Shown piece by piece: positions 1 to 64,000 of a stretch of DNA of 64,000 nucleotides. A program made the position numbers and the translations under genes. Within the stretch, counting starts at the first letter, position 1; each line of letters starts with the position of its first letter. The notes under the pieces were generated by a model, which was not told where the DNA came from, did not search any database, and saw only the letters and a list, made by a program, of their open reading frames with translations. The DNA comes from Bryobacterales bacterium. Lineage in GTDB: Bacteria > Acidobacteriota > Terriglobia > Bryobacterales > UBA6623. Where the stretch lies: NCBI GenBank assembly GCA_965248305.1, contig OZ252099.1, positions 3,117,502-3,181,501 on the forward strand. Direction: 5' to 3'.

Positions 1-1106
1 GAAATCACCGGGTGCTCGTACACTGCGCCTTGCGGCAGGCCCGCCGGCCATTTGACGATAAACGGCACGCGGACCCCACCTTCCAAGTGGTACCGCTTGG
101 CACCGCTGAGCGGCGTGTTGGTGCAGATAGCGTCAGATGCATAGTTGATGCAGCCGTTGTCGGACAGGAACACCACAAGTGTGTTCTGATCGAGTCCGTG
201 CCGGGCAAGAGCTGCCACGACATCCCCGACCGCATCGTCCAATGCCGCCACCATAGCGGCGAATAGACGTGGGCCCGGCCGCTCAATGTGCTCGAAGCGG
301 CTGACGTACTCCTGTGTCGCCTGAATGGGGGTGTGGGGAGCATTCGGCGTCAGCATCAAGAAAAAGGGCTCTTCCGCATGCCGGTCGATGAAGTCCACGG
401 CCCGGGACGCGAACACATCCGTCAGGTATTCCTCGACCTTGACGAGCTTGAAGCCGTCCATGATCTCGCGGGCGTCGTGCGCACTTGACCGATCCCCGGA
501 AAATGAGCCCGACCACGAATGTGCCCCTGGGGCCGCTGAATCGATGTAGCTCGTACCGCCCCCGAGGATTCCAAAGAACTCGTCAAACCCTCGGTTCAAC
601 GGATGGTATTGGTCGAGAACACCGAGATGCCATTTGCCGACTAGTCCGGTAGCGTAGCCGGCCTCCCGCATCAGGTCGCCGAGCGTCCGCTGATCCTCCG
701 GAAGTCCTAATTCCGCGTCAGGCCCCCTGGCGTAGTTCGCCGTGGGATTGTACTCATAGCCGAAACGGCTCTGAGAGCGTCCGGTGAATAGGCCCGCCCG
801 CGTGGGGCTGCACACGGCCGCCGAGACATAGCCGTCTGTGAACCGAACCCCCTGCCGGGCCAACGCGTCAATGTGAGGGGTGGTGATCGTCGTGGATCCG
901 TTTGCCCCGATGTCGCCGTAGCCGAGATCGTCGGCCACGATAACGACCACGTTGGGTGGTGGCACTGCAGTGCGTTCCGGGCCCCCACCAAGTTCGCACG
1001 CACCGGCAAGGGCGAGGGTCAGCCCCGCTAGAAGCACGACACATTGAGGATTGGCTGCCGTGGCGCTGCCCGCAGCACGCGGAGGTGACTGTGGGAGATC
1101 TCGCAT
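1..1106 (-). CDS. Formylglycine-dependent sulfatase (arylsulfatase A family); 3' end runs off the left edge
   Basis: Own minus-strand translation; this frame is absent from the ORF track because it has no stop in the window. ATG at 1106-1104, then a signal-like MRDLPQSPPRAAGSATAANPQCVVLLAGLTLALAGA. PPPNVVVIVADDLGYGDIGANG...CSPTRAGLFTGR follows (C-x-P-x-R sulfatase signature). The frame is still open at the edge (..IVKWPAGLPQGAVYEHPVIS). Confidence 0.9.
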   Translation of the reverse strand, partial: MRDLPQSPPRAAGSATAANPQCVVLLAGLTLALAGACELGGGPERTAVPPPNVVVIVADDLGYGDIGANGSTTITTPHIDALARQGVRFTDGYVSAAVCSPTRAGLFTGRSQSRFGYEYNPTANYARGPDAELGLPEDQRTLGDLMREAGYATGLVGKWHLGVLDQYHPLNRGFDEFFGILGGGTSYIDSAAPGAHSWSGSFSGDRSSAHDAREIMDGFKLVKVEEYLTDVFASRAVDFIDRHAEEPFFLMLTPNAPHTPIQATQEYVSRFEHIERPGPRLFAAMVAALDDAVGDVVAALARHGLDQNTLVVFLSDNGCINYASDAICTNTPLSGAKRYHLEGGVRVPFIVKWPAGLPQGAVYEHPVI

Positions 1107-1409
1107 CAGGGCCGTCTCGAGTGTCTTCCGGCTCCGGTCCGCCACCACAACCGCAAGAGCCCAATGAGCTCGCGCCGAGAGAGCCTTGGTTTCCGCGCCA
1201 CGCAAGCTTGCCGCGGGCGCTTCCATACCCGCTTGCGAACCGTTGAATATCATAGCTGCGATGCCGGCAGCAGTCCTCGTTTCGGCGCCTGCCAAGAACC
1301 CTTATCTCAGTCGAGGCCGTTCCACCGCTCTGCCCCGCCCCGCGAGCTGGGCGCCGGCCGTCCGCAATCTGCGAACCACCCGACTTGTGAGACGATTGGA
1401 TTTCGCCTG

Positions 1410-3716
1410 ATGCTAGGCACGGCCCCAATATCTTGCTTTCCCGGCGGTCCGGCACCGTTGCTGGCAAGGGTCAGGGTCTCGGCAACGCTAGGCCTGCTTT
1501 GCCTCGGCGCTGCAGCCACCGCGCAGACTGTTCCTAGCTCCGTTCCGATGGTGCGGGCCGCCAAGGTTGACACAGCGCCGGAGGTCGACGGCCTAGTCAA
1601 CGAGTCCGTCTGGGACGGGATCGATCCGGCAACCGACTTCATTCAGCAGAACCCCGACGAAGGGGCACTGTCAACGGAGCGCACCGAGGTGCGCATTGCC
1701 TTTGACGACGCGAATCTGTACTTCGGGATCATCTGCTTTGACAGCGATCCGGAGCACATCGTAGTCACCCAGAACCGGCGCGACGGCAGCCTAATCGACA
1801 CAGACTCGATCCAGCTGCTGATCGACGCTTACAACGACGGCCAGAATGCGTTCGTCTTCGGCACCAGCCCTACAGGCGTCGAGTTCGACGCCCAGGTGAC
1901 CAAGGCTGGCCAGACGCGGGGATCCGGGGGCGGGCCGGCAAGAGCTGGCGGGGCCGGCGGCGGGGGAGCACAGCGGGCAGGAGCGGCGGCCTTCAACCTC
2001 AACTGGGACGCAGTCTGGACGGTCCGTTCGCAGGTCACTGCACGGGGCTGGGAAAGCGAGATCTCGATTCCGTTCCAAACCCTGCGGTACAAGCCCGGCA
2101 AAGACCAGACCTGGGGTCTCAACATCTCGAGAAACCTGCGCCGTCGCAACGAGCTCTCATTCTGGTCCCCGGTATCGCGAGCATTTGAGTTCACCCAAGT
2201 CGAGATTGCTGGAAAGCTGAGCGGAATCGAAGCCCGAGCGCACCGCAACCTCAAACTGTTGCCGTACGTGGTTGGGGGGTTCTCACAAGATTTCCGGCTT
2301 GACGAAGGCCGGACTGATCGCAAGATCACGGGCGGGCTTGATGTGAAGTACGGCCTCACTCCGGGACTGACCCTAGACGGCACTGTGAACACAGACTTTG
2401 CGCAGGTCGAGGTCGATGACGTGCAGATCAACCTCACGCGCTTTGACCTTTTCTTCCCAGAGAAGCGTCCATTCTTCCTTGAGAACTCGGGCTTCTTTGA
2501 GTTCGGCTCACCGCGCGAAGTCGAAGTCTTCTTCTCGAGGCGCATCGGATTGGACGAAAACCGCCGCGAGGTGCCCATCGACGCGGGCGCACGGATCAGC
2601 GGCAAGGTCGGCAAGTACCAAGTCGGCCTGCTCAACATGCAGACGAGGGACATCGAGGGCCAAAGCCCGGCCAACAACTACTCTGTGGGCCGGGTGAGCC
2701 GAGAGTTGCCCAACCGCAGTTCGGTGGGGCTGATCGCGGTTAACCGACAGACCGTCGGCAATCGGGAGGGTTCGCGCGAGTACAACCGGTCGTTCGGCGC
2801 GGATGCAAACATCGGCATCGGCAAATACGGAAATTGGTTCAGCTACGCGGCAGGCACGCAGTCACCCGGCCTAGAGGGCAGTTCGCACGCCTACTCGAGC
2901 AGATTCGACTACGACGACGCCACACACCGGGTAAGCGTGAGCTACCTGGAGGTCGGAGAGAACTTCAATCCCGAAGTCGGATTTGTGAGACGGGTGAGAT
3001 TTCGCAAGCCAAGTGTTTCATATCGTTACACTTACTACCCAAAGAAAGGCGCTTGGAGGACAATCGAGCCGCACGCATTCTTCCAGCATTGGTACACCTT
3101 GGGGACGAATGAGAAGGAGTCCGGCTTCGAGCACTACCACTTGGATTCGAGGCTGCAGAACGGGGGGCGGCTCGGCTTGGCACATAACCGCAACTTCGAG
3201 CTCTTACGGAATCCGTTCAGAGTCTTTCCTGGCGTGAACGTCCCCGTGGGCAAGTATCAGTTCGGCGAGACTATCGCAAATTTCCAGAGCGACCCCAGCG
3301 CCGTGATATTCGGCGGCGGATCGTTTGCGGTGGGCAGCTTCTACGACGGAGACATAACGACTTACAGTCTGTCCGGGGGCGTTCGCAAGGGGCAAAACCT
3401 CACTTGGACCCTGACTTGGGCACGCAATATGATCGACCTGCCAGTCGGGGCCTTCAATACCGACCTTGCGACCCTGCGATTCAACTGGTCGATTACGTCC
3501 AAGAGCTATTTTCAAACGCTCAGCCAATACAGCAACCGCACCAATCAGCTGTCGCACAACATTCGGCTGGGCTTGCTGTCCACGTCTAGCACCGGCTTGT
3601 TCGTGGTCTACAACACAGGCATGCTGATGCGGGATTACTTGGATCCGCACAGCGTAGAGCGGCGCCTCGAAACGCACGCGTTCTTCGTCAAATTCAACTA
3701 TCTGCTGGATTACTGA
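1410..3716 (+). CDS. Secreted/outer-membrane protein with an N-terminal carbohydrate-binding (CBM9/DOMON-like) domain, DUF5916-type
   Basis: Track ORF 1164-3716. The in-frame ATG at 1410 gives a signal peptide (MLGTAPIS...LLCLGAAATAQ). The N-terminal block VDGLVNESVWDGIDPATDFIQQNPDEGALSTERTEVRIAFDDANLYFGIICFD is typical of this family. The C-terminal half is rich in beta-strand-like segments. Confidence 0.7.
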   Translation: MLGTAPISCFPGGPAPLLARVRVSATLGLLCLGAAATAQTVPSSVPMVRAAKVDTAPEVDGLVNESVWDGIDPATDFIQQNPDEGALSTERTEVRIAFDDANLYFGIICFDSDPEHIVVTQNRRDGSLIDTDSIQLLIDAYNDGQNAFVFGTSPTGVEFDAQVTKAGQTRGSGGGPARAGGAGGGGAQRAGAAAFNLNWDAVWTVRSQVTARGWESEISIPFQTLRYKPGKDQTWGLNISRNLRRRNELSFWSPVSRAFEFTQVEIAGKLSGIEARAHRNLKLLPYVVGGFSQDFRLDEGRTDRKITGGLDVKYGLTPGLTLDGTVNTDFAQVEVDDVQINLTRFDLFFPEKRPFFLENSGFFEFGSPREVEVFFSRRIGLDENRREVPIDAGARISGKVGKYQVGLLNMQTRDIEGQSPANNYSVGRVSRELPNRSSVGLIAVNRQTVGNREGSREYNRSFGADANIGIGKYGNWFSYAAGTQSPGLEGSSHAYSSRFDYDDATHRVSVSYLEVGENFNPEVGFVRRVRFRKPSVSYRYTYYPKKGAWRTIEPHAFFQHWYTLGTNEKESGFEHYHLDSRLQNGGRLGLAHNRNFELLRNPFRVFPGVNVPVGKYQFGETIANFQSDPSAVIFGGGSFAVGSFYDGDITTYSLSGGVRKGQNLTWTLTWARNMIDLPVGAFNTDLATLRFNWSITSKSYFQTLSQYSNRTNQLSHNIRLGLLSTSSTGLFVVYNTGMLMRDYLDPHSVERRLETHAFFVKFNYLLDY

Positions 3717-3990
3717 CGACGCCTCCAACGGACGAGTGCGGCCCTTGCCGACACGCCTCCCACCACCCTCGGAACGCTCAGAACGGACGAATAACGAGAA
3801 GCGAAGTTGACGACCCAGCGGGCAGTTCAAGGCCAAGGGACCATTTGCAAGAGATCGACCGCCGGGATTCCGTGTGGCGTAGAGAGAATTAAATCCTTCG
3901 CATAGATGGTCAGACCACCACATTTGCCACGCTAATGTCCTGCACTTGGCAATGCCTCTGGGCGAGCTAAGCCTGCGTGCTGCAATATAA

Positions 3991-4137
3991 GTTTCGGGAG
4001 CAGGGCGAAGCGCCGTGATCAAGCACGCCGAAGCGATGAATCTGGCCAATATCCACCTTGCCCTGTTGCAGCGCATGGGCATGGGAATCGAGAGCTTCGC
4101 CACCAGCGATAAAGCTGCCGAAGATCTCGCCGGCTAA
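3991..4137 (+). pseudogene. Orphan C-terminal remnant (~48 codons) of a DUF1552-type protein
   Basis: Own translation after the in-frame TAA at 3988-3990: VSGAGRSAVIKHAEAMNLANIHLALLQRMGMGIESFATSDKAAEDLAG*. It resembles the conserved C-terminus of DUF1552 proteins (..NLHLTLLxxMGVxxExFGDSTGxL). There is no upstream body. Confidence 0.4.
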
Positions 4138-4164
4138 CGTTACGAGGCGTTCGCCGAGCGGCAC

Positions 4165-4929
4165 TCACTGGACCGAGGCTGTGACGACGGCAACGCCCGG
4201 ACACTCGACCCGGATGTGCTCTTTCGGGCCGACAGGGTAGAGCGGCAAGGGCGAGCCCCCGAGCAGAATCTGCCCAGCGGTGAGCCCGATGTCGAACGCC
4301 GCCAGCCTGCAGGCGAGTTCGTGGAGCGTCTCCAGCGGATTGACGCTGGCGCTTTCGTCGATTCTGTCGCCGATCACTACGCGGATGTCGAGGCGGTCGA
4401 ACGAACCGGGCGATATCGTTTGTTCAGGAACAACGATCCCAGCGTGCAGTGCATTGTTTGCGACGATTTCGGATGCCGACGGAGCCGGGCCCCGGAACAG
4501 ATAGTTGTGTAACTCGATTACAGGAAACACCGCGCCCACGATTCGCTGCGGACAGTCGCGCAGCACATCTGGTTCCGGCACATCCTCGGCTAGCATCACC
4601 GCAAACTCGCCTTCGATTCCGAGATCGCAGAATTCATCCCCTGCCAACGACGCATGGCTGGAGCGGACCTCGCTCTGAAAGACATGCCCAAAGACGGCGT
4701 GTTCGATGCCGAGTTGGCTCCGAACGACCGGGCTCACGCAACCGATCTTGAATCCGGCGATCGACTCGCCCCTTGCAGTCCGGAGTCGCACGGTCTCGAT
4801 CTGCAAGAGGTACGCGTCTTCAACCGCCAGCTTGAAATCGCTCTCGGCGAATACCGTGCCGGGCGTGCGTGCGTCGTAGTCCCTGAGCTGTTTGCTAGCT
4901 AGGGATCGAATTTCTTTCAGCGGCGTCAT
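4165..4929 (-). CDS. 2-keto-4-pentenoate hydratase / 2-oxohepta-3-ene-1,7-dioate hydratase family (FAH superfamily) protein
   Basis: Track ORF 4165-4989, with a likely start at MTPLKEI (4929). MhpD/HpcG-like blocks are present: GFKIGCVSPVVRSQLGIEHAVFGHVF, GIEGEFAVML, AGQILLGGSP. Confidence 0.75.
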   Translation of the reverse strand: MTPLKEIRSLASKQLRDYDARTPGTVFAESDFKLAVEDAYLLQIETVRLRTARGESIAGFKIGCVSPVVRSQLGIEHAVFGHVFQSEVRSSHASLAGDEFCDLGIEGEFAVMLAEDVPEPDVLRDCPQRIVGAVFPVIELHNYLFRGPAPSASEIVANNALHAGIVVPEQTISPGSFDRLDIRVVIGDRIDESASVNPLETLHELACRLAAFDIGLTAGQILLGGSPLPLYPVGPKEHIRVECPGVAVVTASVQ

Positions 4930-5490
4930 GTCCTGCCCCGGGACTCCAGCACTGCCCTGCGTTCGTCTGCGCCTTCGCGAGTCCGGCACATGCAGTTGGA
5001 TGCATCCACTCGCCCGAGTTTACCGAGTTTGTGATTCCTACGCTGCGGGCCCGCGAATCATGGCGTCTTGCTGACCTACCATAAGTTGCTGATAAATTGA
5101 AAGTTAGCCCCTCATCCAGTGGTCGACCTAACTGCTGGCCTCCACGGACTTCTAGTGCAGCAGGCCAACTTCCCGCTCATGCGGGCTCGCTGCCGGGGGT
5201 GGTGCGACACACCAGATTGGGCTAGCGAACGCCGGATTGCATCAAGCCCCGAAACACCACCCAGCGGGGACGGCGCAACTCATCGTCTCGGGCTAGACCG
5301 ACGAGCGGTCACTCCTATCCTAGCCGCTCAAGCCATCTGCAGTACCGCCCCTTGAACGAAAGCGCCATGCCGAGAATCGCTATTTGGGCGTGTCCTGTCA
5401 AGGATTCCTCGAAACCTTGACACTAATTCTCCGTCACGGTAAACCAAGCCTCTCTTTTTGTGTCCTCACATGTTGCGGCCAATCTACAGA

Positions 5491-5586
5491 ATGCCTTCGC
5501 TACCCCTATCGGCCGAATTGGAAACCCGTCCGATCCTCAATGCTGCCGCTCTCGCCCACCGACATCTTGCGGAGCTGAAGGGTTAG
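5491..5586 (+). pseudogene. N-terminal remnant of a Fic/DOC-family protein (31 codons, then stop)
   Basis: Own translation: MPSLPLSAELETRPILNAAALAHRHLAELKG*. It matches the usual Fic N-terminal helix pattern (LPP..xLET..vl..l..A..aLAELKG). No Fic core follows. Confidence 0.35.
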
Positions 5587-5857
5587 GCGACTTCCGTTCC
5601 GTGAAGCCGGAACTTGTATGAGCGTTCTCTCATCATGTGGCGCAGACCTCCATCGTGCAGCCTCGCCCTGAGCGGGTGCGGCAGGTTGTCGTAGGGCAAC
5701 TTGGTCTCACTGCTTGAAAACATGACTGGCCCTGATAATGCACGACGCAGCGTGAGTTGACTTCAGCTACTGCGGATATCTGTTTTTCCCTGAGATCACT
5801 ACGGACAGCGCGCGGGACGCGAGCATAAGCTCGTACGTGGCCGATCGGACCCAGTTC

Positions 5858-6000
5858 TGGCGGGATACGAAACACCCCAACCAATCCGCGTCATAGGACA
5901 GCACGATCCAGCTCGGAGAGCAGTTTTTCAACGAGATCATCGCGCACCCTGTACCGATCGATCTGCACATCCTCAAGGCAGTGAACGGTCGTCCCTCGAC
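5858..6000 (+). pseudogene. Remnant of a plasmid RepA-like (RepA_C-type) replication initiator
   Basis: Own translation: WRDTKHPNQSAS*DSTIQLGEQFFNEIIAHPVPIDLHILKAVNGRPS, with an in-frame TAG at 5894-5896. It resembles the RepA_C block (..SEEFFxEIxxHPVPxDxxALKALKRS). The expected continuation (RSSLDLD..) is in another frame. Confidence 0.35.
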
Positions 6001-6171
6001 CTCGACACCCGCGATCCCCCAATGGCCAGCCCGCTCAGTCTCGTGGGATCGTGGCTCTCAAGGCCGGTACCAGCCGCGAGGTTGCCCCGTGGGCCGTCGT
6101 CAGTGTCGTGTGGGTGGCTCATCCTGATGAGGGTGCCGAGGACGGACTTCCGAGCGTACCGAGCGGAGCGT

Positions 6172-6581
6172 TTAGCCTAGCCGTGACGTCCCCCACACTA
6201 CCTTCACGTTAGGATAGTTCAGGATCCGGGCGTCGGCCGTGACAACAGCAGCAGACAGCCTCCGGGCTTCTGCGACGATAATCCGGTCCGCCGGATCACG
6301 GTGGAACGGCGCGGGCAACCCGTACGCTTCCTCGACGGACTCGAGCTCGATCGGTAGGACCGTCCAGCCGTTCAACTCCACATATTGGCGGAACCAGAGA
6401 CGCCAATGCCGATCCAGTTCGATGCGCCCGCGTTCAGCCGCGCACGCGATTTCCGCGCAACTAATCGCGGACACGCACACCTCCGTCTCCGCTGCCGCCA
6501 GGAGCCGCGTGGCTTGATCCGGGAGTTGTGCGGGGCGCTGATGGCCCAGATGACGGCACAGGTGTCGAGCACCACCGTCAC
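6172..6581 (-). pseudogene. vapC: PIN-domain toxin VapC, interrupted by a 1-nt frameshift
   Basis: The N-terminus MTVVLDTCAVIWAISAP (GTG at 6581) is in one frame. The rest (AQLPDQATRLLAAAETEVCVSAISCAEIA...ADRIIVAEARRLSAAVVTADARIL) is in the -1 frame (track ORF 6172-6591). Adding one C to the C4 run (G4 at 6532-6535 on +) restores a continuous ~136-aa PIN protein. Confidence 0.8.
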
Positions 6582-6832
6582 GAGGGGGCATCTCCCAGCA
6601 TGTCCCAGTCCTCTGGAGGAATCATCGGGTCGGTCAGATCCGACCTAACGACAACCGTGCCTTGGCCGCATCCGAGAACCGTTCGATTCCCCGCCCATGC
6701 GCGGATCGGCACGACGCGCGCGAGCGGCGTGTTCCGCTTCCGCACCTCGACCTCTTCGCCATTCGCCACGGCGTCGAGGTACGCGCTCAGGTGGTTTTTG
6801 AACTCGGCGATGTTGGCAATCTTCATGGCCAA
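6578..6832 (-). CDS. Phd/YefM-type type II antitoxin (VapB-like)
   Basis: 84 aa, MAMKIANIAEFKNHLSAYLDAVANGEEVEVRKRNTPLARVVPI. This is a typical Phd/YefM N-terminus. Its stop overlaps the vapC start (GTGA at 6578-6581). Confidence 0.85.
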   Translation of the reverse strand: MAMKIANIAEFKNHLSAYLDAVANGEEVEVRKRNTPLARVVPIRAWAGNRTVLGCGQGTVVVRSDLTDPMIPPEDWDMLGDAPS

Positions 6833-6990
6833 ATTATAGGCCCACTATGGGAGGACGACGACGAAGTTCTCTGGAACAGCCGGCAAGCCACCCAGCTAAC
6901 CCGCGCTCAATCGCGGCCAAGCGAACGAGGACTGTGAGCGCCTCGACGCGCTCTAGCGGCCCCTGGATGATCAGGATCGGCGGCTCGTCA

Positions 6991-7254
6991 TCAGGGCACC
7001 GCAGTAGCCATTGCTCGCGGGGCGTCGGCGAGCGAGACCAGATGGACGCTGCCGAGCCCGAGTTCGCGGCGGCGTCCCCGGACGACGAGGCGCTGGATCC
7101 AGCTGCGGGTTCCGGTAGGCTGTACGTAGAGGAACAAGCCATTCCCGTCGGTGTGCCGTCCGGGCGGGGCGGCAGGGACGAAGGCGGCCGAGAGGGCCTT
7201 GTGGGAGTGGGGGCCGCGGGGCTTGGTTCTTCGGGTTTCGGGGGCTGATTCCAT
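6991..7254 (-). pseudogene. N-terminal (arm-binding, DUF4102-type) remnant of a P4-like tyrosine integrase
   Basis: The block ...AAPPGRHTDGNGLFLYVQPTGTRSWIQRLVVRGRRRELGLGSVHLVSLADA matches the integrase N-terminal domain. No catalytic domain follows and downstream frames are broken. Confidence 0.6.
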
Positions 7255-7906
7255 TCCAGTACTGTTTACGGGAATGCCATGGATTTTTCAAGATGTTCTG
7301 GCCTGCTTAGGCGCTGGAATGTAGGTAAGAAATATCTATCACACAGTCACTTACGGCATAACGCTCAGTATGTTGGGTACTCACGGCGGAGAGGCTTCGA
7401 AGCAAGCGTTGTGCGGGCCGGGCAGACGATAACGTCAACACCCGCCTAGTCGAGCTATTCAGAGAAGATGACGACAATGCGCTGGGCTGAACTGGCTTGC
7501 ATCGCCGGTTGCGGAGACGCTGACCACCGAGGGACGAAGTCAGACTGGCGAACCGGCCGCTGGGCCGCCTTGGCCAGCCCCGTTTGGGTCGGGATTGGAT
7601 GCCAATAGTAGGGAATCGGGTTTGGTATTGAGGTGCAGATTCCGGCGTCGAGATCTTGACGCTGCCCTCAATTCGCATCATCAACCGCTGGCCTCTGCCT
7701 TTGCAGACACGTTCGCCGCATTCGCAAATCTGGCAAGGCGCTTGGTGAAGGTTTCCGGATCATCTCCATGCATCGCCAAGCCGTCAGGTAAGCTCAACTT
7801 GAACTCCGCCTAGAGCATTGACGATGCTGCCTGCCAGGCTGTCCACGCCCTGCTCGAGGCCGCCGTCTTCGAGCGACGCACTGCGCTGGGAATCTCGACA
7901 TAGCCG

Positions 7907-10900
7907 CTACCAAGTGTCGATGTAGGGTCTCTTCTTCGTAAGTCTAGGAGCGGCGCGAGGCACAGACCCAAGCGCGCCGGTGATGCAGCGGCGCGAATCG
8001 GCCGGATCGATCACGTCGTCGAACGCGAACGCGACTCCGGCATTGAGCGCTTTGCCCCGCTCACATGCCGCCGCGACGAGCTCTGCGTACCTCGTTGCGC
8101 GCTCCTCAGGATCGTCGATGGCCGCCAACTCGTTCCGGAATCCCAGCTTCATCTGCCCTTCGAGCCCCATTCCTCCGTGCTCTGCAGTGGGCCAGGCGAC
8201 GGTAAGCATCGGTCTCTTGGTGTGCCCTCCAGCCATCGCCTGCGCACCAAGGCCGTATGCCTTGCGCAGGATGATCGTGACGAGCGGAACGCTGAGATTC
8301 GCACCCGCCACGAACAGGCGACTGCAATGCCTCACCAGCGCGGTCCGCTCGATCTCCGGACCGACCATCATTCCCGGTGTGTCGCAGAGCACCACCACGG
8401 GAATGTCGAAGCAGTCGCACAGCTGCATGAATCGGGCCGCCTTGTCGGAGCCGTCGCTGTCGATCGCTCCTGAGAGAAACTGCGGATTGTTGGCAATAAT
8501 CCCGACAGGCCGGCCCTCGATCCGAGCCAAGGAGGTGATCATGCCCGGGCCGAACCTTGGCCTGAGTTCGAGGACGCTGTCGGAATCAGCAAGCACTCCG
8601 ATCAGTTCCCGAATGCTGTACACACGCAGCCGATTCTCAGGGACAATGCGACGCAGCAACCGTTGGTCGGCGCACTCCCACGTCTGAACTGCGCCTTGAA
8701 AATAGCTCAGATACTTCTTCGCGACCGCGACGGCCTCCGCTTCGTCCTTGACCGCCAAGTCAACGACGCCGTTGGGGACCTGAATCTCCATCGGCCCGAC
8801 CTCCTCCGGTCTGAAGACGCCAAGACCCCCGCCCTCGATCAGCGCCGGTCCGCCCATGCCGATGCTGGAATTCTCGGTCGCGATGATCACGTCACAGCAG
8901 CCCAGCAAGGACGCGTTTCCGGCGAAGCAGAATCTCGACGTGATCCCAACAAGCGGCACCAACCCGCTCAGGCTGCCCAGTGTGGCGAAGGTGGGTGTGT
9001 CGAGCGGCCGGTACATGTCGTCGGACCGCCCTTGGCCCGCCGCTGTGGTCGCTCCGCCGCCCTCGCGCTTGCCCCCCGTGCCAGCCCTGCCACCGCCGCC
9101 CTCGGCAAAGAGCATGACCGGACGACGCCACTTGGTGGCAACCTCCAGCATGCGGTCGGTCTTCACGTGGTTCAGAACCCCTTGGGTGCCTGCCAGCACG
9201 GTGTAGTCATACGCCAGCACGACACAGCGCGAAGCTTCGCCGGGAAACTCCGCCCCGTTCACACTGCCAATGCCCGTGATCATCCCGTCAGCGGGAAACT
9301 TTCGGATCACTTCGTCCCTGAGGAGTCCACTGCCAGGGGTAAGCACCAGCTGGCCGTATTCAACGAAGCTTTCTGGATCGCAGAGGTCCTCCACGTTTTC
9401 CCGAGCGGTGCGCTGACCGGTTCGGCGACGCTTCTCCACCGCATCGGGGCGAGCCGCATCAAGCGTGACGGCGTGACGTTCCTGAACTTCGGCAAGGTCA
9501 GGCCGAACGAAGTCCAATCCCACATTGTCAGCGCCCTGTGCGCTCTCGATTTCAATCTCCCGCTCCTCGATGAATGCGAGCGGGTGGCCCGCGTAGACCG
9601 TATCGCCCGCAGCCACGTTGATTTCGAGCACGATTCCGCTCGCCCCGGCCCGGATCTCATGCTCCATCTTCATCGAGTCCATGACCAGCACTAAGGATTG
9701 CGGGCCGACCTCGTCGCCTACGGCCACCTCGACGCTGACGATGGTTCCCTGCATCGCGGCGCTGAGCTGCTGGCCGCCATCCTTGCGCATTTGTGGCAAA
9801 GGTCCGTCAGAACTCCGCGCACGGGGCCTTTTGCCGTAGGAGAGAACAGCTAGGGGGTCGTTCGGATCGACCCTGGCACCCGCTATTCCACCCGCGGTCT
9901 CGGCTGGGTCGGCAGAGGCGAAGAAGCGCTTCTGGAGCGGGGTGCACCCAGCCAGCGATTCGATCTGCTCGTCCACGAAGCGGGTATGCACATTCCAGTC
10001 GGAGACGTCTGCGTGCGAGAGCAGCGCCTGCAAGAACGGGATGTTGGTCTCGAAGCCCTCGATCCGAAAATCGCTGAGCGCCCTAGAAGTGCGCCTGAGG
10101 GCGCGTGAGAGGTCGCCATCGTGGGCGTGGCCGACTACCTTTGCCAAGAGCGAATCGAAATTCGGACTTGGACGAAAACCGGCATAGCCGAAAGTGTCTA
10201 CCCTGATGCCCCGCCCTGCCGGCAGGTCGAACGCCTCGAGCGTGCCACCGGTTGGCTGCGCGGCACCATCCGGCAGCATGACTTCCATGTTCACCCGCGC
10301 TTGAACCGCAATGCCTCGCGCCGCGGCGACGGATCGCGCTGAGAAACCCAGCGCATCGAGCGATTCGCCGCGGGCGAGCCGAATCTGCAATTGCACCAGG
10401 TCGATGCCGGTCACCTCCTCAGTCACGGTGTGCTCCACCTGCAAGCGGGCATTGGCCTCGATGAAATAGAAATTCGAACCTTCCACCAAGAATTCGAACG
10501 TGCCGAGGCTTTGATAGTTCGCCGCCTCCGCTAGGGCGAGCGACGCGACCACGATGCCGTGGCGGACATCGTCTGGCAGGCTGGGTGCCGGGCCGATCTC
10601 TAGAATCTTCTGATTGCGGCGCTGCAGCGAGCAGTCCCGATCACCGAAACATGCCAGCCCGCCGCTGGAATCCCCGGCGATCTGCACTTCGACGTGGCGA
10701 GCACCGGCCACGAATCGCTCGACATACACATCGGGCACTCCAAATGCCGCTTGCGCCTCGGACTGCGCTCTCGAATGCGCAGCTTCGAGCTGGTCGGCTT
10801 CGGCAACCAAGCGAATGCCCCGGCCCCCGCCTCCGGAGACCGCCTTGACGAGTACGGACGAGCCAGCAGGCAGGGACGCGAAGAATTCCCGGGCACGGTC

Positions 10901-11311
10901 AACTCCAACTGGCTCTGATATGCCGGGCACCACCGCAATCCCAAGATCTTCGGCCAGCAAACGAGCCTTGGCCTTGTCGCCGAATAGTGAGAGAGCGTCC
11001 GGAGTCGGGCCAACGAACGCCAACCCTGCGCGTAGACATTGACGAGCGAACTCGGCGTCCTCGCTGAGAAAGCCGTAGCCCGGATGAACCGCATCGCATC
11101 CGCTGTCCTTCCCAACCCGAAGAATCTGCTCTTGGTCGAGATAGGCGAGGGCGCCGACACCATCTAGCCCAACAGCCGAATCCGCCCTGCAAACGTGCAG
11201 AGATCTGGCGTCGTCCTCGGAGTAGACCGCGACTGATTCGATGCCAAGATCGCTGGCCGCCGAGCCAATCCGAACCGCGATCTCCCCGCGGTTGGCGATC
11301 AGAAGCTTCAT
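7907..11311 (-). CDS. Single-chain multidomain acyl-CoA carboxylase (biotin carboxylase + BCCP + carboxyltransferase)
   Basis: 1134 aa. The N-terminus MKLLIANRGEIAVRI...ATP-grasp is a biotin carboxylase. The biotinyl motif is VLVMDSMKMEHEIRA. The C-terminal ~530 aa is PccB/AccD-like carboxyltransferase (..GGARIQEG-like region, VVLCDTPGMMVG). Confidence 0.9.
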   Translation of the reverse strand: MKLLIANRGEIAVRIGSAASDLGIESVAVYSEDDARSLHVCRADSAVGLDGVGALAYLDQEQILRVGKDSGCDAVHPGYGFLSEDAEFARQCLRAGLAFVGPTPDALSLFGDKAKARLLAEDLGIAVVPGISEPVGVDRAREFFASLPAGSSVLVKAVSGGGGRGIRLVAEADQLEAAHSRAQSEAQAAFGVPDVYVERFVAGARHVEVQIAGDSSGGLACFGDRDCSLQRRNQKILEIGPAPSLPDDVRHGIVVASLALAEAANYQSLGTFEFLVEGSNFYFIEANARLQVEHTVTEEVTGIDLVQLQIRLARGESLDALGFSARSVAAARGIAVQARVNMEVMLPDGAAQPTGGTLEAFDLPAGRGIRVDTFGYAGFRPSPNFDSLLAKVVGHAHDGDLSRALRRTSRALSDFRIEGFETNIPFLQALLSHADVSDWNVHTRFVDEQIESLAGCTPLQKRFFASADPAETAGGIAGARVDPNDPLAVLSYGKRPRARSSDGPLPQMRKDGGQQLSAAMQGTIVSVEVAVGDEVGPQSLVLVMDSMKMEHEIRAGASGIVLEINVAAGDTVYAGHPLAFIEEREIEIESAQGADNVGLDFVRPDLAEVQERHAVTLDAARPDAVEKRRRTGQRTARENVEDLCDPESFVEYGQLVLTPGSGLLRDEVIRKFPADGMITGIGSVNGAEFPGEASRCVVLAYDYTVLAGTQGVLNHVKTDRMLEVATKWRRPVMLFAEGGGGRAGTGGKREGGGATTAAGQGRSDDMYRPLDTPTFATLGSLSGLVPLVGITSRFCFAGNASLLGCCDVIIATENSSIGMGGPALIEGGGLGVFRPEEVGPMEIQVPNGVVDLAVKDEAEAVAVAKKYLSYFQGAVQTWECADQRLLRRIVPENRLRVYSIRELIGVLADSDSVLELRPRFGPGMITSLARIEGRPVGIIANNPQFLSGAIDSDGSDKAARFMQLCDCFDIPVVVLCDTPGMMVGPEIERTALVRHCSRLFVAGANLSVPLVTIILRKAYGLGAQAMAGGHTKRPMLTVAWPTAEHGGMGLEGQMKLGFRNELAAIDDPEERATRYAELVAAACERGKALNAGVAFAFDDVIDPADSRRCITGALGSVPRAAPRLTKKRPYIDTW

Positions 11312-12549
11312 GCGTCTGCAACTCCGCGCAAGCGGGGACGGGTGCCAATGATACCGTCTCGCTCAAGCACAGCCAGCTCTCCATCGGCGAGGCCCAGCAG
11401 CCCTCCTAAGACTTCGTGGTTGTGTTGGCCCAAGGTCGGAGCGGGCCAGTCGATCTCAAGCGGGCCGTCCTGCAGGCGGTAGGGGGCGGCGGCGTTGGGA
11501 TGGATGCCGATGTGGGGGCGGTCCAGGAACTGCCAAAACCCGCGAGCTTTCAGGTGGGGATTCTCGGTAAGGTCGCTTGAAGCCTCGACGACTGCGGCGG
11601 GAACGCCGCCTCGCTGCAGAGCGGCCATCGCATCCGCTGCGGGTCTCCGGCCTGCCCAATCAGAAATAGCTTCTTCCAGTTCGCCCAAGCGTTCTAGGCG
11701 GTCCTCAAGCGAGCCGAAGCCGGCTGCTGGTTCGCCGACGATATCGCGCAAGCCCGCCCAGTGGCGTTCGTCCAGTGCTTGGACGACGAGCCATCGATTA
11801 TCGCCGCAGCGGAACGTCCCGTGCGGGGCCGCATGCCTGGATCTGTTTCCCAACCGAGGCGGCGGGGATCCGGTCAGGCTCTGCTCTACGATGCCGTGCG
11901 ACCCCAGGGGGAATAGACATTCCGAATGCGACAGATCGACGAATTGCCCCTCGCCGGTACGCTTGAGGTGCCGGAGCGCGACGAGCAGGGCGGCAACACC
12001 GTTCAGGCCTGCGACTGCGTCGCCCAAGGCGATGTGGACCATGGTTGGCGGCTGCTCCGGGTTCCCCGACAGGTGCGGAAGCCCGGCCGCCTGCTCGGTT
12101 GTGGACCCGTAAGCGCGGTGCGTCCGCCATGGACCGGTGCTGCCGAAACCCGGCATCGAGAGCATGACGATATCAGGCTTGACCGCCTTGAATACCTCAT
12201 AGCCAAGGTCAAGTTTCGGCAGGACTTCGGCCGCATAATTTTCGATCACCACGTCGGCGATGGCTACGAGCCGCAGCAGCAGGTCGCGGCCTCGCGAGGA
12301 GGCAAGATCGAGGGTGACGTCGAGCTTGTTGCGATTCAGGGCATTGAAGGGCTCATGCTTCTCTGCCCCGTTCTCATCAATCCAGCGTTGGCTGCCCTCC
12401 CAGCCGCGAAACCAATCGAACCGCGTACATGACTCGACTTTGATGACCTCGGCACCCATGTCTGCGAGGTGCCTCGTGGCGAGCGGCCCTGCCCATCCCA
12501 TGGAAAGATCAACAATGCGGCAGCCACGCAAGAAAGAGGGCCGGCTCAT
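11308..12549 (-). CDS. Family III CoA-transferase (CaiB/BaiF family)
   Basis: 413 aa with LRGCRIVDLSMGWAGPLATRHLADMGAEVIKVES, the canonical family III N-terminus. An ATGA overlap joins it to the carboxylase start (11308-11311). Confidence 0.85.
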   Translation of the reverse strand: MSRPSFLRGCRIVDLSMGWAGPLATRHLADMGAEVIKVESCTRFDWFRGWEGSQRWIDENGAEKHEPFNALNRNKLDVTLDLASSRGRDLLLRLVAIADVVIENYAAEVLPKLDLGYEVFKAVKPDIVMLSMPGFGSTGPWRTHRAYGSTTEQAAGLPHLSGNPEQPPTMVHIALGDAVAGLNGVAALLVALRHLKRTGEGQFVDLSHSECLFPLGSHGIVEQSLTGSPPPRLGNRSRHAAPHGTFRCGDNRWLVVQALDERHWAGLRDIVGEPAAGFGSLEDRLERLGELEEAISDWAGRRPAADAMAALQRGGVPAAVVEASSDLTENPHLKARGFWQFLDRPHIGIHPNAAAPYRLQDGPLEIDWPAPTLGQHNHEVLGGLLGLADGELAVLERDGIIGTRPRLRGVADA

Positions 12550-13709
12550 TGCGTCTCTCTCATGCGATTCAGTACGGCATAGGTGTCGGCTCCCAACCGA
12601 GAGACCGTTCCGCCGCGCAACGCCGGCGCGCCATACAGGCGGAAAGGCGTCACAGGCAGCGGGAACGCACCGACGTCTGGATGGGAAACATCCGCAAATG
12701 CGGCCCGGTCAACGTATTGATCGATGCTAAAGAGCTGGTCCATGGTTGGAACGATCGTCAACGGGATTCGCATCTGCTGCCCCTTGCGGGCAAGGTCGGC
12801 GGCGGAGTCTCGTGCGACCCGCGCGGCGATCAAGCGGTCAAGGCGATCCGCATCGCGCAGACGTTCGGCACCCTGTTGATAGCGCTCGACTCGCGCCAAG
12901 TCGTCAAACCCGAGCAAACGGCAAAAGCTATCCCACTGCGCGGGCGTTAGGACGGTCACTCCGAGCCAGCCATCACGGCACGGATAAACACCGAGCGGAT
13001 ACGTCGCTCGAAAGCGATTCACACCCGCACGGGTACGCGTGGGCTTGCCGGCGAACCCGCGCATCGCTTCGATCTCGGTGAAGCAGATGTTCGATTCGAG
13101 AACGGACACGTCGAGATGGTCGCATCCAGACACGGTGCCCAGCTCGCGGGCTAGGATTTGCCCCATGGCAGCGATGAATGCCGTGAGGCCCGCCGTCATC
13201 TGCGCCTGATACCCGGCCGGAATCACTGGCGCCTCTCCGGGATCGCCGAGCCAATCAATCTGGCTAGTGAGCGCCTGACATACGCCGTCAGAGCCGGCGT
13301 GGTGCCGATACGGCCCCGTCTGCCCGAACCAGGTGATCGAGAGCAGGACAGAATTCGGGGAAATGGCCGCTAGCTCCGCCGATTGCATGGGGCGCTCCGC
13401 GCCCACGCAATCGTCAATCACCAGTGAAGCCCCGGAAACAAGAGCCTTCAGCGCGGACTCTTCAGTGCACACGACACTCTGCTTGTTGGTGCTCAGGTAG
13501 GCGTGCATCCCGCTGGCTTCAGGCACGGCGACGCCCGGAGCGAATGGCGGCAAGCGGCGCGTCGGAAACCCCTCCGGCGGCTCGACCAGCAGCACGTCCG
13601 CGCCGTGGTCGGCGAACAGCTTGCCGCAGTAGCCAGCGGCCACCGACCCAGCGAGGTCAACGACTCTGATGCCATCAAGCGCGCCGCTGTAGCCGGAATG
13701 CAGGTCCAA
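12546..13709 (-). CDS. Family III CoA-transferase (CaiB/BaiF family), paralogue of the downstream gene
   Basis: 387 aa with LDGIRVVDLAGSVAAGYCGKLFADHGADVLLVEPP. An ATGA overlap joins it to the next gene (12546-12549). Confidence 0.85.
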   Translation of the reverse strand: MDLHSGYSGALDGIRVVDLAGSVAAGYCGKLFADHGADVLLVEPPEGFPTRRLPPFAPGVAVPEASGMHAYLSTNKQSVVCTEESALKALVSGASLVIDDCVGAERPMQSAELAAISPNSVLLSITWFGQTGPYRHHAGSDGVCQALTSQIDWLGDPGEAPVIPAGYQAQMTAGLTAFIAAMGQILARELGTVSGCDHLDVSVLESNICFTEIEAMRGFAGKPTRTRAGVNRFRATYPLGVYPCRDGWLGVTVLTPAQWDSFCRLLGFDDLARVERYQQGAERLRDADRLDRLIAARVARDSAADLARKGQQMRIPLTIVPTMDQLFSIDQYVDRAAFADVSHPDVGAFPLPVTPFRLYGAPALRGGTVSRLGADTYAVLNRMRETQ

Positions 13710-13801
13710 GCTAAATAGTCTGCCGTTACCTATCGGCAGATTTCAACTATGATAGGTTCCCGCTTGGCGGCTGGCCCGCAGCTGAGGACGCACATCGCCA
13801 G

Positions 13802-14747
13802 ATGCACCCCGGCCCAGCCCCAGCGGGCGACCAGCCACGGACTCGCGCGCCTTGGGCGCTGCTGTTGATCCTGCTGGCTGCCACCACAACCAGCTACATC
13901 GACCGGATCGCGATTTCCGTCCTAGCTCCCACGCTGAGGGACGAGTTCGCGATGACCAACAGCCAGTACGCGCTCGTCGTGAACTGCTTCATGGTCACCT
14001 ACATGATCATGTACAGCGTGGGCGGACGCTTGGCCGATCTGCTGGGCTTCCGGCGGGCTCTGTCCCTGTACATCATCTGGTGGTCGCTGACCGGAGCGCT
14101 GCACGCGGCCGCCACCGGTTTTCGCTCCTTGGCCCTGTGTCGCTTGCTCCTAGCCGTTGGCGAGGGTGGAGTCTGGCCAGCAGGGATGAAAGCTGTCGCG
14201 CATGAAGTCCGTGGCCCGCTACGGTCGCTCGGGGTTGGGATCGTCAACTTCGGGAGCAGCCTCGGATCGGCACTCGCTGTACCAATCGTCGGCTGGCTGG
14301 CCGTGATGTGGGGCTGGCGGACAGCGTTCCTCGTGACTGGGCTGATGGGCTTCCTGCTACTGCCTTTCTGGATGTCCGTGACGCGAAACATCCGGATGAC
14401 CGAGTGTGTCCCTGAGCCAGTTCCAGCCAAGCAAGTTCCGTGGCTCAGTGTGGTCCGCTACCGTCAGGCGTGGGCCGGCTTCATGGGACGGTTTATCAGC
14501 GCCGGGGCTTGGGGCTTCTACGCGTTTTGGATTCCCGAATACCTCGCCCGCGAGCAAGGGCTTGACTTGACTGGAATAGGGCTCCTGGCTTGGATACCAT
14601 TCGTGGCCTCGGGATTGGGCGATTTGACCGGTTCCGGGGTCACGGCATGGTTGATCGCGCGGGGTTGGTCCGTAAACCGGGCGCGGAAGACGGTGCTGTG
14701 CGTTGCAGCAGTTGCAGCCGTGGCTGGCATTGGCGCCGCTTACGCGC
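13802..14747 (+). pseudogene. MFS transporter, 5' part (gene split by the IS insertion at 14748)
   Basis: TM-rich ORF with MFS-like motifs (YIDRIAISVLAP..., GRLADLLGFRR). The reading frame runs into the IS inverted repeat and stops at 14777-14779. The 3' part resumes in frame at 17455. Confidence 0.85.
14738..14747. repeat. Target-site duplication, left copy (GCTTACGCGC)
   Basis: The identical 10-mer recurs at 17455-17464, immediately outside the right inverted repeat. Confidence 0.85.
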
Positions 14748-14769
14748 TACCGCGTCAGGATTCAGTTAG
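14748..14769. repeat. IS terminal inverted repeat (left)
   Basis: See the IS feature. The transposase stop codon (14762-14764) lies inside this repeat. Confidence 0.85.
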
Positions 14770-16588
14770 AAACCAGTAGTTCCGGGGGCGTTTGAGAGTG
14801 GCTCGCGGGGGGTAGAGGCGGACGCAGCAGGGCGTCCTTCGCCCACGCCCGGTTCCGGCGACGCAGTTCCGCATTCCGGTTCGTTCGCAGCAAGCGGGGC
14901 GGTCCGATCGGTTCCTGACGATCCAGTTTGGCGAAGGCCCGGGGCAATTGGTCCAGCGTGCCGCACACCACCTGCACGTAGTCCGGATGCTTCAGGTTCG
15001 CTGCCAGGGCGACCTGGGCCGGCTGGTCCTCCAAGTCGCGCCCCAGATGGGTGCGGCCCAGCCGGCGGCGCAGGCCTTGTTTGGCGACCGCGAAGGACTG
15101 CTCGATCACGTTATTGGTACGATCGACGATCGCCACGGCCCGGCCCGCCGCATCGCGGGCGACGGGATGGCCGACCAGGCCCTCGCCGTAGCGGTCCAGA
15201 TAGCTGAGCACGATGGACTCGGGCTGGAACGACCCCAGCCCGTCGGTGGCCAGCCGGGCGGCGACCCGCTGGCGCAGGTCCTGGTGGTAGCGCTGGAAGT
15301 CAGCGGCGATGGCTTGCAGCCGGGCGGCGGCGGCCTCGGGCTGGAGCGGGGCGGAAGGGGCCGGCCGCGGCCCGCCCGGCAGTTCCTGGTCGGACAGGCG
15401 CAGCACGTCCCGCAACTCGCAGAACACCGTCCAGCCGCGCTCCAGACGGGAGCTGGCCCGGCCCTGCGGGTCCAGCCGCTCGAACTCGCCCAGGGCCTCG
15501 GCGGCCTGCCTCAGCAGGCGGAGCTCGGAGCGCGAGCGGGGCCGCGGCAGCCGGCGGTCCCGCTCGGCGGGGAACTGCCCGCAACGGCGCTGGAAGTCCC
15601 GGTGAGGCAGCGAGAAGGGATACGGCAGATGCTTGCGGCCCTCCGCTTCCAGGACCCACAGCAGCAGGGCGGGCAGGTCCGGGCGGAGGCTCTCGTCGGA
15701 ACGGGCCGCCCGCAGCAACGCGCGCAAGCGGGAGCGCACCTTGCTGCGGGAGATCTGGCTGCGCAGCAGGGCGTAGCCGCCATCGAGCAGCCGGTGGCCG
15801 ACGGCGGCGAGGAAATGGTACTGGCAGAGCAGGTCGGGGACGCCCCGCCGCCTGCAGCCGGCGACCGCTTTGGCCCCCGCCTGGCCCAGATCGCGCATGA
15901 TCGCGACCGGGTCGCCGAAGGCGGCCACGGTGCGCTCGACGGCGGGGCGCAGTTCGCGTTCGTTCTCCGATCCGATGCGCACCGCGTGCAACACCCAGCC
16001 GGTCCAGCCGTCCAAACAGCGGAACGCGCCGCCGCGGCCCTTGTCACAGGTCGCGTCGATGTGCAGGGGATAGCCGTGGGGCAGGGCGGCCCGCAGGGCC
16101 GGGGCGCACTGCCAATGCAGAGCCTCCAGGGCCGCCAGGAAGCGATCGCACAGCGCGGAGACGGAACCGGCCGAAAGGGAGAGGCCCTGGCGGGCCAGGG
16201 CCGTGCGGATCTCCTCGCGCTGGAGGTGGCGCCGATAGCGGGCCAGTCCGACCCACACGATCAGGTCCCAGCCGTAGCGCTGGCCGGACGGGGCCAGGCC
16301 GGCCAGTTGCTGCGAGACCGCGACCGGCCGGGAGGCGCAGTGCCGGCAGTGCTTGCGGATCTCGCGCGCCCGCAGCGTGCCGGCCGCCAGGGTGACCAGC
16401 ATGCGGGTCTTGCTCTTCTGCGGGCTCAGGGGCCGGCCGCAGTGGGAGCACCGGTGCCGCTCGGCGACGAAATCGACACCCGGGGGAGCCCCGCCGACGA
16501 GCGTGGCACGGGCGATCCAGTCGCCGGACCAGCCCGCGTCGCGGGCCTGTTCCAGCAGCAGCGTCAGGAGGCAGTAGACCCCCCTTTT
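14762..16588 (-). CDS. IS transposase (orfB, putative DDE type); probably expressed as an orfA-orfB fusion by -1 frameshifting
   Basis: Track ORF 14762-16402 (546 aa). The same frame stays open upstream of the first ATG/GTG/TTG. That upstream part encodes ..DFVAERHRCSHCGRPLSPQKSKTRM.., which pairs with CRHC downstream as a CxxC...CxxC zinc ribbon. This frame is -1 relative to orfA and overlaps it at an A5G6 tract. Confidence 0.65.
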   Translation of the reverse strand, partial: KRGVYCLLTLLLEQARDAGWSGDWIARATLVGGAPPGVDFVAERHRCSHCGRPLSPQKSKTRMLVTLAAGTLRAREIRKHCRHCASRPVAVSQQLAGLAPSGQRYGWDLIVWVGLARYRRHLQREEIRTALARQGLSLSAGSVSALCDRFLAALEALHWQCAPALRAALPHGYPLHIDATCDKGRGGAFRCLDGWTGWVLHAVRIGSENERELRPAVERTVAAFGDPVAIMRDLGQAGAKAVAGCRRRGVPDLLCQYHFLAAVGHRLLDGGYALLRSQISRSKVRSRLRALLRAARSDESLRPDLPALLLWVLEAEGRKHLPYPFSLPHRDFQRRCGQFPAERDRRLPRPRSRSELRLLRQAAEALGEFERLDPQGRASSRLERGWTVFCELRDVLRLSDQELPGGPRPAPSAPLQPEAAAARLQAIAADFQRYHQDLRQRVAARLATDGLGSFQPESIVLSYLDRYGEGLVGHPVARDAAGRAVAIVDRTNNVIEQSFAVAKQGLRRRLGRTHLGRDLEDQPAQVALAANLKHPDYVQVVCGTLDQLPRAFAKLDRQEPIGPPRLLRTNRNAELRRRNRAWAKDALLRPPLPPASHSQTPPELLVSN

Positions 16589-17244
16589 TCGCCGATCCGG
16601 TGGAGCTCGAAGCGCTCGAACACGGCCTGGACCTGCCCCAGCGGGACGGGCGGGGAGCGAGCCTGCAGGCGACGGGCCACCTGCCCGGGCCGGGAGCCGG
16701 GATGGCGGACCAGCACCAGCAGCACCGCGATGATGATGGCCGGGTCCAGCGTGCCGGCCAGGTCGGCGGCCTGGCGGGCGTCGAGGCGCGTCTGGCGGGC
16801 GCGGCGCTGCCGGTCGGCGGTCGGGGGATCGGCCGAGAAATAGACGTAGACGCCGCCGAGGCGCTCGCGGAGGGCGCGCTGCTGGCGGACGGCGGCGAGC
16901 AGGAAGGGGTACACGGAGACGTGCAGGAGGTCGCGGAGTTCCTGGTCGGTGAAGCCGTCCTCGGATTCGCGGAGCAAGCGCTGGACGGTGGCGGTCAGGG
17001 AGCCATCGCGGGAGAAGTGGACGTCGCCGATGGAGAGCAGGCCGAAGCGGTCGAAGCGGGAAGGGTCGCGGTCGGTGTAGAAGCGGCCGTTGTGGTTATA
17101 GCTGTGTAGGTGGCGGACCTGGCGGAGGTAGCGGAAAGTGGTGCGTGGGGAGGCTTGGCCGAGAGCGGCTTGGAGCTGATCGAGGGTGACGGGGGAGGCG
17201 GAAGCCAGCAGGGGGACGAGCAGGTCGGGGGAGCGCGCGGGCAT
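16564..17244 (-). CDS. IS orfA (putative DNA-binding subunit / N-terminal part of the transposase)
   Basis: 226-aa ORF inside the IS, same strand as orfB. It ends 11-21 nt after the A5G6 tract (16579-16589). No family recognised. Confidence 0.6.
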   Translation of the reverse strand: MPARSPDLLVPLLASASPVTLDQLQAALGQASPRTTFRYLRQVRHLHSYNHNGRFYTDRDPSRFDRFGLLSIGDVHFSRDGSLTATVQRLLRESEDGFTDQELRDLLHVSVYPFLLAAVRQQRALRERLGGVYVYFSADPPTADRQRRARQTRLDARQAADLAGTLDPAIIIAVLLVLVRHPGSRPGQVARRLQARSPPVPLGQVQAVFERFELHRIGEKGGSTAS

Positions 17245-17432
17245 GATGGCATTGTATAACTTTCATATGCGAAAGCTACTTATACACCGCCACAATCAGG
17301 CCGGGAATCAGCACCAGAGGATGGGATTTCGCCCGAAATCAAGGGCTAACGGCCGGCCCGTACTGGGGAAATGGCAGAGTATACAGAACTTGGGTGGGTC
17401 TAACTCACGCTATATCAACAATTTCCCGATCC

Positions 17433-17454
17433 CTAACCGAATTCTGACGCGGTA
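17433..17454. repeat. IS terminal inverted repeat (right)
   Basis: Its reverse complement matches 14748-14769 at 20/22 positions. Confidence 0.85.
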
Positions 17455-17464
17455 GCTTACGCGC
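17455..17464. repeat. Target-site duplication, right copy (GCTTACGCGC)
   Basis: Identical to 14738-14747. Confidence 0.85.
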
Positions 17465-17802
17465 CCACCATCGGGCTCGCGATGGCGAGTATTTGCGTGG
17501 GGGCGTTGGGCTTCAAGATCGCTTCCGTCAACTTCCTCAACCTTCCGACTGACTTCTTCCCACCTTCGTATGTCGGTACCGCATTCGGGTTCTCCGGCAC
17601 CGGCGGGAGCGCGGGCATCGTGTTGACGAACGCAGCGATCGGATGGATCCTTGACACGACCGGTAGCTATTGGGCCGTGCTGCTGGGCGTCGCCATGCTA
17701 ACGCCGACCGCAGTTGCGGTGACGTTCCTGATCGCCGGGCGGATCGAACCGGTGAAGGACCTAGCTGGCGGGCAGGCGGGCGATTCCGCGGCAAGCAGCT
17801 AG
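17455..17802 (+). pseudogene. MFS transporter, 3' part
   Basis: The frame continues from the target duplication: AYAPTIGLAMASICVGALGFKIASVNFLNLPTDFFPPSYVGTAFGFSGTGGSAGIV.., i.e. the last MFS helices. The track ORF is 17482-17802. Confidence 0.85.
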
Positions 17803-18224
17803 CCTTGGCACGCGTTGGCCGCGTACTGACGAATAGTGCGCAGCATGGCGTGGAGCCCATTCCCGCGAGTCGGGCTCAAATGCTTGGTGAAACCGATCTC
17901 GTCGATAAACCCGTGACCGGCGTTCAAGATCGTCCGCGGCGCAAAGCCAGAGTATGCCCGCAGCAAGATCGCGACCAAGCCGGAGACGATGGCCGCATCG
18001 CTGGTTGCCTGGAAGTAAAGCAGGCCGTCCCGATTCTCGGAACGCAGCCACAGCTGTGCCTGGCATCCGTTGACCTTGCAATCATCCGTCTTGAGCTCCT
18101 CTGGATACTCTGGCAGCTTGCGACCTAGGTCGATGATGTGCTGGTAGCGGTCCATCCAGTCGTCGAGAAATTCAAATTCGTCGACGATCTCGCGATGTAT
18201 CTCTTCAATCGACTGAGCGCTCAA
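17799..18224 (-). CDS. sufE: Cysteine desulfuration protein SufE
   Basis: 141 aa with ..FEFLDDWMDRYQHIIDLGRKLP..KVNGCQAQLWL..FQATSDAAIVSGLVAILL... This is the SufE family signature, including the active-site Cys (GCQAQ). Confidence 0.9.
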   Translation of the reverse strand: MSAQSIEEIHREIVDEFEFLDDWMDRYQHIIDLGRKLPEYPEELKTDDCKVNGCQAQLWLRSENRDGLLYFQATSDAAIVSGLVAILLRAYSGFAPRTILNAGHGFIDEIGFTKHLSPTRGNGLHAMLRTIRQYAANACQG

Positions 18225-18879
18225 TTCCGCCTCCTGTTTCGGGTTCTACACGCTCCCGCGAAGCAGACCCTTGGTCACTCGAAAACCAGTGTGGGAACTT
18301 GACCAGCGTTGCAAGCGTTCGGCGCAAAAGCACCGCACATCCCGGACCTCCCGGCGCGTGTCACCACACGCTTTCAGTTCAGCACCGCATCGGTTACAAG
18401 TCTAATCTTAAGGTGTCCGATACAGACCACGCGCATTCACGCGCAAGCGCGGAGTCAGGTTGCGCGGCACCGCCGACCGGCGGGCAACCTGCGGGTGCTC
18501 GAACGCAACCCCCCGGTCACCCCACGCTATGCCGAAATTTGACCACTCCGCGCCGTAGGCAAGAGACTACGCTTCCGGGTCATCTTCGATCTCCAGCGGG
18601 CTGGGACCCACACACCCAGCCGAGGCGGACCCGGCCGAGTGCCAAAGCTCGGGCGACCAACCCTTGGCCGGAAGCGGTTGGCAAGCAGTCGCAGCGCCGC
18701 GGGCTAAGGAAATTCCTCAACGAAGTCCGGAGGCATGTGTTCCGGAATTGTGCATCCGTCAGGAATCCAGCAAACGCCTTCGAGCATTTGCTAAGACGGG
18801 GAGTGCGACTATAGTGAACTAGCTCGCCATGACACGCAAACAGCGCGCCCTGCACGTGGTGGATTGAGTTCAAACGCCA

Positions 18880-21003
18880 GTGACAGTGGCGGCGGGCATG
18901 ACTTTGACCCACTTGATTGACAACGTGCCACTCTGCATCTGGGTTCTAATCATTTGGCGTAAGGCCAGCCGGGCAGCTTCAGGCCATCGTCCGGCCACCT
19001 GCGGGTGGCGAGCGACTTGGCTTGCACGAAAGCTCACTCAATGCCGCTGCGGCAGGACGCGATTCGCGATCGGGCTGCTGGCAGCAACTCTGTGCGCGCA
19101 CTTGGCCGCCGCCGAACTCACGCGAGTCCGCTACAACAACGAAGGCCTCGAGGTTGACCTGGGCGTGGGGCTCTGGGCGTGGCCGCTGCCGATGGACTTC
19201 GACGGTGACGGCGACCTCGATCTGGTGGTTTCGAGCGGCGGCCTGCCTTACAAGGGGACCTATTTCTTCGAGAATGCAGCTCAGCAGGGTGCTGGGAATC
19301 CGATGCCGACGTTCTTGCCGGGGGTACGCATCGGCGAATACCGCACGAATGCGCAGATTTCCCACAATCAGGGTCACGCCCCAGCCATAACCACTCCGGG
19401 CGAGAGGCACGAGCTGTTCCGCGAGCGATCATTCTCCGAGCCAAGCAAGATCAGCGTCGACACGGAGGCGGTCTACTCTTCGAAGGGACGGATTCGGGCG
19501 AAGCAGTGGAAGCTGGCCGACTGGGAGGGCGATGGCGACCTAGACTTGCTGATCGGCGTGGGTGACTGGGGCGACTACGGCTGGGACGACGCGTTTGACG
19601 AGACAGGCCAGTGGACGAACGGCCCCCTCCACGGCTATGTGTACCTAGCCATCAGTCAGGCAGACGGGACCTATGCCGAACCCCAAAAGCTCACTGCAGG
19701 CGGAACGCCGGTCGATGTCTACGGGATGCCCAGCCCGAACCTGGCCGACTTCGATTCTGACGGAGATCTTGACTTGCTCTGCGGCGAGTTCCTCGACGGA
19801 TTCACCTATTTCGAGAATACGGGCACTCGGAATCAGCCGCGGCTCGCGGCCGGCCGTCGGCTGGAGAGCGACGGAGGGCCACTGGCGATGGACCTACAAA
19901 TGATCACCCCGACCTCACTCGATTGGGATAGAGACGGAGACATCGACCTAATCGTCGGCGATGAGGATGGCCGGGTGGCGTTCGTCGAAAACACTGGTGC
20001 AATCAAGTCTGGACTGCCGATCTTCGCCCGGCCCCGGTATTTTCGGCAACAAGCCGAATTCGTAAAGTTCGGAGCATTGATCACGCCCCAGGGAGTGGAC
20101 TTGGACGCCGACGGTGACGATGACATCGTGGCAGGTAACACGGCCGGCTACATCGGCCTGATCGAGAACCTAGGAGGTTACCCGCCTCGCTTCGCTGCGC
20201 CCAAGCTCGTGCGCGCCGCCGGAGAGGTCATTCGCATCCAAGCGGGGCCGAATGGGTCCATTCAAGGTCCGTGCGAGGCCAAGTGGGGATACACCACGAT
20301 CGGGGTTGCCGATTGGGACGGGGACGGTCTTCTCGATATCGTGGCGAACTCGATCTGGGGACGCATTGTCTGGTACCGCAATGTCGGCACTGCCGAGGAA
20401 CCTCGGTTCGACGCGGAGCGACAAGTTGGCATCGACTGGCAAGGCGAACCGCGTAAGCCGGCTTGGAATTGGTGGCATCCGACCGAGTTCGAAATGGTGA
20501 GCCAGTGGCGCACGCGCCCCGTTCCTGTGGACTGGGATCTCGACGGATTGATGGATTTGGTAATGCTGGACCACCAAGGCTACCTAGCTTGGTTCCGGCG
20601 AGTCGAGCGCGACAAAAGGCTCACCCTACTGCCCGGCGAGAGGATCTTCGAAGCCCTGCCGAGCTCGGAATATGACAATCAGCACCGGGCACAAAACGAC
20701 ACCGCAGGAGTGCTCAGGCTCAACTCGGGCTGGGCCGGTAAGAGCGGCCGTCGCAAAATCGATGTCGTTGACTGGGACGGCGACGGCAGGCTGGACGTGC
20801 TGGTCAACAGCACAAGTGCGAGCTGGATGTGGAACGCCGGCGTCGAAAACGGGCGCGCGCAACTCCACGACAAGGGTCCGCTGTCGGAGACCAAGCTAGC
20901 GGGACACACGTCTAGCCCTACGACCGTGGATTGGGACGGCGACGGACGTCTCGAGCTACTCGTCGGCGCAGAGGACGGCTTCATGTATTGGGCCAAGCCC
21001 TAG
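18880..21003 (+). CDS. FG-GAP/VCBS repeat-containing secreted protein
   Basis: Repeated Ca-binding loops are present: FDGDGDLDLVV, WEGDGDLDLLIG, FDSDGDLDLLCGE, WDRDGDIDLIVGDEDG, LDADGDDDIVAG, WDGDGLLDIV, WDLDGLMDLV, WDGDGRLDVLV, WDGDGRLELLVG. The start is uncertain, since a signal-like segment begins near residue 60. Confidence 0.85.
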   Translation: MTVAAGMTLTHLIDNVPLCIWVLIIWRKASRAASGHRPATCGWRATWLARKLTQCRCGRTRFAIGLLAATLCAHLAAAELTRVRYNNEGLEVDLGVGLWAWPLPMDFDGDGDLDLVVSSGGLPYKGTYFFENAAQQGAGNPMPTFLPGVRIGEYRTNAQISHNQGHAPAITTPGERHELFRERSFSEPSKISVDTEAVYSSKGRIRAKQWKLADWEGDGDLDLLIGVGDWGDYGWDDAFDETGQWTNGPLHGYVYLAISQADGTYAEPQKLTAGGTPVDVYGMPSPNLADFDSDGDLDLLCGEFLDGFTYFENTGTRNQPRLAAGRRLESDGGPLAMDLQMITPTSLDWDRDGDIDLIVGDEDGRVAFVENTGAIKSGLPIFARPRYFRQQAEFVKFGALITPQGVDLDADGDDDIVAGNTAGYIGLIENLGGYPPRFAAPKLVRAAGEVIRIQAGPNGSIQGPCEAKWGYTTIGVADWDGDGLLDIVANSIWGRIVWYRNVGTAEEPRFDAERQVGIDWQGEPRKPAWNWWHPTEFEMVSQWRTRPVPVDWDLDGLMDLVMLDHQGYLAWFRRVERDKRLTLLPGERIFEALPSSEYDNQHRAQNDTAGVLRLNSGWAGKSGRRKIDVVDWDGDGRLDVLVNSTSASWMWNAGVENGRAQLHDKGPLSETKLAGHTSSPTTVDWDGDGRLELLVGAEDGFMYWAKP

Positions 21004-21075
21004 TCGCTGACTGGCCGAAATAGCGAAGATGGTGAGACGCCGGCCAAGCTCGGGGTATTGGGAATCGTCCACCAG

Positions 21076-22602
21076 ATGCTGTTCATAGACCGCCTGCGCG
21101 CGAACTGCCTCACGCATGGCTCCAAGGCCGCGATCATATTCCGTGATGGAGACGCCAGCGAGACCGTCAGCTACGAATCGCTGCTCCGCAGGACAGTTGC
21201 AGCCGCAGCGTGGCTGGCCCAGCACGGTGTGCTTCCGGGAGATCGCGTAGCCGTTTGCCTGCCAAAGAGTCTCGCCGGAGTCGAACTGCACCTAGCGGCG
21301 TGCAGCATGGGCGCCGTCTCAATGCCCCTCAATCCCGCCTACTCGGTGCCGGAGCTCGAATACTTGCTACGGGACTCCGAGGCCAGAGTGCTGATCATCG
21401 GCCGCGATCCGAGCAGGAACGCGATGCCTTCTGACGGGCTTGGCAAGACCAGCACGCCGATGATCCCGATCGACGTGATGCAATTTGCCGGTTCCCTTCC
21501 CGTTCCTGATCAAGCCCAAATTAAAGGTAAGCTTTCACATGATGATCCAGCGTTGATGCTCTACACCAGCGGGACCACCGGCCGGCCGAAGGGCGCGTGC
21601 ATGTCCCATGGCAGTCTCACCGCCAACATGGACATGCTCGGGGACGCATGGCAATGGTCTTCCGAAGATGTGCTCCTGCACGGTCTACCGCTGTACCACG
21701 TACACGGGCTGCTCGTCGCCCTGCACGGTGCATTGCACGCCGGCGCGACAAGCATCGTGCATTCGTCGTTCAAGGCAGAATCGATCCTCCGGGATCTCGA
21801 AGACGGAGCATGCACGGTATTCATGGCTGTGCCGACGATGTATCGCCGCATCTTGGCTAGCCTCGGGGATAGGCGGGTCGACTTGCGGCACATGCGGCTC
21901 CTCACATCCGGATCAGATCGCCTTCCGATCGAAGTGTTCGAGGCTATCGAACACCAGCTAGGGCATCGCGTGGTCGAGCGCTATGGCATGACCGAAACAG
22001 GAATCATGCTGTCAAACCCGATCGAAGGGGACAGGGTTCCGGGGCAAGTCGGCCTGCCGCTGTCAGGCGTGCAGATGCGGATCGTGGATCAGGAAACCGC
22101 CTCGCCAGTGGGAACGGGCGTTGTCGGGGAGTTTCAGACCAAGGGGCCGCACTTGTTCTCGGGCTACTGGCGCGATCCGGAAAAGACCCAGCGCTGCTTC
22201 ACCGAGGACGGCTGGTTTCGAACAGGTGACCTGGGCCAGCAGGACGGGCGTGGCCGATTCGAACTCAAAGGCCGCACCACCGACCTGATCATCAGCGGCG
22301 GATTCAACGTCTATCCCACTGAAGTGGAACACGTGCTTGCCCGACATGTTGCGGTGGAACAATGCGCGGTCGTTGGCGTCCCCGACGCGGAGTGGGGCGA
22401 AGCTGTGACAGCTTTTGTCGTCCGCAAGAATGCGGACATCACCGACGGGGAATTGGTCCGCCACTGTCGAGCGTCTCTGGCGAGCTACAAATCGCCCAAG
22501 CATGTGGTCTTCGTCGAAGACCTTCCCCGTAACGCCATGGGCAAGGTTCGGAAGACAGTGCTCAGCAGGATGTCAGCAGGACCGGCTGAAGGCCGGTCCT
22601 AA
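21076..22602 (+). CDS. AMP-dependent acyl-CoA synthetase/ligase
   Basis: Contains the AMP-binding motif LYTSGTTGRPKGACMSH, then YGMTETG, GDLG..D..G, and a C-terminal PRNAMGKVRK. The track ORF starts at TTG 21058; ATG 21076 (MLFIDRL) is more likely. Confidence 0.9.
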   Translation: MLFIDRLRANCLTHGSKAAIIFRDGDASETVSYESLLRRTVAAAAWLAQHGVLPGDRVAVCLPKSLAGVELHLAACSMGAVSMPLNPAYSVPELEYLLRDSEARVLIIGRDPSRNAMPSDGLGKTSTPMIPIDVMQFAGSLPVPDQAQIKGKLSHDDPALMLYTSGTTGRPKGACMSHGSLTANMDMLGDAWQWSSEDVLLHGLPLYHVHGLLVALHGALHAGATSIVHSSFKAESILRDLEDGACTVFMAVPTMYRRILASLGDRRVDLRHMRLLTSGSDRLPIEVFEAIEHQLGHRVVERYGMTETGIMLSNPIEGDRVPGQVGLPLSGVQMRIVDQETASPVGTGVVGEFQTKGPHLFSGYWRDPEKTQRCFTEDGWFRTGDLGQQDGRGRFELKGRTTDLIISGGFNVYPTEVEHVLARHVAVEQCAVVGVPDAEWGEAVTAFVVRKNADITDGELVRHCRASLASYKSPKHVVFVEDLPRNAMGKVRKTVLSRMSAGPAEGRS

Positions 22603-22615
22603 CGGCTGCCAGCCC

Positions 22616-25600
22616 TCAATTGGACTCTACAAAGATTGGCGAGGACCAAGCCACCTCACCCTCCTTGCCCGGCTCCTCGGCGCTATAGCTTTGAATGACG
22701 CGGAGATAGTAAAAGCTCTCGCGGGGATTCGGCCGCGGACGGATCCCTGTTTCCGGGCGCGACCAATCTGTGATCGTCGCGGTCGGGCCCATCGACGAAT
22801 CCCCGAATTCCGAATCGGTGTACTGGAACTCTACTTCGCGCGCACCCTCCCCTTGATACGTGTAGACCGCGCGGTTATTCTTGACCACCTCTACTTTCAA
22901 GATCGGGCCCGTGCCCCGTACGCGAACGTCAAAGACTGGCGCCTCTGAGGACCTGATGACAGATCCCTGATGCACACCCGCCGTATGGAAGTCGACGGCG
23001 AGGTTGTCCGTCGATGCGTACGTGCGCCGATTCCGGAAGGCATCCAGCAGGTCCTCCCTGGTTGTCACGCCGTCGGGAACGATCAGGTTGGCATACGAGA
23101 TGTGCGTGGAAAAATGGTCGCTCGAGGCGATGAAGCCCATGCGATACCCCACGCCCAGGGCGTTCTGCACCAACCCTCTCTGGTGAGGCGGTCGGCCAGC
23201 CCCACCGGGCCCAGTGGATTCGGGAGTCGCCGCCCTCGGGCCGCCCTGGGTCTCGTATGAATTCCTGTCGCCCTGATAAATCTCGGTCACAGGGATCACT
23301 TCGTCATCCCTGCGCTTCCAGTCGGTGCCCATGGTGGTCGCCGGAGTGTGCGGAATGCCGATACCGCCTGTGCGGCGCAGGTATGCCCACAGCTGCGGAG
23401 GATCGTCGTCGATCAATTCAGCTTTCTCGCGGACATGGAGTCGGGGAACCCGCAAACTGAACACGCCCCGCTGCGCATGAAAGATGTTGCGATGCCCCAA
23501 GGGGAAGTTCAGCGTCCGCTCGTAGCCATAGAGCGGGGTGAAGCGGCCGGGCACATGGAAGAGGTCGGCCGACTTCTGGGTCCTCCAGAATTGGAATGCG
23601 TTGTCTGACTGCGGGTAGTCCGGCTCGTCGGTGTCAAGCCACTGGCCATAGTTGTGATCGCTCACTCCGAGGAAATCGAGTTGCGCCGCGTTCAGAGCGT
23701 AGCGATACGCGTCATACAGGGATCCGTCGATCGCGCCATCCATCGAGATCTCGGTGTGGCGGTGCAAGTCGCCCCGCACAACCTTCCAGCTCTTCCCTCC
23801 CACGTCTACGCGGTGCCCGCGAATGCGTTCGATGTCCGCCGTCTCATCCGGATGCGTCGGGCGGTAGCCGACCGCCTCGCTGGGCTGGAACGGTTCCAGT
23901 CGGGCCGGTCCGCGCGCCCCTTTGATATAGCGACCATCAATCCGCATCACCGAAATGTCGTTTCGTCTGGGCAAGCCTACCGGCATGCGGCGCCCGTCGC
24001 CAACGACGGCTGCAAACAGAGAGCCGCCGTCAGCCGCAACAGCGCTGACCAGCGCGTCTTGCCGACCTGTGCTGCCGGTAAGGAGAATCGGCGTAATCCA
24101 CGCGTCTGCGGCCCACGTGGTGGCGTAAGAGTCGAAGAAGTGCCCGCCGAAGCGTCCCGTCGCGCGCCACTGGTGGCGCAAGAGAACCCACACGTCTCCG
24201 TCGGCATCCACGGCAAGCCTTGGATTCTGAAACAATTCCTTCCGCAAGTAGGCCGCCGCCGCCGCCGTCACCGGCCGGCTCGGCTGGCTCCACTGGCCGT
24301 CCGCAAAGACAGCGATTCGCGGGGTGCGCGCACCCTTGGGGTCGTACAGCCGAGAACCCTGCTTGAGATTGATGCGTTGGCGCGGGTTCTGGTGGCCGAA
24401 ATCCTTGCCCCAGTTCTGCGAGCCCTCCTCCCAAGCAACCCAAACACGGTCCGCTCCGTCGACAGCCACGTCTGCCTTCATCTCGGCGAACGGAGTGGCG
24501 GACACTTCTACGATGTCCCCCGTGTCGTCGCCGGAAACAGCTCGGACTAGCAGGTCGTACCCCATCGTGCGATAGGCATCCCAAGCCACCCAAGCTCGGC
24601 CCTTCGAATCCACTGCGACGGAGGGCTCCCAGTCGTCTTCCGCCGAGTCGCTCAGGTTCGCTTCCGGCCCCCATGTACTGCCATCGAAGCGGCGCATCAG
24701 GATATCGCTTTGCGGCGGGCCAGCTCCCGGCGCATCTCTGAATCCGGACCAAACCACGTAAATCCCTCCGTCTGCAGCGCTTGCGACATCGTGAAAGGTA
24801 TCGGGGCGTGGGTCGTCGCTCAAGCGGATCGCAGACGACCACCCTGAATCCTCAAGGCTCCTCGCATAGATGTCGAAATTTCCCGTGCCTAGATCCTCCT
24901 GCAGTCCGTAAACGCACCAAACCCGTCCGCGGCCATCCTCTGCCAAGCTGACCCGGAAATGGTCCCCCGGCGGTGTAACGGCCGTCGGCGCAGACCAGAT
25001 CCGACCATCTGAACTCCGCGCGACCAAGACTTGATCCGCACCGTCGAGGTAATCACCTTCGCGACGCAGCGTCCGAAACGAGACCCATGCCAGCCAGTAT
25101 TCGCCACTACGGGTCCGCAGCATCGCGGGGTCATCATCTTCGGATTCGTTCGACGAAACCACCAGCGCATCCGGCACCCGCTCGATCGTCACATCGCCGC
25201 CTAGGCCGGGTGGGCTGTAGATCTCGCCGTAAGGCACGTCTGCGGGGGTGAAAGTCGTGTCTCCGCGACGAGTGAAGAACTGGAAAGGAACCATCTCAGG
25301 GCCGTTCAGGGACAGGATCACACCCGGCGCAGCCACGTCGTTGCCGACCGATTGCGTCAGGATGTCCCATCTGTCGGGGGGCCGCAGTTGGTCATCATCG
25401 TGCAGGTGCCAGCCGAGCATCCCACGGAGGCGGGGCGTATCCGGGACACCACCGTTCCAGACTCGTCCGTGGCCGCGGGCCTGGGTGGAGAAGGTGATTT
25501 TGAACGCCGGTCCGGCCATGGCAGAACCACCGACGGCTACCAAGAGCACGGCCAGCGCAGCCCAGCGCTGGGCTGCGCACGCTCGACGCAGCGCCGCTCT

Positions 25601-25675
25601 CCCGCCCAACTGCGTTGTTTCGAATACGTTCAGTCCTGTCAGTATCACGTTCGCACCGAAACAGAATGGTCGCAC
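22616..25675 (-). CDS. Large secreted protein: N-terminal beta-propeller-like repeats plus a C-terminal metal-dependent phosphoesterase-like (PHP/DUF3604-type) region
   Basis: 1019 aa with a signal peptide. W-rich strand motifs recur (YWLAWVSF, VWCVYG, IYVVWSGF, AWVAWDAY, VWVAWEEG, VWVLLRH). The C-terminal half has GDLHRHTEISMDG...LGVSDHNYG, an HxH metal-site pattern. The functional call is tentative. Confidence 0.55.
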   Translation of the reverse strand: MRPFCFGANVILTGLNVFETTQLGGRAALRRACAAQRWAALAVLLVAVGGSAMAGPAFKITFSTQARGHGRVWNGGVPDTPRLRGMLGWHLHDDDQLRPPDRWDILTQSVGNDVAAPGVILSLNGPEMVPFQFFTRRGDTTFTPADVPYGEIYSPPGLGGDVTIERVPDALVVSSNESEDDDPAMLRTRSGEYWLAWVSFRTLRREGDYLDGADQVLVARSSDGRIWSAPTAVTPPGDHFRVSLAEDGRGRVWCVYGLQEDLGTGNFDIYARSLEDSGWSSAIRLSDDPRPDTFHDVASAADGGIYVVWSGFRDAPGAGPPQSDILMRRFDGSTWGPEANLSDSAEDDWEPSVAVDSKGRAWVAWDAYRTMGYDLLVRAVSGDDTGDIVEVSATPFAEMKADVAVDGADRVWVAWEEGSQNWGKDFGHQNPRQRINLKQGSRLYDPKGARTPRIAVFADGQWSQPSRPVTAAAAAYLRKELFQNPRLAVDADGDVWVLLRHQWRATGRFGGHFFDSYATTWAADAWITPILLTGSTGRQDALVSAVAADGGSLFAAVVGDGRRMPVGLPRRNDISVMRIDGRYIKGARGPARLEPFQPSEAVGYRPTHPDETADIERIRGHRVDVGGKSWKVVRGDLHRHTEISMDGAIDGSLYDAYRYALNAAQLDFLGVSDHNYGQWLDTDEPDYPQSDNAFQFWRTQKSADLFHVPGRFTPLYGYERTLNFPLGHRNIFHAQRGVFSLRVPRLHVREKAELIDDDPPQLWAYLRRTGGIGIPHTPATTMGTDWKRRDDEVIPVTEIYQGDRNSYETQGGPRAATPESTGPGGAGRPPHQRGLVQNALGVGYRMGFIASSDHFSTHISYANLIVPDGVTTREDLLDAFRNRRTYASTDNLAVDFHTAGVHQGSVIRSSEAPVFDVRVRGTGPILKVEVVKNNRAVYTYQGEGAREVEFQYTDSEFGDSSMGPTATITDWSRPETGIRPRPNPRESFYYLRVIQSYSAEEPGKEGEVAWSSPIFVESN

Positions 25676-25798
25676 AGTCGAGCACGATCCTGCCTTTGGC
25701 AGCGACAGATCCGCTTGACATGCATTGATCTTACGAACGAATATATATGGAACAAATCAGATCATGATATAGAATCATAAAGAAAGTGGAGCGAATCA
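25676..25798. promoter_or_regulatory. AT-rich divergent intergenic region with a Shine-Dalgarno for the helicase gene
   Basis: One of the few clearly AT-rich stretches (..ATATATATGGAACAAATCAGATCATGATATAGAATCATAAAGAAAG..). GGAG at 25788-25791 lies 7 nt before ATG 25799. TTGACA at 25715-25720 and TGATATAGA around 25765-25773 are promoter-like, but their spacing is not canonical. Confidence 0.35.
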
Positions 25799-28189
25799 AT
25801 GGAAACACAAACTGAACCAACTCTGGACACCATGCAGCCACATGGCGCGATTGTCCAGCAACCACGGAGTCCGATTAGGTCCCGCGACAACTCGCTCGGG
25901 GGCGTAATCGCGCGCTTTGAAGCCCTGCATCAGGGAACCGACTCGTCAGTTGCAGCCATTCGGACGCAGCCAGCCCGCGATGCAAGATTCACAGACTGCC
26001 CCGATTCGATCGACCCGCGATTGCGGGCAGCTCTGGCGGCCAAAGGCATTGAGCGTCTCTACATTCACCAAGCACAGAGCTTCGAGAAGATCTCGGCGTC
26101 CGAGAACGTTGTTGTCGTCACGCCGACCGCCAGCGGGAAGACGCTGTGCTACAACCTGCCCGTCCTGAACGCAGTCGCCTCGGATGCGTCGGCCTGTGCG
26201 CTGTATCTGTTCCCCACCAAGGCATTGGCGGTGGACCAGTTGGAAGAGTTCAACCTGCTCGGCGACGCACTGGGGCCCGACATACGGGCCTACACCTACG
26301 ACGGCGACACGCCTTCGGATGCGCGCCGAGCCATCCGCCGGCGAGCCAATGTCGTGCTCAGCAACCCGGACATGCTGCACTCGGGCCTGCTGCCGCATCA
26401 CACTCGCTGGGCGCGTTTCTTCGAGCACCTGCAGTTCATCGTGATTGATGAGTTGCACACATACCGCGGAGTCTTCGGCAGCCATCTCGCCAATGTGTTG
26501 CGCCGGCTCAAGCGTATCGCGGCATTCTACGGTTCCAAGCCCCAGTTCGTTTGCTGTTCCGCCACCATCGCCAACCCCAAAGAGCTTGCCCAGAACCTAA
26601 CCGAAGAGCTGTTTGCCCTTGTCGATGACAACGGCGCACCATCTGGCGAGAAGCATTTCGTCTTCTACAACCCGCCCGTCGTCAACCAGCAGCTCGGTAT
26701 CCGGCGCAGCTACATCAACGAGGCCCGCCGCATGGCCGAGATCTTTCTCGAGCGGGGGCGTCAGACCCTCGTGTTTGCGAACAACCGCCTTGCTACCGAA
26801 GTGCTGACCCGCTACTTGAAGGAGGCCCTTGGCCGCCGGGCCGGAAAGTCCGCGTCGGTGCGCGGGTATCGCGGGGGCTATCTACCCCAAGAGCGGCGAG
26901 AAATCGAGCGCCAGCTCCGCAGCGGGGAGGTTTTGGGCGTGGTCGCCACGAATGCGCTGGAACTCGGGATCGACGTCGGCTCGCTCGACGCCGTTGTGCT
27001 CGCCGGCTATCCGGGCTCGATTTCATCCACGTGGCAGCGGGCCGGACGGGCGGGACGCCGCAACGACTCTTCGATCGCCGTACTCGTCGCTTCATCGGCA
27101 CCGCTGGACCAGTATGTCGTGGAGCATCCCGAGTACTTCTTCGAAGCGTCTCCAGAACACGCCTACGTGAATCCGGACAACCTTGAGATCCTCGTGAGCC
27201 ATCTCAAGTGCGCGGCATTCGAGCTGCCTGTCCAAGACGGTGAGGCATTCGGGCCGCACGCGACCGGCGAGCTGTGCGCGTTCTTGGAGGAGTCCGGCGT
27301 GGTCCATCACGCAGGCAACGCCTGGCACTGGACTTCAGAAGCCTACCCGGCTGACGCGATCAGCCTGCGCAAGGTCACCAGCGACAACTTCGTCGTCGTT
27401 GACATCAGTGCCGCGTCCAAGGTGATCGGAGAGGTTGCCTTCCCCGCCGCCCTCACAAGCCTGCACGAAAAAGCGATCTACATGCACGAGGGGCGCCTGT
27501 ACCATGTCGAGCGATTCGAGTACGACGAGCGCAAGGCATATGTCAAGCAAGTCGACTGTGGCTACTACACCGACGCCATCGAACACGTCCAGGTGGAGCC
27601 GCTCGAGGGCTTCGACGACGACCGCTTGGGACCCTCGGTCGCAAGCCACGGAGAGGTCCGGATCACACGCCGCGTCGTTGGATTCAAGAAGATCCGTTTC
27701 CATACCAACGAGAACGTCGGAGACGGCAAGCTCTCGCTTCCGGAGCAGGAGATGCACACCACGGCCTTCTGGCTCCATTTCCCGACAGATTTCCTAGCTT
27801 CGCTGAGTTATTCAAGCACCGAGAGGAGGGACGGTCTGCTCGGGCTTGGCAACGTGCTGCGCACGGTCGGCGCACTCATGTTGATGTGCGATGCACGAGA
27901 CCTCGGCGTATCCGGCCTGAACTCCCAATCCGGCCCGGACGCGCTGCTGGACCCAGAGATCTTCCTTTACGACAACTATCCCGGCGGCATCGGCCAAAGC
28001 GAGCCGCTATTCCGGTTGCGGGAGTCACTGGGCGCGAAGGCCGGGGAATTGCTGGAATCCTGCCCCTGCTCGTCAGGCTGCCCCAGCTGTGTGGGTGCTC
28101 CCGGCGAGGTGGGTGCGAAGGCCAAGGAGGTGGCTCTGCTGCTGGCAAAGGCCCTCAGCCAAGAGCAGCCTGCGCAGGCCACGGCATGA
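25799..28189 (+). CDS. DEAD/DEAH-box helicase with a C-terminal DUF1998 (MrfA zinc-binding) domain, MrfA/YprA-like
   Basis: 796 aa. Motif I is VTPTASGKT and motif II is IVIDELHTY (DExH). Motif VI is QRAGRAGRR. The C-terminal 4-Cys cluster is CPCSSGCPSCV. Confidence 0.85.
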   Translation: METQTEPTLDTMQPHGAIVQQPRSPIRSRDNSLGGVIARFEALHQGTDSSVAAIRTQPARDARFTDCPDSIDPRLRAALAAKGIERLYIHQAQSFEKISASENVVVVTPTASGKTLCYNLPVLNAVASDASACALYLFPTKALAVDQLEEFNLLGDALGPDIRAYTYDGDTPSDARRAIRRRANVVLSNPDMLHSGLLPHHTRWARFFEHLQFIVIDELHTYRGVFGSHLANVLRRLKRIAAFYGSKPQFVCCSATIANPKELAQNLTEELFALVDDNGAPSGEKHFVFYNPPVVNQQLGIRRSYINEARRMAEIFLERGRQTLVFANNRLATEVLTRYLKEALGRRAGKSASVRGYRGGYLPQERREIERQLRSGEVLGVVATNALELGIDVGSLDAVVLAGYPGSISSTWQRAGRAGRRNDSSIAVLVASSAPLDQYVVEHPEYFFEASPEHAYVNPDNLEILVSHLKCAAFELPVQDGEAFGPHATGELCAFLEESGVVHHAGNAWHWTSEAYPADAISLRKVTSDNFVVVDISAASKVIGEVAFPAALTSLHEKAIYMHEGRLYHVERFEYDERKAYVKQVDCGYYTDAIEHVQVEPLEGFDDDRLGPSVASHGEVRITRRVVGFKKIRFHTNENVGDGKLSLPEQEMHTTAFWLHFPTDFLASLSYSSTERRDGLLGLGNVLRTVGALMLMCDARDLGVSGLNSQSGPDALLDPEIFLYDNYPGGIGQSEPLFRLRESLGAKAGELLESCPCSSGCPSCVGAPGEVGAKAKEVALLLAKALSQEQPAQATA

Positions 28190-28209
28190 GCGAGCGTTGA
28201 GAGGAAACC

Positions 28210-29505
28210 ATGCAAGCCATCTCACAACCTGACATCGAATCGTTGCGGCGGCGCATCAATCGGCACATCGAGCCATCCAGCGGAGCTGCGCTGCGGTCGG
28301 CTCATGTGCAGGTGCGGACGCCGCAGCGTCCGCAGTTAGCCATCGAAGGCGAGGAACAGGTGACATCCCTGGGGCGGTTCCTATTGCAAGGGCACTTCTA
28401 CCCCAACTCGCGATCCCATGGGAGCCTGCCCATCAGTCGCCTGCAGTCCATGCCCGCCCATGCGATTGGCGCCGTCTCCGACGACGATGTACAGTCGAGC
28501 GATCCCAAGCGATGGATCTTCCTGGATACGGAGACGACCGGATTGGCCGGCGGCACCGGCACCTGCGCATTCCTGGTCGGCGTTGGCATGATCGAGGCTG
28601 ACGGCTTTCGGGTACAGCTCTTCTTCATGCGCGACTTTGACGAGGAGCCGGCCATGCTGCAGGCGCTCGCCCAGCATCTGTCCGGCTACGACACCGTCAT
28701 CACTTTCAACGGCAAGGCCTATGATGTGCCCCTGCTTGAGACGCGCTATCGACTCAAGCGCCAGCGAAATCCGTTCGCGCGCATGGGCCACGTAGATCTG
28801 CTGCACCCCGCGCGACGCCTATGGAAGGACCGCCTGCCCGACTGCCGCCTCTCCACTGTGGAATCAGAGGTCCTAGGTGTCGAGCGGCAAGGTGACGTGC
28901 CGGGGGCACTCATCCCGCAGCGTTATTTCGACCATTTGCGCACCGGCGATGCTGCTGGCCTGGGCCCGGTGTTCCACCACAACGTCTTGGACATCGTTTC
29001 TCTCGCCTGCCTCGGCTCAGTCCTGTTGACCTACCTCGACGCTCCGGAAAAGGCGCCGCTGCAACACGGCGAGGACCTGCGCGGCCTCGCCCGCTGGGTG
29101 AGCAAGCTCGGAGACGACATCCAGGCCTTGGAGCTCTATCGCAAGGCCATCCAAGCAGGCCTCCCCGCCAGCGGCCTGTTCCCCGCCCTGTGGGAGAGCG
29201 CGCAGATGGAGCGGCGGGCTGGCCACCACAGCGCCCAGGTTCAGCTACTGCGCGACCTGTCGCGGGTCAGCAACATCTATCGGGCCGCCGCTTTTGTGGA
29301 ACTCGCCAAGCATTACGAGCACCGCGAGAAAGATCTTGAACGCGCGCTGCAAATGACTCGCAGCGCCCAGCGCTACGCGCCATCAGATGAACTGCATCAC
29401 CGTGAGCTCAGGATCCAGCGCAAGATGAAGCTTGCGCCCCAGCCCTCCGATACGGCGGCCGCGGCCGCCAGCGATGGCGGATCAGACTCGCGCGTCGCCA
29501 GCTAG
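28210..29505 (+). CDS. RNase H-fold (DEDD) exonuclease with a helical/TPR-like C-terminal region, MrfB/YprB-like
   Basis: 431 aa with IFLDTETTGLAGGTGTCAFLVGVG (ExoI motif), ITFNGKAYDVPLL and HHNVLDIVSL. It starts 20 nt downstream of the helicase stop. Confidence 0.8.
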   Translation: MQAISQPDIESLRRRINRHIEPSSGAALRSAHVQVRTPQRPQLAIEGEEQVTSLGRFLLQGHFYPNSRSHGSLPISRLQSMPAHAIGAVSDDDVQSSDPKRWIFLDTETTGLAGGTGTCAFLVGVGMIEADGFRVQLFFMRDFDEEPAMLQALAQHLSGYDTVITFNGKAYDVPLLETRYRLKRQRNPFARMGHVDLLHPARRLWKDRLPDCRLSTVESEVLGVERQGDVPGALIPQRYFDHLRTGDAAGLGPVFHHNVLDIVSLACLGSVLLTYLDAPEKAPLQHGEDLRGLARWVSKLGDDIQALELYRKAIQAGLPASGLFPALWESAQMERRAGHHSAQVQLLRDLSRVSNIYRAAAFVELAKHYEHREKDLERALQMTRSAQRYAPSDELHHRELRIQRKMKLAPQPSDTAAAAASDGGSDSRVAS

Positions 29506-31248
29506 CCCAAGGGCTCGCTCGAGTTTGAACTTCTCCTTGAGCATGGCGGGCAGGTCGACATCCGAGCTGTCAGCACGCCCTGTGCGGCCGATCTTGCGGA
29601 GCAAGTCGCGATACTGGCCCTCCAGGGTGTGCCGCTCGAGCGCAGCCACTAGGTCGCTGCCCTCAGCGGCGGTCGGGTCCGGGCGGTCCTTTTCGAATAC
29701 CAGCCGTGCCAGCCTTTCCCGTTCCGGCCCTTCCAACCGTCCCTCGACGGCTTCGTAGCGGAACGGATCCTCGGATTTCTTGACCGCTCGCATGGCCGCT
29801 AGGATATGCCGGCTCGGCAGGCCCTTTTCAGCGATTTCGTGGGCCGTTTCCAAGAACTCGACCCGCGCCGCTTCGTTCGTCATCAAGAGCACGATCAGCA
29901 ATCGCTCGCTTGGGGAAAGGGTGGCGGGCGGCGGTGCTGGCAGCGTGTCGGACCGATCCCCCGAATTGGTCTTGCTGCGCAGCCTGCTCAGCGCCAGACT
30001 TTGCGGCAACCCGATATGCTCGGCCAGGTCCGTGACCGTGGTCGCCCGCTGCACCTCGTCCGGCAGCAAGACCACCGCCTTCAGCAAGCGCTCGAAAGCC
30101 GCAGTCCGGCCGTCGGCGGTATCGAGATCGAAGAGGGTGCGCGAGCGGTCCAGCAGCCAGTGAAAATACCTTGGGGCTTGCTCAAGCTCCTGCTGATATT
30201 TGTCCCCTCCGTGCTCGCGGCAATACTCGTCGGGGTCTAGGCCCCCAGGCAGTTCCAACACGCGGACGTTCATGCCGTCCCGCAACAACAGTTCCACGGA
30301 ACGTTCGGCGGCGGCCTGGCCAGCGGAATCCGAATCGAAGTTCACGACGACGGTGTCGCAATGCCTGCGAATGACTCCGATCTGCTTGGCTGTGAGCGCT
30401 GTCCCACAAGTCGCCACGGCGTTGCGGACTCCAGCCTTCCAGACGCCAATCACATCCATATAGCCTTCAACGAGCACCGCAAGGTTTCGTTGCCGCATGG
30501 CCGTCCGAGCGCGGTGGATGTTGTACAGGACGGTGTTCTTGCGATAAATCGGCGTTTCAGGGGAATTCAGGTATTTGGGCTGCTTTTCGGCCAGTCGGCT
30601 GCGGCCACCATATCCGATCAGCTTGCCGGCATCGGAGTGAATCGGAAACATCAATCGGTCGCGGAAGCGCTCGAACACCGACTCGTCGCGGTCTGACTTG
30701 CCGATCAGGCCTGATTCCAGCACATGGCCGCGCTTGAGGCGCTTCGTCTTCAGGTATCGGAGCAGGGTGTCCCCGCCCGGGGCATATCCAAGGCCGAATT
30801 CCTCGATCTCCGGTGCCTCCAGTCCACGATCGGCGAGGTAGCGCATTGCCTCGGCACCCCGCGGAGATCGCAACTGCTGAACAAAGAAACCCTGCGCGAG
30901 GTCGTGGATGTACAGCAGGGCTTCCCTAGTTCGCGCCGCGGCGTCTGCTCCCGGCCCGCCGTCCCTGCGAGGCATCTCCCTGCCTTGCTGCTCGGCCAAG
31001 ACCTTCAATGCCTCGAAGAAACTCAGCCCTTGGAGCTCCATCAGGAAACTGAAGACGTCCCCGCTCTTGCCGCAGCCGAAACACTTGTAGATCTGCAACC
31101 CTCCGTGAACCGAGAACGAAGGCGTCTTTTCCGAGTGGAAGGGACAAAGCCCGATGTAGCGATCCCCGGACTGCCTCTTCAGGCGAAGGTTTGCGCCGAC
31201 CACGCTGATGATGTCGGCCGCTGCCTTGACTTCCTGCGCGAAGTCCAT
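29482..31248 (-). CDS. dnaG: DNA primase
   Basis: 588 aa. The CHC2 zinc finger is CPFHSEKTPSFSVHGGLQIYKCFGCGKSGDVFSFLME. The TOPRIM region is LVEGYMDV...VNFDSDSAGQAAA. Confidence 0.95.
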   Translation of the reverse strand: MDFAQEVKAAADIISVVGANLRLKRQSGDRYIGLCPFHSEKTPSFSVHGGLQIYKCFGCGKSGDVFSFLMELQGLSFFEALKVLAEQQGREMPRRDGGPGADAAARTREALLYIHDLAQGFFVQQLRSPRGAEAMRYLADRGLEAPEIEEFGLGYAPGGDTLLRYLKTKRLKRGHVLESGLIGKSDRDESVFERFRDRLMFPIHSDAGKLIGYGGRSRLAEKQPKYLNSPETPIYRKNTVLYNIHRARTAMRQRNLAVLVEGYMDVIGVWKAGVRNAVATCGTALTAKQIGVIRRHCDTVVVNFDSDSAGQAAAERSVELLLRDGMNVRVLELPGGLDPDEYCREHGGDKYQQELEQAPRYFHWLLDRSRTLFDLDTADGRTAAFERLLKAVVLLPDEVQRATTVTDLAEHIGLPQSLALSRLRSKTNSGDRSDTLPAPPPATLSPSERLLIVLLMTNEAARVEFLETAHEIAEKGLPSRHILAAMRAVKKSEDPFRYEAVEGRLEGPERERLARLVFEKDRPDPTAAEGSDLVAALERHTLEGQYRDLLRKIGRTGRADSSDVDLPAMLKEKFKLERALGLAGDARV

Positions 31249-31286
31249 CTGGACGCCCTACCGTCGCCCGCTCCCGCGCAAAGCGC

Positions 31287-31949
31287 TTAATCGAGAACCT
31301 TTACGCGAATGTTTTTGTACATGACGATGCTGCCGGGATCGTGGCCTTGAAGCGCGAATGTGCCCGAATCGAGCTTGCGTAAGGGGGCATTCTGGCCACG
31401 CCCACTGGACAGCGGTCGGAGACCGTCCCAGTCGTCAGGCTGGACCCAATTCGTCACCAAGTCTTCGTTTATGTAAATCTTGACGGTGTTCCCTTGGACG
31501 ACAATGTGCTCGGTGAACCATGCGTCGTCATCGGCCGGCCGTACCAAGTTGTCTGCCACGCCGTACAGGCTCCCCGACTTGCGCGGGTCTCGGTTGAACG
31601 TATTGTTGACCTGGACCTCAAACCCTTTCTCCGGCCATCCCGTTTCTTGGTAGTCGGTGTGGAAGTAGATCCCGCCATTGGAGTTATTCTTGGCCAGCAC
31701 GTCAACCTTCAACTCGAAATTGCGGAACTTTGCGCCATTCACTTCGCCAGCGTAGAACAGATGCGCGCGAGGCCCTTGGGCGACGATCGAGCCATCCTTG
31801 ATCTGGAAGGTGCTCTGGTTCTCTGCAGTGAGCTGCCAGCCTTCGAACGTCGAGCCGTCCCAAAGATCGACCCATTCGCGATCGTCCGCGGCTGCCGCGG
31901 TGACTGCCAACGAGAGGGCACATAGGCTGTAGATAATTGCTTTCATCAC
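31287..31949 (-). CDS. DUF1080 (3-keto-disaccharide hydrolase-like) domain protein, secreted
   Basis: 220 aa with a signal peptide, then WVDLWDGSTFEGWQL..., FELKVDVLAKNNSNGGIYFH, GFEVQVNN and IVMYKNIRVK. Confidence 0.85.
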   Translation of the reverse strand: MMKAIIYSLCALSLAVTAAAADDREWVDLWDGSTFEGWQLTAENQSTFQIKDGSIVAQGPRAHLFYAGEVNGAKFRNFELKVDVLAKNNSNGGIYFHTDYQETGWPEKGFEVQVNNTFNRDPRKSGSLYGVADNLVRPADDDAWFTEHIVVQGNTVKIYINEDLVTNWVQPDDWDGLRPLSSGRGQNAPLRKLDSGTFALQGHDPGSIVMYKNIRVKVLD

Positions 31950-32054
31950 GTCGCCATTGTACAGGATTGGTCACGAGCTGAGTCCGGCTCATCGGTCGTC
32001 AGCAGGCCATCGCCTACGCAGTTTCAGCCGCTGTTCACAGAAACGTGGAACGTT

Positions 32055-34976
32055 TCACGCGACGCTTTCAAAGGCCTCCCGGAAGATAGCCCGCACAGAG
32101 GTACGAATCGAGCTCACGACCTCGGTTAGCGGACGCCCTACGAGCGATTCCGGGAGCCACCGCGAGACCAATTCCGCGAGAAGCTCGCGCTGCCATTCGG
32201 TCGGCGGCAGGTCATGGGCGGAGCTTCCCGCAGAAACTCGCACGCCATGGTCGAGCGAGCGGAGCACCGTGGTCGCCTCGAGCAGGACATCGAGCTGCGG
32301 TCCGAAGGCCGGGTCGGTTTCTCGGATGATCTCGATCCGCTGCGGAGTGTTCAACGACTCATAGAAGGATTCGGCTCGGCGGAGCCGACGATACAGCAGC
32401 ACGAAGTCGATGTCGTAATACCCGCCAGCGCCCGACTTGAGAGGCTTGGCCGTGCCTTGCTCCGATTCGAGGCGCTTCCGCATCTGGGCCAGCAGCGCCG
32501 CGATTTCCTCTTGCCGAGAGAAATGCTGCCAAAGCACCGCCTGCAGTCTTGCGAGGAATTCCCGGCCTGCCTCGGCATTGCCCGCGACATGACGGGCCTT
32601 CATATAGGTGATGGCCTCCCAGGATTCGGCTCGGCTAGAAAAATATGTCAAGAACTGGCCTTCTGTTTGCACTAGCGGGCCGTCGCGGCCTAGCGGTCGC
32701 AAGCGTGCATCGATAGTGAAGATCTGGCCGTCCGCTGTATAGCTGCTGATGATGTCGATGATCCGATTGGCAACCTGCGTCCACAACTCTGCCCTTGGCG
32801 CCTCGCCGTCGGGAATCACAAACGCCACGTCTGCATCCGAACCGAAATCGAATTCGCGCATGCCGAGGCGACCCAGCGCAATGACCCGCACTACATCCGC
32901 AGGTTCAATGGGCTGATTCGACTGCTCCGCGGCTTCGCGAACCGCCAAGGTGTGGGCTGCGTGCAGGATGCCTTCGGCCAGATCGCTGGAGTCTGAAAGC
33001 GTTGAAAAGACATTGTCGCCATCGCAGATGCTGCGGGTCTGAATGGACAGCATCCGACGTCGAAAGAACCGTCGCAACGCGGCCGCCGTCTCGTCGGGAT
33101 CTTGGTCGGTCGCCAAGATCCGATCAAGGCCATCGCGCTGCAGCTGAGGCGCTGCCTTCCAGTCCTCAGCAATAACAGCGAGATCTTCCGGAAACCGCAA
33201 CAGGTACGCGCCGAAGTGGTTGCTGTACTCCATCAACTCGGCGATCCGCGGGACCAATCCCAGATGGTTCGCGAGCACCTCCAAGGCAGCGGGGGTTTGG
33301 AGAATCCGCTCGAGGAACTGCTCCAGCATGCGGTTCCCCCAGCGCAGGCTGATACCGTCAAAGCTCGCGGCCAGCGGCGCTGAATGCTGCTGCAGCCGTG
33401 GCAGGTGAACCCGCCAAATCGACGACGCCACAGGAGACGCGCCCTCCTGCCTGCCCTGTAGCCGCGGCTTGGCCGATTCCGGAGCCTTGATCATGGCCCG
33501 AGCTGCCGTGGCTTGCTGCCCGCGAATCACGCGGTCATAGATCTCCCTGACCGCGCGGCAATACTCCTCGATCTCAGCCCGCAAGGCCGCAGGCGCCTCT
33601 GCGCTGCGCCCCATGCCCATCTGGATCGCGACCCGGCACGCGGCTTCGTCGTTGGTCGGCAATTGATGGGTCTGCTGATTGTTCGCCAGCTGCAACCGAT
33701 GCTCGACAGTGCGCAGGAACCGATAGGCTGTGAACAGCTTGGCGTAATCGCGCGCCTCGAGATAGCCCTTCTCCCGCAGTCGATGCAAGGCATACATCGT
33801 GCCGCCGCTGCGCAAGAACCTGTCTTGCCCACCGTATAGCCGCTGCAAACACTGGACGAGAAACTCGACGTCGCGGATGCCGCCCGGATCCACCTTGACG
33901 TCCAGCGCCAGTGCGTCTCGCGACCTGCGCTCCTTCTGAATCCGATCCCGAGTCTCCGCCAGCGTTTCGATCTGGGAGAAGTCCGTCGTCGTTTGGTAGA
34001 TCCTAGGCGTGACCACCTCTAGGAACTTACGGCCCAATTGCCGGTCTCCGGCAACAGGGCGCGCCTTGAGCAACATTTGCAGCTCCCAGTCGCGTGCGCG
34101 GTGATAGTAATACTGGGCGGCGGCGGAAATCGGGATGACGAGTTCGCCCGCGTTGCCTTCGGGGCGTAGCCGCAGGTCAATCCTGTAGCTAAAGCCCTCC
34201 TGCGTCACCATCGACAGCAGGGCCGTTAGCCGCTTCGCCAGCGTCTGCGTGAAATCCCTGTTCGACATGACCACGGGCCCCTGCGTCCTGCCGTCGCCGG
34301 TGTGGATATAGATCAGGTCAATGTCCGAGCTGTAGTTGAGTTCAGCGCCGCCTAGCTTGCCCAGCGCGACTACCGCGAAGCTGCAAATGATGTCGGCGGA
34401 CCCGGTGTTGCAAATCGGTCGCCCAAAACGATGGACGAGCTGCTGGCGAATGTGATCGTGGGCTCCCTGGATCAGGACATCAGCCAAGGTGGAGAGTTCC
34501 AATGCAGTCTCGGCGAGAGGGGCGAATCCGAGCAGGTCGCGCATGGCGATCCGTAGCATCTGCTTGCGCTTGAAGCGAGCGAGTTGCAATGCCACCACAG
34601 CATCAGTCGCATCGGCGTAGAACGACCCGATCTCTGAGCGAAGCTCGCCCGCGGGCGCAGTTGTTTCGAGATTCGAAGGATCCAGTGCCCAGCGCAGCAT
34701 CTCCGGGCGTTGCAGCAACATGTTCGAGAGGTAACGGCTGTTGCCGAAGACTGTTAGGGCGGCATAGACCGCCTTGCCGTCGAAATCATCGGGGCGCGCA
34801 TCCTGCGGAGCCTGGACACAATACTGCAACAGGCGCTGCAGTGCCCCAACAGGGTCCGGAAGAGCATCTAGGAATCGAGGGATCCTAGCGATACCACGCT
34901 CGGGGAGATGCCCCCTCAGTTGCCCGAGCAGTTGCTCGACGCGCCCGTCATTGCTCGAAGTCGCGACCACCGACAT
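32055..34976 (-). CDS. glnE: Bifunctional glutamine synthetase adenylyltransferase/adenylyl-removing enzyme
   Basis: The track ORF 32055-35975 is over-extended. The ATG at 34976 (MSVVATSSNDG) gives 973 aa. Two nucleotidyltransferase modules are present (LGKLGGAELNYSSDIDLIYIH and LGRLGMREFDFGSDADVAFV). Confidence 0.9.
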   Translation of the reverse strand: MSVVATSSNDGRVEQLLGQLRGHLPERGIARIPRFLDALPDPVGALQRLLQYCVQAPQDARPDDFDGKAVYAALTVFGNSRYLSNMLLQRPEMLRWALDPSNLETTAPAGELRSEIGSFYADATDAVVALQLARFKRKQMLRIAMRDLLGFAPLAETALELSTLADVLIQGAHDHIRQQLVHRFGRPICNTGSADIICSFAVVALGKLGGAELNYSSDIDLIYIHTGDGRTQGPVVMSNRDFTQTLAKRLTALLSMVTQEGFSYRIDLRLRPEGNAGELVIPISAAAQYYYHRARDWELQMLLKARPVAGDRQLGRKFLEVVTPRIYQTTTDFSQIETLAETRDRIQKERRSRDALALDVKVDPGGIRDVEFLVQCLQRLYGGQDRFLRSGGTMYALHRLREKGYLEARDYAKLFTAYRFLRTVEHRLQLANNQQTHQLPTNDEAACRVAIQMGMGRSAEAPAALRAEIEEYCRAVREIYDRVIRGQQATAARAMIKAPESAKPRLQGRQEGASPVASSIWRVHLPRLQQHSAPLAASFDGISLRWGNRMLEQFLERILQTPAALEVLANHLGLVPRIAELMEYSNHFGAYLLRFPEDLAVIAEDWKAAPQLQRDGLDRILATDQDPDETAAALRRFFRRRMLSIQTRSICDGDNVFSTLSDSSDLAEGILHAAHTLAVREAAEQSNQPIEPADVVRVIALGRLGMREFDFGSDADVAFVIPDGEAPRAELWTQVANRIIDIISSYTADGQIFTIDARLRPLGRDGPLVQTEGQFLTYFSSRAESWEAITYMKARHVAGNAEAGREFLARLQAVLWQHFSRQEEIAALLAQMRKRLESEQGTAKPLKSGAGGYYDIDFVLLYRRLRRAESFYESLNTPQRIEIIRETDPAFGPQLDVLLEATTVLRSLDHGVRVSAGSSAHDLPPTEWQRELLAELVSRWLPESLVGRPLTEVVSSIRTSVRAIFREAFESVA

Positions 34977-35063
34977 CAGGAGTCTTCCGCAGAATAACCC
35001 AATGCAGCCGGGCGGCTTGCGGCATGAAACAATACCGAGTGGAGCACGGGGGGCTAACAGTTC

Positions 35064-35864
35064 ATGATCACTCGAAGGACGCTGCTGGCGGGCGGGGCCG
35101 TCGCGGCCAGCTTGATTGCGGAGACCCGCCAGGAGAAGGGTGAGCGGCTCGTTCGAGACGCCTTCGATGCCATCGGCGGCCAGAAGTTCCTCGACGTCCA
35201 AACTCAGGTCCGGGCGGGTAGAGCGTACTCGTTCTACAACCGGCAGATTCGCGGCCAGGCACGGATCACGATTTACGACCGGTTCGACGAGATGCGGCCG
35301 GACGCCGGCGACGACTGGCTGCCGCTCAAGCGCCGCGAGGTATACACCGAAAAGGGCGACTACTATGCACTGTTCCTCAACGGCACGGGATACGAGGTCA
35401 CGTACCGCGGAACCGTGCCGCAGCCCGAGGACTACATGGAGCGCTACCGGCAGGCGAGTCGTCGCGACATCTTCTACTTCTTGCGTTACCGGCGCAACGA
35501 GCCCGGGCTGTACTACTACTACAAGGGGGCGGAGATCATCGACAACGTGCCGTGCGAAGCGGTCGATATCGTCGACGCAGAGGGCGAGGCCATCACGCTC
35601 TCTCTGCGGCAGGCCGACGGATTGCCCATGCAGCAGGAATACCTGCGCCGCGATCCCAAGACGCGCATCCCCTATGAGGAAAAATCGGTCTACTCCCGCT
35701 ACCGGCCGATTGGTGACGCGTTGTTGCCGTGGGTCATTCGCCGCGAGCGCGATGGAGACCGGGTCTTTGAGCTGTACGCGAGCAGCTACGAAGTCAACCG
35801 CCCGCTGAACGCCAGCGTTTTCACCATTCCGAACGATCTGCCGATGCTGCCCCCAAACCCGTAA
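35064..35864 (+). CDS. Hypothetical secreted protein (Tat/Sec-like signal MITRRTLLAGGAVAASL)
   Basis: 266-aa ORF with protein-like composition and a signal sequence. It lies opposite the spurious 5' extension of the glnE ORF. No family recognised. Confidence 0.6.
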   Translation: MITRRTLLAGGAVAASLIAETRQEKGERLVRDAFDAIGGQKFLDVQTQVRAGRAYSFYNRQIRGQARITIYDRFDEMRPDAGDDWLPLKRREVYTEKGDYYALFLNGTGYEVTYRGTVPQPEDYMERYRQASRRDIFYFLRYRRNEPGLYYYYKGAEIIDNVPCEAVDIVDAEGEAITLSLRQADGLPMQQEYLRRDPKTRIPYEEKSVYSRYRPIGDALLPWVIRRERDGDRVFELYASSYEVNRPLNASVFTIPNDLPMLPPNP

Positions 35865-36233
35865 AGGGGCTGGCGTGTAGTTGTGCGGGACCACTAGTGC
35901 CCCGTCATGGCATGATCTTCGGGTAGGCGATTGGAGCTTGCAGCGGACGTAGCCGATCCTCGGATGCCGGACCACCCAGCGTCGGGATGCGCAGGCGTCA
36001 CTGGACCAGGCGAGGCTTGTCTCCCAACGCTGCTAGGTCACACCACTTGCTGCCGCGCTCGCAATCGCGAGATACGAAAGAGGCCGTCCGACGGCCCCGC
36101 AACAGCCACGCTGGACACGGGCCGCCAGCTTCGCCACATAGCCTCGACGAGGCCGCAACGGCCCCGCAGACGAGCCCCCGGCGTCGGGATGGTGCTATGT
36201 TGCGGAGCAGGGCGCAGCGCGCCCGGAAGCGCC

Positions 36234-37391
36234 ATGCCCGGACCCGATCACGACAGCATCTACCGCCTGGTGTTCGGGCACCCGCGGGTGGTCGAGGACC
36301 TGCTGCGGGGATTCGCCTCCAACGAGGTCGGGAACCTGCTGGACATGGCCAGCCTGAAGCAGGTCGCGGCCCGCCATGTGAGCGACGGCTTGAGCCAGAG
36401 CGAGAACGACATGATCTGGGAGGTGCGGACCCAGACGGGCCGCCTGCTGTACGTTTACGTCATGCTGGAGTTCCAGTCGAGCCCCGACTGGACGATGCCG
36501 CTGCGGATGCTCAACTATGTCGGGCAGTTCTACCGGGGCTTGCTGCCGCAGCAGGAGACCCGCAGGCTGCGGCGCCTGCCGCAGCTGCTGCCGATCGTAA
36601 TCTACACCGGCAAGCCGGCCTGGTCGGCACCGGAGGAAGTGCACGAGTTGCTTGACCAGACGGTGCCGGGGCTGGTCCCGTTCGGCATCCACATGCGCTA
36701 CCTGCTGGTGGACGCGTGGCGCAGTCCCGGTATGGAACGAGCGTTCCGCAACGTCGCCGACTCGGTGTTCCGGCTGCAGCGGGCGCAGTCGCTGGCGGAC
36801 GGTAGGCTCGAGGTCGATCTGCTGGGGGAATGGCTGGCAGGAGAGGATTGGGCGGACTTGCGCCGGGTGTTGAATACATGGATAATCAAGGTGCTGCTGC
36901 CGGCGGGGTGGCAGTCGGAACGGACTCTCCCCGCGGGCGCGGGCCTACGAGAATTGAGCGAGGCGCTGGAGGGTGAAATGAGGACGTGGGAGGACAACTT
37001 TCGAGAGGCGGCGGAGGCCGAAGGACTGGCCAAAGGACTGGCCAAGGGACGGACTGAGGGACGGAGCGAGGGACGCACAGAGGGACGGAGCGAGGGACGC
37101 ACAGAGGGACGGAGCGAGGGACGCACAGAGGGACGGAGCGAGGGACGCACAGAGGGACGGAGCGAGGGACGCACAGAGGGACGGAGCGAGGGACGCACAG
37201 AGGGACGGACCGAGGGACGCACAGAAATCCTAGTCAACATGGCACGGCACAAATTCGGCGAAGCGTCCGCTGCCGCGATGGCAACGGTGCTGGGCACGGT
37301 CCAGTCGGAGGAATCTCTGGACGAGGTGTGCGTGCTGCTACTGACTTGCGGCAGCGGCGAGGCATTGCTTGCCAGAATCCGGGAACTCTAG
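36234..37391 (+). CDS. Rpn/YhgA-like PD-(D/E)XK recombination-promoting nuclease (transposase_31 family) with an internal tandem-repeat linker
   Basis: From ATG 36234: MPGPDHDSIYRLVFGHPRVVEDLLRGF...ENDMIWEV...LYVYVMLEFQSSPDWTMPLRMLNYVGQFY...LPIVIYTG. This is the Rpn family pattern, including the D...E-x-Q core. The track ORF starts at 35931. Confidence 0.8.
   Translation: MPGPDHDSIYRLVFGHPRVVEDLLRGFASNEVGNLLDMASLKQVAARHVSDGLSQSENDMIWEVRTQTGRLLYVYVMLEFQSSPDWTMPLRMLNYVGQFYRGLLPQQETRRLRRLPQLLPIVIYTGKPAWSAPEEVHELLDQTVPGLVPFGIHMRYLLVDAWRSPGMERAFRNVADSVFRLQRAQSLADGRLEVDLLGEWLAGEDWADLRRVLNTWIIKVLLPAGWQSERTLPAGAGLRELSEALEGEMRTWEDNFREAAEAEGLAKGLAKGRTEGRSEGRTEGRSEGRTEGRSEGRTEGRSEGRTEGRSEGRTEGRSEGRTEGRTEGRTEILVNMARHKFGEASAAAMATVLGTVQSEESLDEVCVLLLTCGSGEALLARIREL
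37047..37223 (+). repeat. In-frame tandem repeat inside the Rpn-like gene
   Basis: Six identical 24-bp units GAGGGACGGAGCGAGGGACGCACA occupy 37056-37199. A seventh unit has one substitution (AGC>ACC at 37209-37211), and a partial leading unit precedes them. The array encodes (EGRSEGRT)n. It is preceded by a 2x12-bp GLAK duplication (37023-37046). Confidence 0.95.
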
Positions 37392-37812
37392 CGAGGCCTT
37401 CCGATCAGCGCCCCGGAGCGAGGCTGGTCGCTCCGCGGCATAGGATTCCGCGCCGACGCGGATGGTGATGACAATGGACCGCCAGGCCGTGTTCGCGGCG
37501 CGGCGAATCCGGCCAGAGATCAACGAGAACAGGCCGGGTGCCATGACTCCAACGGCGGAGCGGTAGGTGCATTGGCGACCTGAAACCTTGCGATGCGAAA
37601 TCGCCGTTCGGCCAACTGGCGTCGGCAGGTACCAGCACGGTATGGACTGGCGCATTCGGCGGATTTGCAGATTGACGCCGCGCGAGTTGATATACCCGAA
37701 AATCACCTTAACGATCCACTAGTGCTAGCGAGGCTCTGCCTCAGACCGACGAGGGCAACGCGCCGACACCGAATCTTGACTCAATCGTGAACCACACGCC
37801 GAAACAGGGAGT

Positions 37813-38412
37813 CTAGCGGTTCAGCCAGCGCGTAGACAATTGATGGACGCCGACGAAAAGCGCGGCAAACAAGGCACACCCGACGATCGCCAAGTGCAGA
37901 TGGTCTGCGGCGAGTTCCAAGGCCCTGTCGCCGTAGCGCATCGCAAGGAACACAACCCCGAAATAGCGGACGATTCTCGAGACCGCCACGGCTAGGCAGA
38001 ACGACGCTAGCGGCATCTGGAAGATCCCGGCGGCCAAGACCATCGGCTTCATCGGCATCGGCATGGGAATCATCGTGACTGGGATCAAGGCGGCGGCTCC
38101 CCATTTCCCGACCAATTCGCTGAGCCTGTGAATGCCGGCAGCCGACAGCCGGCGCTCCAGCATCGCCTTGCCCGCCCTGCGTGCGAGAAAGTACAGCACC
38201 ACGCTGCCGATTAAGGACCCCAGCACACCCAGTCCGGCGGCCAGATGAGCGATCTCAGGGGTGGCTATCGCCTGAGCTAGCAGCAGGGCATCCACACCTT
38301 GGGGCATGGGCACGAACGCACTATCCGCTAGTGCAATGAAGAAGACCCCCCAAGGTCCTAAGAAGGCAGCCGCCCCCGCCACCCACACTCCTAACTGACG
38401 TACAAATGACAA
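37813..38412 (-). CDS. DedA/YqaA-type (VTT domain) inner-membrane protein
   Basis: 199 aa and multi-TM, with FFIALADSAFVPMPQGVDALLL typical of YqaA/DedA proteins. Confidence 0.65.
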   Translation of the reverse strand: MSFVRQLGVWVAGAAAFLGPWGVFFIALADSAFVPMPQGVDALLLAQAIATPEIAHLAAGLGVLGSLIGSVVLYFLARRAGKAMLERRLSAAGIHRLSELVGKWGAAALIPVTMIPMPMPMKPMVLAAGIFQMPLASFCLAVAVSRIVRYFGVVFLAMRYGDRALELAADHLHLAIVGCALFAALFVGVHQLSTRWLNR

Positions 38413-38440
38413 GAGGTCGAATCTTCATTGTGCCGTATAG

Positions 38441-39295
38441 TTGGGCTACGGCATGTCAGGCGCCAAGGACTTCCCGATTCACGCGCCGGTCCAGTTCAAG
38501 GGTCCCAATGGCATCGAAGAAGGCCACATCGCCCGCAAGACCACCCGGCATGCCTTGGTCGTAGCGCACAGCGGGCAAGAGTTTCGGGTTCTGTGGCAGT
38601 TGCTAAGCAAACATAAGCGCGGTACCCGAAAACGTGTCAGCCTGCGCATCGACGAGGAAATGGCAGGGTTTCGGCCCGGACTCGAGGTGTCATTCCCCCA
38701 CCGGTCCGCTACGCTCTGCGGCGTCATCGCGAACACCGGGCCGAGGTATGCGAATGTCGTTTGCAACGACGGGACTTTCCGGGTCCCCTACAGGCTGCTC
38801 ACAGCGGTCGGATCGGCCTTGGAGGATGGTGACTCGGAGCGGCTAGCTGCCTGCGCGGCGCTAGCGGAACAACTCATCGCCGAGCATTCCCTGAGCGGCT
38901 GGAGCTTCCAGTTCGACAACGCTTCACGGCGCGCAGGTTGCTGTTCCTTCGGCACGCAGGTGATCAGCCTCGCTAGGCTGTACTGCCTGCAAGCCACACA
39001 CGCGGAGACCCGCAACACGATTCTGCACGAGATCGCCCACGCGATCGTTGGCCCCAAGCACAATCACGACGCAACGTGGAAGAGCGCAGCCCGGGCTATC
39101 GGATGCTCGGGAGATCGCTGCCATGACATTGAGTTCGCCCCACCCAAGTACATCGCATCGTGCCCACGATGCGGCTGGGCCAAAAAGCGGAACCGAAGGC
39201 TAAGGGGCGCCATCTGCACGCGATGCGCCCAGCCCGTCGTGTATTGCACCTACTCTCTCCAAGCCTGGGAAGAGTCCGCCGGCGAACGGGCCTAG
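38441..39295 (+). CDS. SprT-like zinc metalloprotease domain protein
   Basis: 284 aa. The C-terminal half has RNTILHEIAHAIVGPKHNHDATW (HExxH) and a CPRCGW...CTRC zinc ribbon. The N-terminus has two similar ~45-aa repeats (FRVLWQLL / FRVPYRLL). Confidence 0.75.
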   Translation: MGYGMSGAKDFPIHAPVQFKGPNGIEEGHIARKTTRHALVVAHSGQEFRVLWQLLSKHKRGTRKRVSLRIDEEMAGFRPGLEVSFPHRSATLCGVIANTGPRYANVVCNDGTFRVPYRLLTAVGSALEDGDSERLAACAALAEQLIAEHSLSGWSFQFDNASRRAGCCSFGTQVISLARLYCLQATHAETRNTILHEIAHAIVGPKHNHDATWKSAARAIGCSGDRCHDIEFAPPKYIASCPRCGWAKKRNRRLRGAICTRCAQPVVYCTYSLQAWEESAGERA

Positions 39296-39427
39296 CCAAT
39301 GCTGCCCAGAGCGGTCTTCAGCGCCCACGAGTTGCCTGGCCGGGGTCGACCACAAGACGCCGACGCCTCAAGCAGACCCTAGGCAGGCCGACGGCTAGAA
39401 GAAAGGTCAACATTTATACCTACCTGA

Positions 39428-40375
39428 TTACGCACCAGCCCCAGCCAAAGTTAGGAGGCGGTAGGGTAGGGGCGGAGTGCGCACGGCGACATAGGCGAGG
39501 CGGGGCACGAGATCGACCAGCTGGTAGCGGCGGTTGAAGCGGTAGGCGAATTCGGCGAGGTAGCGCCCCGCGTAACGCGCGGCGCAGGCGTGATAGGTGC
39601 CGTCCATCGCCCGCTTGACGTTGCCCAGCAGCGTGTTCACCCAGATCAGCCCGGGCGTCTCGCAGCTGCCCTTGCCACCTCCGGTGACGCGCGGCTGGTG
39701 CGTGCAGCGGGCCGCCTGCACCCCCCGGAAGCAGGCCAGCCCGTCCGCCCGTACGATGGTCCCCGGCCATAGGTGCTGCTGCGCCCAGGCTTGCACTGCG
39801 CGGCGGCGGAAACCAACCACCGGGCTCAGCCGCAGCCGCTGCGGCCGCCCGTCCTCAGTGACTTGGGCCGCCGCCAGGAAGGGCGTCTTGCGGTCCGCGC
39901 CGCGACCGCGCTTGCCGCCGCTGGCTGCCCCGCCCAGATCGGCGGCGTCCAGCTCCACGAGGCCCCCCAGCGGCTGGCTGTCATCCCGCTCGCGCATCGC
40001 CTGCATCAGTTTGTGCTGGAGCATCCAAGCCGTGTTGTAGCTCACGCCCAACTGGCGCAGCAGGTCCATCGCCGAGATGCCATTCTTGGATTGCGTGAGC
40101 AAGTAGATCGCCAGGTACCAAGTGGTCAGCGGCAGCTTGGTGTGCTCGAACACGGTGTCGGCGGTCAGCGAGACCTGCCGCTGGCAGCGGATGCACTGGA
40201 AGACCTTGCGGGTGTGCAGCTGGCAGTCCTTGTGCTAGCCGCAGGCGGGGCAGCGGAAGCCCTGCGGCCAGCGCGCTTGGAACACCGCTTGGGCGCATTG
40301 CAGCTCGGTTCCGTAGAGCTTGAGGAAGTCGCGCAGGCTCTGTCCTTTCTGGAACTGGACGTGGTTCTTAGGCAT
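39428..40375 (-). pseudogene. IS1595-family (ISXO2-like) transposase with an in-frame amber stop
   Basis: MPKNHVQFQKGQSLRDFLKLYGTELQCAQAVFQARWPQGFRCPACG is followed by TAG (40235-40237). The frame continues as HKDCQLHTRKVFQCIRCQRQVSLTADTVFEHTKLPLTTWYLAIYLL..DDE region (track ORFs 40235-40453 and 39428-40153, same frame). Confidence 0.8.
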
Positions 40376-40587
40376 GTAGAACTCCTTTGTTATCAGATAT
40401 TTATTATACATTCCACAGCGATTTAAGTCAACCGGATCGAAGCCCGAATCCAAAAAATTTCCGGCTCCTAAATGCGGCTGAGAGTCCTCGGTAATCAGGT
40501 TAACTTAAGGGGGAGGGGCCTGAGGGCAGTCCGTTTTGCAGGTTCCGGGCACTCAGGTCAAGGGCATCGGGGTTGGCATCGAAGCAG

Positions 40588-42831
40588 CTAGGTTGTCGCC
40601 GCCTTGCGCCGGGACCATTTCGGGGCCGGCTGCAGCGAGCGCCGCTGGTACGAGCGGTTGGGACGCGGCTTGCGCCGACCCGTCCCGACCCACGCACAGA
40701 TACGTTCGAGTGTCTCGCCGACATACGCGGAGTGGCGCAACAGCAGACCCTCCAGATGCTGTGCCAGCGCGGCCAGGCTGTGCTTGAAGTTGGCCTGCGG
40801 CGCCGACTTGCCGTCCGGCTGCCGGGCTGCTTGGCACCGCTCCGCGTCCCGGTTGGTGAACGGCCGGGTCATCGCAATCAAGTTGAAATGGGCGAACAAC
40901 TCTTGCTTCACCAGGCGCTCGCTCCGGCCGTGAAACTGCTGGACCTCCAGGAACGATTTGCTTATTTTGTACATCTCTTCAATGCCCCACCGCGCGTGGT
41001 ACAGGTCGGACAGGTCGGCGACGCTGTAGCGGCGGCTGTCGAGCAAGGTGGTGCCCAGCACGTACTTGGTCGTGGCGTGCGTGTACTTGACGAGGCGCAG
41101 CGGGAGGGGCTGCCAGTGCGTGCCGGGATACTTGCGGGACAGGGTCCGCAGGGTATCGGGGCCGGGCAGGATGGTGACGAGCGTGTCGGGGCCGTCGCCG
41201 TCGATGAAGGCATCGATGGCGGGGCAGACGCTACGGGGGAGGCGGAAGACGGCCTGCAGTCGGCGCCGCCGGTGGGTCCAGAGCAGTTCGAACGAGTAGT
41301 AGCCGCGGTCGTAGACGACCAGGTCGGGGGCGGCCAGGGCCTGCAGATGGGCCAGTGCGGCGGCGCGCTCGTTGCGGTGGGGGAAGAGGTCGAAGTCGAC
41401 CGGGAGCCGGGACTGCAGGCGCAGCAGGCAGCTGAGCAGGCCCTGCGGGTAGTGGGCGTGCGGGCCGGGCTGGTCGTAGCCGGCGGCGGCCAGCGGGCGC
41501 GGCAGGTTGAGCTTGGAGCCGTCGACGGCGAAGACGCGGTGGCCCAGCCAGAGCGGCCCGGGCTGGTCGGCGCGCCGCAGGATCTCGGCGTGGAACTGCC
41601 GGAAGACCTGGGCGTCAATCCGCGGCCGGGCCTTGCACATGGCCGCGTCGGAGACCGGCTGCGGTTGCGGCAGGGGCACGTCCAGGGCGCGGCACTGGGC
41701 CCACAGCTGGGACAGCGTCGTGGTGTAGCCCTGGCGGCGCGGGGCGAACACGAGGCGGAACACGAATAGCATCACCAGCAGCGTGTTGAGGACGCGGCTG
41801 CGCACTTGCCAGAGTTTGTCGTGAGCGGCGGCGATGGCGCTGAGAGCGCCGATCAGGCCCTGCCAGAGGGCGACGAAGTCCGCGTCGGGGGCCTGCGGCT
41901 GCGCCGCCGGCGGCGGCCGTCGCCGGGCCTGCGGGCGCGGCCCGTGCAGCAGGATCGAGCGGAACGGCTTCGTCAGCGGGTAGACATACACATCCTTGGG
42001 GCTGCGCCCGGCGTCGGCACGGCCCTGGGTCTGGCCGAGATGGATCCAGTTGGCGGCGCGGTAGCAGGTGCCGTGGAAGCGCGGGGTTTCGCAGAAGGTT
42101 TCGAGCAGCACCGGCCGCGTGCCATAGCGCCGCTGCCAGTCCGTCGGCAGCTGGCGGGCTGCCAGCCCCAGCGCGTGACTCGCCAGGTTCGGGACCTGCA
42201 CCCAAGGAAACAGCAAGAAGCGCGGCTGGCCGACCACGAGGTCGAGGTGCTTCTTGTACTCCCCGGCAGGCCAGCCGACCCACTCATCGCGGCAAGCCAG
42301 CGAGCGGCTCGCCTGGCTGAACAGCACACAGCCCAGCCGGCGCCCGTGCCGGTCGAGCAGGAAGTAGCGCAGGTGCGGGCCCAGCGGCTGGCGGTAGCCG
42401 AGGTAGTGGTGCCGCTCGATGAATTCGTTCCAGAGTTGGGTGTCCTCCTGCTGCTCGACCAGCTGCAGGCACAGCGGCTGCAGGGCCCGCAGGCTGGTCG
42501 CGATCAGCGGCTGGGGAGCGGTGCGCGGGGTCGCGGCCACCGGCTGCCGCGGTCCCGGGCGCAGGTTCTGCGTGTGCTTGGGCGGCAGCGTCAGGATGCC
42601 GGCCTGCTCCAGCTGTTCCAGCAGGCCCAGGGCGGTCGCGACTCGGTTGCCGCCAGCGGCCGTGCGCCAGTTGAGGTGCTCGCAGATCGTCTCCGCCAGT
42701 TCCTGGCGGCTCAGGGCCGGGAACGTGGCCACCGTCTGCTGGATATCGGCGATCTGCCGGCGCGTGAATCGTCTGCCGAAGAAGGTAGTGGACTTGAGCT
42801 TCTCGATGCGGGGGTCCATGACAGCCACCAA
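40588..42831 (-). CDS. Fusion protein: N-terminal DUF4338 (DruA-like) domain + C-terminal IS4-family DDE transposase
   Basis: 747 aa. The N-terminal half has ..WNEFIERHHYLGYRQPLGPHLRYFLLD..GCVLFSQASRSLACRDEWVGW..FLLFPWVQVPNLASHALG..LLETFCETPRFHGTCYRAANW (DUF4338 pattern). The C-terminal half has ..VFAVDGSKLNLP..VVYDRGYYSFEL..DLYHARWGIEEMYKISK (the IS4 Y-x2-R-x3-E-x6-K signature). Confidence 0.8.
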   Translation of the reverse strand: MVAVMDPRIEKLKSTTFFGRRFTRRQIADIQQTVATFPALSRQELAETICEHLNWRTAAGGNRVATALGLLEQLEQAGILTLPPKHTQNLRPGPRQPVAATPRTAPQPLIATSLRALQPLCLQLVEQQEDTQLWNEFIERHHYLGYRQPLGPHLRYFLLDRHGRRLGCVLFSQASRSLACRDEWVGWPAGEYKKHLDLVVGQPRFLLFPWVQVPNLASHALGLAARQLPTDWQRRYGTRPVLLETFCETPRFHGTCYRAANWIHLGQTQGRADAGRSPKDVYVYPLTKPFRSILLHGPRPQARRRPPPAAQPQAPDADFVALWQGLIGALSAIAAAHDKLWQVRSRVLNTLLVMLFVFRLVFAPRRQGYTTTLSQLWAQCRALDVPLPQPQPVSDAAMCKARPRIDAQVFRQFHAEILRRADQPGPLWLGHRVFAVDGSKLNLPRPLAAAGYDQPGPHAHYPQGLLSCLLRLQSRLPVDFDLFPHRNERAAALAHLQALAAPDLVVYDRGYYSFELLWTHRRRRLQAVFRLPRSVCPAIDAFIDGDGPDTLVTILPGPDTLRTLSRKYPGTHWQPLPLRLVKYTHATTKYVLGTTLLDSRRYSVADLSDLYHARWGIEEMYKISKSFLEVQQFHGRSERLVKQELFAHFNLIAMTRPFTNRDAERCQAARQPDGKSAPQANFKHSLAALAQHLEGLLLRHSAYVGETLERICAWVGTGRRKPRPNRSYQRRSLQPAPKWSRRKAATT

Positions 42832-42984
42832 GGAACCTGTTCTTGGTTACCATCCCAAATCCGGGCTCGCATGTCAAGGGGATTGTTGCGATCCTTCAAG
42901 AGAATCTGCAAGTGCACTCGAATCAACGCATTGGAGGTCTGCTGAGAAATCTAGATTCCGACTAGCCTATTTCAGTGCCATTGA

Positions 42985-43395
42985 GTGCCGGAGGGGCCGG
43001 AGCGCAACTGGAAGGGCAAGGACGAGGAGCGGCGGCGGTACGCAGAGAACGAGGAGCGGGCGGGCAGCGCGCAGGGCAAGGAGTTGTCGAAGCTGCGGAC
43101 GGAGAAGGCGGAGCGCTCGATGGCACACATGTACGAGACGGGGGGAATGCGGCGGCTGTGGCTGCGGGGCCTGGACAACGTGAGGAAGCGGGTGCTAATC
43201 CACGCCTGCGGATACAATCTCGGAGTGCTGATGCGGGGGCTGACGGGGAGCGGTACGCCGCGGAGCCTGCAAGGACAGGGCAGTCGGCCACGATTTGCGC
43301 TCTTTGCGGCCCTGAGAACGGCGATTTCGCGGCTTCTGGACCGCTTTCCGGGCATTGCAGGGCGATTGGGGCACGATCTGTCCAAGATCTGCTGA
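42985..43395 (+). pseudogene. C-terminal fragment of an IS5/IS1182-group DDE transposase
   Basis: ..AERSMAHMYETGGMRRLWLRGLDNVRKRVLIHACGYNLGVLMR.. matches the conserved C-terminal block of these transposases. No catalytic N-terminal part is present. Confidence 0.65.
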
Positions 43396-43535
43396 GATTC
43401 CGGCTGAGAGGCCGTCATTCGCCTCACCGCGCCGCAGCCACTATCCCTGCTCGGACCCCGAATTTATCAACGGGCTGCTAGCTGCCTAGGATCTCGAAAA
43501 CCCGCCGCCAGGGGACGCCGTCGCAGCTCGGAAGC

Positions 43536-43763
43536 TTAAGTCACTGCCATTGCCTGGCCGCTACCGCGCTCGACGGCAATGTCATACTGCCCGGCGACTT
43601 GCCGGTAGCGTTCCTTGAGCCGTCCCAGCCGTTCCAGCACCTTGTCGTAGCGCTTCGTGCAGCCCTTGCGGGCCAGCCCCGCGTGCAGCGCCCGGAACAG
43701 GCGGACCCACAGGCTGTGATCAATGCCGGGCTTGAGGTTCAGGATGCCGAAAGCCATGCCCAT
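43536..43763 (-). pseudogene. Transposase-like fragment (possibly IS1634 group)
   Basis: ..KRYDKVLERLGRLKERYRQVAGQYDIAVE.. resembles an internal block I associate with IS1634-type transposases. It is isolated, and an in-frame TAG lies just upstream (43782-43784). Confidence 0.3.
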
Positions 43764-44118
43764 CGTCTCTTGGCTGAGGAACTAGTTGTTGGCGGTTTCG
43801 AGGTACGTCATGCCCGCCCGCACGGCCTTTACCACGACCTGCACGGCTTCATCGCCGGGCAGGTCCCACTGGATCTGGTTGCCGCCGGCCAGGCCGAAGG
43901 TGGTCACTTCCCGGCCGGTGCGTCACAGCAAGAGCGTCGCCAGCGGCTCTTCGGCGGGATGCGACCAAACTTCAAACTTGACGCTGAACGGCAGGAACAT
44001 GGTCGCCATCGCCGCGCCGCTCGCCCAGCGAACCGCATCGCGCCTCGAGTATTCTTTCCCAAACGGGCGAGCGAGGGGCGAATGGTCGGGATCGGCCGAC
44101 TGGCTAAGCTAGTTGGGT

Positions 44119-44859
44119 ATGGCGAAGTCCGATCCGGGCTGCGACCTCCTGGTCTTCTCGGCCCATCCCGACGATGCCGAACTGTGCTGCGGCGGCCTGC
44201 TGCTGGTGGCCGCGGCCAAGGGCTGGAAGACGGGCGTGGTTGACTTGACGCGAGGCGAAGCCGGCAGCCTCGGAACGCCAGAAACGCGGCTGAGCGAGGC
44301 TCGCCGTGCGGGTGATATCCTCGGCTTGGCGCACCGGCGCAACCTGGGGCTCGCGGACGGTCACCTGCGCGACACCGATGCAAACCGCAGGCTGATCGTG
44401 GAGACCGTCCGCGATCTGATGCCGGAGGTGGTGGTCGGCCCTCCCCGCGAGGACCACCACCCTGATCACATGGCAACCGCCGAGCTCTTGCGCCAGAGCT
44501 TGTTTCTGTGCGGGGTGAGGAAGTATGCTCCGGGCAGCCCGCCGTGGAGACCCAAGGCCCTCTTGCAGCACTTTGGCAGCCGGGCCGTTGCCCCACAGCT
44601 AGTCGTCGACATTTCGGATGTCTTCGAACAGCGAATGAAGGCTGTCCGGGTGTACGAATCGCAATTCGGCGTCGACCAGCCCGCGCACTTCCCGGTGCGC
44701 CTGGCCTCGTCACGATTCCTCAAGTCCATCGAAGCGACCTTGGCGTACTACGGCTCGCTCATCGGCGTCGCCTACGGCGAGCCATTCACCAGTGAAGTCC
44801 CTATTCCAGTCCACGATCTCGTCGGGCTGTTCAGCAACGAGCCATGGAAAGACCGCTGA
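44119..44859 (+). CDS. bshB1: Bacillithiol biosynthesis deacetylase BshB1 (PIG-L/LmbE family)
   Basis: ..LLVFSAHPDDAELCCGG..VVDLTRGEAGS..HHPDHMATAELL..VYESQF.. is collinear with B. subtilis BshB1. It lies directly upstream of bshA. The track start is TTG 44113; ATG 44119 is more likely. Confidence 0.8.
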   Translation: MAKSDPGCDLLVFSAHPDDAELCCGGLLLVAAAKGWKTGVVDLTRGEAGSLGTPETRLSEARRAGDILGLAHRRNLGLADGHLRDTDANRRLIVETVRDLMPEVVVGPPREDHHPDHMATAELLRQSLFLCGVRKYAPGSPPWRPKALLQHFGSRAVAPQLVVDISDVFEQRMKAVRVYESQFGVDQPAHFPVRLASSRFLKSIEATLAYYGSLIGVAYGEPFTSEVPIPVHDLVGLFSNEPWKDR

Positions 44860-45977
44860 CGGTTGCCATCATTTGCCACCCGACTCTGGGCGGCAGTGGG
44901 GTCGTGGCCACGGACCTTGGCATGGCGCTGGCCGAGAGAGGCCACACGATCCATATCGTCAGCCACCGGCGCCCGGTCCGAGCCTCCACGCCCCATCCGC
45001 GGGTTCGCTTCCACGAAGTGCCGGTCACGCGGTATCCGCTGTTCACGTATCCGCCCTACACCTTGGCCTTGGCCACGAAACTGGCAGCGCTGTGTCGCGA
45101 AGAGCCGATTGACGTGCTCCACGCCCACTATGCAATCCCGCACGCCGTGAGCGCGTATCTCTGCTGCCAGATGCTGGGCCGCCGCGCGCCAAAGATCGTG
45201 ACCACGCTGCACGGTACGGACATCACTTTGGTCGGACTCGATGATTCCTTCTACGAGATCACACGCTTCAGCCTGCTCGAAAGCGATGGAGTCACGGCCG
45301 TGTCAAACTACCTTACCAGGCAGGTGAAGGTTCGCTTCAACTTCGAAGGCGAAGTCACGACGATCCATAACTTCGTCGATCTGGAGCGATTCTCGCCCTC
45401 CAATCGCGACGGCAACGCGCGGTCCCGCTTCGCCTGCGGAGACGAGGCCTTGGTGGGGCACCTGTCGAACTTTCGGTGGGTAAAGCGCGTCCCGGACGTC
45501 GTCAAGGCGTTTCACCGCATCGTGCGGCACGTTCCCGCTTGCTTGCTGATGATCGGCGACGGTCCCGACTTGCAGGCTGTAAAGGTGGTGGCGGACGAGT
45601 TGGGCCTGCTGGACAGGATCGAATTCCTAGGCTCCGAGCAGGATGCGTCGGAGGTGCTGCCGGAGCTAGACCTCTTTCTGCTTCCGAGTGAGCAGGAGAG
45701 CTTCGGACTGGCCGCCTTGGAGGCCATGGCCTGTGGCGTGCCCGTGATCGCCTCTAATGTCGGCGGTTTGCCGGAACTTGTGACCGAAGGCGAGGCCGGC
45801 CACTTGTTTCCAGTAGGGGAGGTGGCGGCCATGGGTGAGAAGGCAGCGGAGATCCTCGCCGACAGGGAACAGCACGGACGGCTGAAAATCGGGGCGCGCC
45901 GACGGGCCGAAGACTTTCGGCCGGCCGGGCTTGTCGATCGCTACGAAGTGGTCTATAGGGCCGTGCTATCGCGGTAG
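44844..45977 (+). CDS. bshA: N-acetyl-alpha-D-glucosaminyl L-malate synthase BshA (GT4 glycosyltransferase)
   Basis: 377 aa with ..CHPTLGGSGVVATDLGMALAERGHTIHIVS..FHEVPV..YPPYTLALATKLA..DVLHAHYAIPHAVSAYL..IVTTLHGTDITLVG..SEQESFGLAALEAMACGVPVIASNVGGLPE... Similarity to B. subtilis BshA runs the full length. It overlaps the bshB1 end by 16 nt. Confidence 0.85.
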   Translation: MERPLTVAIICHPTLGGSGVVATDLGMALAERGHTIHIVSHRRPVRASTPHPRVRFHEVPVTRYPLFTYPPYTLALATKLAALCREEPIDVLHAHYAIPHAVSAYLCCQMLGRRAPKIVTTLHGTDITLVGLDDSFYEITRFSLLESDGVTAVSNYLTRQVKVRFNFEGEVTTIHNFVDLERFSPSNRDGNARSRFACGDEALVGHLSNFRWVKRVPDVVKAFHRIVRHVPACLLMIGDGPDLQAVKVVADELGLLDRIEFLGSEQDASEVLPELDLFLLPSEQESFGLAALEAMACGVPVIASNVGGLPELVTEGEAGHLFPVGEVAAMGEKAAEILADREQHGRLKIGARRRAEDFRPAGLVDRYEVVYRAVLSR

Positions 45978-46010
45978 CACTCCGAGGACCGCTGATATCG
46001 AGGTCAGCAA

Positions 46011-46307
46011 ATGCTTGCTCTCGCCCAGAGCCTGCATCGCTTACCGTGTCGACGACCGCACCGAAATTCGGACTGGATTCGGATCAACTACAGCCCGCTG
46101 CCGTTCTTCCGGCCGATGCGCGGTCAATACCCGATCACAGTCGCGCTCGATTTCCAACGCCCGGATGCTTTCGAGCTATTCAGGTCGCTATCGGACGGTA
46201 TCCCGCCACTGGTCGGGCCGGACCTTGAGCAAGGAGTGATTGACGTGCCGGCCACGGCTGGATTCCGTAGTGCGTTGGATGGCAAACTGGAGCACGGCTA
46301 TTACTAG
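46011..46307 (+). pseudogene. Possible C-terminal remnant of an outer-membrane beta-barrel (TonB-dependent-receptor-like) protein
   Basis: Two frames together read ..AYRVDDRTEIRTGFG / INYSPLPFFRPMRGQYPITVALDFQRP...GKLEHGYY*, reminiscent of the last strands of such barrels. There is no upstream body. Weak call. Confidence 0.25.
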
Positions 46308-46554
46308 TGTCCGGTTCGTGAACCTAGGACCGGTCATAGGTTGTTGATGAATATGTAGTTACAAGGAACCTTGGGTGTCCGCGACTTGAGCTCTGTGGGG
46401 TGATTGTGCCTTGCGTTGTCGCGACAGCCGGACGGATTGAACCTGCATGCGGTGGTCCGGTTTGTTTAGACAGCTGATCGGTGAATTTAAGGTGGACTTC
46501 GCTACTACTCTGAACTACCGACCGCAGTGATTGTACCTCAATACCCGGTCATCA

Positions 46555-47388
46555 TCATCCCGTCTCCTTCCTTGCTTTCCCGGCTGCTGATGAGGGTTGC
46601 CGGACTGCTCCGGACGGGTCTGCCTGTTCCAAATCTGGACAGGCACTTCCGGGTGCTTCCCCCCGTCGGTCGCCCCCGAGCCGCTCGCATTGGCGGAGGT
46701 TGAACTCCAGGTGCTGCCAGTACGTTGCCGGGAACGACTCCGTCCGCACTTCCTCCAGCAGGCTGGCAAAATAGCGCAGGCTGCGCACCGGCTCCCCACC
46801 CGGCCGATCGAGCAGGCTCATCGACTTGCGGACACTGCCCAGCAGAATCGCCCGGCGCACCGTCTCCAGCGGCACTCCTGCTCGGTGCCAGTCCGTCGCC
46901 AGGCGCTCGTCAGCCGGCCCGAACAGGCCCTGTACGCACGCCGGCTTCCGGAACATCCTCCGGACTTCGGCGACATACGCGCTGGCGTCCAGGCCCAGGC
47001 TCTGCGGATCCGGCTCCTGGCCGGCCGCCTCCGCCTGGACTTCGTACGGCCAGTACTCCGGGCGCACCCGTAGCCACGAGCGACGGTGCTGGTTCGGCGC
47101 CGCTTCCCACTCGCACACCCCCTTGGCCGCCAGCTCGCGCAGGCAGCGTCCCAGCGTCGAACGGCTCTTGCCCACCTCCCGGGCCAGCCCGTCCCGCTCG
47201 AACTCCAGGCAGCCGTCGGCCCGCCCGGCCCGCAGACACACGTACGCGAACACCTTGAACGCCGCGTCACTGAGCCGACCGAGCGCTCGCTCGAAGCCCG
47301 GGCCGGCGGCAAACCAACCCCGGCTGCCTCGCTTCAATCGCACCTTCGGCTTCATGTCACACCCCCTCTCGTCTGCAGCGCTTCCCAC
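46555..47388 (-). CDS. Hypothetical winged-helix (replication/regulator-like) protein of a mobile element
   Basis: 277 aa (alternative start MKPKVRL at 47355). ..FKVFAYVCLRAGRADGCLEFERDGLAREVGKSRSTLGRCLRELAAKGVCEW.. looks like a wHTH. No family assigned. Confidence 0.5.
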   Translation of the reverse strand: MGSAADERGCDMKPKVRLKRGSRGWFAAGPGFERALGRLSDAAFKVFAYVCLRAGRADGCLEFERDGLAREVGKSRSTLGRCLRELAAKGVCEWEAAPNQHRRSWLRVRPEYWPYEVQAEAAGQEPDPQSLGLDASAYVAEVRRMFRKPACVQGLFGPADERLATDWHRAGVPLETVRRAILLGSVRKSMSLLDRPGGEPVRSLRYFASLLEEVRTESFPATYWQHLEFNLRQCERLGGDRRGEAPGSACPDLEQADPSGAVRQPSSAAGKARKETG

Positions 47389-47445
47389 GGCGTCCGTCCT
47401 CCCAACGCGGAATGCGGCCGTTCGAAGTTATAGAACTCAACTCTC
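47352..47445 (-). pseudogene. IS3-family OrfB (rve integrase core) C-terminal stub
   Basis: ..VEFYNFERPHSALGGRTPWEALQ..* is the canonical end of IS3/rve transposases. The upstream part of the listed ORF 47352-48005 is not transposase-like. Confidence 0.55.
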
Positions 47446-47470
47446 GAACACCCACAGCACCGATGGCAGG

Positions 47471-48060
47471 GTTCTGTACGAGTTCCACCCTTGGACTGGG
47501 CGGGATGTCTTCTTTGACCGCATGGTGGAAAGGGGCGGTGTTCCTGCGGCCCATTGCCGGCTGGTCGGTTGTGAGCCCTGCCTACCTCTGGAAGTGCCGC
47601 TGTGGATGTTCGATCGGCGAGCCTGCTCGATGGTTCGTCGCCTGGAGCGTCCGCAAGTCGACCTGACTGCGCTCCAGGCGCTACGGAGCTTGCTGGACAG
47701 GGCCGTCCGCGGCGATGGGCGCGAACCCGGTCCCCCATCGAAGGTTCTTGAAGGTCAGGCAGACTTGTTGTCTTGCGACCGCAATCCAGGAGCCGATCAT
47801 GCACCCATCCCGGCGGAAGCCCGCCCAGTTGCCCCTGTTCCCTCGTCCGAACGGCAGCGACCCGCCCAACACGCCTCCATGGCAGAGCTTGCCGAGCCAG
47901 ACGCGTCGGCGAGCGACCGCCTTGCTGACGCGCCTGTTTCTGGCACATCTCCGGCACCAGTCCGGCGAGATGCCGCGGGACGAGGATAGCGATGATGTCT
48001 GACAAGATCCAACGCCATCACCGGGAACGCAAGGCGGTCCTGTATGTCCGCTCATCTGCC
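47471..48060 (+). pseudogene. Remnant of a serine-recombinase mobile element: Y4bD/Y4pK-like ORF without a start, a small ORF, and the first ~22 codons of a large serine recombinase
   Basis: VLYEFHPWTGRDVFFDRMVERGGVPAAHCRLVGCEPCLPLEVPLWMFDRRACSMVRRLERPQVDLTALQALRSLLD has a Y4bD-like pattern. MHPSRRKPAQLPLF..WQSLPSQTRRRATALLTRLFL.. is a small ORF from 47799. MMSDKIQRHHRERKAVLYVRSS (47992-) is a resolvase/large serine recombinase N-terminus that breaks off near 48055. Confidence 0.45.
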
Positions 48061-48330
48061 GGCTGCCGTAGAACGGATGCGCCGTGTACAACTCGTCGAT
48101 CCGTCGCATCAGCGCCAGGGTCTCCGTATCCGGCTCCCGTGCACGGTAATACAGGCTCGAGCGGCACCGCCCCAGCAGCCGGCATTGCAGGCTGAGGCTC
48201 GCCTGCGGGTGGCCCCGTTGGATCAAGCTCTTGCGCGTGGCCCGGCTCAGCGTTCCCACGCGCTGCGCAAAAAATGGGGCTTATATATTGCGCCAAGCAA
48301 AGCTTGGTGAAGGAGGAAGCTATGTAAGGA
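48050..48330 (-). pseudogene. IS3-family remnant: orfA tail and OrfB N-terminus
   Basis: ..GTLSRATRKSLIQRGHPQASLSLQCRLLGRCRSSLYYRAREPDTETLALMRRIDELYTAHPFYGSRQM.. is a typical IS3 OrfB N-terminus (track ORF 47681-48259). An APFFAQ-type orfA end lies just upstream. The catalytic middle part is missing. Confidence 0.6.
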
Positions 48331-48421
48331 AACAAGCAGGGCGGAAACCTTCTTAGCGACCCAGCAGGTGCAGGACCTGACCGGCCAAGGCTGGCCACCA
48401 GCCGGAACCGAGTGTTGCGTG

Positions 48422-49085
48422 GTGCGGGGGCGACCCCGGCTGCGAAGCGTACACAGGGAGCCTGTAGGCCGTGTGATTGAGCCTCGAAAGCCCAGACGCG
48501 GAGCCGACGTAGTTATATATGCGGAAGGCAACATCGCGCGCATCGGAGTGGCCGGATGCGAGCGGTCCGCCGGGGTCGAAGAGCAGGGCATGCAGGCAAG
48601 GGTCGCCCAGGAACTTGGGAGACCTCCCCGTCTCCACCGTAAGCAGGCGGCCTGGGCGCCGCGGTAGAAGTGGCCCAGGCCCCGGAGCAGCGCCCCGGCT
48701 CCGGGGAGCGAACGGGGCAACCGGTGGTACCGCCGAGCGAAGGCAACGAAGCGAGGCGGGACGGGCGGGGAGGGGTCGGAGTCCGCTGATAGTACCGGGG
48801 AAGTCGGGGAACCCACCAGGGGACCCGGCGGAGGGAAGCGGCGGATCGGGCTGTGGGGCTTTGCGAGGGACAGATGGCGAGGACATCGAGCCGAGAAGTC
48901 ATCTCAACACGACAAGCGAAGCTAGCGAACTTGGCCTTTCTGGGCCAGCGGGTGCGCGACGGGGTGAATTCACCGCCGCGCAGCGACTCCATAGCTCGAG
49001 GAGCCGGATGCTCGAATTGGGCAAGTCCGGATCTGTGGGAGCCACGGGCGGGTAACTGCCCGTGGCCACCCGGCCAATCCTAACC
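48422..49085 (+). mobile_element. Probable 5' fragment of a group II intron (ribozyme domains I-III/IV plus a decayed start of the intron-encoded RT)
   Basis: It starts with GTGCG (48422-48426). About 450 nt of GC-rich, non-coding-looking sequence follows. Then comes an ORF start MARTSSREVISTRQAKLANLA.., resembling the ..STKQQRIAELA.. N-terminus of bacterial intron RTs. A frameshifted ..FTAAQRL...[10 protein letters not shown] (cf. FTSLAHL...RKDAAxGVDG) follows. No RT body or domains V/VI are present. Confidence 0.4.
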
Positions 49086-49117
49086 AAAGCAACTAATTTA
49101 CAGTTCATTGCAATCGG

Positions 49118-49306
49118 CTACGGGCGCTTGGTTTTCCGTCCTGTGCGCTGGCTGTAGTCCCAGTCGTTCTCGCCCTTGGGCGGTGCTCCCAGCAACGCAC
49201 GCATGACGTTCTCGGGAGTGTCGGGAATCGGCTCGGGCATAGGGTATTTGACCGGACGGCCTCGCGGTCGCTTGGGCTTGTCTGGTGGTTTGGTCATGGA
49301 GTCCAT
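49118..49306 (-). CDS. Small hypothetical protein (62 aa, basic, RGRP AT-hook-like motif)
   Basis: MDSMTKPPDKPKRPRGRPVKYPMPEPIPDTPENVMRALLGAPPKGENDWDY... It lies on the same strand, just downstream of the IS1595-type transposase. Plausible but unsupported by a recognised family. Confidence 0.35.
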   Translation of the reverse strand: MDSMTKPPDKPKRPRGRPVKYPMPEPIPDTPENVMRALLGAPPKGENDWDYSQRTGRKTKRP

Positions 49307-49467
49307 CCTTAAACAATCCCTGGCGCCAGCGACTTCCCCGGCAAGGACTCGGCCACGCGTGCATCCGAGTGCCTTTCCCGCCGTGGACGGTCGTGGCGGG
49401 ATGGCGGCGGAGTCTCAGCGCACGGGCCAGCCCGCAGTGCGCTGAGACTCCGTGTGGCGCGGGCCGC

Positions 49468-50430
49468 TCATAGCGCCATTTCCCGCGCCCCGGAATCCAG
49501 ACCGTTCGCCCGCTTCAGATCCTGGTACCGCAGGCGCTTGCCGCTCATCCGCAGCATGCTGTGTTCCATCTGCTCCAAGGTGTCCGCCATGCGCACATTG
49601 TGCCGTCCCGAGAATTCGTTCACGTAGCGTTGCAGGTGCTTCGGGGACATCTTGTGGTACGTCCCCACATAGCCGCGCTTGAGCATGCTCCAGAACGACT
49701 CCACGCCATTGGTGTGGGCCTTGCCGCGCACATACTCGCTGACCGAGTGCTTGACGGCCGCATGCTCGAACGGCAGCGTCTCGTCGGCACCGGCCTCGTC
49801 GGTATAGACCGTCGCGTGCGGGTCCGCGGAGTCCTTGACGAAGCCTTGCAGCGTTTCCTTGTCGGTGCCCTCAACGGCCTTCGCCACGACCCGATTCGTC
49901 GCGCGATCCTTGGCCCCCACAACCGCCGTCTTGCCGACCGGACCCCGCCCCGTCAGGTCCTTGCGGACATGCTTCGGCATGTTCTTGCGCTTGCCGCCCA
50001 GGTAGGTCTCGTCCACCTCGACGGGTCCGCCAAACAGCCCCTCGCCCCGCTCCCAGGTCTCGCGGATGCGATGCGCCAGGTGCCAAGCCGATTTCTGCGT
50101 GATGTCCAGGTCCCGGTGCAGCTTCATGCTGGAGTCTCCCTTCAGATTCGTTGTCAGCATGTAAGCCGCGAGCACCCATTTCTGCGCGCCGAGGTTCGAG
50201 TTCTGCATGACGGTGCCGGTGCGCACCGAGAAGAACTTGCGGCACTTCCGGCAGCGATAGCTCATGTTCGGATGCTGCGCCCCGCACTGGACGTTCGTGG
50301 ATTCGCAATGCGGGCAGGTCGCCCCGTTCGGCCAGCGAATCGAGGCAATCCAATCCTCCGCGGACTTATCGTCTGGGAATAGCCGGATCAGCTGAACGAT
50401 GGAAATGCCCTTGCGGCGGGCCTTGCCCGG
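49468..50430 (-). CDS. IS1595-family (ISXO2-like) transposase; the N-terminal zinc-ribbon region lies upstream of the first canonical start
   Basis: Track ORF 49468-50265 has ..VEVDETYLGGKRK..AVVGAKDR..VYTDEAGADE..HTNGVESFWSMLKRGY..H.. (IS1595 DDE). The same frame is open to ~50440 and encodes ..KGISIVQLIRLFPDDKSAEDWIASIRWPNGATCPHCESTNVQCG.., the normal N-terminus of this family. That stretch contains no ATG/GTG/TTG. Confidence 0.75.
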   Translation of the reverse strand, partial: PGKARRKGISIVQLIRLFPDDKSAEDWIASIRWPNGATCPHCESTNVQCGAQHPNMSYRCRKCRKFFSVRTGTVMQNSNLGAQKWVLAAYMLTTNLKGDSSMKLHRDLDITQKSAWHLAHRIRETWERGEGLFGGPVEVDETYLGGKRKNMPKHVRKDLTGRGPVGKTAVVGAKDRATNRVVAKAVEGTDKETLQGFVKDSADPHATVYTDEAGADETLPFEHAAVKHSVSEYVRGKAHTNGVESFWSMLKRGYVGTYHKMSPKHLQRYVNEFSGRHNVRMADTLEQMEHSMLRMSGKRLRYQDLKRANGLDSGAREMAL

Positions 50431-51155
50431 TCCCGGATGATCGTGATCCTGCGCGCCCTCATAACAATACTATCGTAACCAATACAGCGCCGGACGTCAA
50501 GCGATATCAATGAGTTATAGATGGATTGCCTAGGTTTTTCCTACAAGCAGAGCTGGTTGCTTTGGTTAGGATTGTATATAAGCCCCATCGACTACACGTT
50601 GCTCGCCGAGGATGGGGCGGAACTCTCCGTCCCAAGCATCCTCATCAGGAAGTCCATCGATTCGCCCCACCGCGAGTTCCGCCGCCTTGCGTGCGAGTTC
50701 GAGCATGAGATCGGGAGCCATGCTAACGCCATCGCGCATCTCATCATGTGCGCCCCCACTCGGCTCATTCCCGCCTTCCGCTCGGCCGGATGTCTGGCGC
50801 TCATCCTGCGACCGTCCCATCTATCGCGCTCGCCGCTTCCCCAGAATCGCCATCCAGGAACGCGGCCAGCGTACCGTCGGCGGGACAGCCGATCCCGCCT
50901 GAAGCATTCTCTTCGCGTCAGACGGTCCGGCTCGGGGCGCTTGCACCCAGTCGGCTGGCCCAACGCAACGCCGGACGCCCTGAACAGCACCGCAGCGGGC
51001 AATCCCGGAAACCCGCGAATTCCGACTACGGGGCTATTGGACAGGGCGAGGAGCCGGACCCCTGCGGACTTGTCCGGACTCTGATTCTCTGTGCGCCTCG
51101 TATCGCGGAGCCCGGCTGCAGGGCGCGAACCACTCAAGATCGAGATCGGACCAGA

Positions 51156-52637
51156 CTAGTCCACTGACGACGGCTCGATCGCTCGGTCGTAGCGCAGTTC
51201 TCCGCCTTGAAGGCGCAGCAGCTTCGGCGCTCGGGAGCCCGTCCGAAACCTTGCAGGAACTTGGGCATCGATCCGGTCGAAGATCGCCTTGAGACGCTGG
51301 ACAGTATCGGGATGGTCTGAAGCGACATCGCGCTGTTCGGACCAGTCCGCTTCCATGTCGAACAGCATCAGCGGCTTGGGTGCCGGACCGGTTTGGACTC
51401 CCGGGCACTGCGTGGGATCGGCCTGCTCGAATTGCGCGATGATCGTGACGCCGTCCGGACCGCGCGGGTCCTTCCAACCGCTCGCGTCCTCCAGGCAGCG
51501 GAAGCCAGGCTGGGGAGAGCGGACGTGCAGCTTCCAACGCCCGGACCGGATCAGCTTCAGCTCCGTCCCACCCATAGCGTAGACGGCTTCGTGCGGTGAG
51601 GCTTCGGCGCTGCCCTCCAAGAGGGTCAAGATGTTCTTCCCGTCGATCACCCGGTCGGTTGGCAGGTGCGCGCCTGCCGCGCGAACGATTGTCGGGAAAA
51701 CGTCAATTGACCCCAGCACTGCCCCCGACACCAGGCCCGGTGGAATCCGGCCGGGCCATCGCGCGATCGCCGGCACGCGGACACCGCCATCAAAATTGGA
51801 CGCTTTCATGGCCCGCAGGCCGCCGTTGTCGCCGCCGAAAGTCGCACCGTTGTCAGACGTGAAGAAGACGAGAGTGTCCTCCTCGAGGCCGCTCGCGCGC
51901 AATTCGGACAAGACCTGTCCCACCGACCAGTCCAATTCCCGGATGACATCGCTATACAGGTCGCTCGGCGTCTCCGGGGTATAGAAGTCATCCGAGGCGG
52001 CGAGCGGCTTGTGCGGCATCGCGTGAGGGATATACAGGAAGAACGGCTGGTCCCGGTGCCGTCTGATGAAATCGATGGCCCTGCGAGTGTAATCGCGGGT
52101 CAGCTCCGATTGCAGGACCGGGTACTGCACTACAGTTTCGTTCTCAACCAGTTGGACTGGTCTCATATCGTTGGAGTAGAGAATGCCGTAGTACTCGTCA
52201 AAGCCCTGCGTGCGCGGCAGGTATTCTTCGACATGGCCGAGGTGCCACTTCCCGATCGCAGCGGTAGCGTATCCCAAGGGCTTCAAGGCTTCGGCGATCG
52301 TGATCTCCGACTGGGGCAGGCCGACGTCGTTTCGTCCGGCATCTGGTGAGGGGTTTACGACCAATCCATTGCGAAAGGGATAGCGGCCAGTCAACAGGGT
52401 GGCTCTGGAGGGGCCGCAGAATGGCACCGGCACGTAGAAATCGGTGAGGCGGATGCCGTCGGCGGCCATGCGGTCGAGGTGCGGGGTGCGGTGCGCGAGA
52501 GCGCCGTAGGAGGACAGGTCTCCGTAGCCCAAATCGTCGGCAAGGATCAGCACGAAGTTCGGAGGCCGCTGCGCATGGAGAGGCATCCAGAGTAGAGACG
52601 CGAGCGCAATTGGTAACAACGGCAAGCAGCGCAACAT
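51156..52637 (-). CDS. Formylglycine-dependent sulfatase (arylsulfatase A family)
   Basis: The track ORF 51156-53264 is over-extended. ATG at 52637 gives MLRCLPLLPIALASLLWMPLHAQRPPNFVLILADDLGYGDLSSYG...FCGPSRATLLTGRYP (C-x-P-x-R), 493 aa. Confidence 0.9.
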   Translation of the reverse strand: MLRCLPLLPIALASLLWMPLHAQRPPNFVLILADDLGYGDLSSYGALAHRTPHLDRMAADGIRLTDFYVPVPFCGPSRATLLTGRYPFRNGLVVNPSPDAGRNDVGLPQSEITIAEALKPLGYATAAIGKWHLGHVEEYLPRTQGFDEYYGILYSNDMRPVQLVENETVVQYPVLQSELTRDYTRRAIDFIRRHRDQPFFLYIPHAMPHKPLAASDDFYTPETPSDLYSDVIRELDWSVGQVLSELRASGLEEDTLVFFTSDNGATFGGDNGGLRAMKASNFDGGVRVPAIARWPGRIPPGLVSGAVLGSIDVFPTIVRAAGAHLPTDRVIDGKNILTLLEGSAEASPHEAVYAMGGTELKLIRSGRWKLHVRSPQPGFRCLEDASGWKDPRGPDGVTIIAQFEQADPTQCPGVQTGPAPKPLMLFDMEADWSEQRDVASDHPDTVQRLKAIFDRIDAQVPARFRTGSRAPKLLRLQGGELRYDRAIEPSSVD

Positions 52638-52792
52638 GATGGTCAAGAGTGTATTACAGCGAGGCCGCCCTTCCCAAATGTACGGGTGGCCGCAGTTTGG
52701 CGCGGTACCGTAGCATGCGATTAGCGCCCGAGAACGAGCAGTTCGGCTGAGGACAGCTCCGGTCCACCTCCACGTCCCTCGCTTCCAACGGC

Positions 52793-53790
52793 TTAGTAGA
52801 TCTCGGCATCCAACACAGCAGCTCCGCCGCCGTGCCTTCCTTGATTCAGCGGGGCGATCAGCCTCCATTCGCCAGTGGCCAGGTCGAAGGCTTGAGTTTC
52901 GGAATGCGCCAGCTTCTGCGCGGCTTTGCCGCCGAAATAGTAAATCGAACCGTCCAAGCCGACAAGACCGCCGTCGCCACGGGCAACCTGGACGGCATTG
53001 TCGTCCACTGCCCGCTCTGGAAATCGTAGACGTCGACCTTGCGAATGGCTGTCTTGAAAAAGGCCGTGAAGTCGCCCGGCTCGTGGTAGCTTGTGTCACG
53101 GCCACCCACCAGATAGAGCCGACCACCGCTGACAACCGCTGAGAAATGATCCAGGACCCGCGGAGCGTCCGGCAGGTGGCGCCACTTCCCAGTCTCCGGG
53201 ACCAAGTCGTCAAATCAGGCGATAGTGCCACTGGTGTGTCCGTCGACGATGCCGCAAACCACATAGATCTTGCCTTCGTGCGTCACTGTGCCCGCGCCGC
53301 CTCGCCTGCGCTCGGAAGGGAATGCCGGGCCTTGCCGCCAGGTATCGCTATCGGCGTCGTAGATGTAAACGGTCCCCAGTGGCATCTGGACGAGCACAAA
53401 CCGGGCACGGCTTGGTCTGCAACTTCGATGATCGGGGATGCGCTGGAGAGGTCCGCCCGGGTGCAACAGCGGTGGTGGGAAGGTGGGTCCCTGGCCGGGC
53501 CGAAGCGATCTAACGAGGTGTAGTCGGTCGTCTGCATGGGGCAGTTCCGGACCGCTGCCGGGCAGTGGCACTGTCCGGTGACGGTTGTGGACAGGTACAG
53601 CCGATATGCTGCTTGCCTGTGCTGATCACAGGCTGCCTAGTCGGTAGGAACCCCGGACGAGTTTCGAGCAACTGTGCGGGGGGCTCTTCTGCAGACAGCG
53701 AGGGCGCCATTCAGGACGGTACGAAACCCGTCAACGGTCCCACGGGTGGGCAGGCTGGCCAAGGTTTGCTTGCGGGTGTGCTTGCTCACC
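52793..53790 (-). pseudogene. Kelch-repeat protein gene with a nonsense mutation and frameshift(s)
   Basis: Kelch blades are spread over broken frames. ..GTVYIYDADSDTWRQGPAFPSERRRGGAGTVTHEGKIYVVCG..TIA is followed by an in-frame TGA (53215-53217). Then comes FDDLVPETGKWRHLPDAPRVLDHFSAVVSGGRLYLVGG..VDVYDFQSGQWTTMPSRLPVA. A frameshift near 52975-52990 leads into RGDGGLVGLDGSIYYFGG..FDLATGEWRLIAPL... The 5' boundary is approximate. Confidence 0.7.
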
Positions 53791-53992
53791 TGCTGATTTA
53801 CAGTCTAGTGACTATTCCTTAATGAACATCTTTACTGCGCCTGAGGACTGGACTCAGCCCAATCCGTGACAGCCACGCAACACCGAGGAGCGTGTCCTCG
53901 CATGGGTGGGACCATGGCGGGAAAATCACTTGGTACCCTGAGGATCTGCGGCAGAGCTACCCTGTAGCACTACTGGCGGTCGATTTCAAACT

Positions 53993-55180
53993 GTGTCCTC
54001 GCTGTCCTGGATAGATTTCGATGAGAACGAGCGTCAGCGGGTGCGCGGAATTATCGCCCTGTTTGAAGAGAAGGAGGCGCGGGATGAACTCGGCCTAGGA
54101 CCAATCCGTGACTCCATTGCCGACCATTTGTTTCCTGGCACGAGCACAATCCAGACACGCTTACGTTACATGTTCTTCGTTCCCTGGATTTATATGATGG
54201 TCGAGAAGATCGACACCCAGCCCCACAAACTTGTGGAGAAAGCGAGAAGCCTGGAGATCAGCCTGATCGATAGCCTCCGAAGCGGTGGTGAAAAGGAAGG
54301 TGTTATCGGCCGAACCGCAGGCACCAGCCTGAAGCGCCTACCAAGTTCGGTCTACTGGAACGGTCTCAAGAGTTGGGGCATTCGCCTTTTCCCAGGTTCA
54401 CAAGAAGCCTACTTCGCCTCACTGCCCAGCTTGCGTCGGCATCGACACCGTTCTACGTCGGCGGACGATTCCTCAGCGACCGACAGTTTCGATAAGAATC
54501 TTTGGAGTCCGAGTCTAATGGGGCCACCACCAGACTTACTGGAGCGGACAGACTTCGGCCTGACGCACGACGAAGCCGGCTTCCTGATCGACCGCTTGGT
54601 CAACTCACAGCCGGACAGCCTCCTTACACACCTCGCTAGATCTCCCCGCCAAGTCGAGTGCGAATTCGTTTGGACTCACCCCGACTTCTCTGCGTTCCCT
54701 CCAACAGCAAAGGGGCTGGTCGAGCACGCTCAGGTTTTCTCCGCCGTGCTGCATGGTGCCTCCCTGCTCTACAACCTGATGCTGGCAGAATGCCACAAGA
54801 ACGAGGACTGGATCGAGCGATACCGATCTGAACTCTACCAATGGAAAACCGACGAATTCCAACAGACGGCTATTTCCGACTGGTCCTTGCACGACTTTTG
54901 GGACTGTATCGCGCATCAGAACCATCGAGTCCAAGACCGAGCTCGAGCGTTCGTAGAGCGGTGGTGCGAACTCGCACATGAGAAGAGTGGCGACGTAGCC
55001 GATCTCGAATCAGCGCGGGAGCTGGTGCGGGAACGCGAGAAATCACTCAAGCGTACGCAATCTCGTTTCGTCAATCACGCAGTCCTCGCTAGGTGGGGAG
55101 GCCGCTCGGGTGCAGACCGCCTGAACTTTCGCTGGCGCGAAGCCAACAGCCACATCCGGGATTTAGCCAATGCCCTCTGA
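53993..55180 (+). CDS. Hypothetical protein, first gene of the three-gene operon (no assignable domain)
   Basis: 395 aa with a GTG start (the first start-like codon after the in-frame TGA at 53939-53941). Composition is protein-like. A conserved-looking N-terminal block is present: DELGLGPIRDSIADHLFPGTSTIQTRLRYMFFVPWIY. The stop overlaps the next ATG by 11 nt. Confidence 0.75.
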   Translation: MSSLSWIDFDENERQRVRGIIALFEEKEARDELGLGPIRDSIADHLFPGTSTIQTRLRYMFFVPWIYMMVEKIDTQPHKLVEKARSLEISLIDSLRSGGEKEGVIGRTAGTSLKRLPSSVYWNGLKSWGIRLFPGSQEAYFASLPSLRRHRHRSTSADDSSATDSFDKNLWSPSLMGPPPDLLERTDFGLTHDEAGFLIDRLVNSQPDSLLTHLARSPRQVECEFVWTHPDFSAFPPTAKGLVEHAQVFSAVLHGASLLYNLMLAECHKNEDWIERYRSELYQWKTDEFQQTAISDWSLHDFWDCIAHQNHRVQDRARAFVERWCELAHEKSGDVADLESARELVREREKSLKRTQSRFVNHAVLARWGGRSGADRLNFRWREANSHIRDLANAL

Positions 55181-57044
55181 CCTGCCGCTGCACCCCGATG
55201 TCCGCGATCTATATGCTGCCAGCCTCCGCCCACCTCCCGGATTCGTTTTTGACGCAGGTGTCGCAACCACCTTCTCGCTCGATCTCGAGACTGCACTCGC
55301 CGTGCCGGTCGCGCTGGCGCTATTCTCCTCCGAGAATACGGAGGAGCTGCTTAAGAGCCCCCTCGCTCTGCTGGAGGGGCTGGAGCGGACCGCCGAGCGG
55401 CTAGCGATTTTCTGCGAGGGAGGCCGGATCCAAGCTCAGCCTGCGCCGCAGTCTAGGCTCTGCACTCTGCTTGAGCGCCTCATCACCGAAGTGGCCGCCC
55501 CGCGAGGGGGCTCGTTCCATCCGAAGCTCTGGGCGCTGCGCTACCGTCCCCGAGAGGCGGGAAAACTGGTCCGGATGCGTCTGCTCGTCCTATCGCGAAA
55601 CCTTACGCGCGACCGATCCTGGGACATCTCGCTCTGCTTGGATGGCGAGATAGGGCGCAGAATGCGCACAGTCAATTGGCCGCTTGTCAATCTCCTCCAA
55701 GCCATTCCCTCAATGGCCCGGGGTGCTCCTCCGCCGAAGCATCTGCCCGAACTCTTGGCAGGGCTGACGGAAGACTTGCACCGCACGGTTTGGGAATTGC
55801 CGGACCCGTTCGAGAAAATTTCCTTTGCCGTGAATGGCATCGGGCGTAGCCCGTGGAAACCCCAACGCTGTTATCGCCTGGGCATCGTCTCACCGTTTTG
55901 TGACACCGCGGCCCTAGAGACGCTCGCCGACCTAGCCGACCAGCCTTCTCGGCTCATCGGTAGATCCGAGGAATTGGTGGCCGTCGCTCGTGAAGTGCTT
56001 GATCGCTTCGAGGGAGTATTCGTCATGGACGAACTCGCGGAGACGGAAGCTGGCGAGACCGACGACAGTGGCAACGGGACTTCCCCTTACCTCACCGGCC
56101 TTCATGCCAAGGCCTTCGTGCAGGAGATCGGCTGGAACACCGCCATCACAATTGGCTCCGGAAATGCGACCCGGCCAGGACTCGTTACGCGCCGCAACGT
56201 CGAAGTCTTCGCAACGCTGACCGGGAAACGATCCAAGGTCGGTAGCGTCGACAAGATCTTTGGACCGGATGGCTTCGGGCGCGTGCTACGTCCATTCCGG
56301 CAAGCCGAAATCAGTCCCATTGACCAAGACATCCTGAACGCGGAGCGAAGGGTCGAGGACGCTCGGCGCGAGCTAGCTCAAGCCGACTTGGCGCTCAGCT
56401 GCACGGCGGTGACCGACGAACAAGAAGGGCAGAGGCTCTGGAGAGTGACACTTTCGTCCAACCGTGCGCTGAAACTCGAAGGGCTTGCAACGGCAGCCTG
56501 CTGGCCTGTTACTCGGGGTGAGGCCCATGCACGTGAACTCTTGACACCGCTGCGTCAGGGAGACCCGGTGGAGATCGGCACCTTGCCTCTGGGCGACGTG
56601 ACGAGATTCCTCGCCTTCCGCCTTACCGATTCCCTACACAGGAAGGCGACCGCCCTCTTTGCATTGGGCTTCAGAATCGAAGGGCTGCCAACAAACCGAC
56701 ACCAGGCCGTGTTGAGGCACGTATTGGACAGCAGAGAAGCATTTCTTCGCTATCTGCGCTTGTTGCTCGCAGATCTAGCCGATCCGTTGTCCGCGCAATT
56801 CGCTTCTGCTCCGACAGATGGTGCCGGAAACTGGCGTGCGGCGGCTGATGACGAGCCGATTCTAGAGGACATGGTGCGGGCACTGTCGCATGGTCGCGAC
56901 CGCCTAGATTCAGTGCGCCGCCTGATGGAACGTCTTGAACAGGTGCCCGGTGACGGGGATGTAGCGCTCGTTCCGGAGGACTTCAGGGAGTTGTGGGACG
57001 CATTCCGCATGGTTCTAGACGAGCAAGGTCAGACCAATGCCTGA
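55170..57044 (+). CDS. Phospholipase D-superfamily (two-HKD) putative nuclease
   Basis: 624 aa. The first motif is GGSFH117PK119LWAL..LVLS142RN144LT. The second is TGLH312AK314AFVQEIGWNTAITIGS330GN332AT, i.e. H-x-K..(G)S-x-N twice. His codons were checked at 55518-55520 and 56103-56105. Confidence 0.85.
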   Translation: MPSDLPLHPDVRDLYAASLRPPPGFVFDAGVATTFSLDLETALAVPVALALFSSENTEELLKSPLALLEGLERTAERLAIFCEGGRIQAQPAPQSRLCTLLERLITEVAAPRGGSFHPKLWALRYRPREAGKLVRMRLLVLSRNLTRDRSWDISLCLDGEIGRRMRTVNWPLVNLLQAIPSMARGAPPPKHLPELLAGLTEDLHRTVWELPDPFEKISFAVNGIGRSPWKPQRCYRLGIVSPFCDTAALETLADLADQPSRLIGRSEELVAVAREVLDRFEGVFVMDELAETEAGETDDSGNGTSPYLTGLHAKAFVQEIGWNTAITIGSGNATRPGLVTRRNVEVFATLTGKRSKVGSVDKIFGPDGFGRVLRPFRQAEISPIDQDILNAERRVEDARRELAQADLALSCTAVTDEQEGQRLWRVTLSSNRALKLEGLATAACWPVTRGEAHARELLTPLRQGDPVEIGTLPLGDVTRFLAFRLTDSLHRKATALFALGFRIEGLPTNRHQAVLRHVLDSREAFLRYLRLLLADLADPLSAQFASAPTDGAGNWRAAADDEPILEDMVRALSHGRDRLDSVRRLMERLEQVPGDGDVALVPEDFRELWDAFRMVLDEQGQTNA

Positions 57045-60000
57045 GACCAAACCGTTCAGCGCGGGCGAGGCACTCCAACCGCTGAAGACCTTCCAGCGAC
57101 GGACCGTCGACTATGTGATGCGCCGCCTCTATGAAGACGCCGACAACACGAGACGCTTTCTGGTCGCCGACGAGGTCGGTCTCGGCAAGACCATGGTCGC
57201 GCGCGGCGTAATCGCCCGCACGATCGAACGGCTCTGGAGCACGGTCGAACGCATCGACATCCTCTACATCTGCTCGAACCAAGCGATCGCCACCCAGAAC
57301 ATCAACCGGCTGAACGTACTCGGCAAGCAAGCGTTTGCCCTGCCAACCCGGATGACGCTCCTTCCGTTACAGCTGACCGGCGAGCATCGCCTCGGCGGCA
57401 ACAGAGTCAATTTCATCAGCCTGACACCAGGAACCACGTTCAATCTACGGTCATCTACCGGAGTTATCCAAGAGCGGGCTTTCCTGTTCCATCTCCTAAA
57501 GGACCTAGTTGAGCCACAGCAAGGCCTCTACAACCTGCTCCAAGTCGGTGCCGGCGCCCGGAATTGGAAGCAGACCATCGATCACATGCCATTCGACCAA
57601 GTTGACCAGAAACTGGTCGCAGACTTTCGATCCGGATGCATCGATCCTGATCTGATCAACGACCTGAGCGAACTCTGCCACCTCTTCCGCATATGGAATG
57701 ACCGATATCCCTACGAGATCGCGAGGCGTCGCAATGAGATAGTCGGCAAGCTACGGAACAGTCTTGCTCACCTTTGTGTTGATGCGCTCGAGCCGGACCT
57801 GATCATCCTCGACGAGTTCCAGCGCTTTACCGAGTTACTCCACGGGGATCACGGCGCCGCGATATTGGCTCGAGCGCTGTTCGACTACACCGACAGCGAG
57901 GGCAACCGGGCACGCACATTGCTGCTCTCGGCAACACCGTACCGAATGCTGACCCTTTCCAGCGACGGGGACAACGAGGGAAGTCACTACGAGGAATTCT
58001 TTGAAACCCTCGAATTCCTCCTCGGCAGCAATCGAGCAAGGGAGGTAGCCGGGGAGTTAAGGCAGGAAATCACTCAATTCCGTCGTGCGATATTGTCCTT
58101 CCCTGAGGCGAAAGAGGAAGCTCGCAATTATCGAGCATCGATCGAGCGCCAGTTGAGGTCTGTGGTGGTCCGCACTGAGCGAGTCTCTGGCACTGTGGAC
58201 CGCAATGCCATGGTCGATGAACCGTCTGTGGCCGTTAGTGTTGATGCGGCAGATCTGCGCTCGGCGGCAGCAGTCGCTTCGGTCGCCCGCATCGTGGAAG
58301 CGCCCGAAATCGTCGAGTACTGGAAGTCGGCGCCCTATCTACTCAACTTCATGCGCGACTACGCCCTGAAGCGGGCGCTGAGGGCGGAAGCCGAGAAGCA
58401 GTCTTCGGCAGCACTGCTTGAAGCAATCAAGGCGGCGCGGCCATCTTGCCTGAGCCGACGGCGTATCGGAGCCTATCGTCCGCTAGCGCCGACAAACGGA
58501 CGGATGCGGTCTCTGATGAACGACATCTTTGACGACAACTTGGACCAGCACCTGTGGATCCCGCCATCGCTGCCCTACTATGGCGGGGGGAATTCAAACG
58601 CAGCTAGCCCGAGCAAGACTCTGGTGTTTTCGTCATGGTCCATGGTGCCCGACGCGATAGCGGCCATCCTCTCCTACGAGGCGGAACGCCGGATGGGAGT
58701 AAAGCAAGCCGGCATGGGCTACTTCGACCGCCAGCGCCCGCGACCCCTTCAATTTCGGTGGGCGCAGGGCCGCCTAGCCGGCCTCCGGGCATTGCTTCTG
58801 ATCTACCCTTCTCCTTTGCTGGCAAAGGTGGCAGACCCACTTGACGTCGTTGCGGCTCATAATGAGCCGCTTTCCTACAGCGAGATGTGTGCCGCGTTGG
58901 CCAAGCGGCTGCAACCGTATCTGCACAAGCTACAGGCTGCCACTGACCCAGCCGCAGAGGTTGAGACTTGGGAATGGGCCGGCCCAGCTGTGCTGGACGG
59001 GCTCGCCAACAACCGCGCAGGGCTTTGGCTGGAGGGGGTTGATGGCTTCATGAATTCCGGTGATGAGGACGCATGGCCCAATCACGTTGAAGCATTGCGG
59101 AAAGCGGTCCGGGAGAAGCGCGTCGATGGTGAAGTACCAGACGATGCGCTGGAACTGCTAGTCGAACTAGCGCTTGGGAGCCCCGCAACCTGTGCGCTAC
59201 GGGCATTGCATCGCATCGCTCCGGAACTCGCCTGGGACAATCCGGACTTGCTCACGGCAGCAACACGCATCGCCTGGGGCTTCCGAACTCTCTACAACCA
59301 CCACGATACGGTAGCGCTGCTGCGGCGCGACAGCGGAGACCGGTACTGGCACAGCGTGATCACCCAAGCCGCGCGGGACAACCTGCAATCTGTCCTCGAC
59401 GAATATGTTCACTGCCTGATCGAATCCGAGGGATTGACCGACGCAGAGCCGTCGTATCGTGCGACTAAGCTCTCCAAGGTGATCAGTCAAGCGCTGTCTC
59501 TTCATCCTTCGCAGATCGAGGTAGACGATCCGCAGGTCCGCGCTGGTCGACTCAAGATCAAGAGATTCACCATGCGTGGCCGCTTCGCTATGCGGCTCGC
59601 GGATTACCGCGACCAAGAGGGGGCGGCAGCCCGCCTCAGCGGTGTACGAGAGGCATTCAACTCGCCCTTCCGGCCGTTTGTGCTGGCAACCACGTCAATT
59701 GGGCAGGAAGGGCTTGACTTCCATCCCTACTGCCATCGCCTCCATCACTGGAACCTGCCAAACAATCCGGTCGATCTGGAACAGCGCGAGGGACGGGTCC
59801 ATCGCTACAAGGGCCATGCGATTCGCCTGAACATCGCGCACGAGCACGCAGCGGCCATACGAGGTTGCGGCGCGGCACCAGCGGATCCTTGGGCCGCGAT
59901 GTTCTGTGCGGCTCAAAGCGCGTCTGGCGTAACAACCGGCCTCATCCCCTACTGGATCTATGACGGTCCGGTCAAGGTAGAGCGCCGCGTGCCGCTCCTG

Positions 60001-60180
60001 CCCTACAGCAGGGAAGTCACTCGCTTGAAGTGGCTCAAGAAAAGTGTCGCCGTCTATCGTCTGGCCTTTGGTCAACCGCGCCAAGATGACCTGCTCGCCT
60101 ACCTCCGAGACTTGGACAGGGAGTTGACCACCGAGGATCTCGAAGCGCTTCAGATCCGCCTTGAACCGCCGTTGGACTGA
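57037..60180 (+). CDS. SF2 (SNF2/DEAD-like) helicase-family ATPase with a ~350-aa insertion in the C-terminal RecA-like domain
   Basis: 1047 aa. Motif I is ADEVGLGKT (44-52), motif II is LIILDEFQ (255-262) and motif III is SAT (298-300). TLVFSSW lies at 528-534. Motif V-like is LATTSIGQEGLDF (883-895) and motif VI is QREGRVHRY (916-924). The start overlaps the PLD gene stop by 8 nt. Confidence 0.85.
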   Translation: MPETKPFSAGEALQPLKTFQRRTVDYVMRRLYEDADNTRRFLVADEVGLGKTMVARGVIARTIERLWSTVERIDILYICSNQAIATQNINRLNVLGKQAFALPTRMTLLPLQLTGEHRLGGNRVNFISLTPGTTFNLRSSTGVIQERAFLFHLLKDLVEPQQGLYNLLQVGAGARNWKQTIDHMPFDQVDQKLVADFRSGCIDPDLINDLSELCHLFRIWNDRYPYEIARRRNEIVGKLRNSLAHLCVDALEPDLIILDEFQRFTELLHGDHGAAILARALFDYTDSEGNRARTLLLSATPYRMLTLSSDGDNEGSHYEEFFETLEFLLGSNRAREVAGELRQEITQFRRAILSFPEAKEEARNYRASIERQLRSVVVRTERVSGTVDRNAMVDEPSVAVSVDAADLRSAAAVASVARIVEAPEIVEYWKSAPYLLNFMRDYALKRALRAEAEKQSSAALLEAIKAARPSCLSRRRIGAYRPLAPTNGRMRSLMNDIFDDNLDQHLWIPPSLPYYGGGNSNAASPSKTLVFSSWSMVPDAIAAILSYEAERRMGVKQAGMGYFDRQRPRPLQFRWAQGRLAGLRALLLIYPSPLLAKVADPLDVVAAHNEPLSYSEMCAALAKRLQPYLHKLQAATDPAAEVETWEWAGPAVLDGLANNRAGLWLEGVDGFMNSGDEDAWPNHVEALRKAVREKRVDGEVPDDALELLVELALGSPATCALRALHRIAPELAWDNPDLLTAATRIAWGFRTLYNHHDTVALLRRDSGDRYWHSVITQAARDNLQSVLDEYVHCLIESEGLTDAEPSYRATKLSKVISQALSLHPSQIEVDDPQVRAGRLKIKRFTMRGRFAMRLADYRDQEGAAARLSGVREAFNSPFRPFVLATTSIGQEGLDFHPYCHRLHHWNLPNNPVDLEQREGRVHRYKGHAIRLNIAHEHAAAIRGCGAAPADPWAAMFCAAQSASGVTTGLIPYWIYDGPVKVERRVPLLPYSREVTRLKWLKKSVAVYRLAFGQPRQDDLLAYLRDLDRELTTEDLEALQIRLEPPLD

Positions 60181-60421
60181 GCGAAGACCACTCGCTCGGC
60201 ACATCACAGCCACGAGCGATGGCGATTTCGCTTGCTTCCTCGAATTCTGATGCAAGTCGCCGATGGTGTAGCTCCCAACAAGCCAACACCCAGACAGCGA
60301 TGCTCAAGGGAGGTGGAAAAGTATGTGATCATGACGCGGTCAACCTGTTTGAAGGCAGTATCGAGTGGCGCTGGCTGTTCTTGTCTGTACTCCCCAGCGA
60401 TTCCTGTTGCCCACCGGAACA

Positions 60422-63400
60422 TCACGACCGGGGCGCTTGGATGGGTTTGCCGTCAAGCGTTGCCAGAAACGCGAGCAGATCGATCAGCTCCTGCTTCGTC
60501 ATCGCACTCACAAGGTCGTCCGGCATGATCGACAGCTTGCCCTGCCGCCTTTCCAAGATGTCTTCCGGGATGATCTGAATCTCGTCCGCGGATTCGGTTC
60601 GCAGCAAGATGCGATCAGCGGTGTCTTCCACCAACAGTCCCGTGAGGACACCGTGACTTGCGGTGTCCAAAATCCAAGACACGTACTCGGGAGCAATGCC
60701 TGCGCTCGGCTGTAGGATCGCGTTCAGCATGCCCTCCTTGCCATACTTCGAGGCAATCGCGGCCAAGCTCGGCCCGACGACTTCCTCTCCAACGGTCAGT
60801 GAATGGCATTTAACGCAGTTCGCGCCGTCCGTGCGCTCATAGACCTCGCGTCCGCGATCCGGGCTCCCGACCGCTTCCACAATCTCGCGCACGCGAATCA
60901 CGGGCCGCTGGTTGCTGCTCTTCGGCGCCGGCAAGACCTTTTCCGCCCGCGCTCGGACTTCGGCATCCCGAGCTGAGTGGACCACGCTGGCCGCGACAGC
61001 CCGCATCTCGCCGGGAAGCTCGAACAACTCTTCCATGTCGAGGATCAGGTGCAGTCCGGCAGGCCGCCGACCGAGCAGCTTCACGGCAGCACTGCGAATC
61101 TCGTTGGCAGCGTCTGAGAGGATCAACTCTTTCAGCGTCTCCTCGAATCCGGCTGCAGACGCAGCCCAAAGACCTTCCATAGCGGCGATCCGCAGGACAC
61201 CCGGACCGCGGGTCAATTGTCCGCGGAGCATTTCCTCGGCTGCGGTGCCGCCAATCGAGCCAAGCGCCCGGATGGCCACCACTCGGTCCGCATCATCCGC
61301 GTCCGGATCCTCAGCCAAGCGGTGCAGCCGCGGCGCAAGCGCAGCGTCTGGGATAAGCGCAGCTAATTCCAGAGCGGCCGATCTCGTAGTCAGGTCATCC
61401 AGTGCCCTGCCGACGGCTCCGATGACGCGCGGATCTTGCCTCTGCTCGCTCCACTCACTGAAGAGTTGCTTGCCAAGGAAATACAAAGCCCTGTTCCGCA
61501 GCTCGGGCGCCTCTGACCGACTGCCCGCGATGCCAGCTACCGTGCGGGCCGCGTCAGCCGTGGGATGCCAGCCTAGCGCTTCAAGGGCTCCGAGCCGTGC
61601 TTCCAATGGCATGGCCGAGTTCCTAACGATGCCCGCCAAGTAGCTGCGCGAGGCTGGAGCTTGCAGGGTTCTGTATATGTCGCCGACCGTGGATGCCCAC
61701 TCCGGATGCTCCGTGCGCAGCCGGCGGAACAAGTCGTCTTCCGCACCGCTAGCTGCGATTCCCAATGCCCCGAGGTACCACCGATCCTCCCCGTCGTAGC
61801 CCTCGACAAGCTTGAGCAAGATATCGAGCTTGGCCTGCGGCTCGAAGTTGCGCAACATCAGTGCGGCTTCGCGCCGGACTTGCGCATCGGGATCGCCGGC
61901 CAGATCTGCAACCATCTCCGCATGGTCAAGGCCGTGAAGACGCGACACTCGGAGGGCGAGAATCCGGAATCGCGGATCTTCGGAGGCAGCGGCGGACGCA
62001 ACGGCACGCTGCCCCGCTGCGCCAAGCCCGCCAAGCAGCCAAAGCGCCCGTGCCCTAGCAGCTTCGCTCGGGCCTCGCCAAGCACGCAGCAAGAGATCCC
62101 TGCGTTCATCCGCTCCCCGTAACGATAGTTCCTGATAGCCGCGATAGCGCGTCGCTTGATTGGGGGATCCGAACGCCGCCAGCAGGCCTTCATCGCTGTC
62201 AAGGTCGAACGTGGGCGCCGCGCTTCTATGGCCGATCGGGGCGATTCGAAAGATCCGCCCCTGCTCGATGTCGAGCATGTTGTGCCCGCCCACCACGGGA
62301 TCCTGCCAGTCGGCAACGAGGAGCGAGCCATCAGGCGCCACGGCGATGTCGCTGGGACGGAAGATCGGGTCGGTGCTGATAACGGTATTTTCCGATTCCA
62401 TTGAGTACCCAGCCCCGTCCGGGCGCACAAAGAAGGTCTGGATCAGGCGCTTGCCCGGCTCGGCATGCAAGAGCTGGTTGCGATACTTGGCGGGCAGGAG
62501 ATCGCCCTCATACAGCACGAGTCCGGTCGGCGAACCCGGACCGGTGCGAGCGACATAGGGCAGAGTCCCCGGTCGCTCCTCGTGGAAATGCGTACCCTTG
62601 TCTTCGCGCCAGCGACGCCCGCCGGGGCCCCAGTACCCGAAATTGGCGCCTTCCATGACGTAAAGCAGCCGTGTCCATTGGTTGCCGTCGTCGTCGTTGT
62701 CGGTTTGCCAGATCGAGCCGAAAGAGTCCAGCGCGATCTCGTATGGGTTCCGCGCGTTGTGGGCGAGCACGCGGAAGTCGGTGCCGTCCGGGTTCATCGT
62801 CTGCACAGTCGCGGCATAGTAGGGCCCTTCCGAGCTGCTGCGAAAGTCGTTACCGGACCGGTCGGTGGTAGAGAAGCCCTGATCGCCTGAGTTGAAGTAA
62901 TACCGCCCATCGTGTCCGAACAACACCACATGCAGGCCGTGGTCGTGGTCCACCCCGCGCCAGCCGGTTAGCAGGGTCTCCTTGGAAACGATGTTGTCCT
63001 CCTCGTCTTTTGTGTAGACAAACAGATCGGGAGACTGCGACACGATGACCTTGTTGCCAAGCACCGAGATTCCCAACGGCGCCAACATGTCAGCGTGCTG
63101 GTCGAAGACCTTGCGGGAGTCAGCCTGGTCATCTCCGTCGGTGTCCTCAAGGATGACGATCCGATCACCCGTTTCGTCATTCTTGGGCCTGCTCCTGAGG
63201 TCGCTGCGATAGTTCACCGACTCGATGAACCAAACCCGCCCGCGCTCGTCAATGTCGAAGTTGGTCGGGTTCACGAGCAGAGGCTCGCTGGCCCAGAGCG
63301 TCATCTCAAGCCCCGGAGCTACCTCGAATTCGTCTCCCACGTGTGGAGGGGAAAAGCTACAGGCGGCCAGCGCGGCCGCCAAAACAGCTAGCGTGCATCG

Positions 63401-63442
63401 ACTAAACATGGTTTCCCTGATTCTACCGACCAGCGCGGCCAT
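60422..63442 (-). CDS. PVC-type haem-binding CxxCH protein (membrane-bound dehydrogenase-like beta-propeller + HEAT repeats + C-terminal cytochrome c domain)
   Basis: 1006 aa with a signal/lipobox-like N-terminus (AALAACS). The N-terminal propeller block is (..TLWASEPLLVNPTNFDIDERGRVW..) and the central region is HEAT-like helical repeats. The C-terminus has GANCVKCHSL (CxxCH) and ..MPDDLVSAMTKQELIDLLAFL.. Confidence 0.85.
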   Translation of the reverse strand: MAALVGRIRETMFSRCTLAVLAAALAACSFSPPHVGDEFEVAPGLEMTLWASEPLLVNPTNFDIDERGRVWFIESVNYRSDLRSRPKNDETGDRIVILEDTDGDDQADSRKVFDQHADMLAPLGISVLGNKVIVSQSPDLFVYTKDEEDNIVSKETLLTGWRGVDHDHGLHVVLFGHDGRYYFNSGDQGFSTTDRSGNDFRSSSEGPYYAATVQTMNPDGTDFRVLAHNARNPYEIALDSFGSIWQTDNDDDGNQWTRLLYVMEGANFGYWGPGGRRWREDKGTHFHEERPGTLPYVARTGPGSPTGLVLYEGDLLPAKYRNQLLHAEPGKRLIQTFFVRPDGAGYSMESENTVISTDPIFRPSDIAVAPDGSLLVADWQDPVVGGHNMLDIEQGRIFRIAPIGHRSAAPTFDLDSDEGLLAAFGSPNQATRYRGYQELSLRGADERRDLLLRAWRGPSEAARARALWLLGGLGAAGQRAVASAAASEDPRFRILALRVSRLHGLDHAEMVADLAGDPDAQVRREAALMLRNFEPQAKLDILLKLVEGYDGEDRWYLGALGIAASGAEDDLFRRLRTEHPEWASTVGDIYRTLQAPASRSYLAGIVRNSAMPLEARLGALEALGWHPTADAARTVAGIAGSRSEAPELRNRALYFLGKQLFSEWSEQRQDPRVIGAVGRALDDLTTRSAALELAALIPDAALAPRLHRLAEDPDADDADRVVAIRALGSIGGTAAEEMLRGQLTRGPGVLRIAAMEGLWAASAAGFEETLKELILSDAANEIRSAAVKLLGRRPAGLHLILDMEELFELPGEMRAVAASVVHSARDAEVRARAEKVLPAPKSSNQRPVIRVREIVEAVGSPDRGREVYERTDGANCVKCHSLTVGEEVVGPSLAAIASKYGKEGMLNAILQPSAGIAPEYVSWILDTASHGVLTGLLVEDTADRILLRTESADEIQIIPEDILERRQGKLSIMPDDLVSAMTKQELIDLLAFLATLDGKPIQAPRS

Positions 63443-63619
63443 AGACCCCTTTTAGCCCCCGGATGAGGCGCTGTTTGGAGGCTGAGCCATGGATTCCTAA
63501 CGCGGTGGAGGTACGCGGCCGGGTGGTCGACGATGCACTTCCGGGGTGAAGCCGCAGAGCCTGTCACAGTGACTATGTCCTTGCTGGAATGTAATCGATC
63601 ATGCCCTGCTCGAAGCCCC

Positions 63620-64000
63620 CAAGATTGGCTTTACGGTCACTGAGGAACAATTGACCGGGACGGCCGGGCTGGCCTTGGTGGCGAGCCTGGCCAGTTGGAT
63701 CGACCGGCCCTGCCAACGCGCCCGGCGGCTACGCGTCAAGCGCCGCCGGGGCTGCCGCGACGAGCAGATGCTGTTGTCGCTGACCGATTCCGGCTAAGCC
63801 GGCGGAGGCCGTCTCAGCGATGTCGGCAGCCTCGCCTGCGATTAGGCGGCGCGGCGCACCACGGGTTTGCAAAGCGTGCCCGACAGCCGCCGCCCGAACG
63901 AGTATTTGGCATCTGGGCGGGGCTACTACAGCGGCGAGCGGCAGGACTGGCTGCACTCGGTGTTTGTGGGCGTGCTGTGGGTCAGCGCACGCTTGCACCC
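63620..64000 (+). pseudogene. N-terminal part of a DDE transposase (IS1380/IS4-like) with in-frame stops; runs off the right edge
   Basis: Own translation: ..KIGFTVTEEQLTGTAGLALVASLASWIDRP..RLRVKRRRGCRDEQMLLSLTDSG*AGGGRLSDVGSLACD*AARRTTGLQSVPDSRRPNEYL... The stops are TAA at 63795-63797 and TAG at 63843-63845. The pattern resembles transposase N-termini (..LTSxAGLxLL....GGxxLxDxxxLRxD..). Confidence 0.3.

What the first reader, a model, noticed from the sequence alone, without database searches (positions are those of the whole stretch)
53993..60180. Overlap-coupled three-gene operon (orphan protein + two-HKD PLD nuclease + large SF2 helicase): candidate undescribed defence/DNA-surveillance system
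Three same-strand genes (395, 624 and 1047 aa) overlap by 11 nt and 8 nt, so they are almost certainly one translationally coupled unit. Gene B carries two complete H-x-K...S-x-N motifs. That is the catalytic signature of PLD-superfamily phosphodiesterases, used as nucleases in Nuc/BfiI and in defence systems such as DISARM DrmC and Mokosh MkoB. Gene C has the SF2 ATPase motifs I, II (DEFQ), III, V and VI. Gene A has no motif I can assign. A nuclease plus translocase plus unknown specificity/sensor protein is the logic of many anti-phage systems. However, the gene content does not match DISARM (no DrmA/DrmB, no methylase), Druantia, Mokosh (different helicase type, extra gene), Hachiman, Zorya, Gabija or the Dpd restriction module as I know them. 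No methyltransferase or other modification gene occurs anywhere in the 64 kb. Context fits an accessory locus. A multiply broken Kelch gene lies directly upstream and an ~8-kb graveyard of IS/intron/recombinase debris lies a little further (46.3-50.5 kb). A 420-bp untranslated leader/promoter region precedes gene A, and a convergent gene ends the unit. My spot counts of single 60-nt lines gave 48-60% GC inside the operon versus 58% and 68% in the two flanking genes. That is only a hint.
Basis: partly seen in the sequence, partly recalled or inferred. Interest (0 to 1): 0.9.

Follow-up and report, generated by a model that had tools for sequence, protein, structure and literature searches.

The report
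Azaca (ZacABC) anti-phage defence operon
The three overlapping genes are real and intact, but they are an ordinary copy of Azaca, a bacterial anti-phage defence system named in 2022 and shown in other bacteria to cut phage T4 DNA, so this is not a new kind of system.

Summary
Three + strand ORFs of 395, 624 and 1047 aa sit at 53993-60180 and overlap by 11 and 8 nt. All three proteins match the PADLOC Azaca models ZacA, ZacB and ZacC end to end and in order (E = 1.6e-135, 3.6e-169 and 0). Gene A is Pfam DUF6361. The same triad, with the same sizes and overlaps, recurs in a Gammaproteobacteria MAG, Bradyrhizobium, Halomonas and Cronobacter, often next to defence or mobile genes, and on 48 plasmids. 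A 2025 preprint reports that the ZacABC complex degrades T4 DNA and needs all three subunits, the nuclease site and the ZacC Walker A motif. New here: a ZacB model confirms a Tdp1-like two-lobed PLD fold that Pfam misses, and a confident all-helical ZacA model has no PDB structural match. The operon is slightly GC-poor, sits alone among housekeeping genes and IS debris in a probable PVC-group bacterium, and is interrupted by a group II intron in one related population. Already known; low interest.

The parts
53572..53992 (+). Intergenic region upstream of zacA, the presumed promoter/leader. It is not conserved in other Azaca loci.
   Evidence: No called gene lies here in the identical metagenome contigs. 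No sigma-70-like site was found. GC is 0.58. In Bradyrhizobium and Cronobacter zacA follows the preceding gene within 15-95 bp.
53993..55180 (+). zacA: DUF6361 protein of 395 aa, the obligatory third subunit, biochemical role unknown.
   Evidence: PADLOC ZacA E = 1.6e-135, residues 2-395 against profile 3-394/396. Pfam PF19888, 299 bits against a cutoff of 25. The AF2 model is all-alpha, pLDDT 80.9, pTM 0.78, with no PDB fold match, best E = 1.4.
55170..57044 (+). zacB: PLD-superfamily nuclease of 624 aa. Two HKN-type lobes span about residues 20-380, followed by a beta-rich domain (about 405-505) and a helical tail.
   Evidence: PADLOC ZacB E = 3.6e-169. No Pfam hit even at E <= 10. The AF2 model has pLDDT 76 and pTM 0.76. 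The significant Foldseek hits are all PLD superfamily: Tdp1 at 2e-6, PS synthase, PLD1/2, SauUSI at 2.8e-4, with BfiI and NgoAVII weaker.
55518..55601 (+). ZacB catalytic motif 1: H117-P-K119 ... S142-R-N144.
   Evidence: all invariant in 36 homologues.
56103..56165 (+). ZacB catalytic motif 2: H312-A-K314 ... S330-G-N332.
   Evidence: all invariant in 36 homologues.
57037..60180 (+). zacC: SF2 (SNF2/DrmD-like) ATPase/helicase of 1047 aa, with a roughly 550-aa insert between the two RecA-like lobes.
   Evidence: PADLOC ZacC, 1110.5 bits, residues 9-1044 against profile 6-1016/1019. Pfam DEAD at 34-136 and Helicase_C at 872-924. Only sub-threshold partial hits to DrmD, DpdE and RapA.
57178..57192 (+). 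ZacC motif I / Walker A: G48-L-G-K51-T52.
   Evidence: invariant. The Walker A motif is required for T4 DNA cleavage in BmZacC.
57811..57822 (+). ZacC motif II / Walker B: D259-E-F-Q262.
   Evidence: invariant.
59782..59805 (+). ZacC motif VI: Q916-REGRVH-R923.
   Evidence: invariant.
59452..59453 (-). Site in zacC, after codon 805, where a 925-bp ORF-less group II intron is inserted antisense in a near-identical contig from another sample (L003). The insertion is absent from this window.
   Evidence: Rfam RF02003 scores 60.7 bits and RF00029 scores 44.8 bits, both on the - strand.
60363..60380 (+). Weak terminator-like hairpin in the gap between zacC and the convergent gene.
   Evidence: Fewer such sites were found than expected by chance, so this is weak evidence.

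Best explanation
The locus is a complete and apparently intact Azaca (ZacA-ZacB-ZacC) anti-phage defence operon, horizontally acquired and sitting alone in the chromosome of an uncultured, probably PVC-superphylum bacterium. Likely mechanism: the three proteins are made from one translationally coupled mRNA and assemble into a ZacABC complex. ZacC, an SNF2-like SF2 ATPase, uses ATP to engage or translocate on DNA and licenses cleavage. ZacB, a single-chain two-lobed PLD-fold phosphodiesterase with HKN-type motifs like Tdp1, cuts dsDNA, presumably through a phosphohistidine intermediate as in other PLD enzymes. ZacA, an all-helical DUF6361 protein, is an obligatory structural or specificity subunit. 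No methylase is present, so self is most probably spared because the target carries a feature that host DNA lacks. In the tested homologues that target is glucosyl-hydroxymethylcytosine T4 DNA. The system therefore behaves like an ATP-dependent, modification-dependent (type IV-like) restriction enzyme split over three polypeptides. Shown here: gene identity, order, intact catalytic residues, the PLD fold, conserved synteny and mobility. Shown elsewhere for BmAzaca/KpAzaca: more than 1e6-fold protection against T4, a preference for T4 DNA, and a requirement for all three subunits, the PLD site and the Walker A motif. Inferred: that this copy is expressed and active, what it recognises in its own host's phages, the role of ZacA, and the phosphohistidine chemistry.
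For: Full-length, very strong matches to PADLOC ZacA, ZacB and ZacC in the canonical order, and DUF6361 in Pfam. The catalytic H/K/N residues of ZacB and motifs I, II, III, V and VI of ZacC are present and invariant among homologues. The ZacB model gives only PLD-superfamily structures as significant hits, including the ATP-dependent type IV enzyme SauUSI. The triad recurs with the same sizes and overlaps in a Gammaproteobacteria MAG at 67-71% identity. It also recurs in Bradyrhizobium next to BrxR, PD-(D/E)XK + UvrD and an SMC-like ATPase, in Halomonas next to HsdM, AAA_15/21 ATPases and AlpA/RepB genes, and on a Cronobacter IncFIB plasmid after a tyrosine recombinase. ZacA homologues occur on 48 plasmids, 16 of them conjugative. 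The operon's GC and GC3 are below those of the host genes. No methyltransferase was found in the window. Biochemistry and phage assays of BmAzaca and KpAzaca are in bioRxiv 10.1101/2025.07.10.664194.
Against: Nothing contradicts membership. The caveats are these. I ran the PADLOC HMMs, not the PADLOC or DefenseFinder programs with their system rules. Activity of this copy is untested, and no promoter-like site was found upstream, although the sigma-70 consensus may not apply to this host. The experimentally tested systems come from other bacteria, and their identity to this copy could not be measured. The modification-dependence idea rests on one preprint's preference for T4 DNA, which its authors offer only as a possible cue. 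In that preprint, mutating conserved ZacA residues did not affect cleavage, so ZacA's role is open. This window is not a defence island: the other PADLOC hits are an MrfA-like repair helicase and the DnaG primase.
Confidence: 0.92

Rival explanations
1. A previously undescribed defence or DNA-surveillance system.
For: Pfam and NCBIfam give no name to gene B and only generic helicase domains to gene C. The gene content does not match DISARM, Mokosh or Dpd.
Against: All three proteins match the named Azaca models end to end. Gene A is DUF6361 with more than 3,700 homologues. Azaca is in the literature and has been tested experimentally.
Confidence: 0.02
2. A housekeeping DNA-repair module. On this view the Tdp1-like PLD phosphodiesterase and its helicase remove protein-DNA adducts or process damaged DNA ends rather than restricting phage.
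For: The closest structural neighbours of ZacB are tyrosyl-DNA phosphodiesterases, and ZbcB-type motifs are not involved: ZacB simply shares their HKN (no Asp) motif type. In this window the locus lies among housekeeping genes, not in a defence island.
Against: The distribution is patchy and mobile: plasmids, defence-island neighbours, and cross-phylum similarity of 67-71% to a gammaproteobacterial MAG. The composition is atypical for the host. A near-identical population carries zacC broken by an intron, so the gene is dispensable. Homologous operons give more than 1e6-fold protection against T4 and degrade T4 DNA. Identity to Tdp1 is only 9-13%.
Confidence: 0.03
3. It is Azaca, but the trigger is not a DNA base modification. 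The complex might instead sense DNA ends, replication or recombination intermediates, or a phage protein, as Hachiman senses genome integrity, and then degrade DNA indiscriminately in an abortive-infection-like manner.
For: The reported BmAzaca cut-site motif is highly degenerate (5' A|NT). Neither ZacA nor ZacB shows a recognisable modified-base reader fold such as SRA, EVE or YTH among the Foldseek hits. The preprint's authors call glc-HMC only a possible cue. Other helicase-nuclease systems work this way (Hachiman, PMC12278908, listed).
Against: Purified BmAzaca preferred T4 dsDNA over the other DNAs tested in vitro, with no phage proteins present, and protection is narrow and centred on T-even phages. 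Both observations point to a feature of the DNA itself.
Confidence: 0.2
4. The copy in this genome is a decaying, non-functional remnant.
For: It is surrounded by IS elements, a group II intron fragment and broken Kelch genes. One related population has zacC disrupted. No promoter-like site was detected.
Against: All three ORFs are full length relative to the profiles and every invariant family residue is kept. The coupled overlaps are preserved. The proteins are identical or differ by a single residue in contigs from three other samples.
Confidence: 0.07

Closest known systems
Azaca (ZacA/ZacB/ZacC), Millman et al. 2022; BmAzaca and KpAzaca in bioRxiv 10.1101/2025.07.10.664194
   Same: The same three families in the same order, with full-length profile matches. 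The architecture is DUF6361 + PLD nuclease + SF2 helicase, with no methylase, and the catalytic residues are intact.
   Different: Nothing categorical. This copy is in an uncultured, probably PVC-group bacterium and lies outside a defence island. Its sequence distance from the tested operons was not measured. Its natural phage targets are unknown.
SauUSI-type ATP-dependent type IV restriction endonucleases
   Same: A PLD-fold nuclease combined with an SF2 helicase motor, with ATP-dependent cleavage of modified foreign DNA and no cognate methylase. The ZacB model matches the SauUSI PLD domain (7clg, E = 2.8e-4).
   Different: SauUSI is a single polypeptide with its own target-recognition domain. 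Azaca is split into three proteins, has a two-lobed single-chain PLD rather than a dimerising single lobe, and needs the unrelated ZacA. The two share no detectable sequence homology.
Tyrosyl-DNA phosphodiesterase 1 (Tdp1)
   Same: It is the best structural match to ZacB (5nwa, E = 2e-6). Both are monomeric two-lobed PLD folds with HKN-type motifs that lack the conserved Asp.
   Different: Identity is 9-13%. Tdp1 is a stand-alone eukaryotic repair enzyme. ZacB has an extra roughly 220-residue C-terminal region and works only with ZacA and ZacC.
DISARM (DrmC PLD, DrmD/DrmA helicases) and Mokosh (PLD-containing MkoB/MkoC)
   Same: These are defence systems that pair a PLD-family nuclease with a helicase. 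ZacC shares the C-terminal SNF2-type helicase motifs with DrmD.
   Different: There is no DrmA, DrmB, DrmC or methylase, and ZacB hits no Mko or Drm model. The ZacC hits to DrmD and DpdE are short and far below threshold, at 53.6 bits against 610 and 41.2 against 500.

Membership tests
Azaca | ZacA: DUF6361 protein of about 390-400 aa | tested here: met
   PADLOC PDLC03828 E = 1.6e-135, covering 2-395 of 395. Pfam PF19888, 299 bits against a cutoff of 25.
Azaca | ZacB: PLD-family nuclease of about 600-620 aa with two HxK motifs | tested here: met
   PADLOC PDLC03829 E = 3.6e-169, covering 7-619. H117/K119/N144 and H312/K314/N332 are invariant. The PLD fold is confirmed by the model and Foldseek.
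Azaca | ZacC: SF2 helicase of about 1040 aa with Walker A and B motifs | tested here: met
   PADLOC PDLC03830, 1110.5 bits, covering 9-1044. The motifs are present and invariant.
Azaca | All three genes adjacent, on the same strand, in the order zacA-zacB-zacC | tested here: met
   Overlaps of 11 and 8 nt. The same arrangement is seen in four other taxa.
Azaca | System call by the PADLOC or DefenseFinder program rules | not testable with these tools
   Only the PADLOC HMM library could be searched. To my knowledge the rule requires the three core genes together, which is satisfied here.
Azaca | Protects against phage, and the ZacABC complex cleaves phage DNA | not testable with these tools
   Shown for BmAzaca and KpAzaca only.
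DISARM | DrmA (DUF1998 helicase) + DrmB (DUF3780) + DrmC, plus a methylase or DrmD/DrmE | tested here: not met
   No DrmB, DrmC or methylase hits. ZacC gives only a roughly 55-residue hit to DrmD, at 53.6 bits against a cutoff of 610. No methyltransferase was found in the window.
Mokosh | MkoA/MkoB (type I) or MkoC (type II) proteins | tested here: not met
   No Mko model is hit by any of the three proteins at E <= 0.01.
Dpd (7-deazaguanine) restriction module | DpdE and other Dpd helicases at equivalog score, with dpdA/B/C modification genes | tested here: not met
   DpdE scores 41.2 bits against a cutoff of 500. No Dpd modification genes were found in the window.
SauUSI-like type IV restriction enzyme | A single polypeptide carrying PLD, SF2 helicase and target-recognition domains | tested here: not met
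   The functions are split over three ORFs. There is no sequence match to any PDB chain, SauUSI included. Only the PLD domain is structurally similar.

The most novel reading that the evidence does not exclude
ZacA (DUF6361), whose confident all-helical model has no counterpart among solved structures, could be a new kind of specificity subunit. It might read a DNA hypermodification, or another invader feature, and gate the ZacB/ZacC nuclease motor. The branch found here, in a PVC-type host, might then recognise a different cue from the glucosyl-HMC DNA preferred by the tested homologues.
Probability: 0.12. Interest if true: 0.45.

Novelty: already known. Interest (0 to 1): 0.12.

Why it matters
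The locus adds one more instance of a catalogued defence system, so it matters little on its own. There are three modest points of value. First, ZacB is invisible to Pfam and NCBIfam and is recognised only by defence-specific profiles or by its fold, which explains why a motif-based reader thought the triad was new. Second, Azaca's recognition step and the role of ZacA remain unresolved, and no structure is deposited, so the observation that ZacA has no known fold and ZacB is Tdp1-like may help whoever works on the mechanism. Third, the intron-disrupted zacC in a sister population is a natural example of defence-gene loss.

Tried and rejected
1. A sequence search of ZacA, ZacB and ZacC against all PDB chains found nothing meaningful. 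The ZacA hits to FcpA and PKC at E >= 0.002 are short helical matches that I treat as chance.
2. Foldseek of the ZacA model against the PDB gave no match below E = 1.4, so I infer no function from its fold.
3. Pfam on ZacB at E <= 10 found no PLD family.
4. I tested the defence-island idea for this window. The PADLOC hits on other ORFs (BrxHI, SngC, DruE, DrmA, DpdF/J, RT_UG29) all come from two housekeeping proteins: an MrfA/Hrq1-type helicase with an MZB domain, next to an MrfB-like exonuclease, and the DnaG primase. I rejected them as defence genes.
5. I tested the composite-transposon idea. The IS1595 copies on either side of the locus share no detectable DNA similarity, and the window has no internal repeats at blastn E <= 1e-10.
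6. The pattern-based scan of species-representative genomes found only one relative. That scan finds close relatives only, and the protein search showed the family is large.
7. The promoter scan found nothing and the terminator scan only a weak site.
8. I ran no further search on fixing the host's taxonomy. The PVC-type CxxCH protein gives a sufficient hint.

Full report
**Observation.** The window holds three + strand ORFs at 53993-55180 (395 aa, GTG start), 55170-57044 (624 aa) and 57037-60180 (1047 aa). An in-frame stop at 53939 rules out a longer gene A. Gene B carries H117-x-K119...S-R-N144 and H312-x-K314...S-G-N332. Gene C carries GLGKT (K51), DEFQ (259-262), SAT (298-300), motif V, and QREGRVHR (916-923). 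The operon's GC is 0.597 against 0.632 for the rest of the window, which puts it in the lowest 1% of equally long windows. Its GC3 is 0.65-0.69, below all the housekeeping genes I measured (0.71-0.78).

**Identity.** Against the PADLOC profile library, gene A matches ZacA (E = 1.6e-135, residues 2-395 on profile 3-394 of 396). Gene B matches ZacB (E = 3.6e-169, 7-619 on 2-584 of 586). Gene C matches ZacC (1110.5 bits, 9-1044 on 6-1016 of 1019). These are the three components of Azaca, attributed to Millman et al. 2022 in PMC10952713. Pfam names gene A DUF6361 (299 bits against a cutoff of 25). It finds only DEAD and Helicase_C in gene C and nothing in gene B, even at E <= 10. NCBIfam gives only short, far sub-threshold hits of gene C to DrmD, DpdE and RapA. 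That gap in the general libraries probably explains why a motif-based reading found no named match. The programs themselves could not be run.

**Conservation and mobility.**
- ZacA has more than 3,700 homologues and ZacB at least 771 in the large protein collection. Sources name them "DUF6361 family protein" and "phospholipase D family protein".
- The triad recurs with the same gene sizes and small overlaps in a Gammaproteobacteria MAG, at 67, 68 and 71% identity.
- It recurs on a Bradyrhizobium 221-kb plasmid beside a BrxR-type WYL regulator, a PD-(D/E)XK + UvrD pair and an SMC-like ATPase.
- It recurs in Halomonas daqiaonensis beside a type I methylase subunit, AAA_15/21 ATPases and AlpA/RepB-type mobile-element genes.
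- It recurs on a Cronobacter IncFIB plasmid directly after a tyrosine recombinase, annotated [quoted passage not shown].
- ZacA homologues lie on 48 plasmids, 16 of them conjugative, including one from the archaeon Halomarina. Phage records hold only a partial N-terminal match.
- All catalytic residues of ZacB and all helicase motifs of ZacC are invariant across these relatives.

**Structure.**
- No Azaca protein has a sequence relative among solved structures.
- A ZacB model (pLDDT 76, pTM 0.76) matches only PLD-superfamily structures at significant E-values. Tdp1 is best (E = 2e-6). Phosphatidylserine synthase, PLD1 and the PLD domain of the ATP-dependent type IV enzyme SauUSI (2.8e-4) follow. 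PLD2, BfiI and NgoAVII are weaker, at about 2e-3.
- ZacB is therefore a single-chain, two-lobed PLD phosphodiesterase of the HKN type, with no motif aspartate, as in Tdp1. It is followed by a beta-rich domain (about 405-505) and a helical tail, neither of which I could assign.
- A ZacA model (pLDDT 80.9, pTM 0.78) is all-helical and has no structural match (best E = 1.4).

**Mechanism.** The preprint 10.1101/2025.07.10.664194 reports the following:
- Azaca gives more than 1e6-fold protection against T4, and BmAzaca and KpAzaca both protect against T4.
- Purified BmAzaca prefers T4 dsDNA.
- Only the complete ZacABC complex cleaves.
- Mutations in the nuclease site and the ZacC Walker A motif abolish cleavage.
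- Mutating conserved ZacA residues does not abolish cleavage.
- The cut-site preference is degenerate (5' A|NT).
- The authors suggest glucosyl-hydroxymethylcytosine as a possible cue.

These results, the absence of any methyltransferase in the ORFs I scanned and the SauUSI-like domain logic lead to my best reading. Azaca most likely acts as an ATP-dependent, modification-dependent restriction complex split over three polypeptides. That this particular copy is expressed and active, and what it recognises, are inferences. The main mechanistic rival is that Azaca senses a DNA structure or a phage factor rather than a base modification. I give that rival about 0.2.

**Context.**
- Identical ZacA and near-identical ZacB and ZacC (at most one residue different) occur on long contigs from several metagenome assemblies, with the same neighbours.
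- The window is not a defence island. The other PADLOC hits come from an MrfA-like repair helicase, whose neighbour is an MrfB-like exonuclease, and from DnaG.
- Upstream lie Kelch fragments, a sulfatase, an IS1595 transposase and a group II intron fragment. Further upstream lie an IS4 transposase fused to a DruA-type domain, another IS1595 and a YhgA-like transposase.
- The convergent downstream gene is a PVC-type heme-binding CxxCH protein (TIGR02604, 300 bits against a cutoff of 122). That points to a Planctomycetota/Verrucomicrobiota-type host (inference).
- Together with the 67-71% identity to a gammaproteobacterial copy and the lower GC3, this fits horizontal acquisition.
- In one related assembly (L003), zacC is split after codon 805 by a 925-bp ORF-less group II intron inserted antisense, a natural knockout.

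**Verdict.** The feature is real and correctly described. Its general logic (nuclease + motor + unknown subunit, for defence) was correctly inferred. It is, however, a standard member of the already named and experimentally studied Azaca system. Novelty: already known. Interest: low. The residual interest lies in Azaca's unsolved recognition step and in ZacA's fold, which has no known counterpart.

Noticed in passing
L003:15461-16385 (corresponds to window 59452/59453, inside zacC): In a near-identical contig from another sample (ERZ26694896), zacC is interrupted after codon 805 by a 925-bp ORF-less group II intron on the opposite strand. Rfam RF02003 scores 60.7 bits and RF00029 scores 44.8 bits. 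The ends read GTGCG...CTAC on the - strand. Because it is antisense it cannot splice out of the zacC mRNA, so this is a natural knockout. It shares no blastn similarity with the intron fragment in the window.
   Followed up: yes
window 48370-48585 (+): A group II intron D1-D4 domain (RF02005, 143.6 bits) with no domain V/VI hit at gathering score and no reverse-transcriptase ORF nearby. The ORFs here have no Pfam hit. It looks like an intron fragment or an ORF-less intron within the IS-rich stretch.
   Followed up: partly
window 40588-42831 (-): A 747-aa ORF fuses a DruA-type domain (PF14236, E = 1e-37) to an IS4-family DDE transposase (NF033592). Its GC is 0.70 and its GC3 is 0.91, far above the window average. 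It gave no PADLOC hit, so it is a transposase with a DruA-like N-terminal domain and not a Druantia system.
   Followed up: partly
window 25799-29505 (+): An MrfA/Hrq1-type DEAD-box helicase with an MZB zinc domain is followed by an RNase_H_2-fold exonuclease with TPR repeats, which resembles an MrfAB repair pair. The helicase gives strong but partial hits to many defence helicase profiles (BrxHI 2.7e-50, SngC, DruE, DrmA, DpdF/J). This is a likely source of false defence calls.
   Followed up: partly
window 14762-17244: A very GC-rich stretch (0.74 over 15-17 kb, against about 0.63) has long overlapping ORFs on both strands (14948-16843 +, 14762-16402 -, 16564-17244 -). None of them has a Pfam hit. 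The coding strand and the nature of this region are unresolved.
   Followed up: no
window 51156-53571 (-): The mechanical 702-aa ORF overstates the sulfatase. Gene callers on the identical contigs give 476-493 aa.
   Followed up: partly
L001/L003:5476-6273 vs L002:5475-6470 (window 49468-50265): The IS1595 transposase upstream is 265 aa in this window and in two assemblies, where it lacks the Zn-ribbon. In a third assembly it is 331 aa with the Zn-ribbon. The IS-rich stretch therefore varies between closely related populations. Another IS1595 gene lies just past the window's end (L001:20651 onward) but shows no DNA similarity to this one.
   Followed up: partly
phage record MT835621.1:13075-13470: An unannotated human-gut phage contig encodes a stretch 36% identical to the highly conserved N-terminal 130 residues of ZacA (E = 7e-21). 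It may be a phage-borne DUF6361 N-domain, possibly a decoy, or part of a phage-carried system.
   Followed up: no
window 55170-57044 (zacB): The ZacB family has no Pfam or NCBIfam model at all, although it is a large PLD-fold family with at least 771 homologues. General annotation pipelines label it only by similarity, as "phospholipase D family protein" or "hypothetical".
   Followed up: yes
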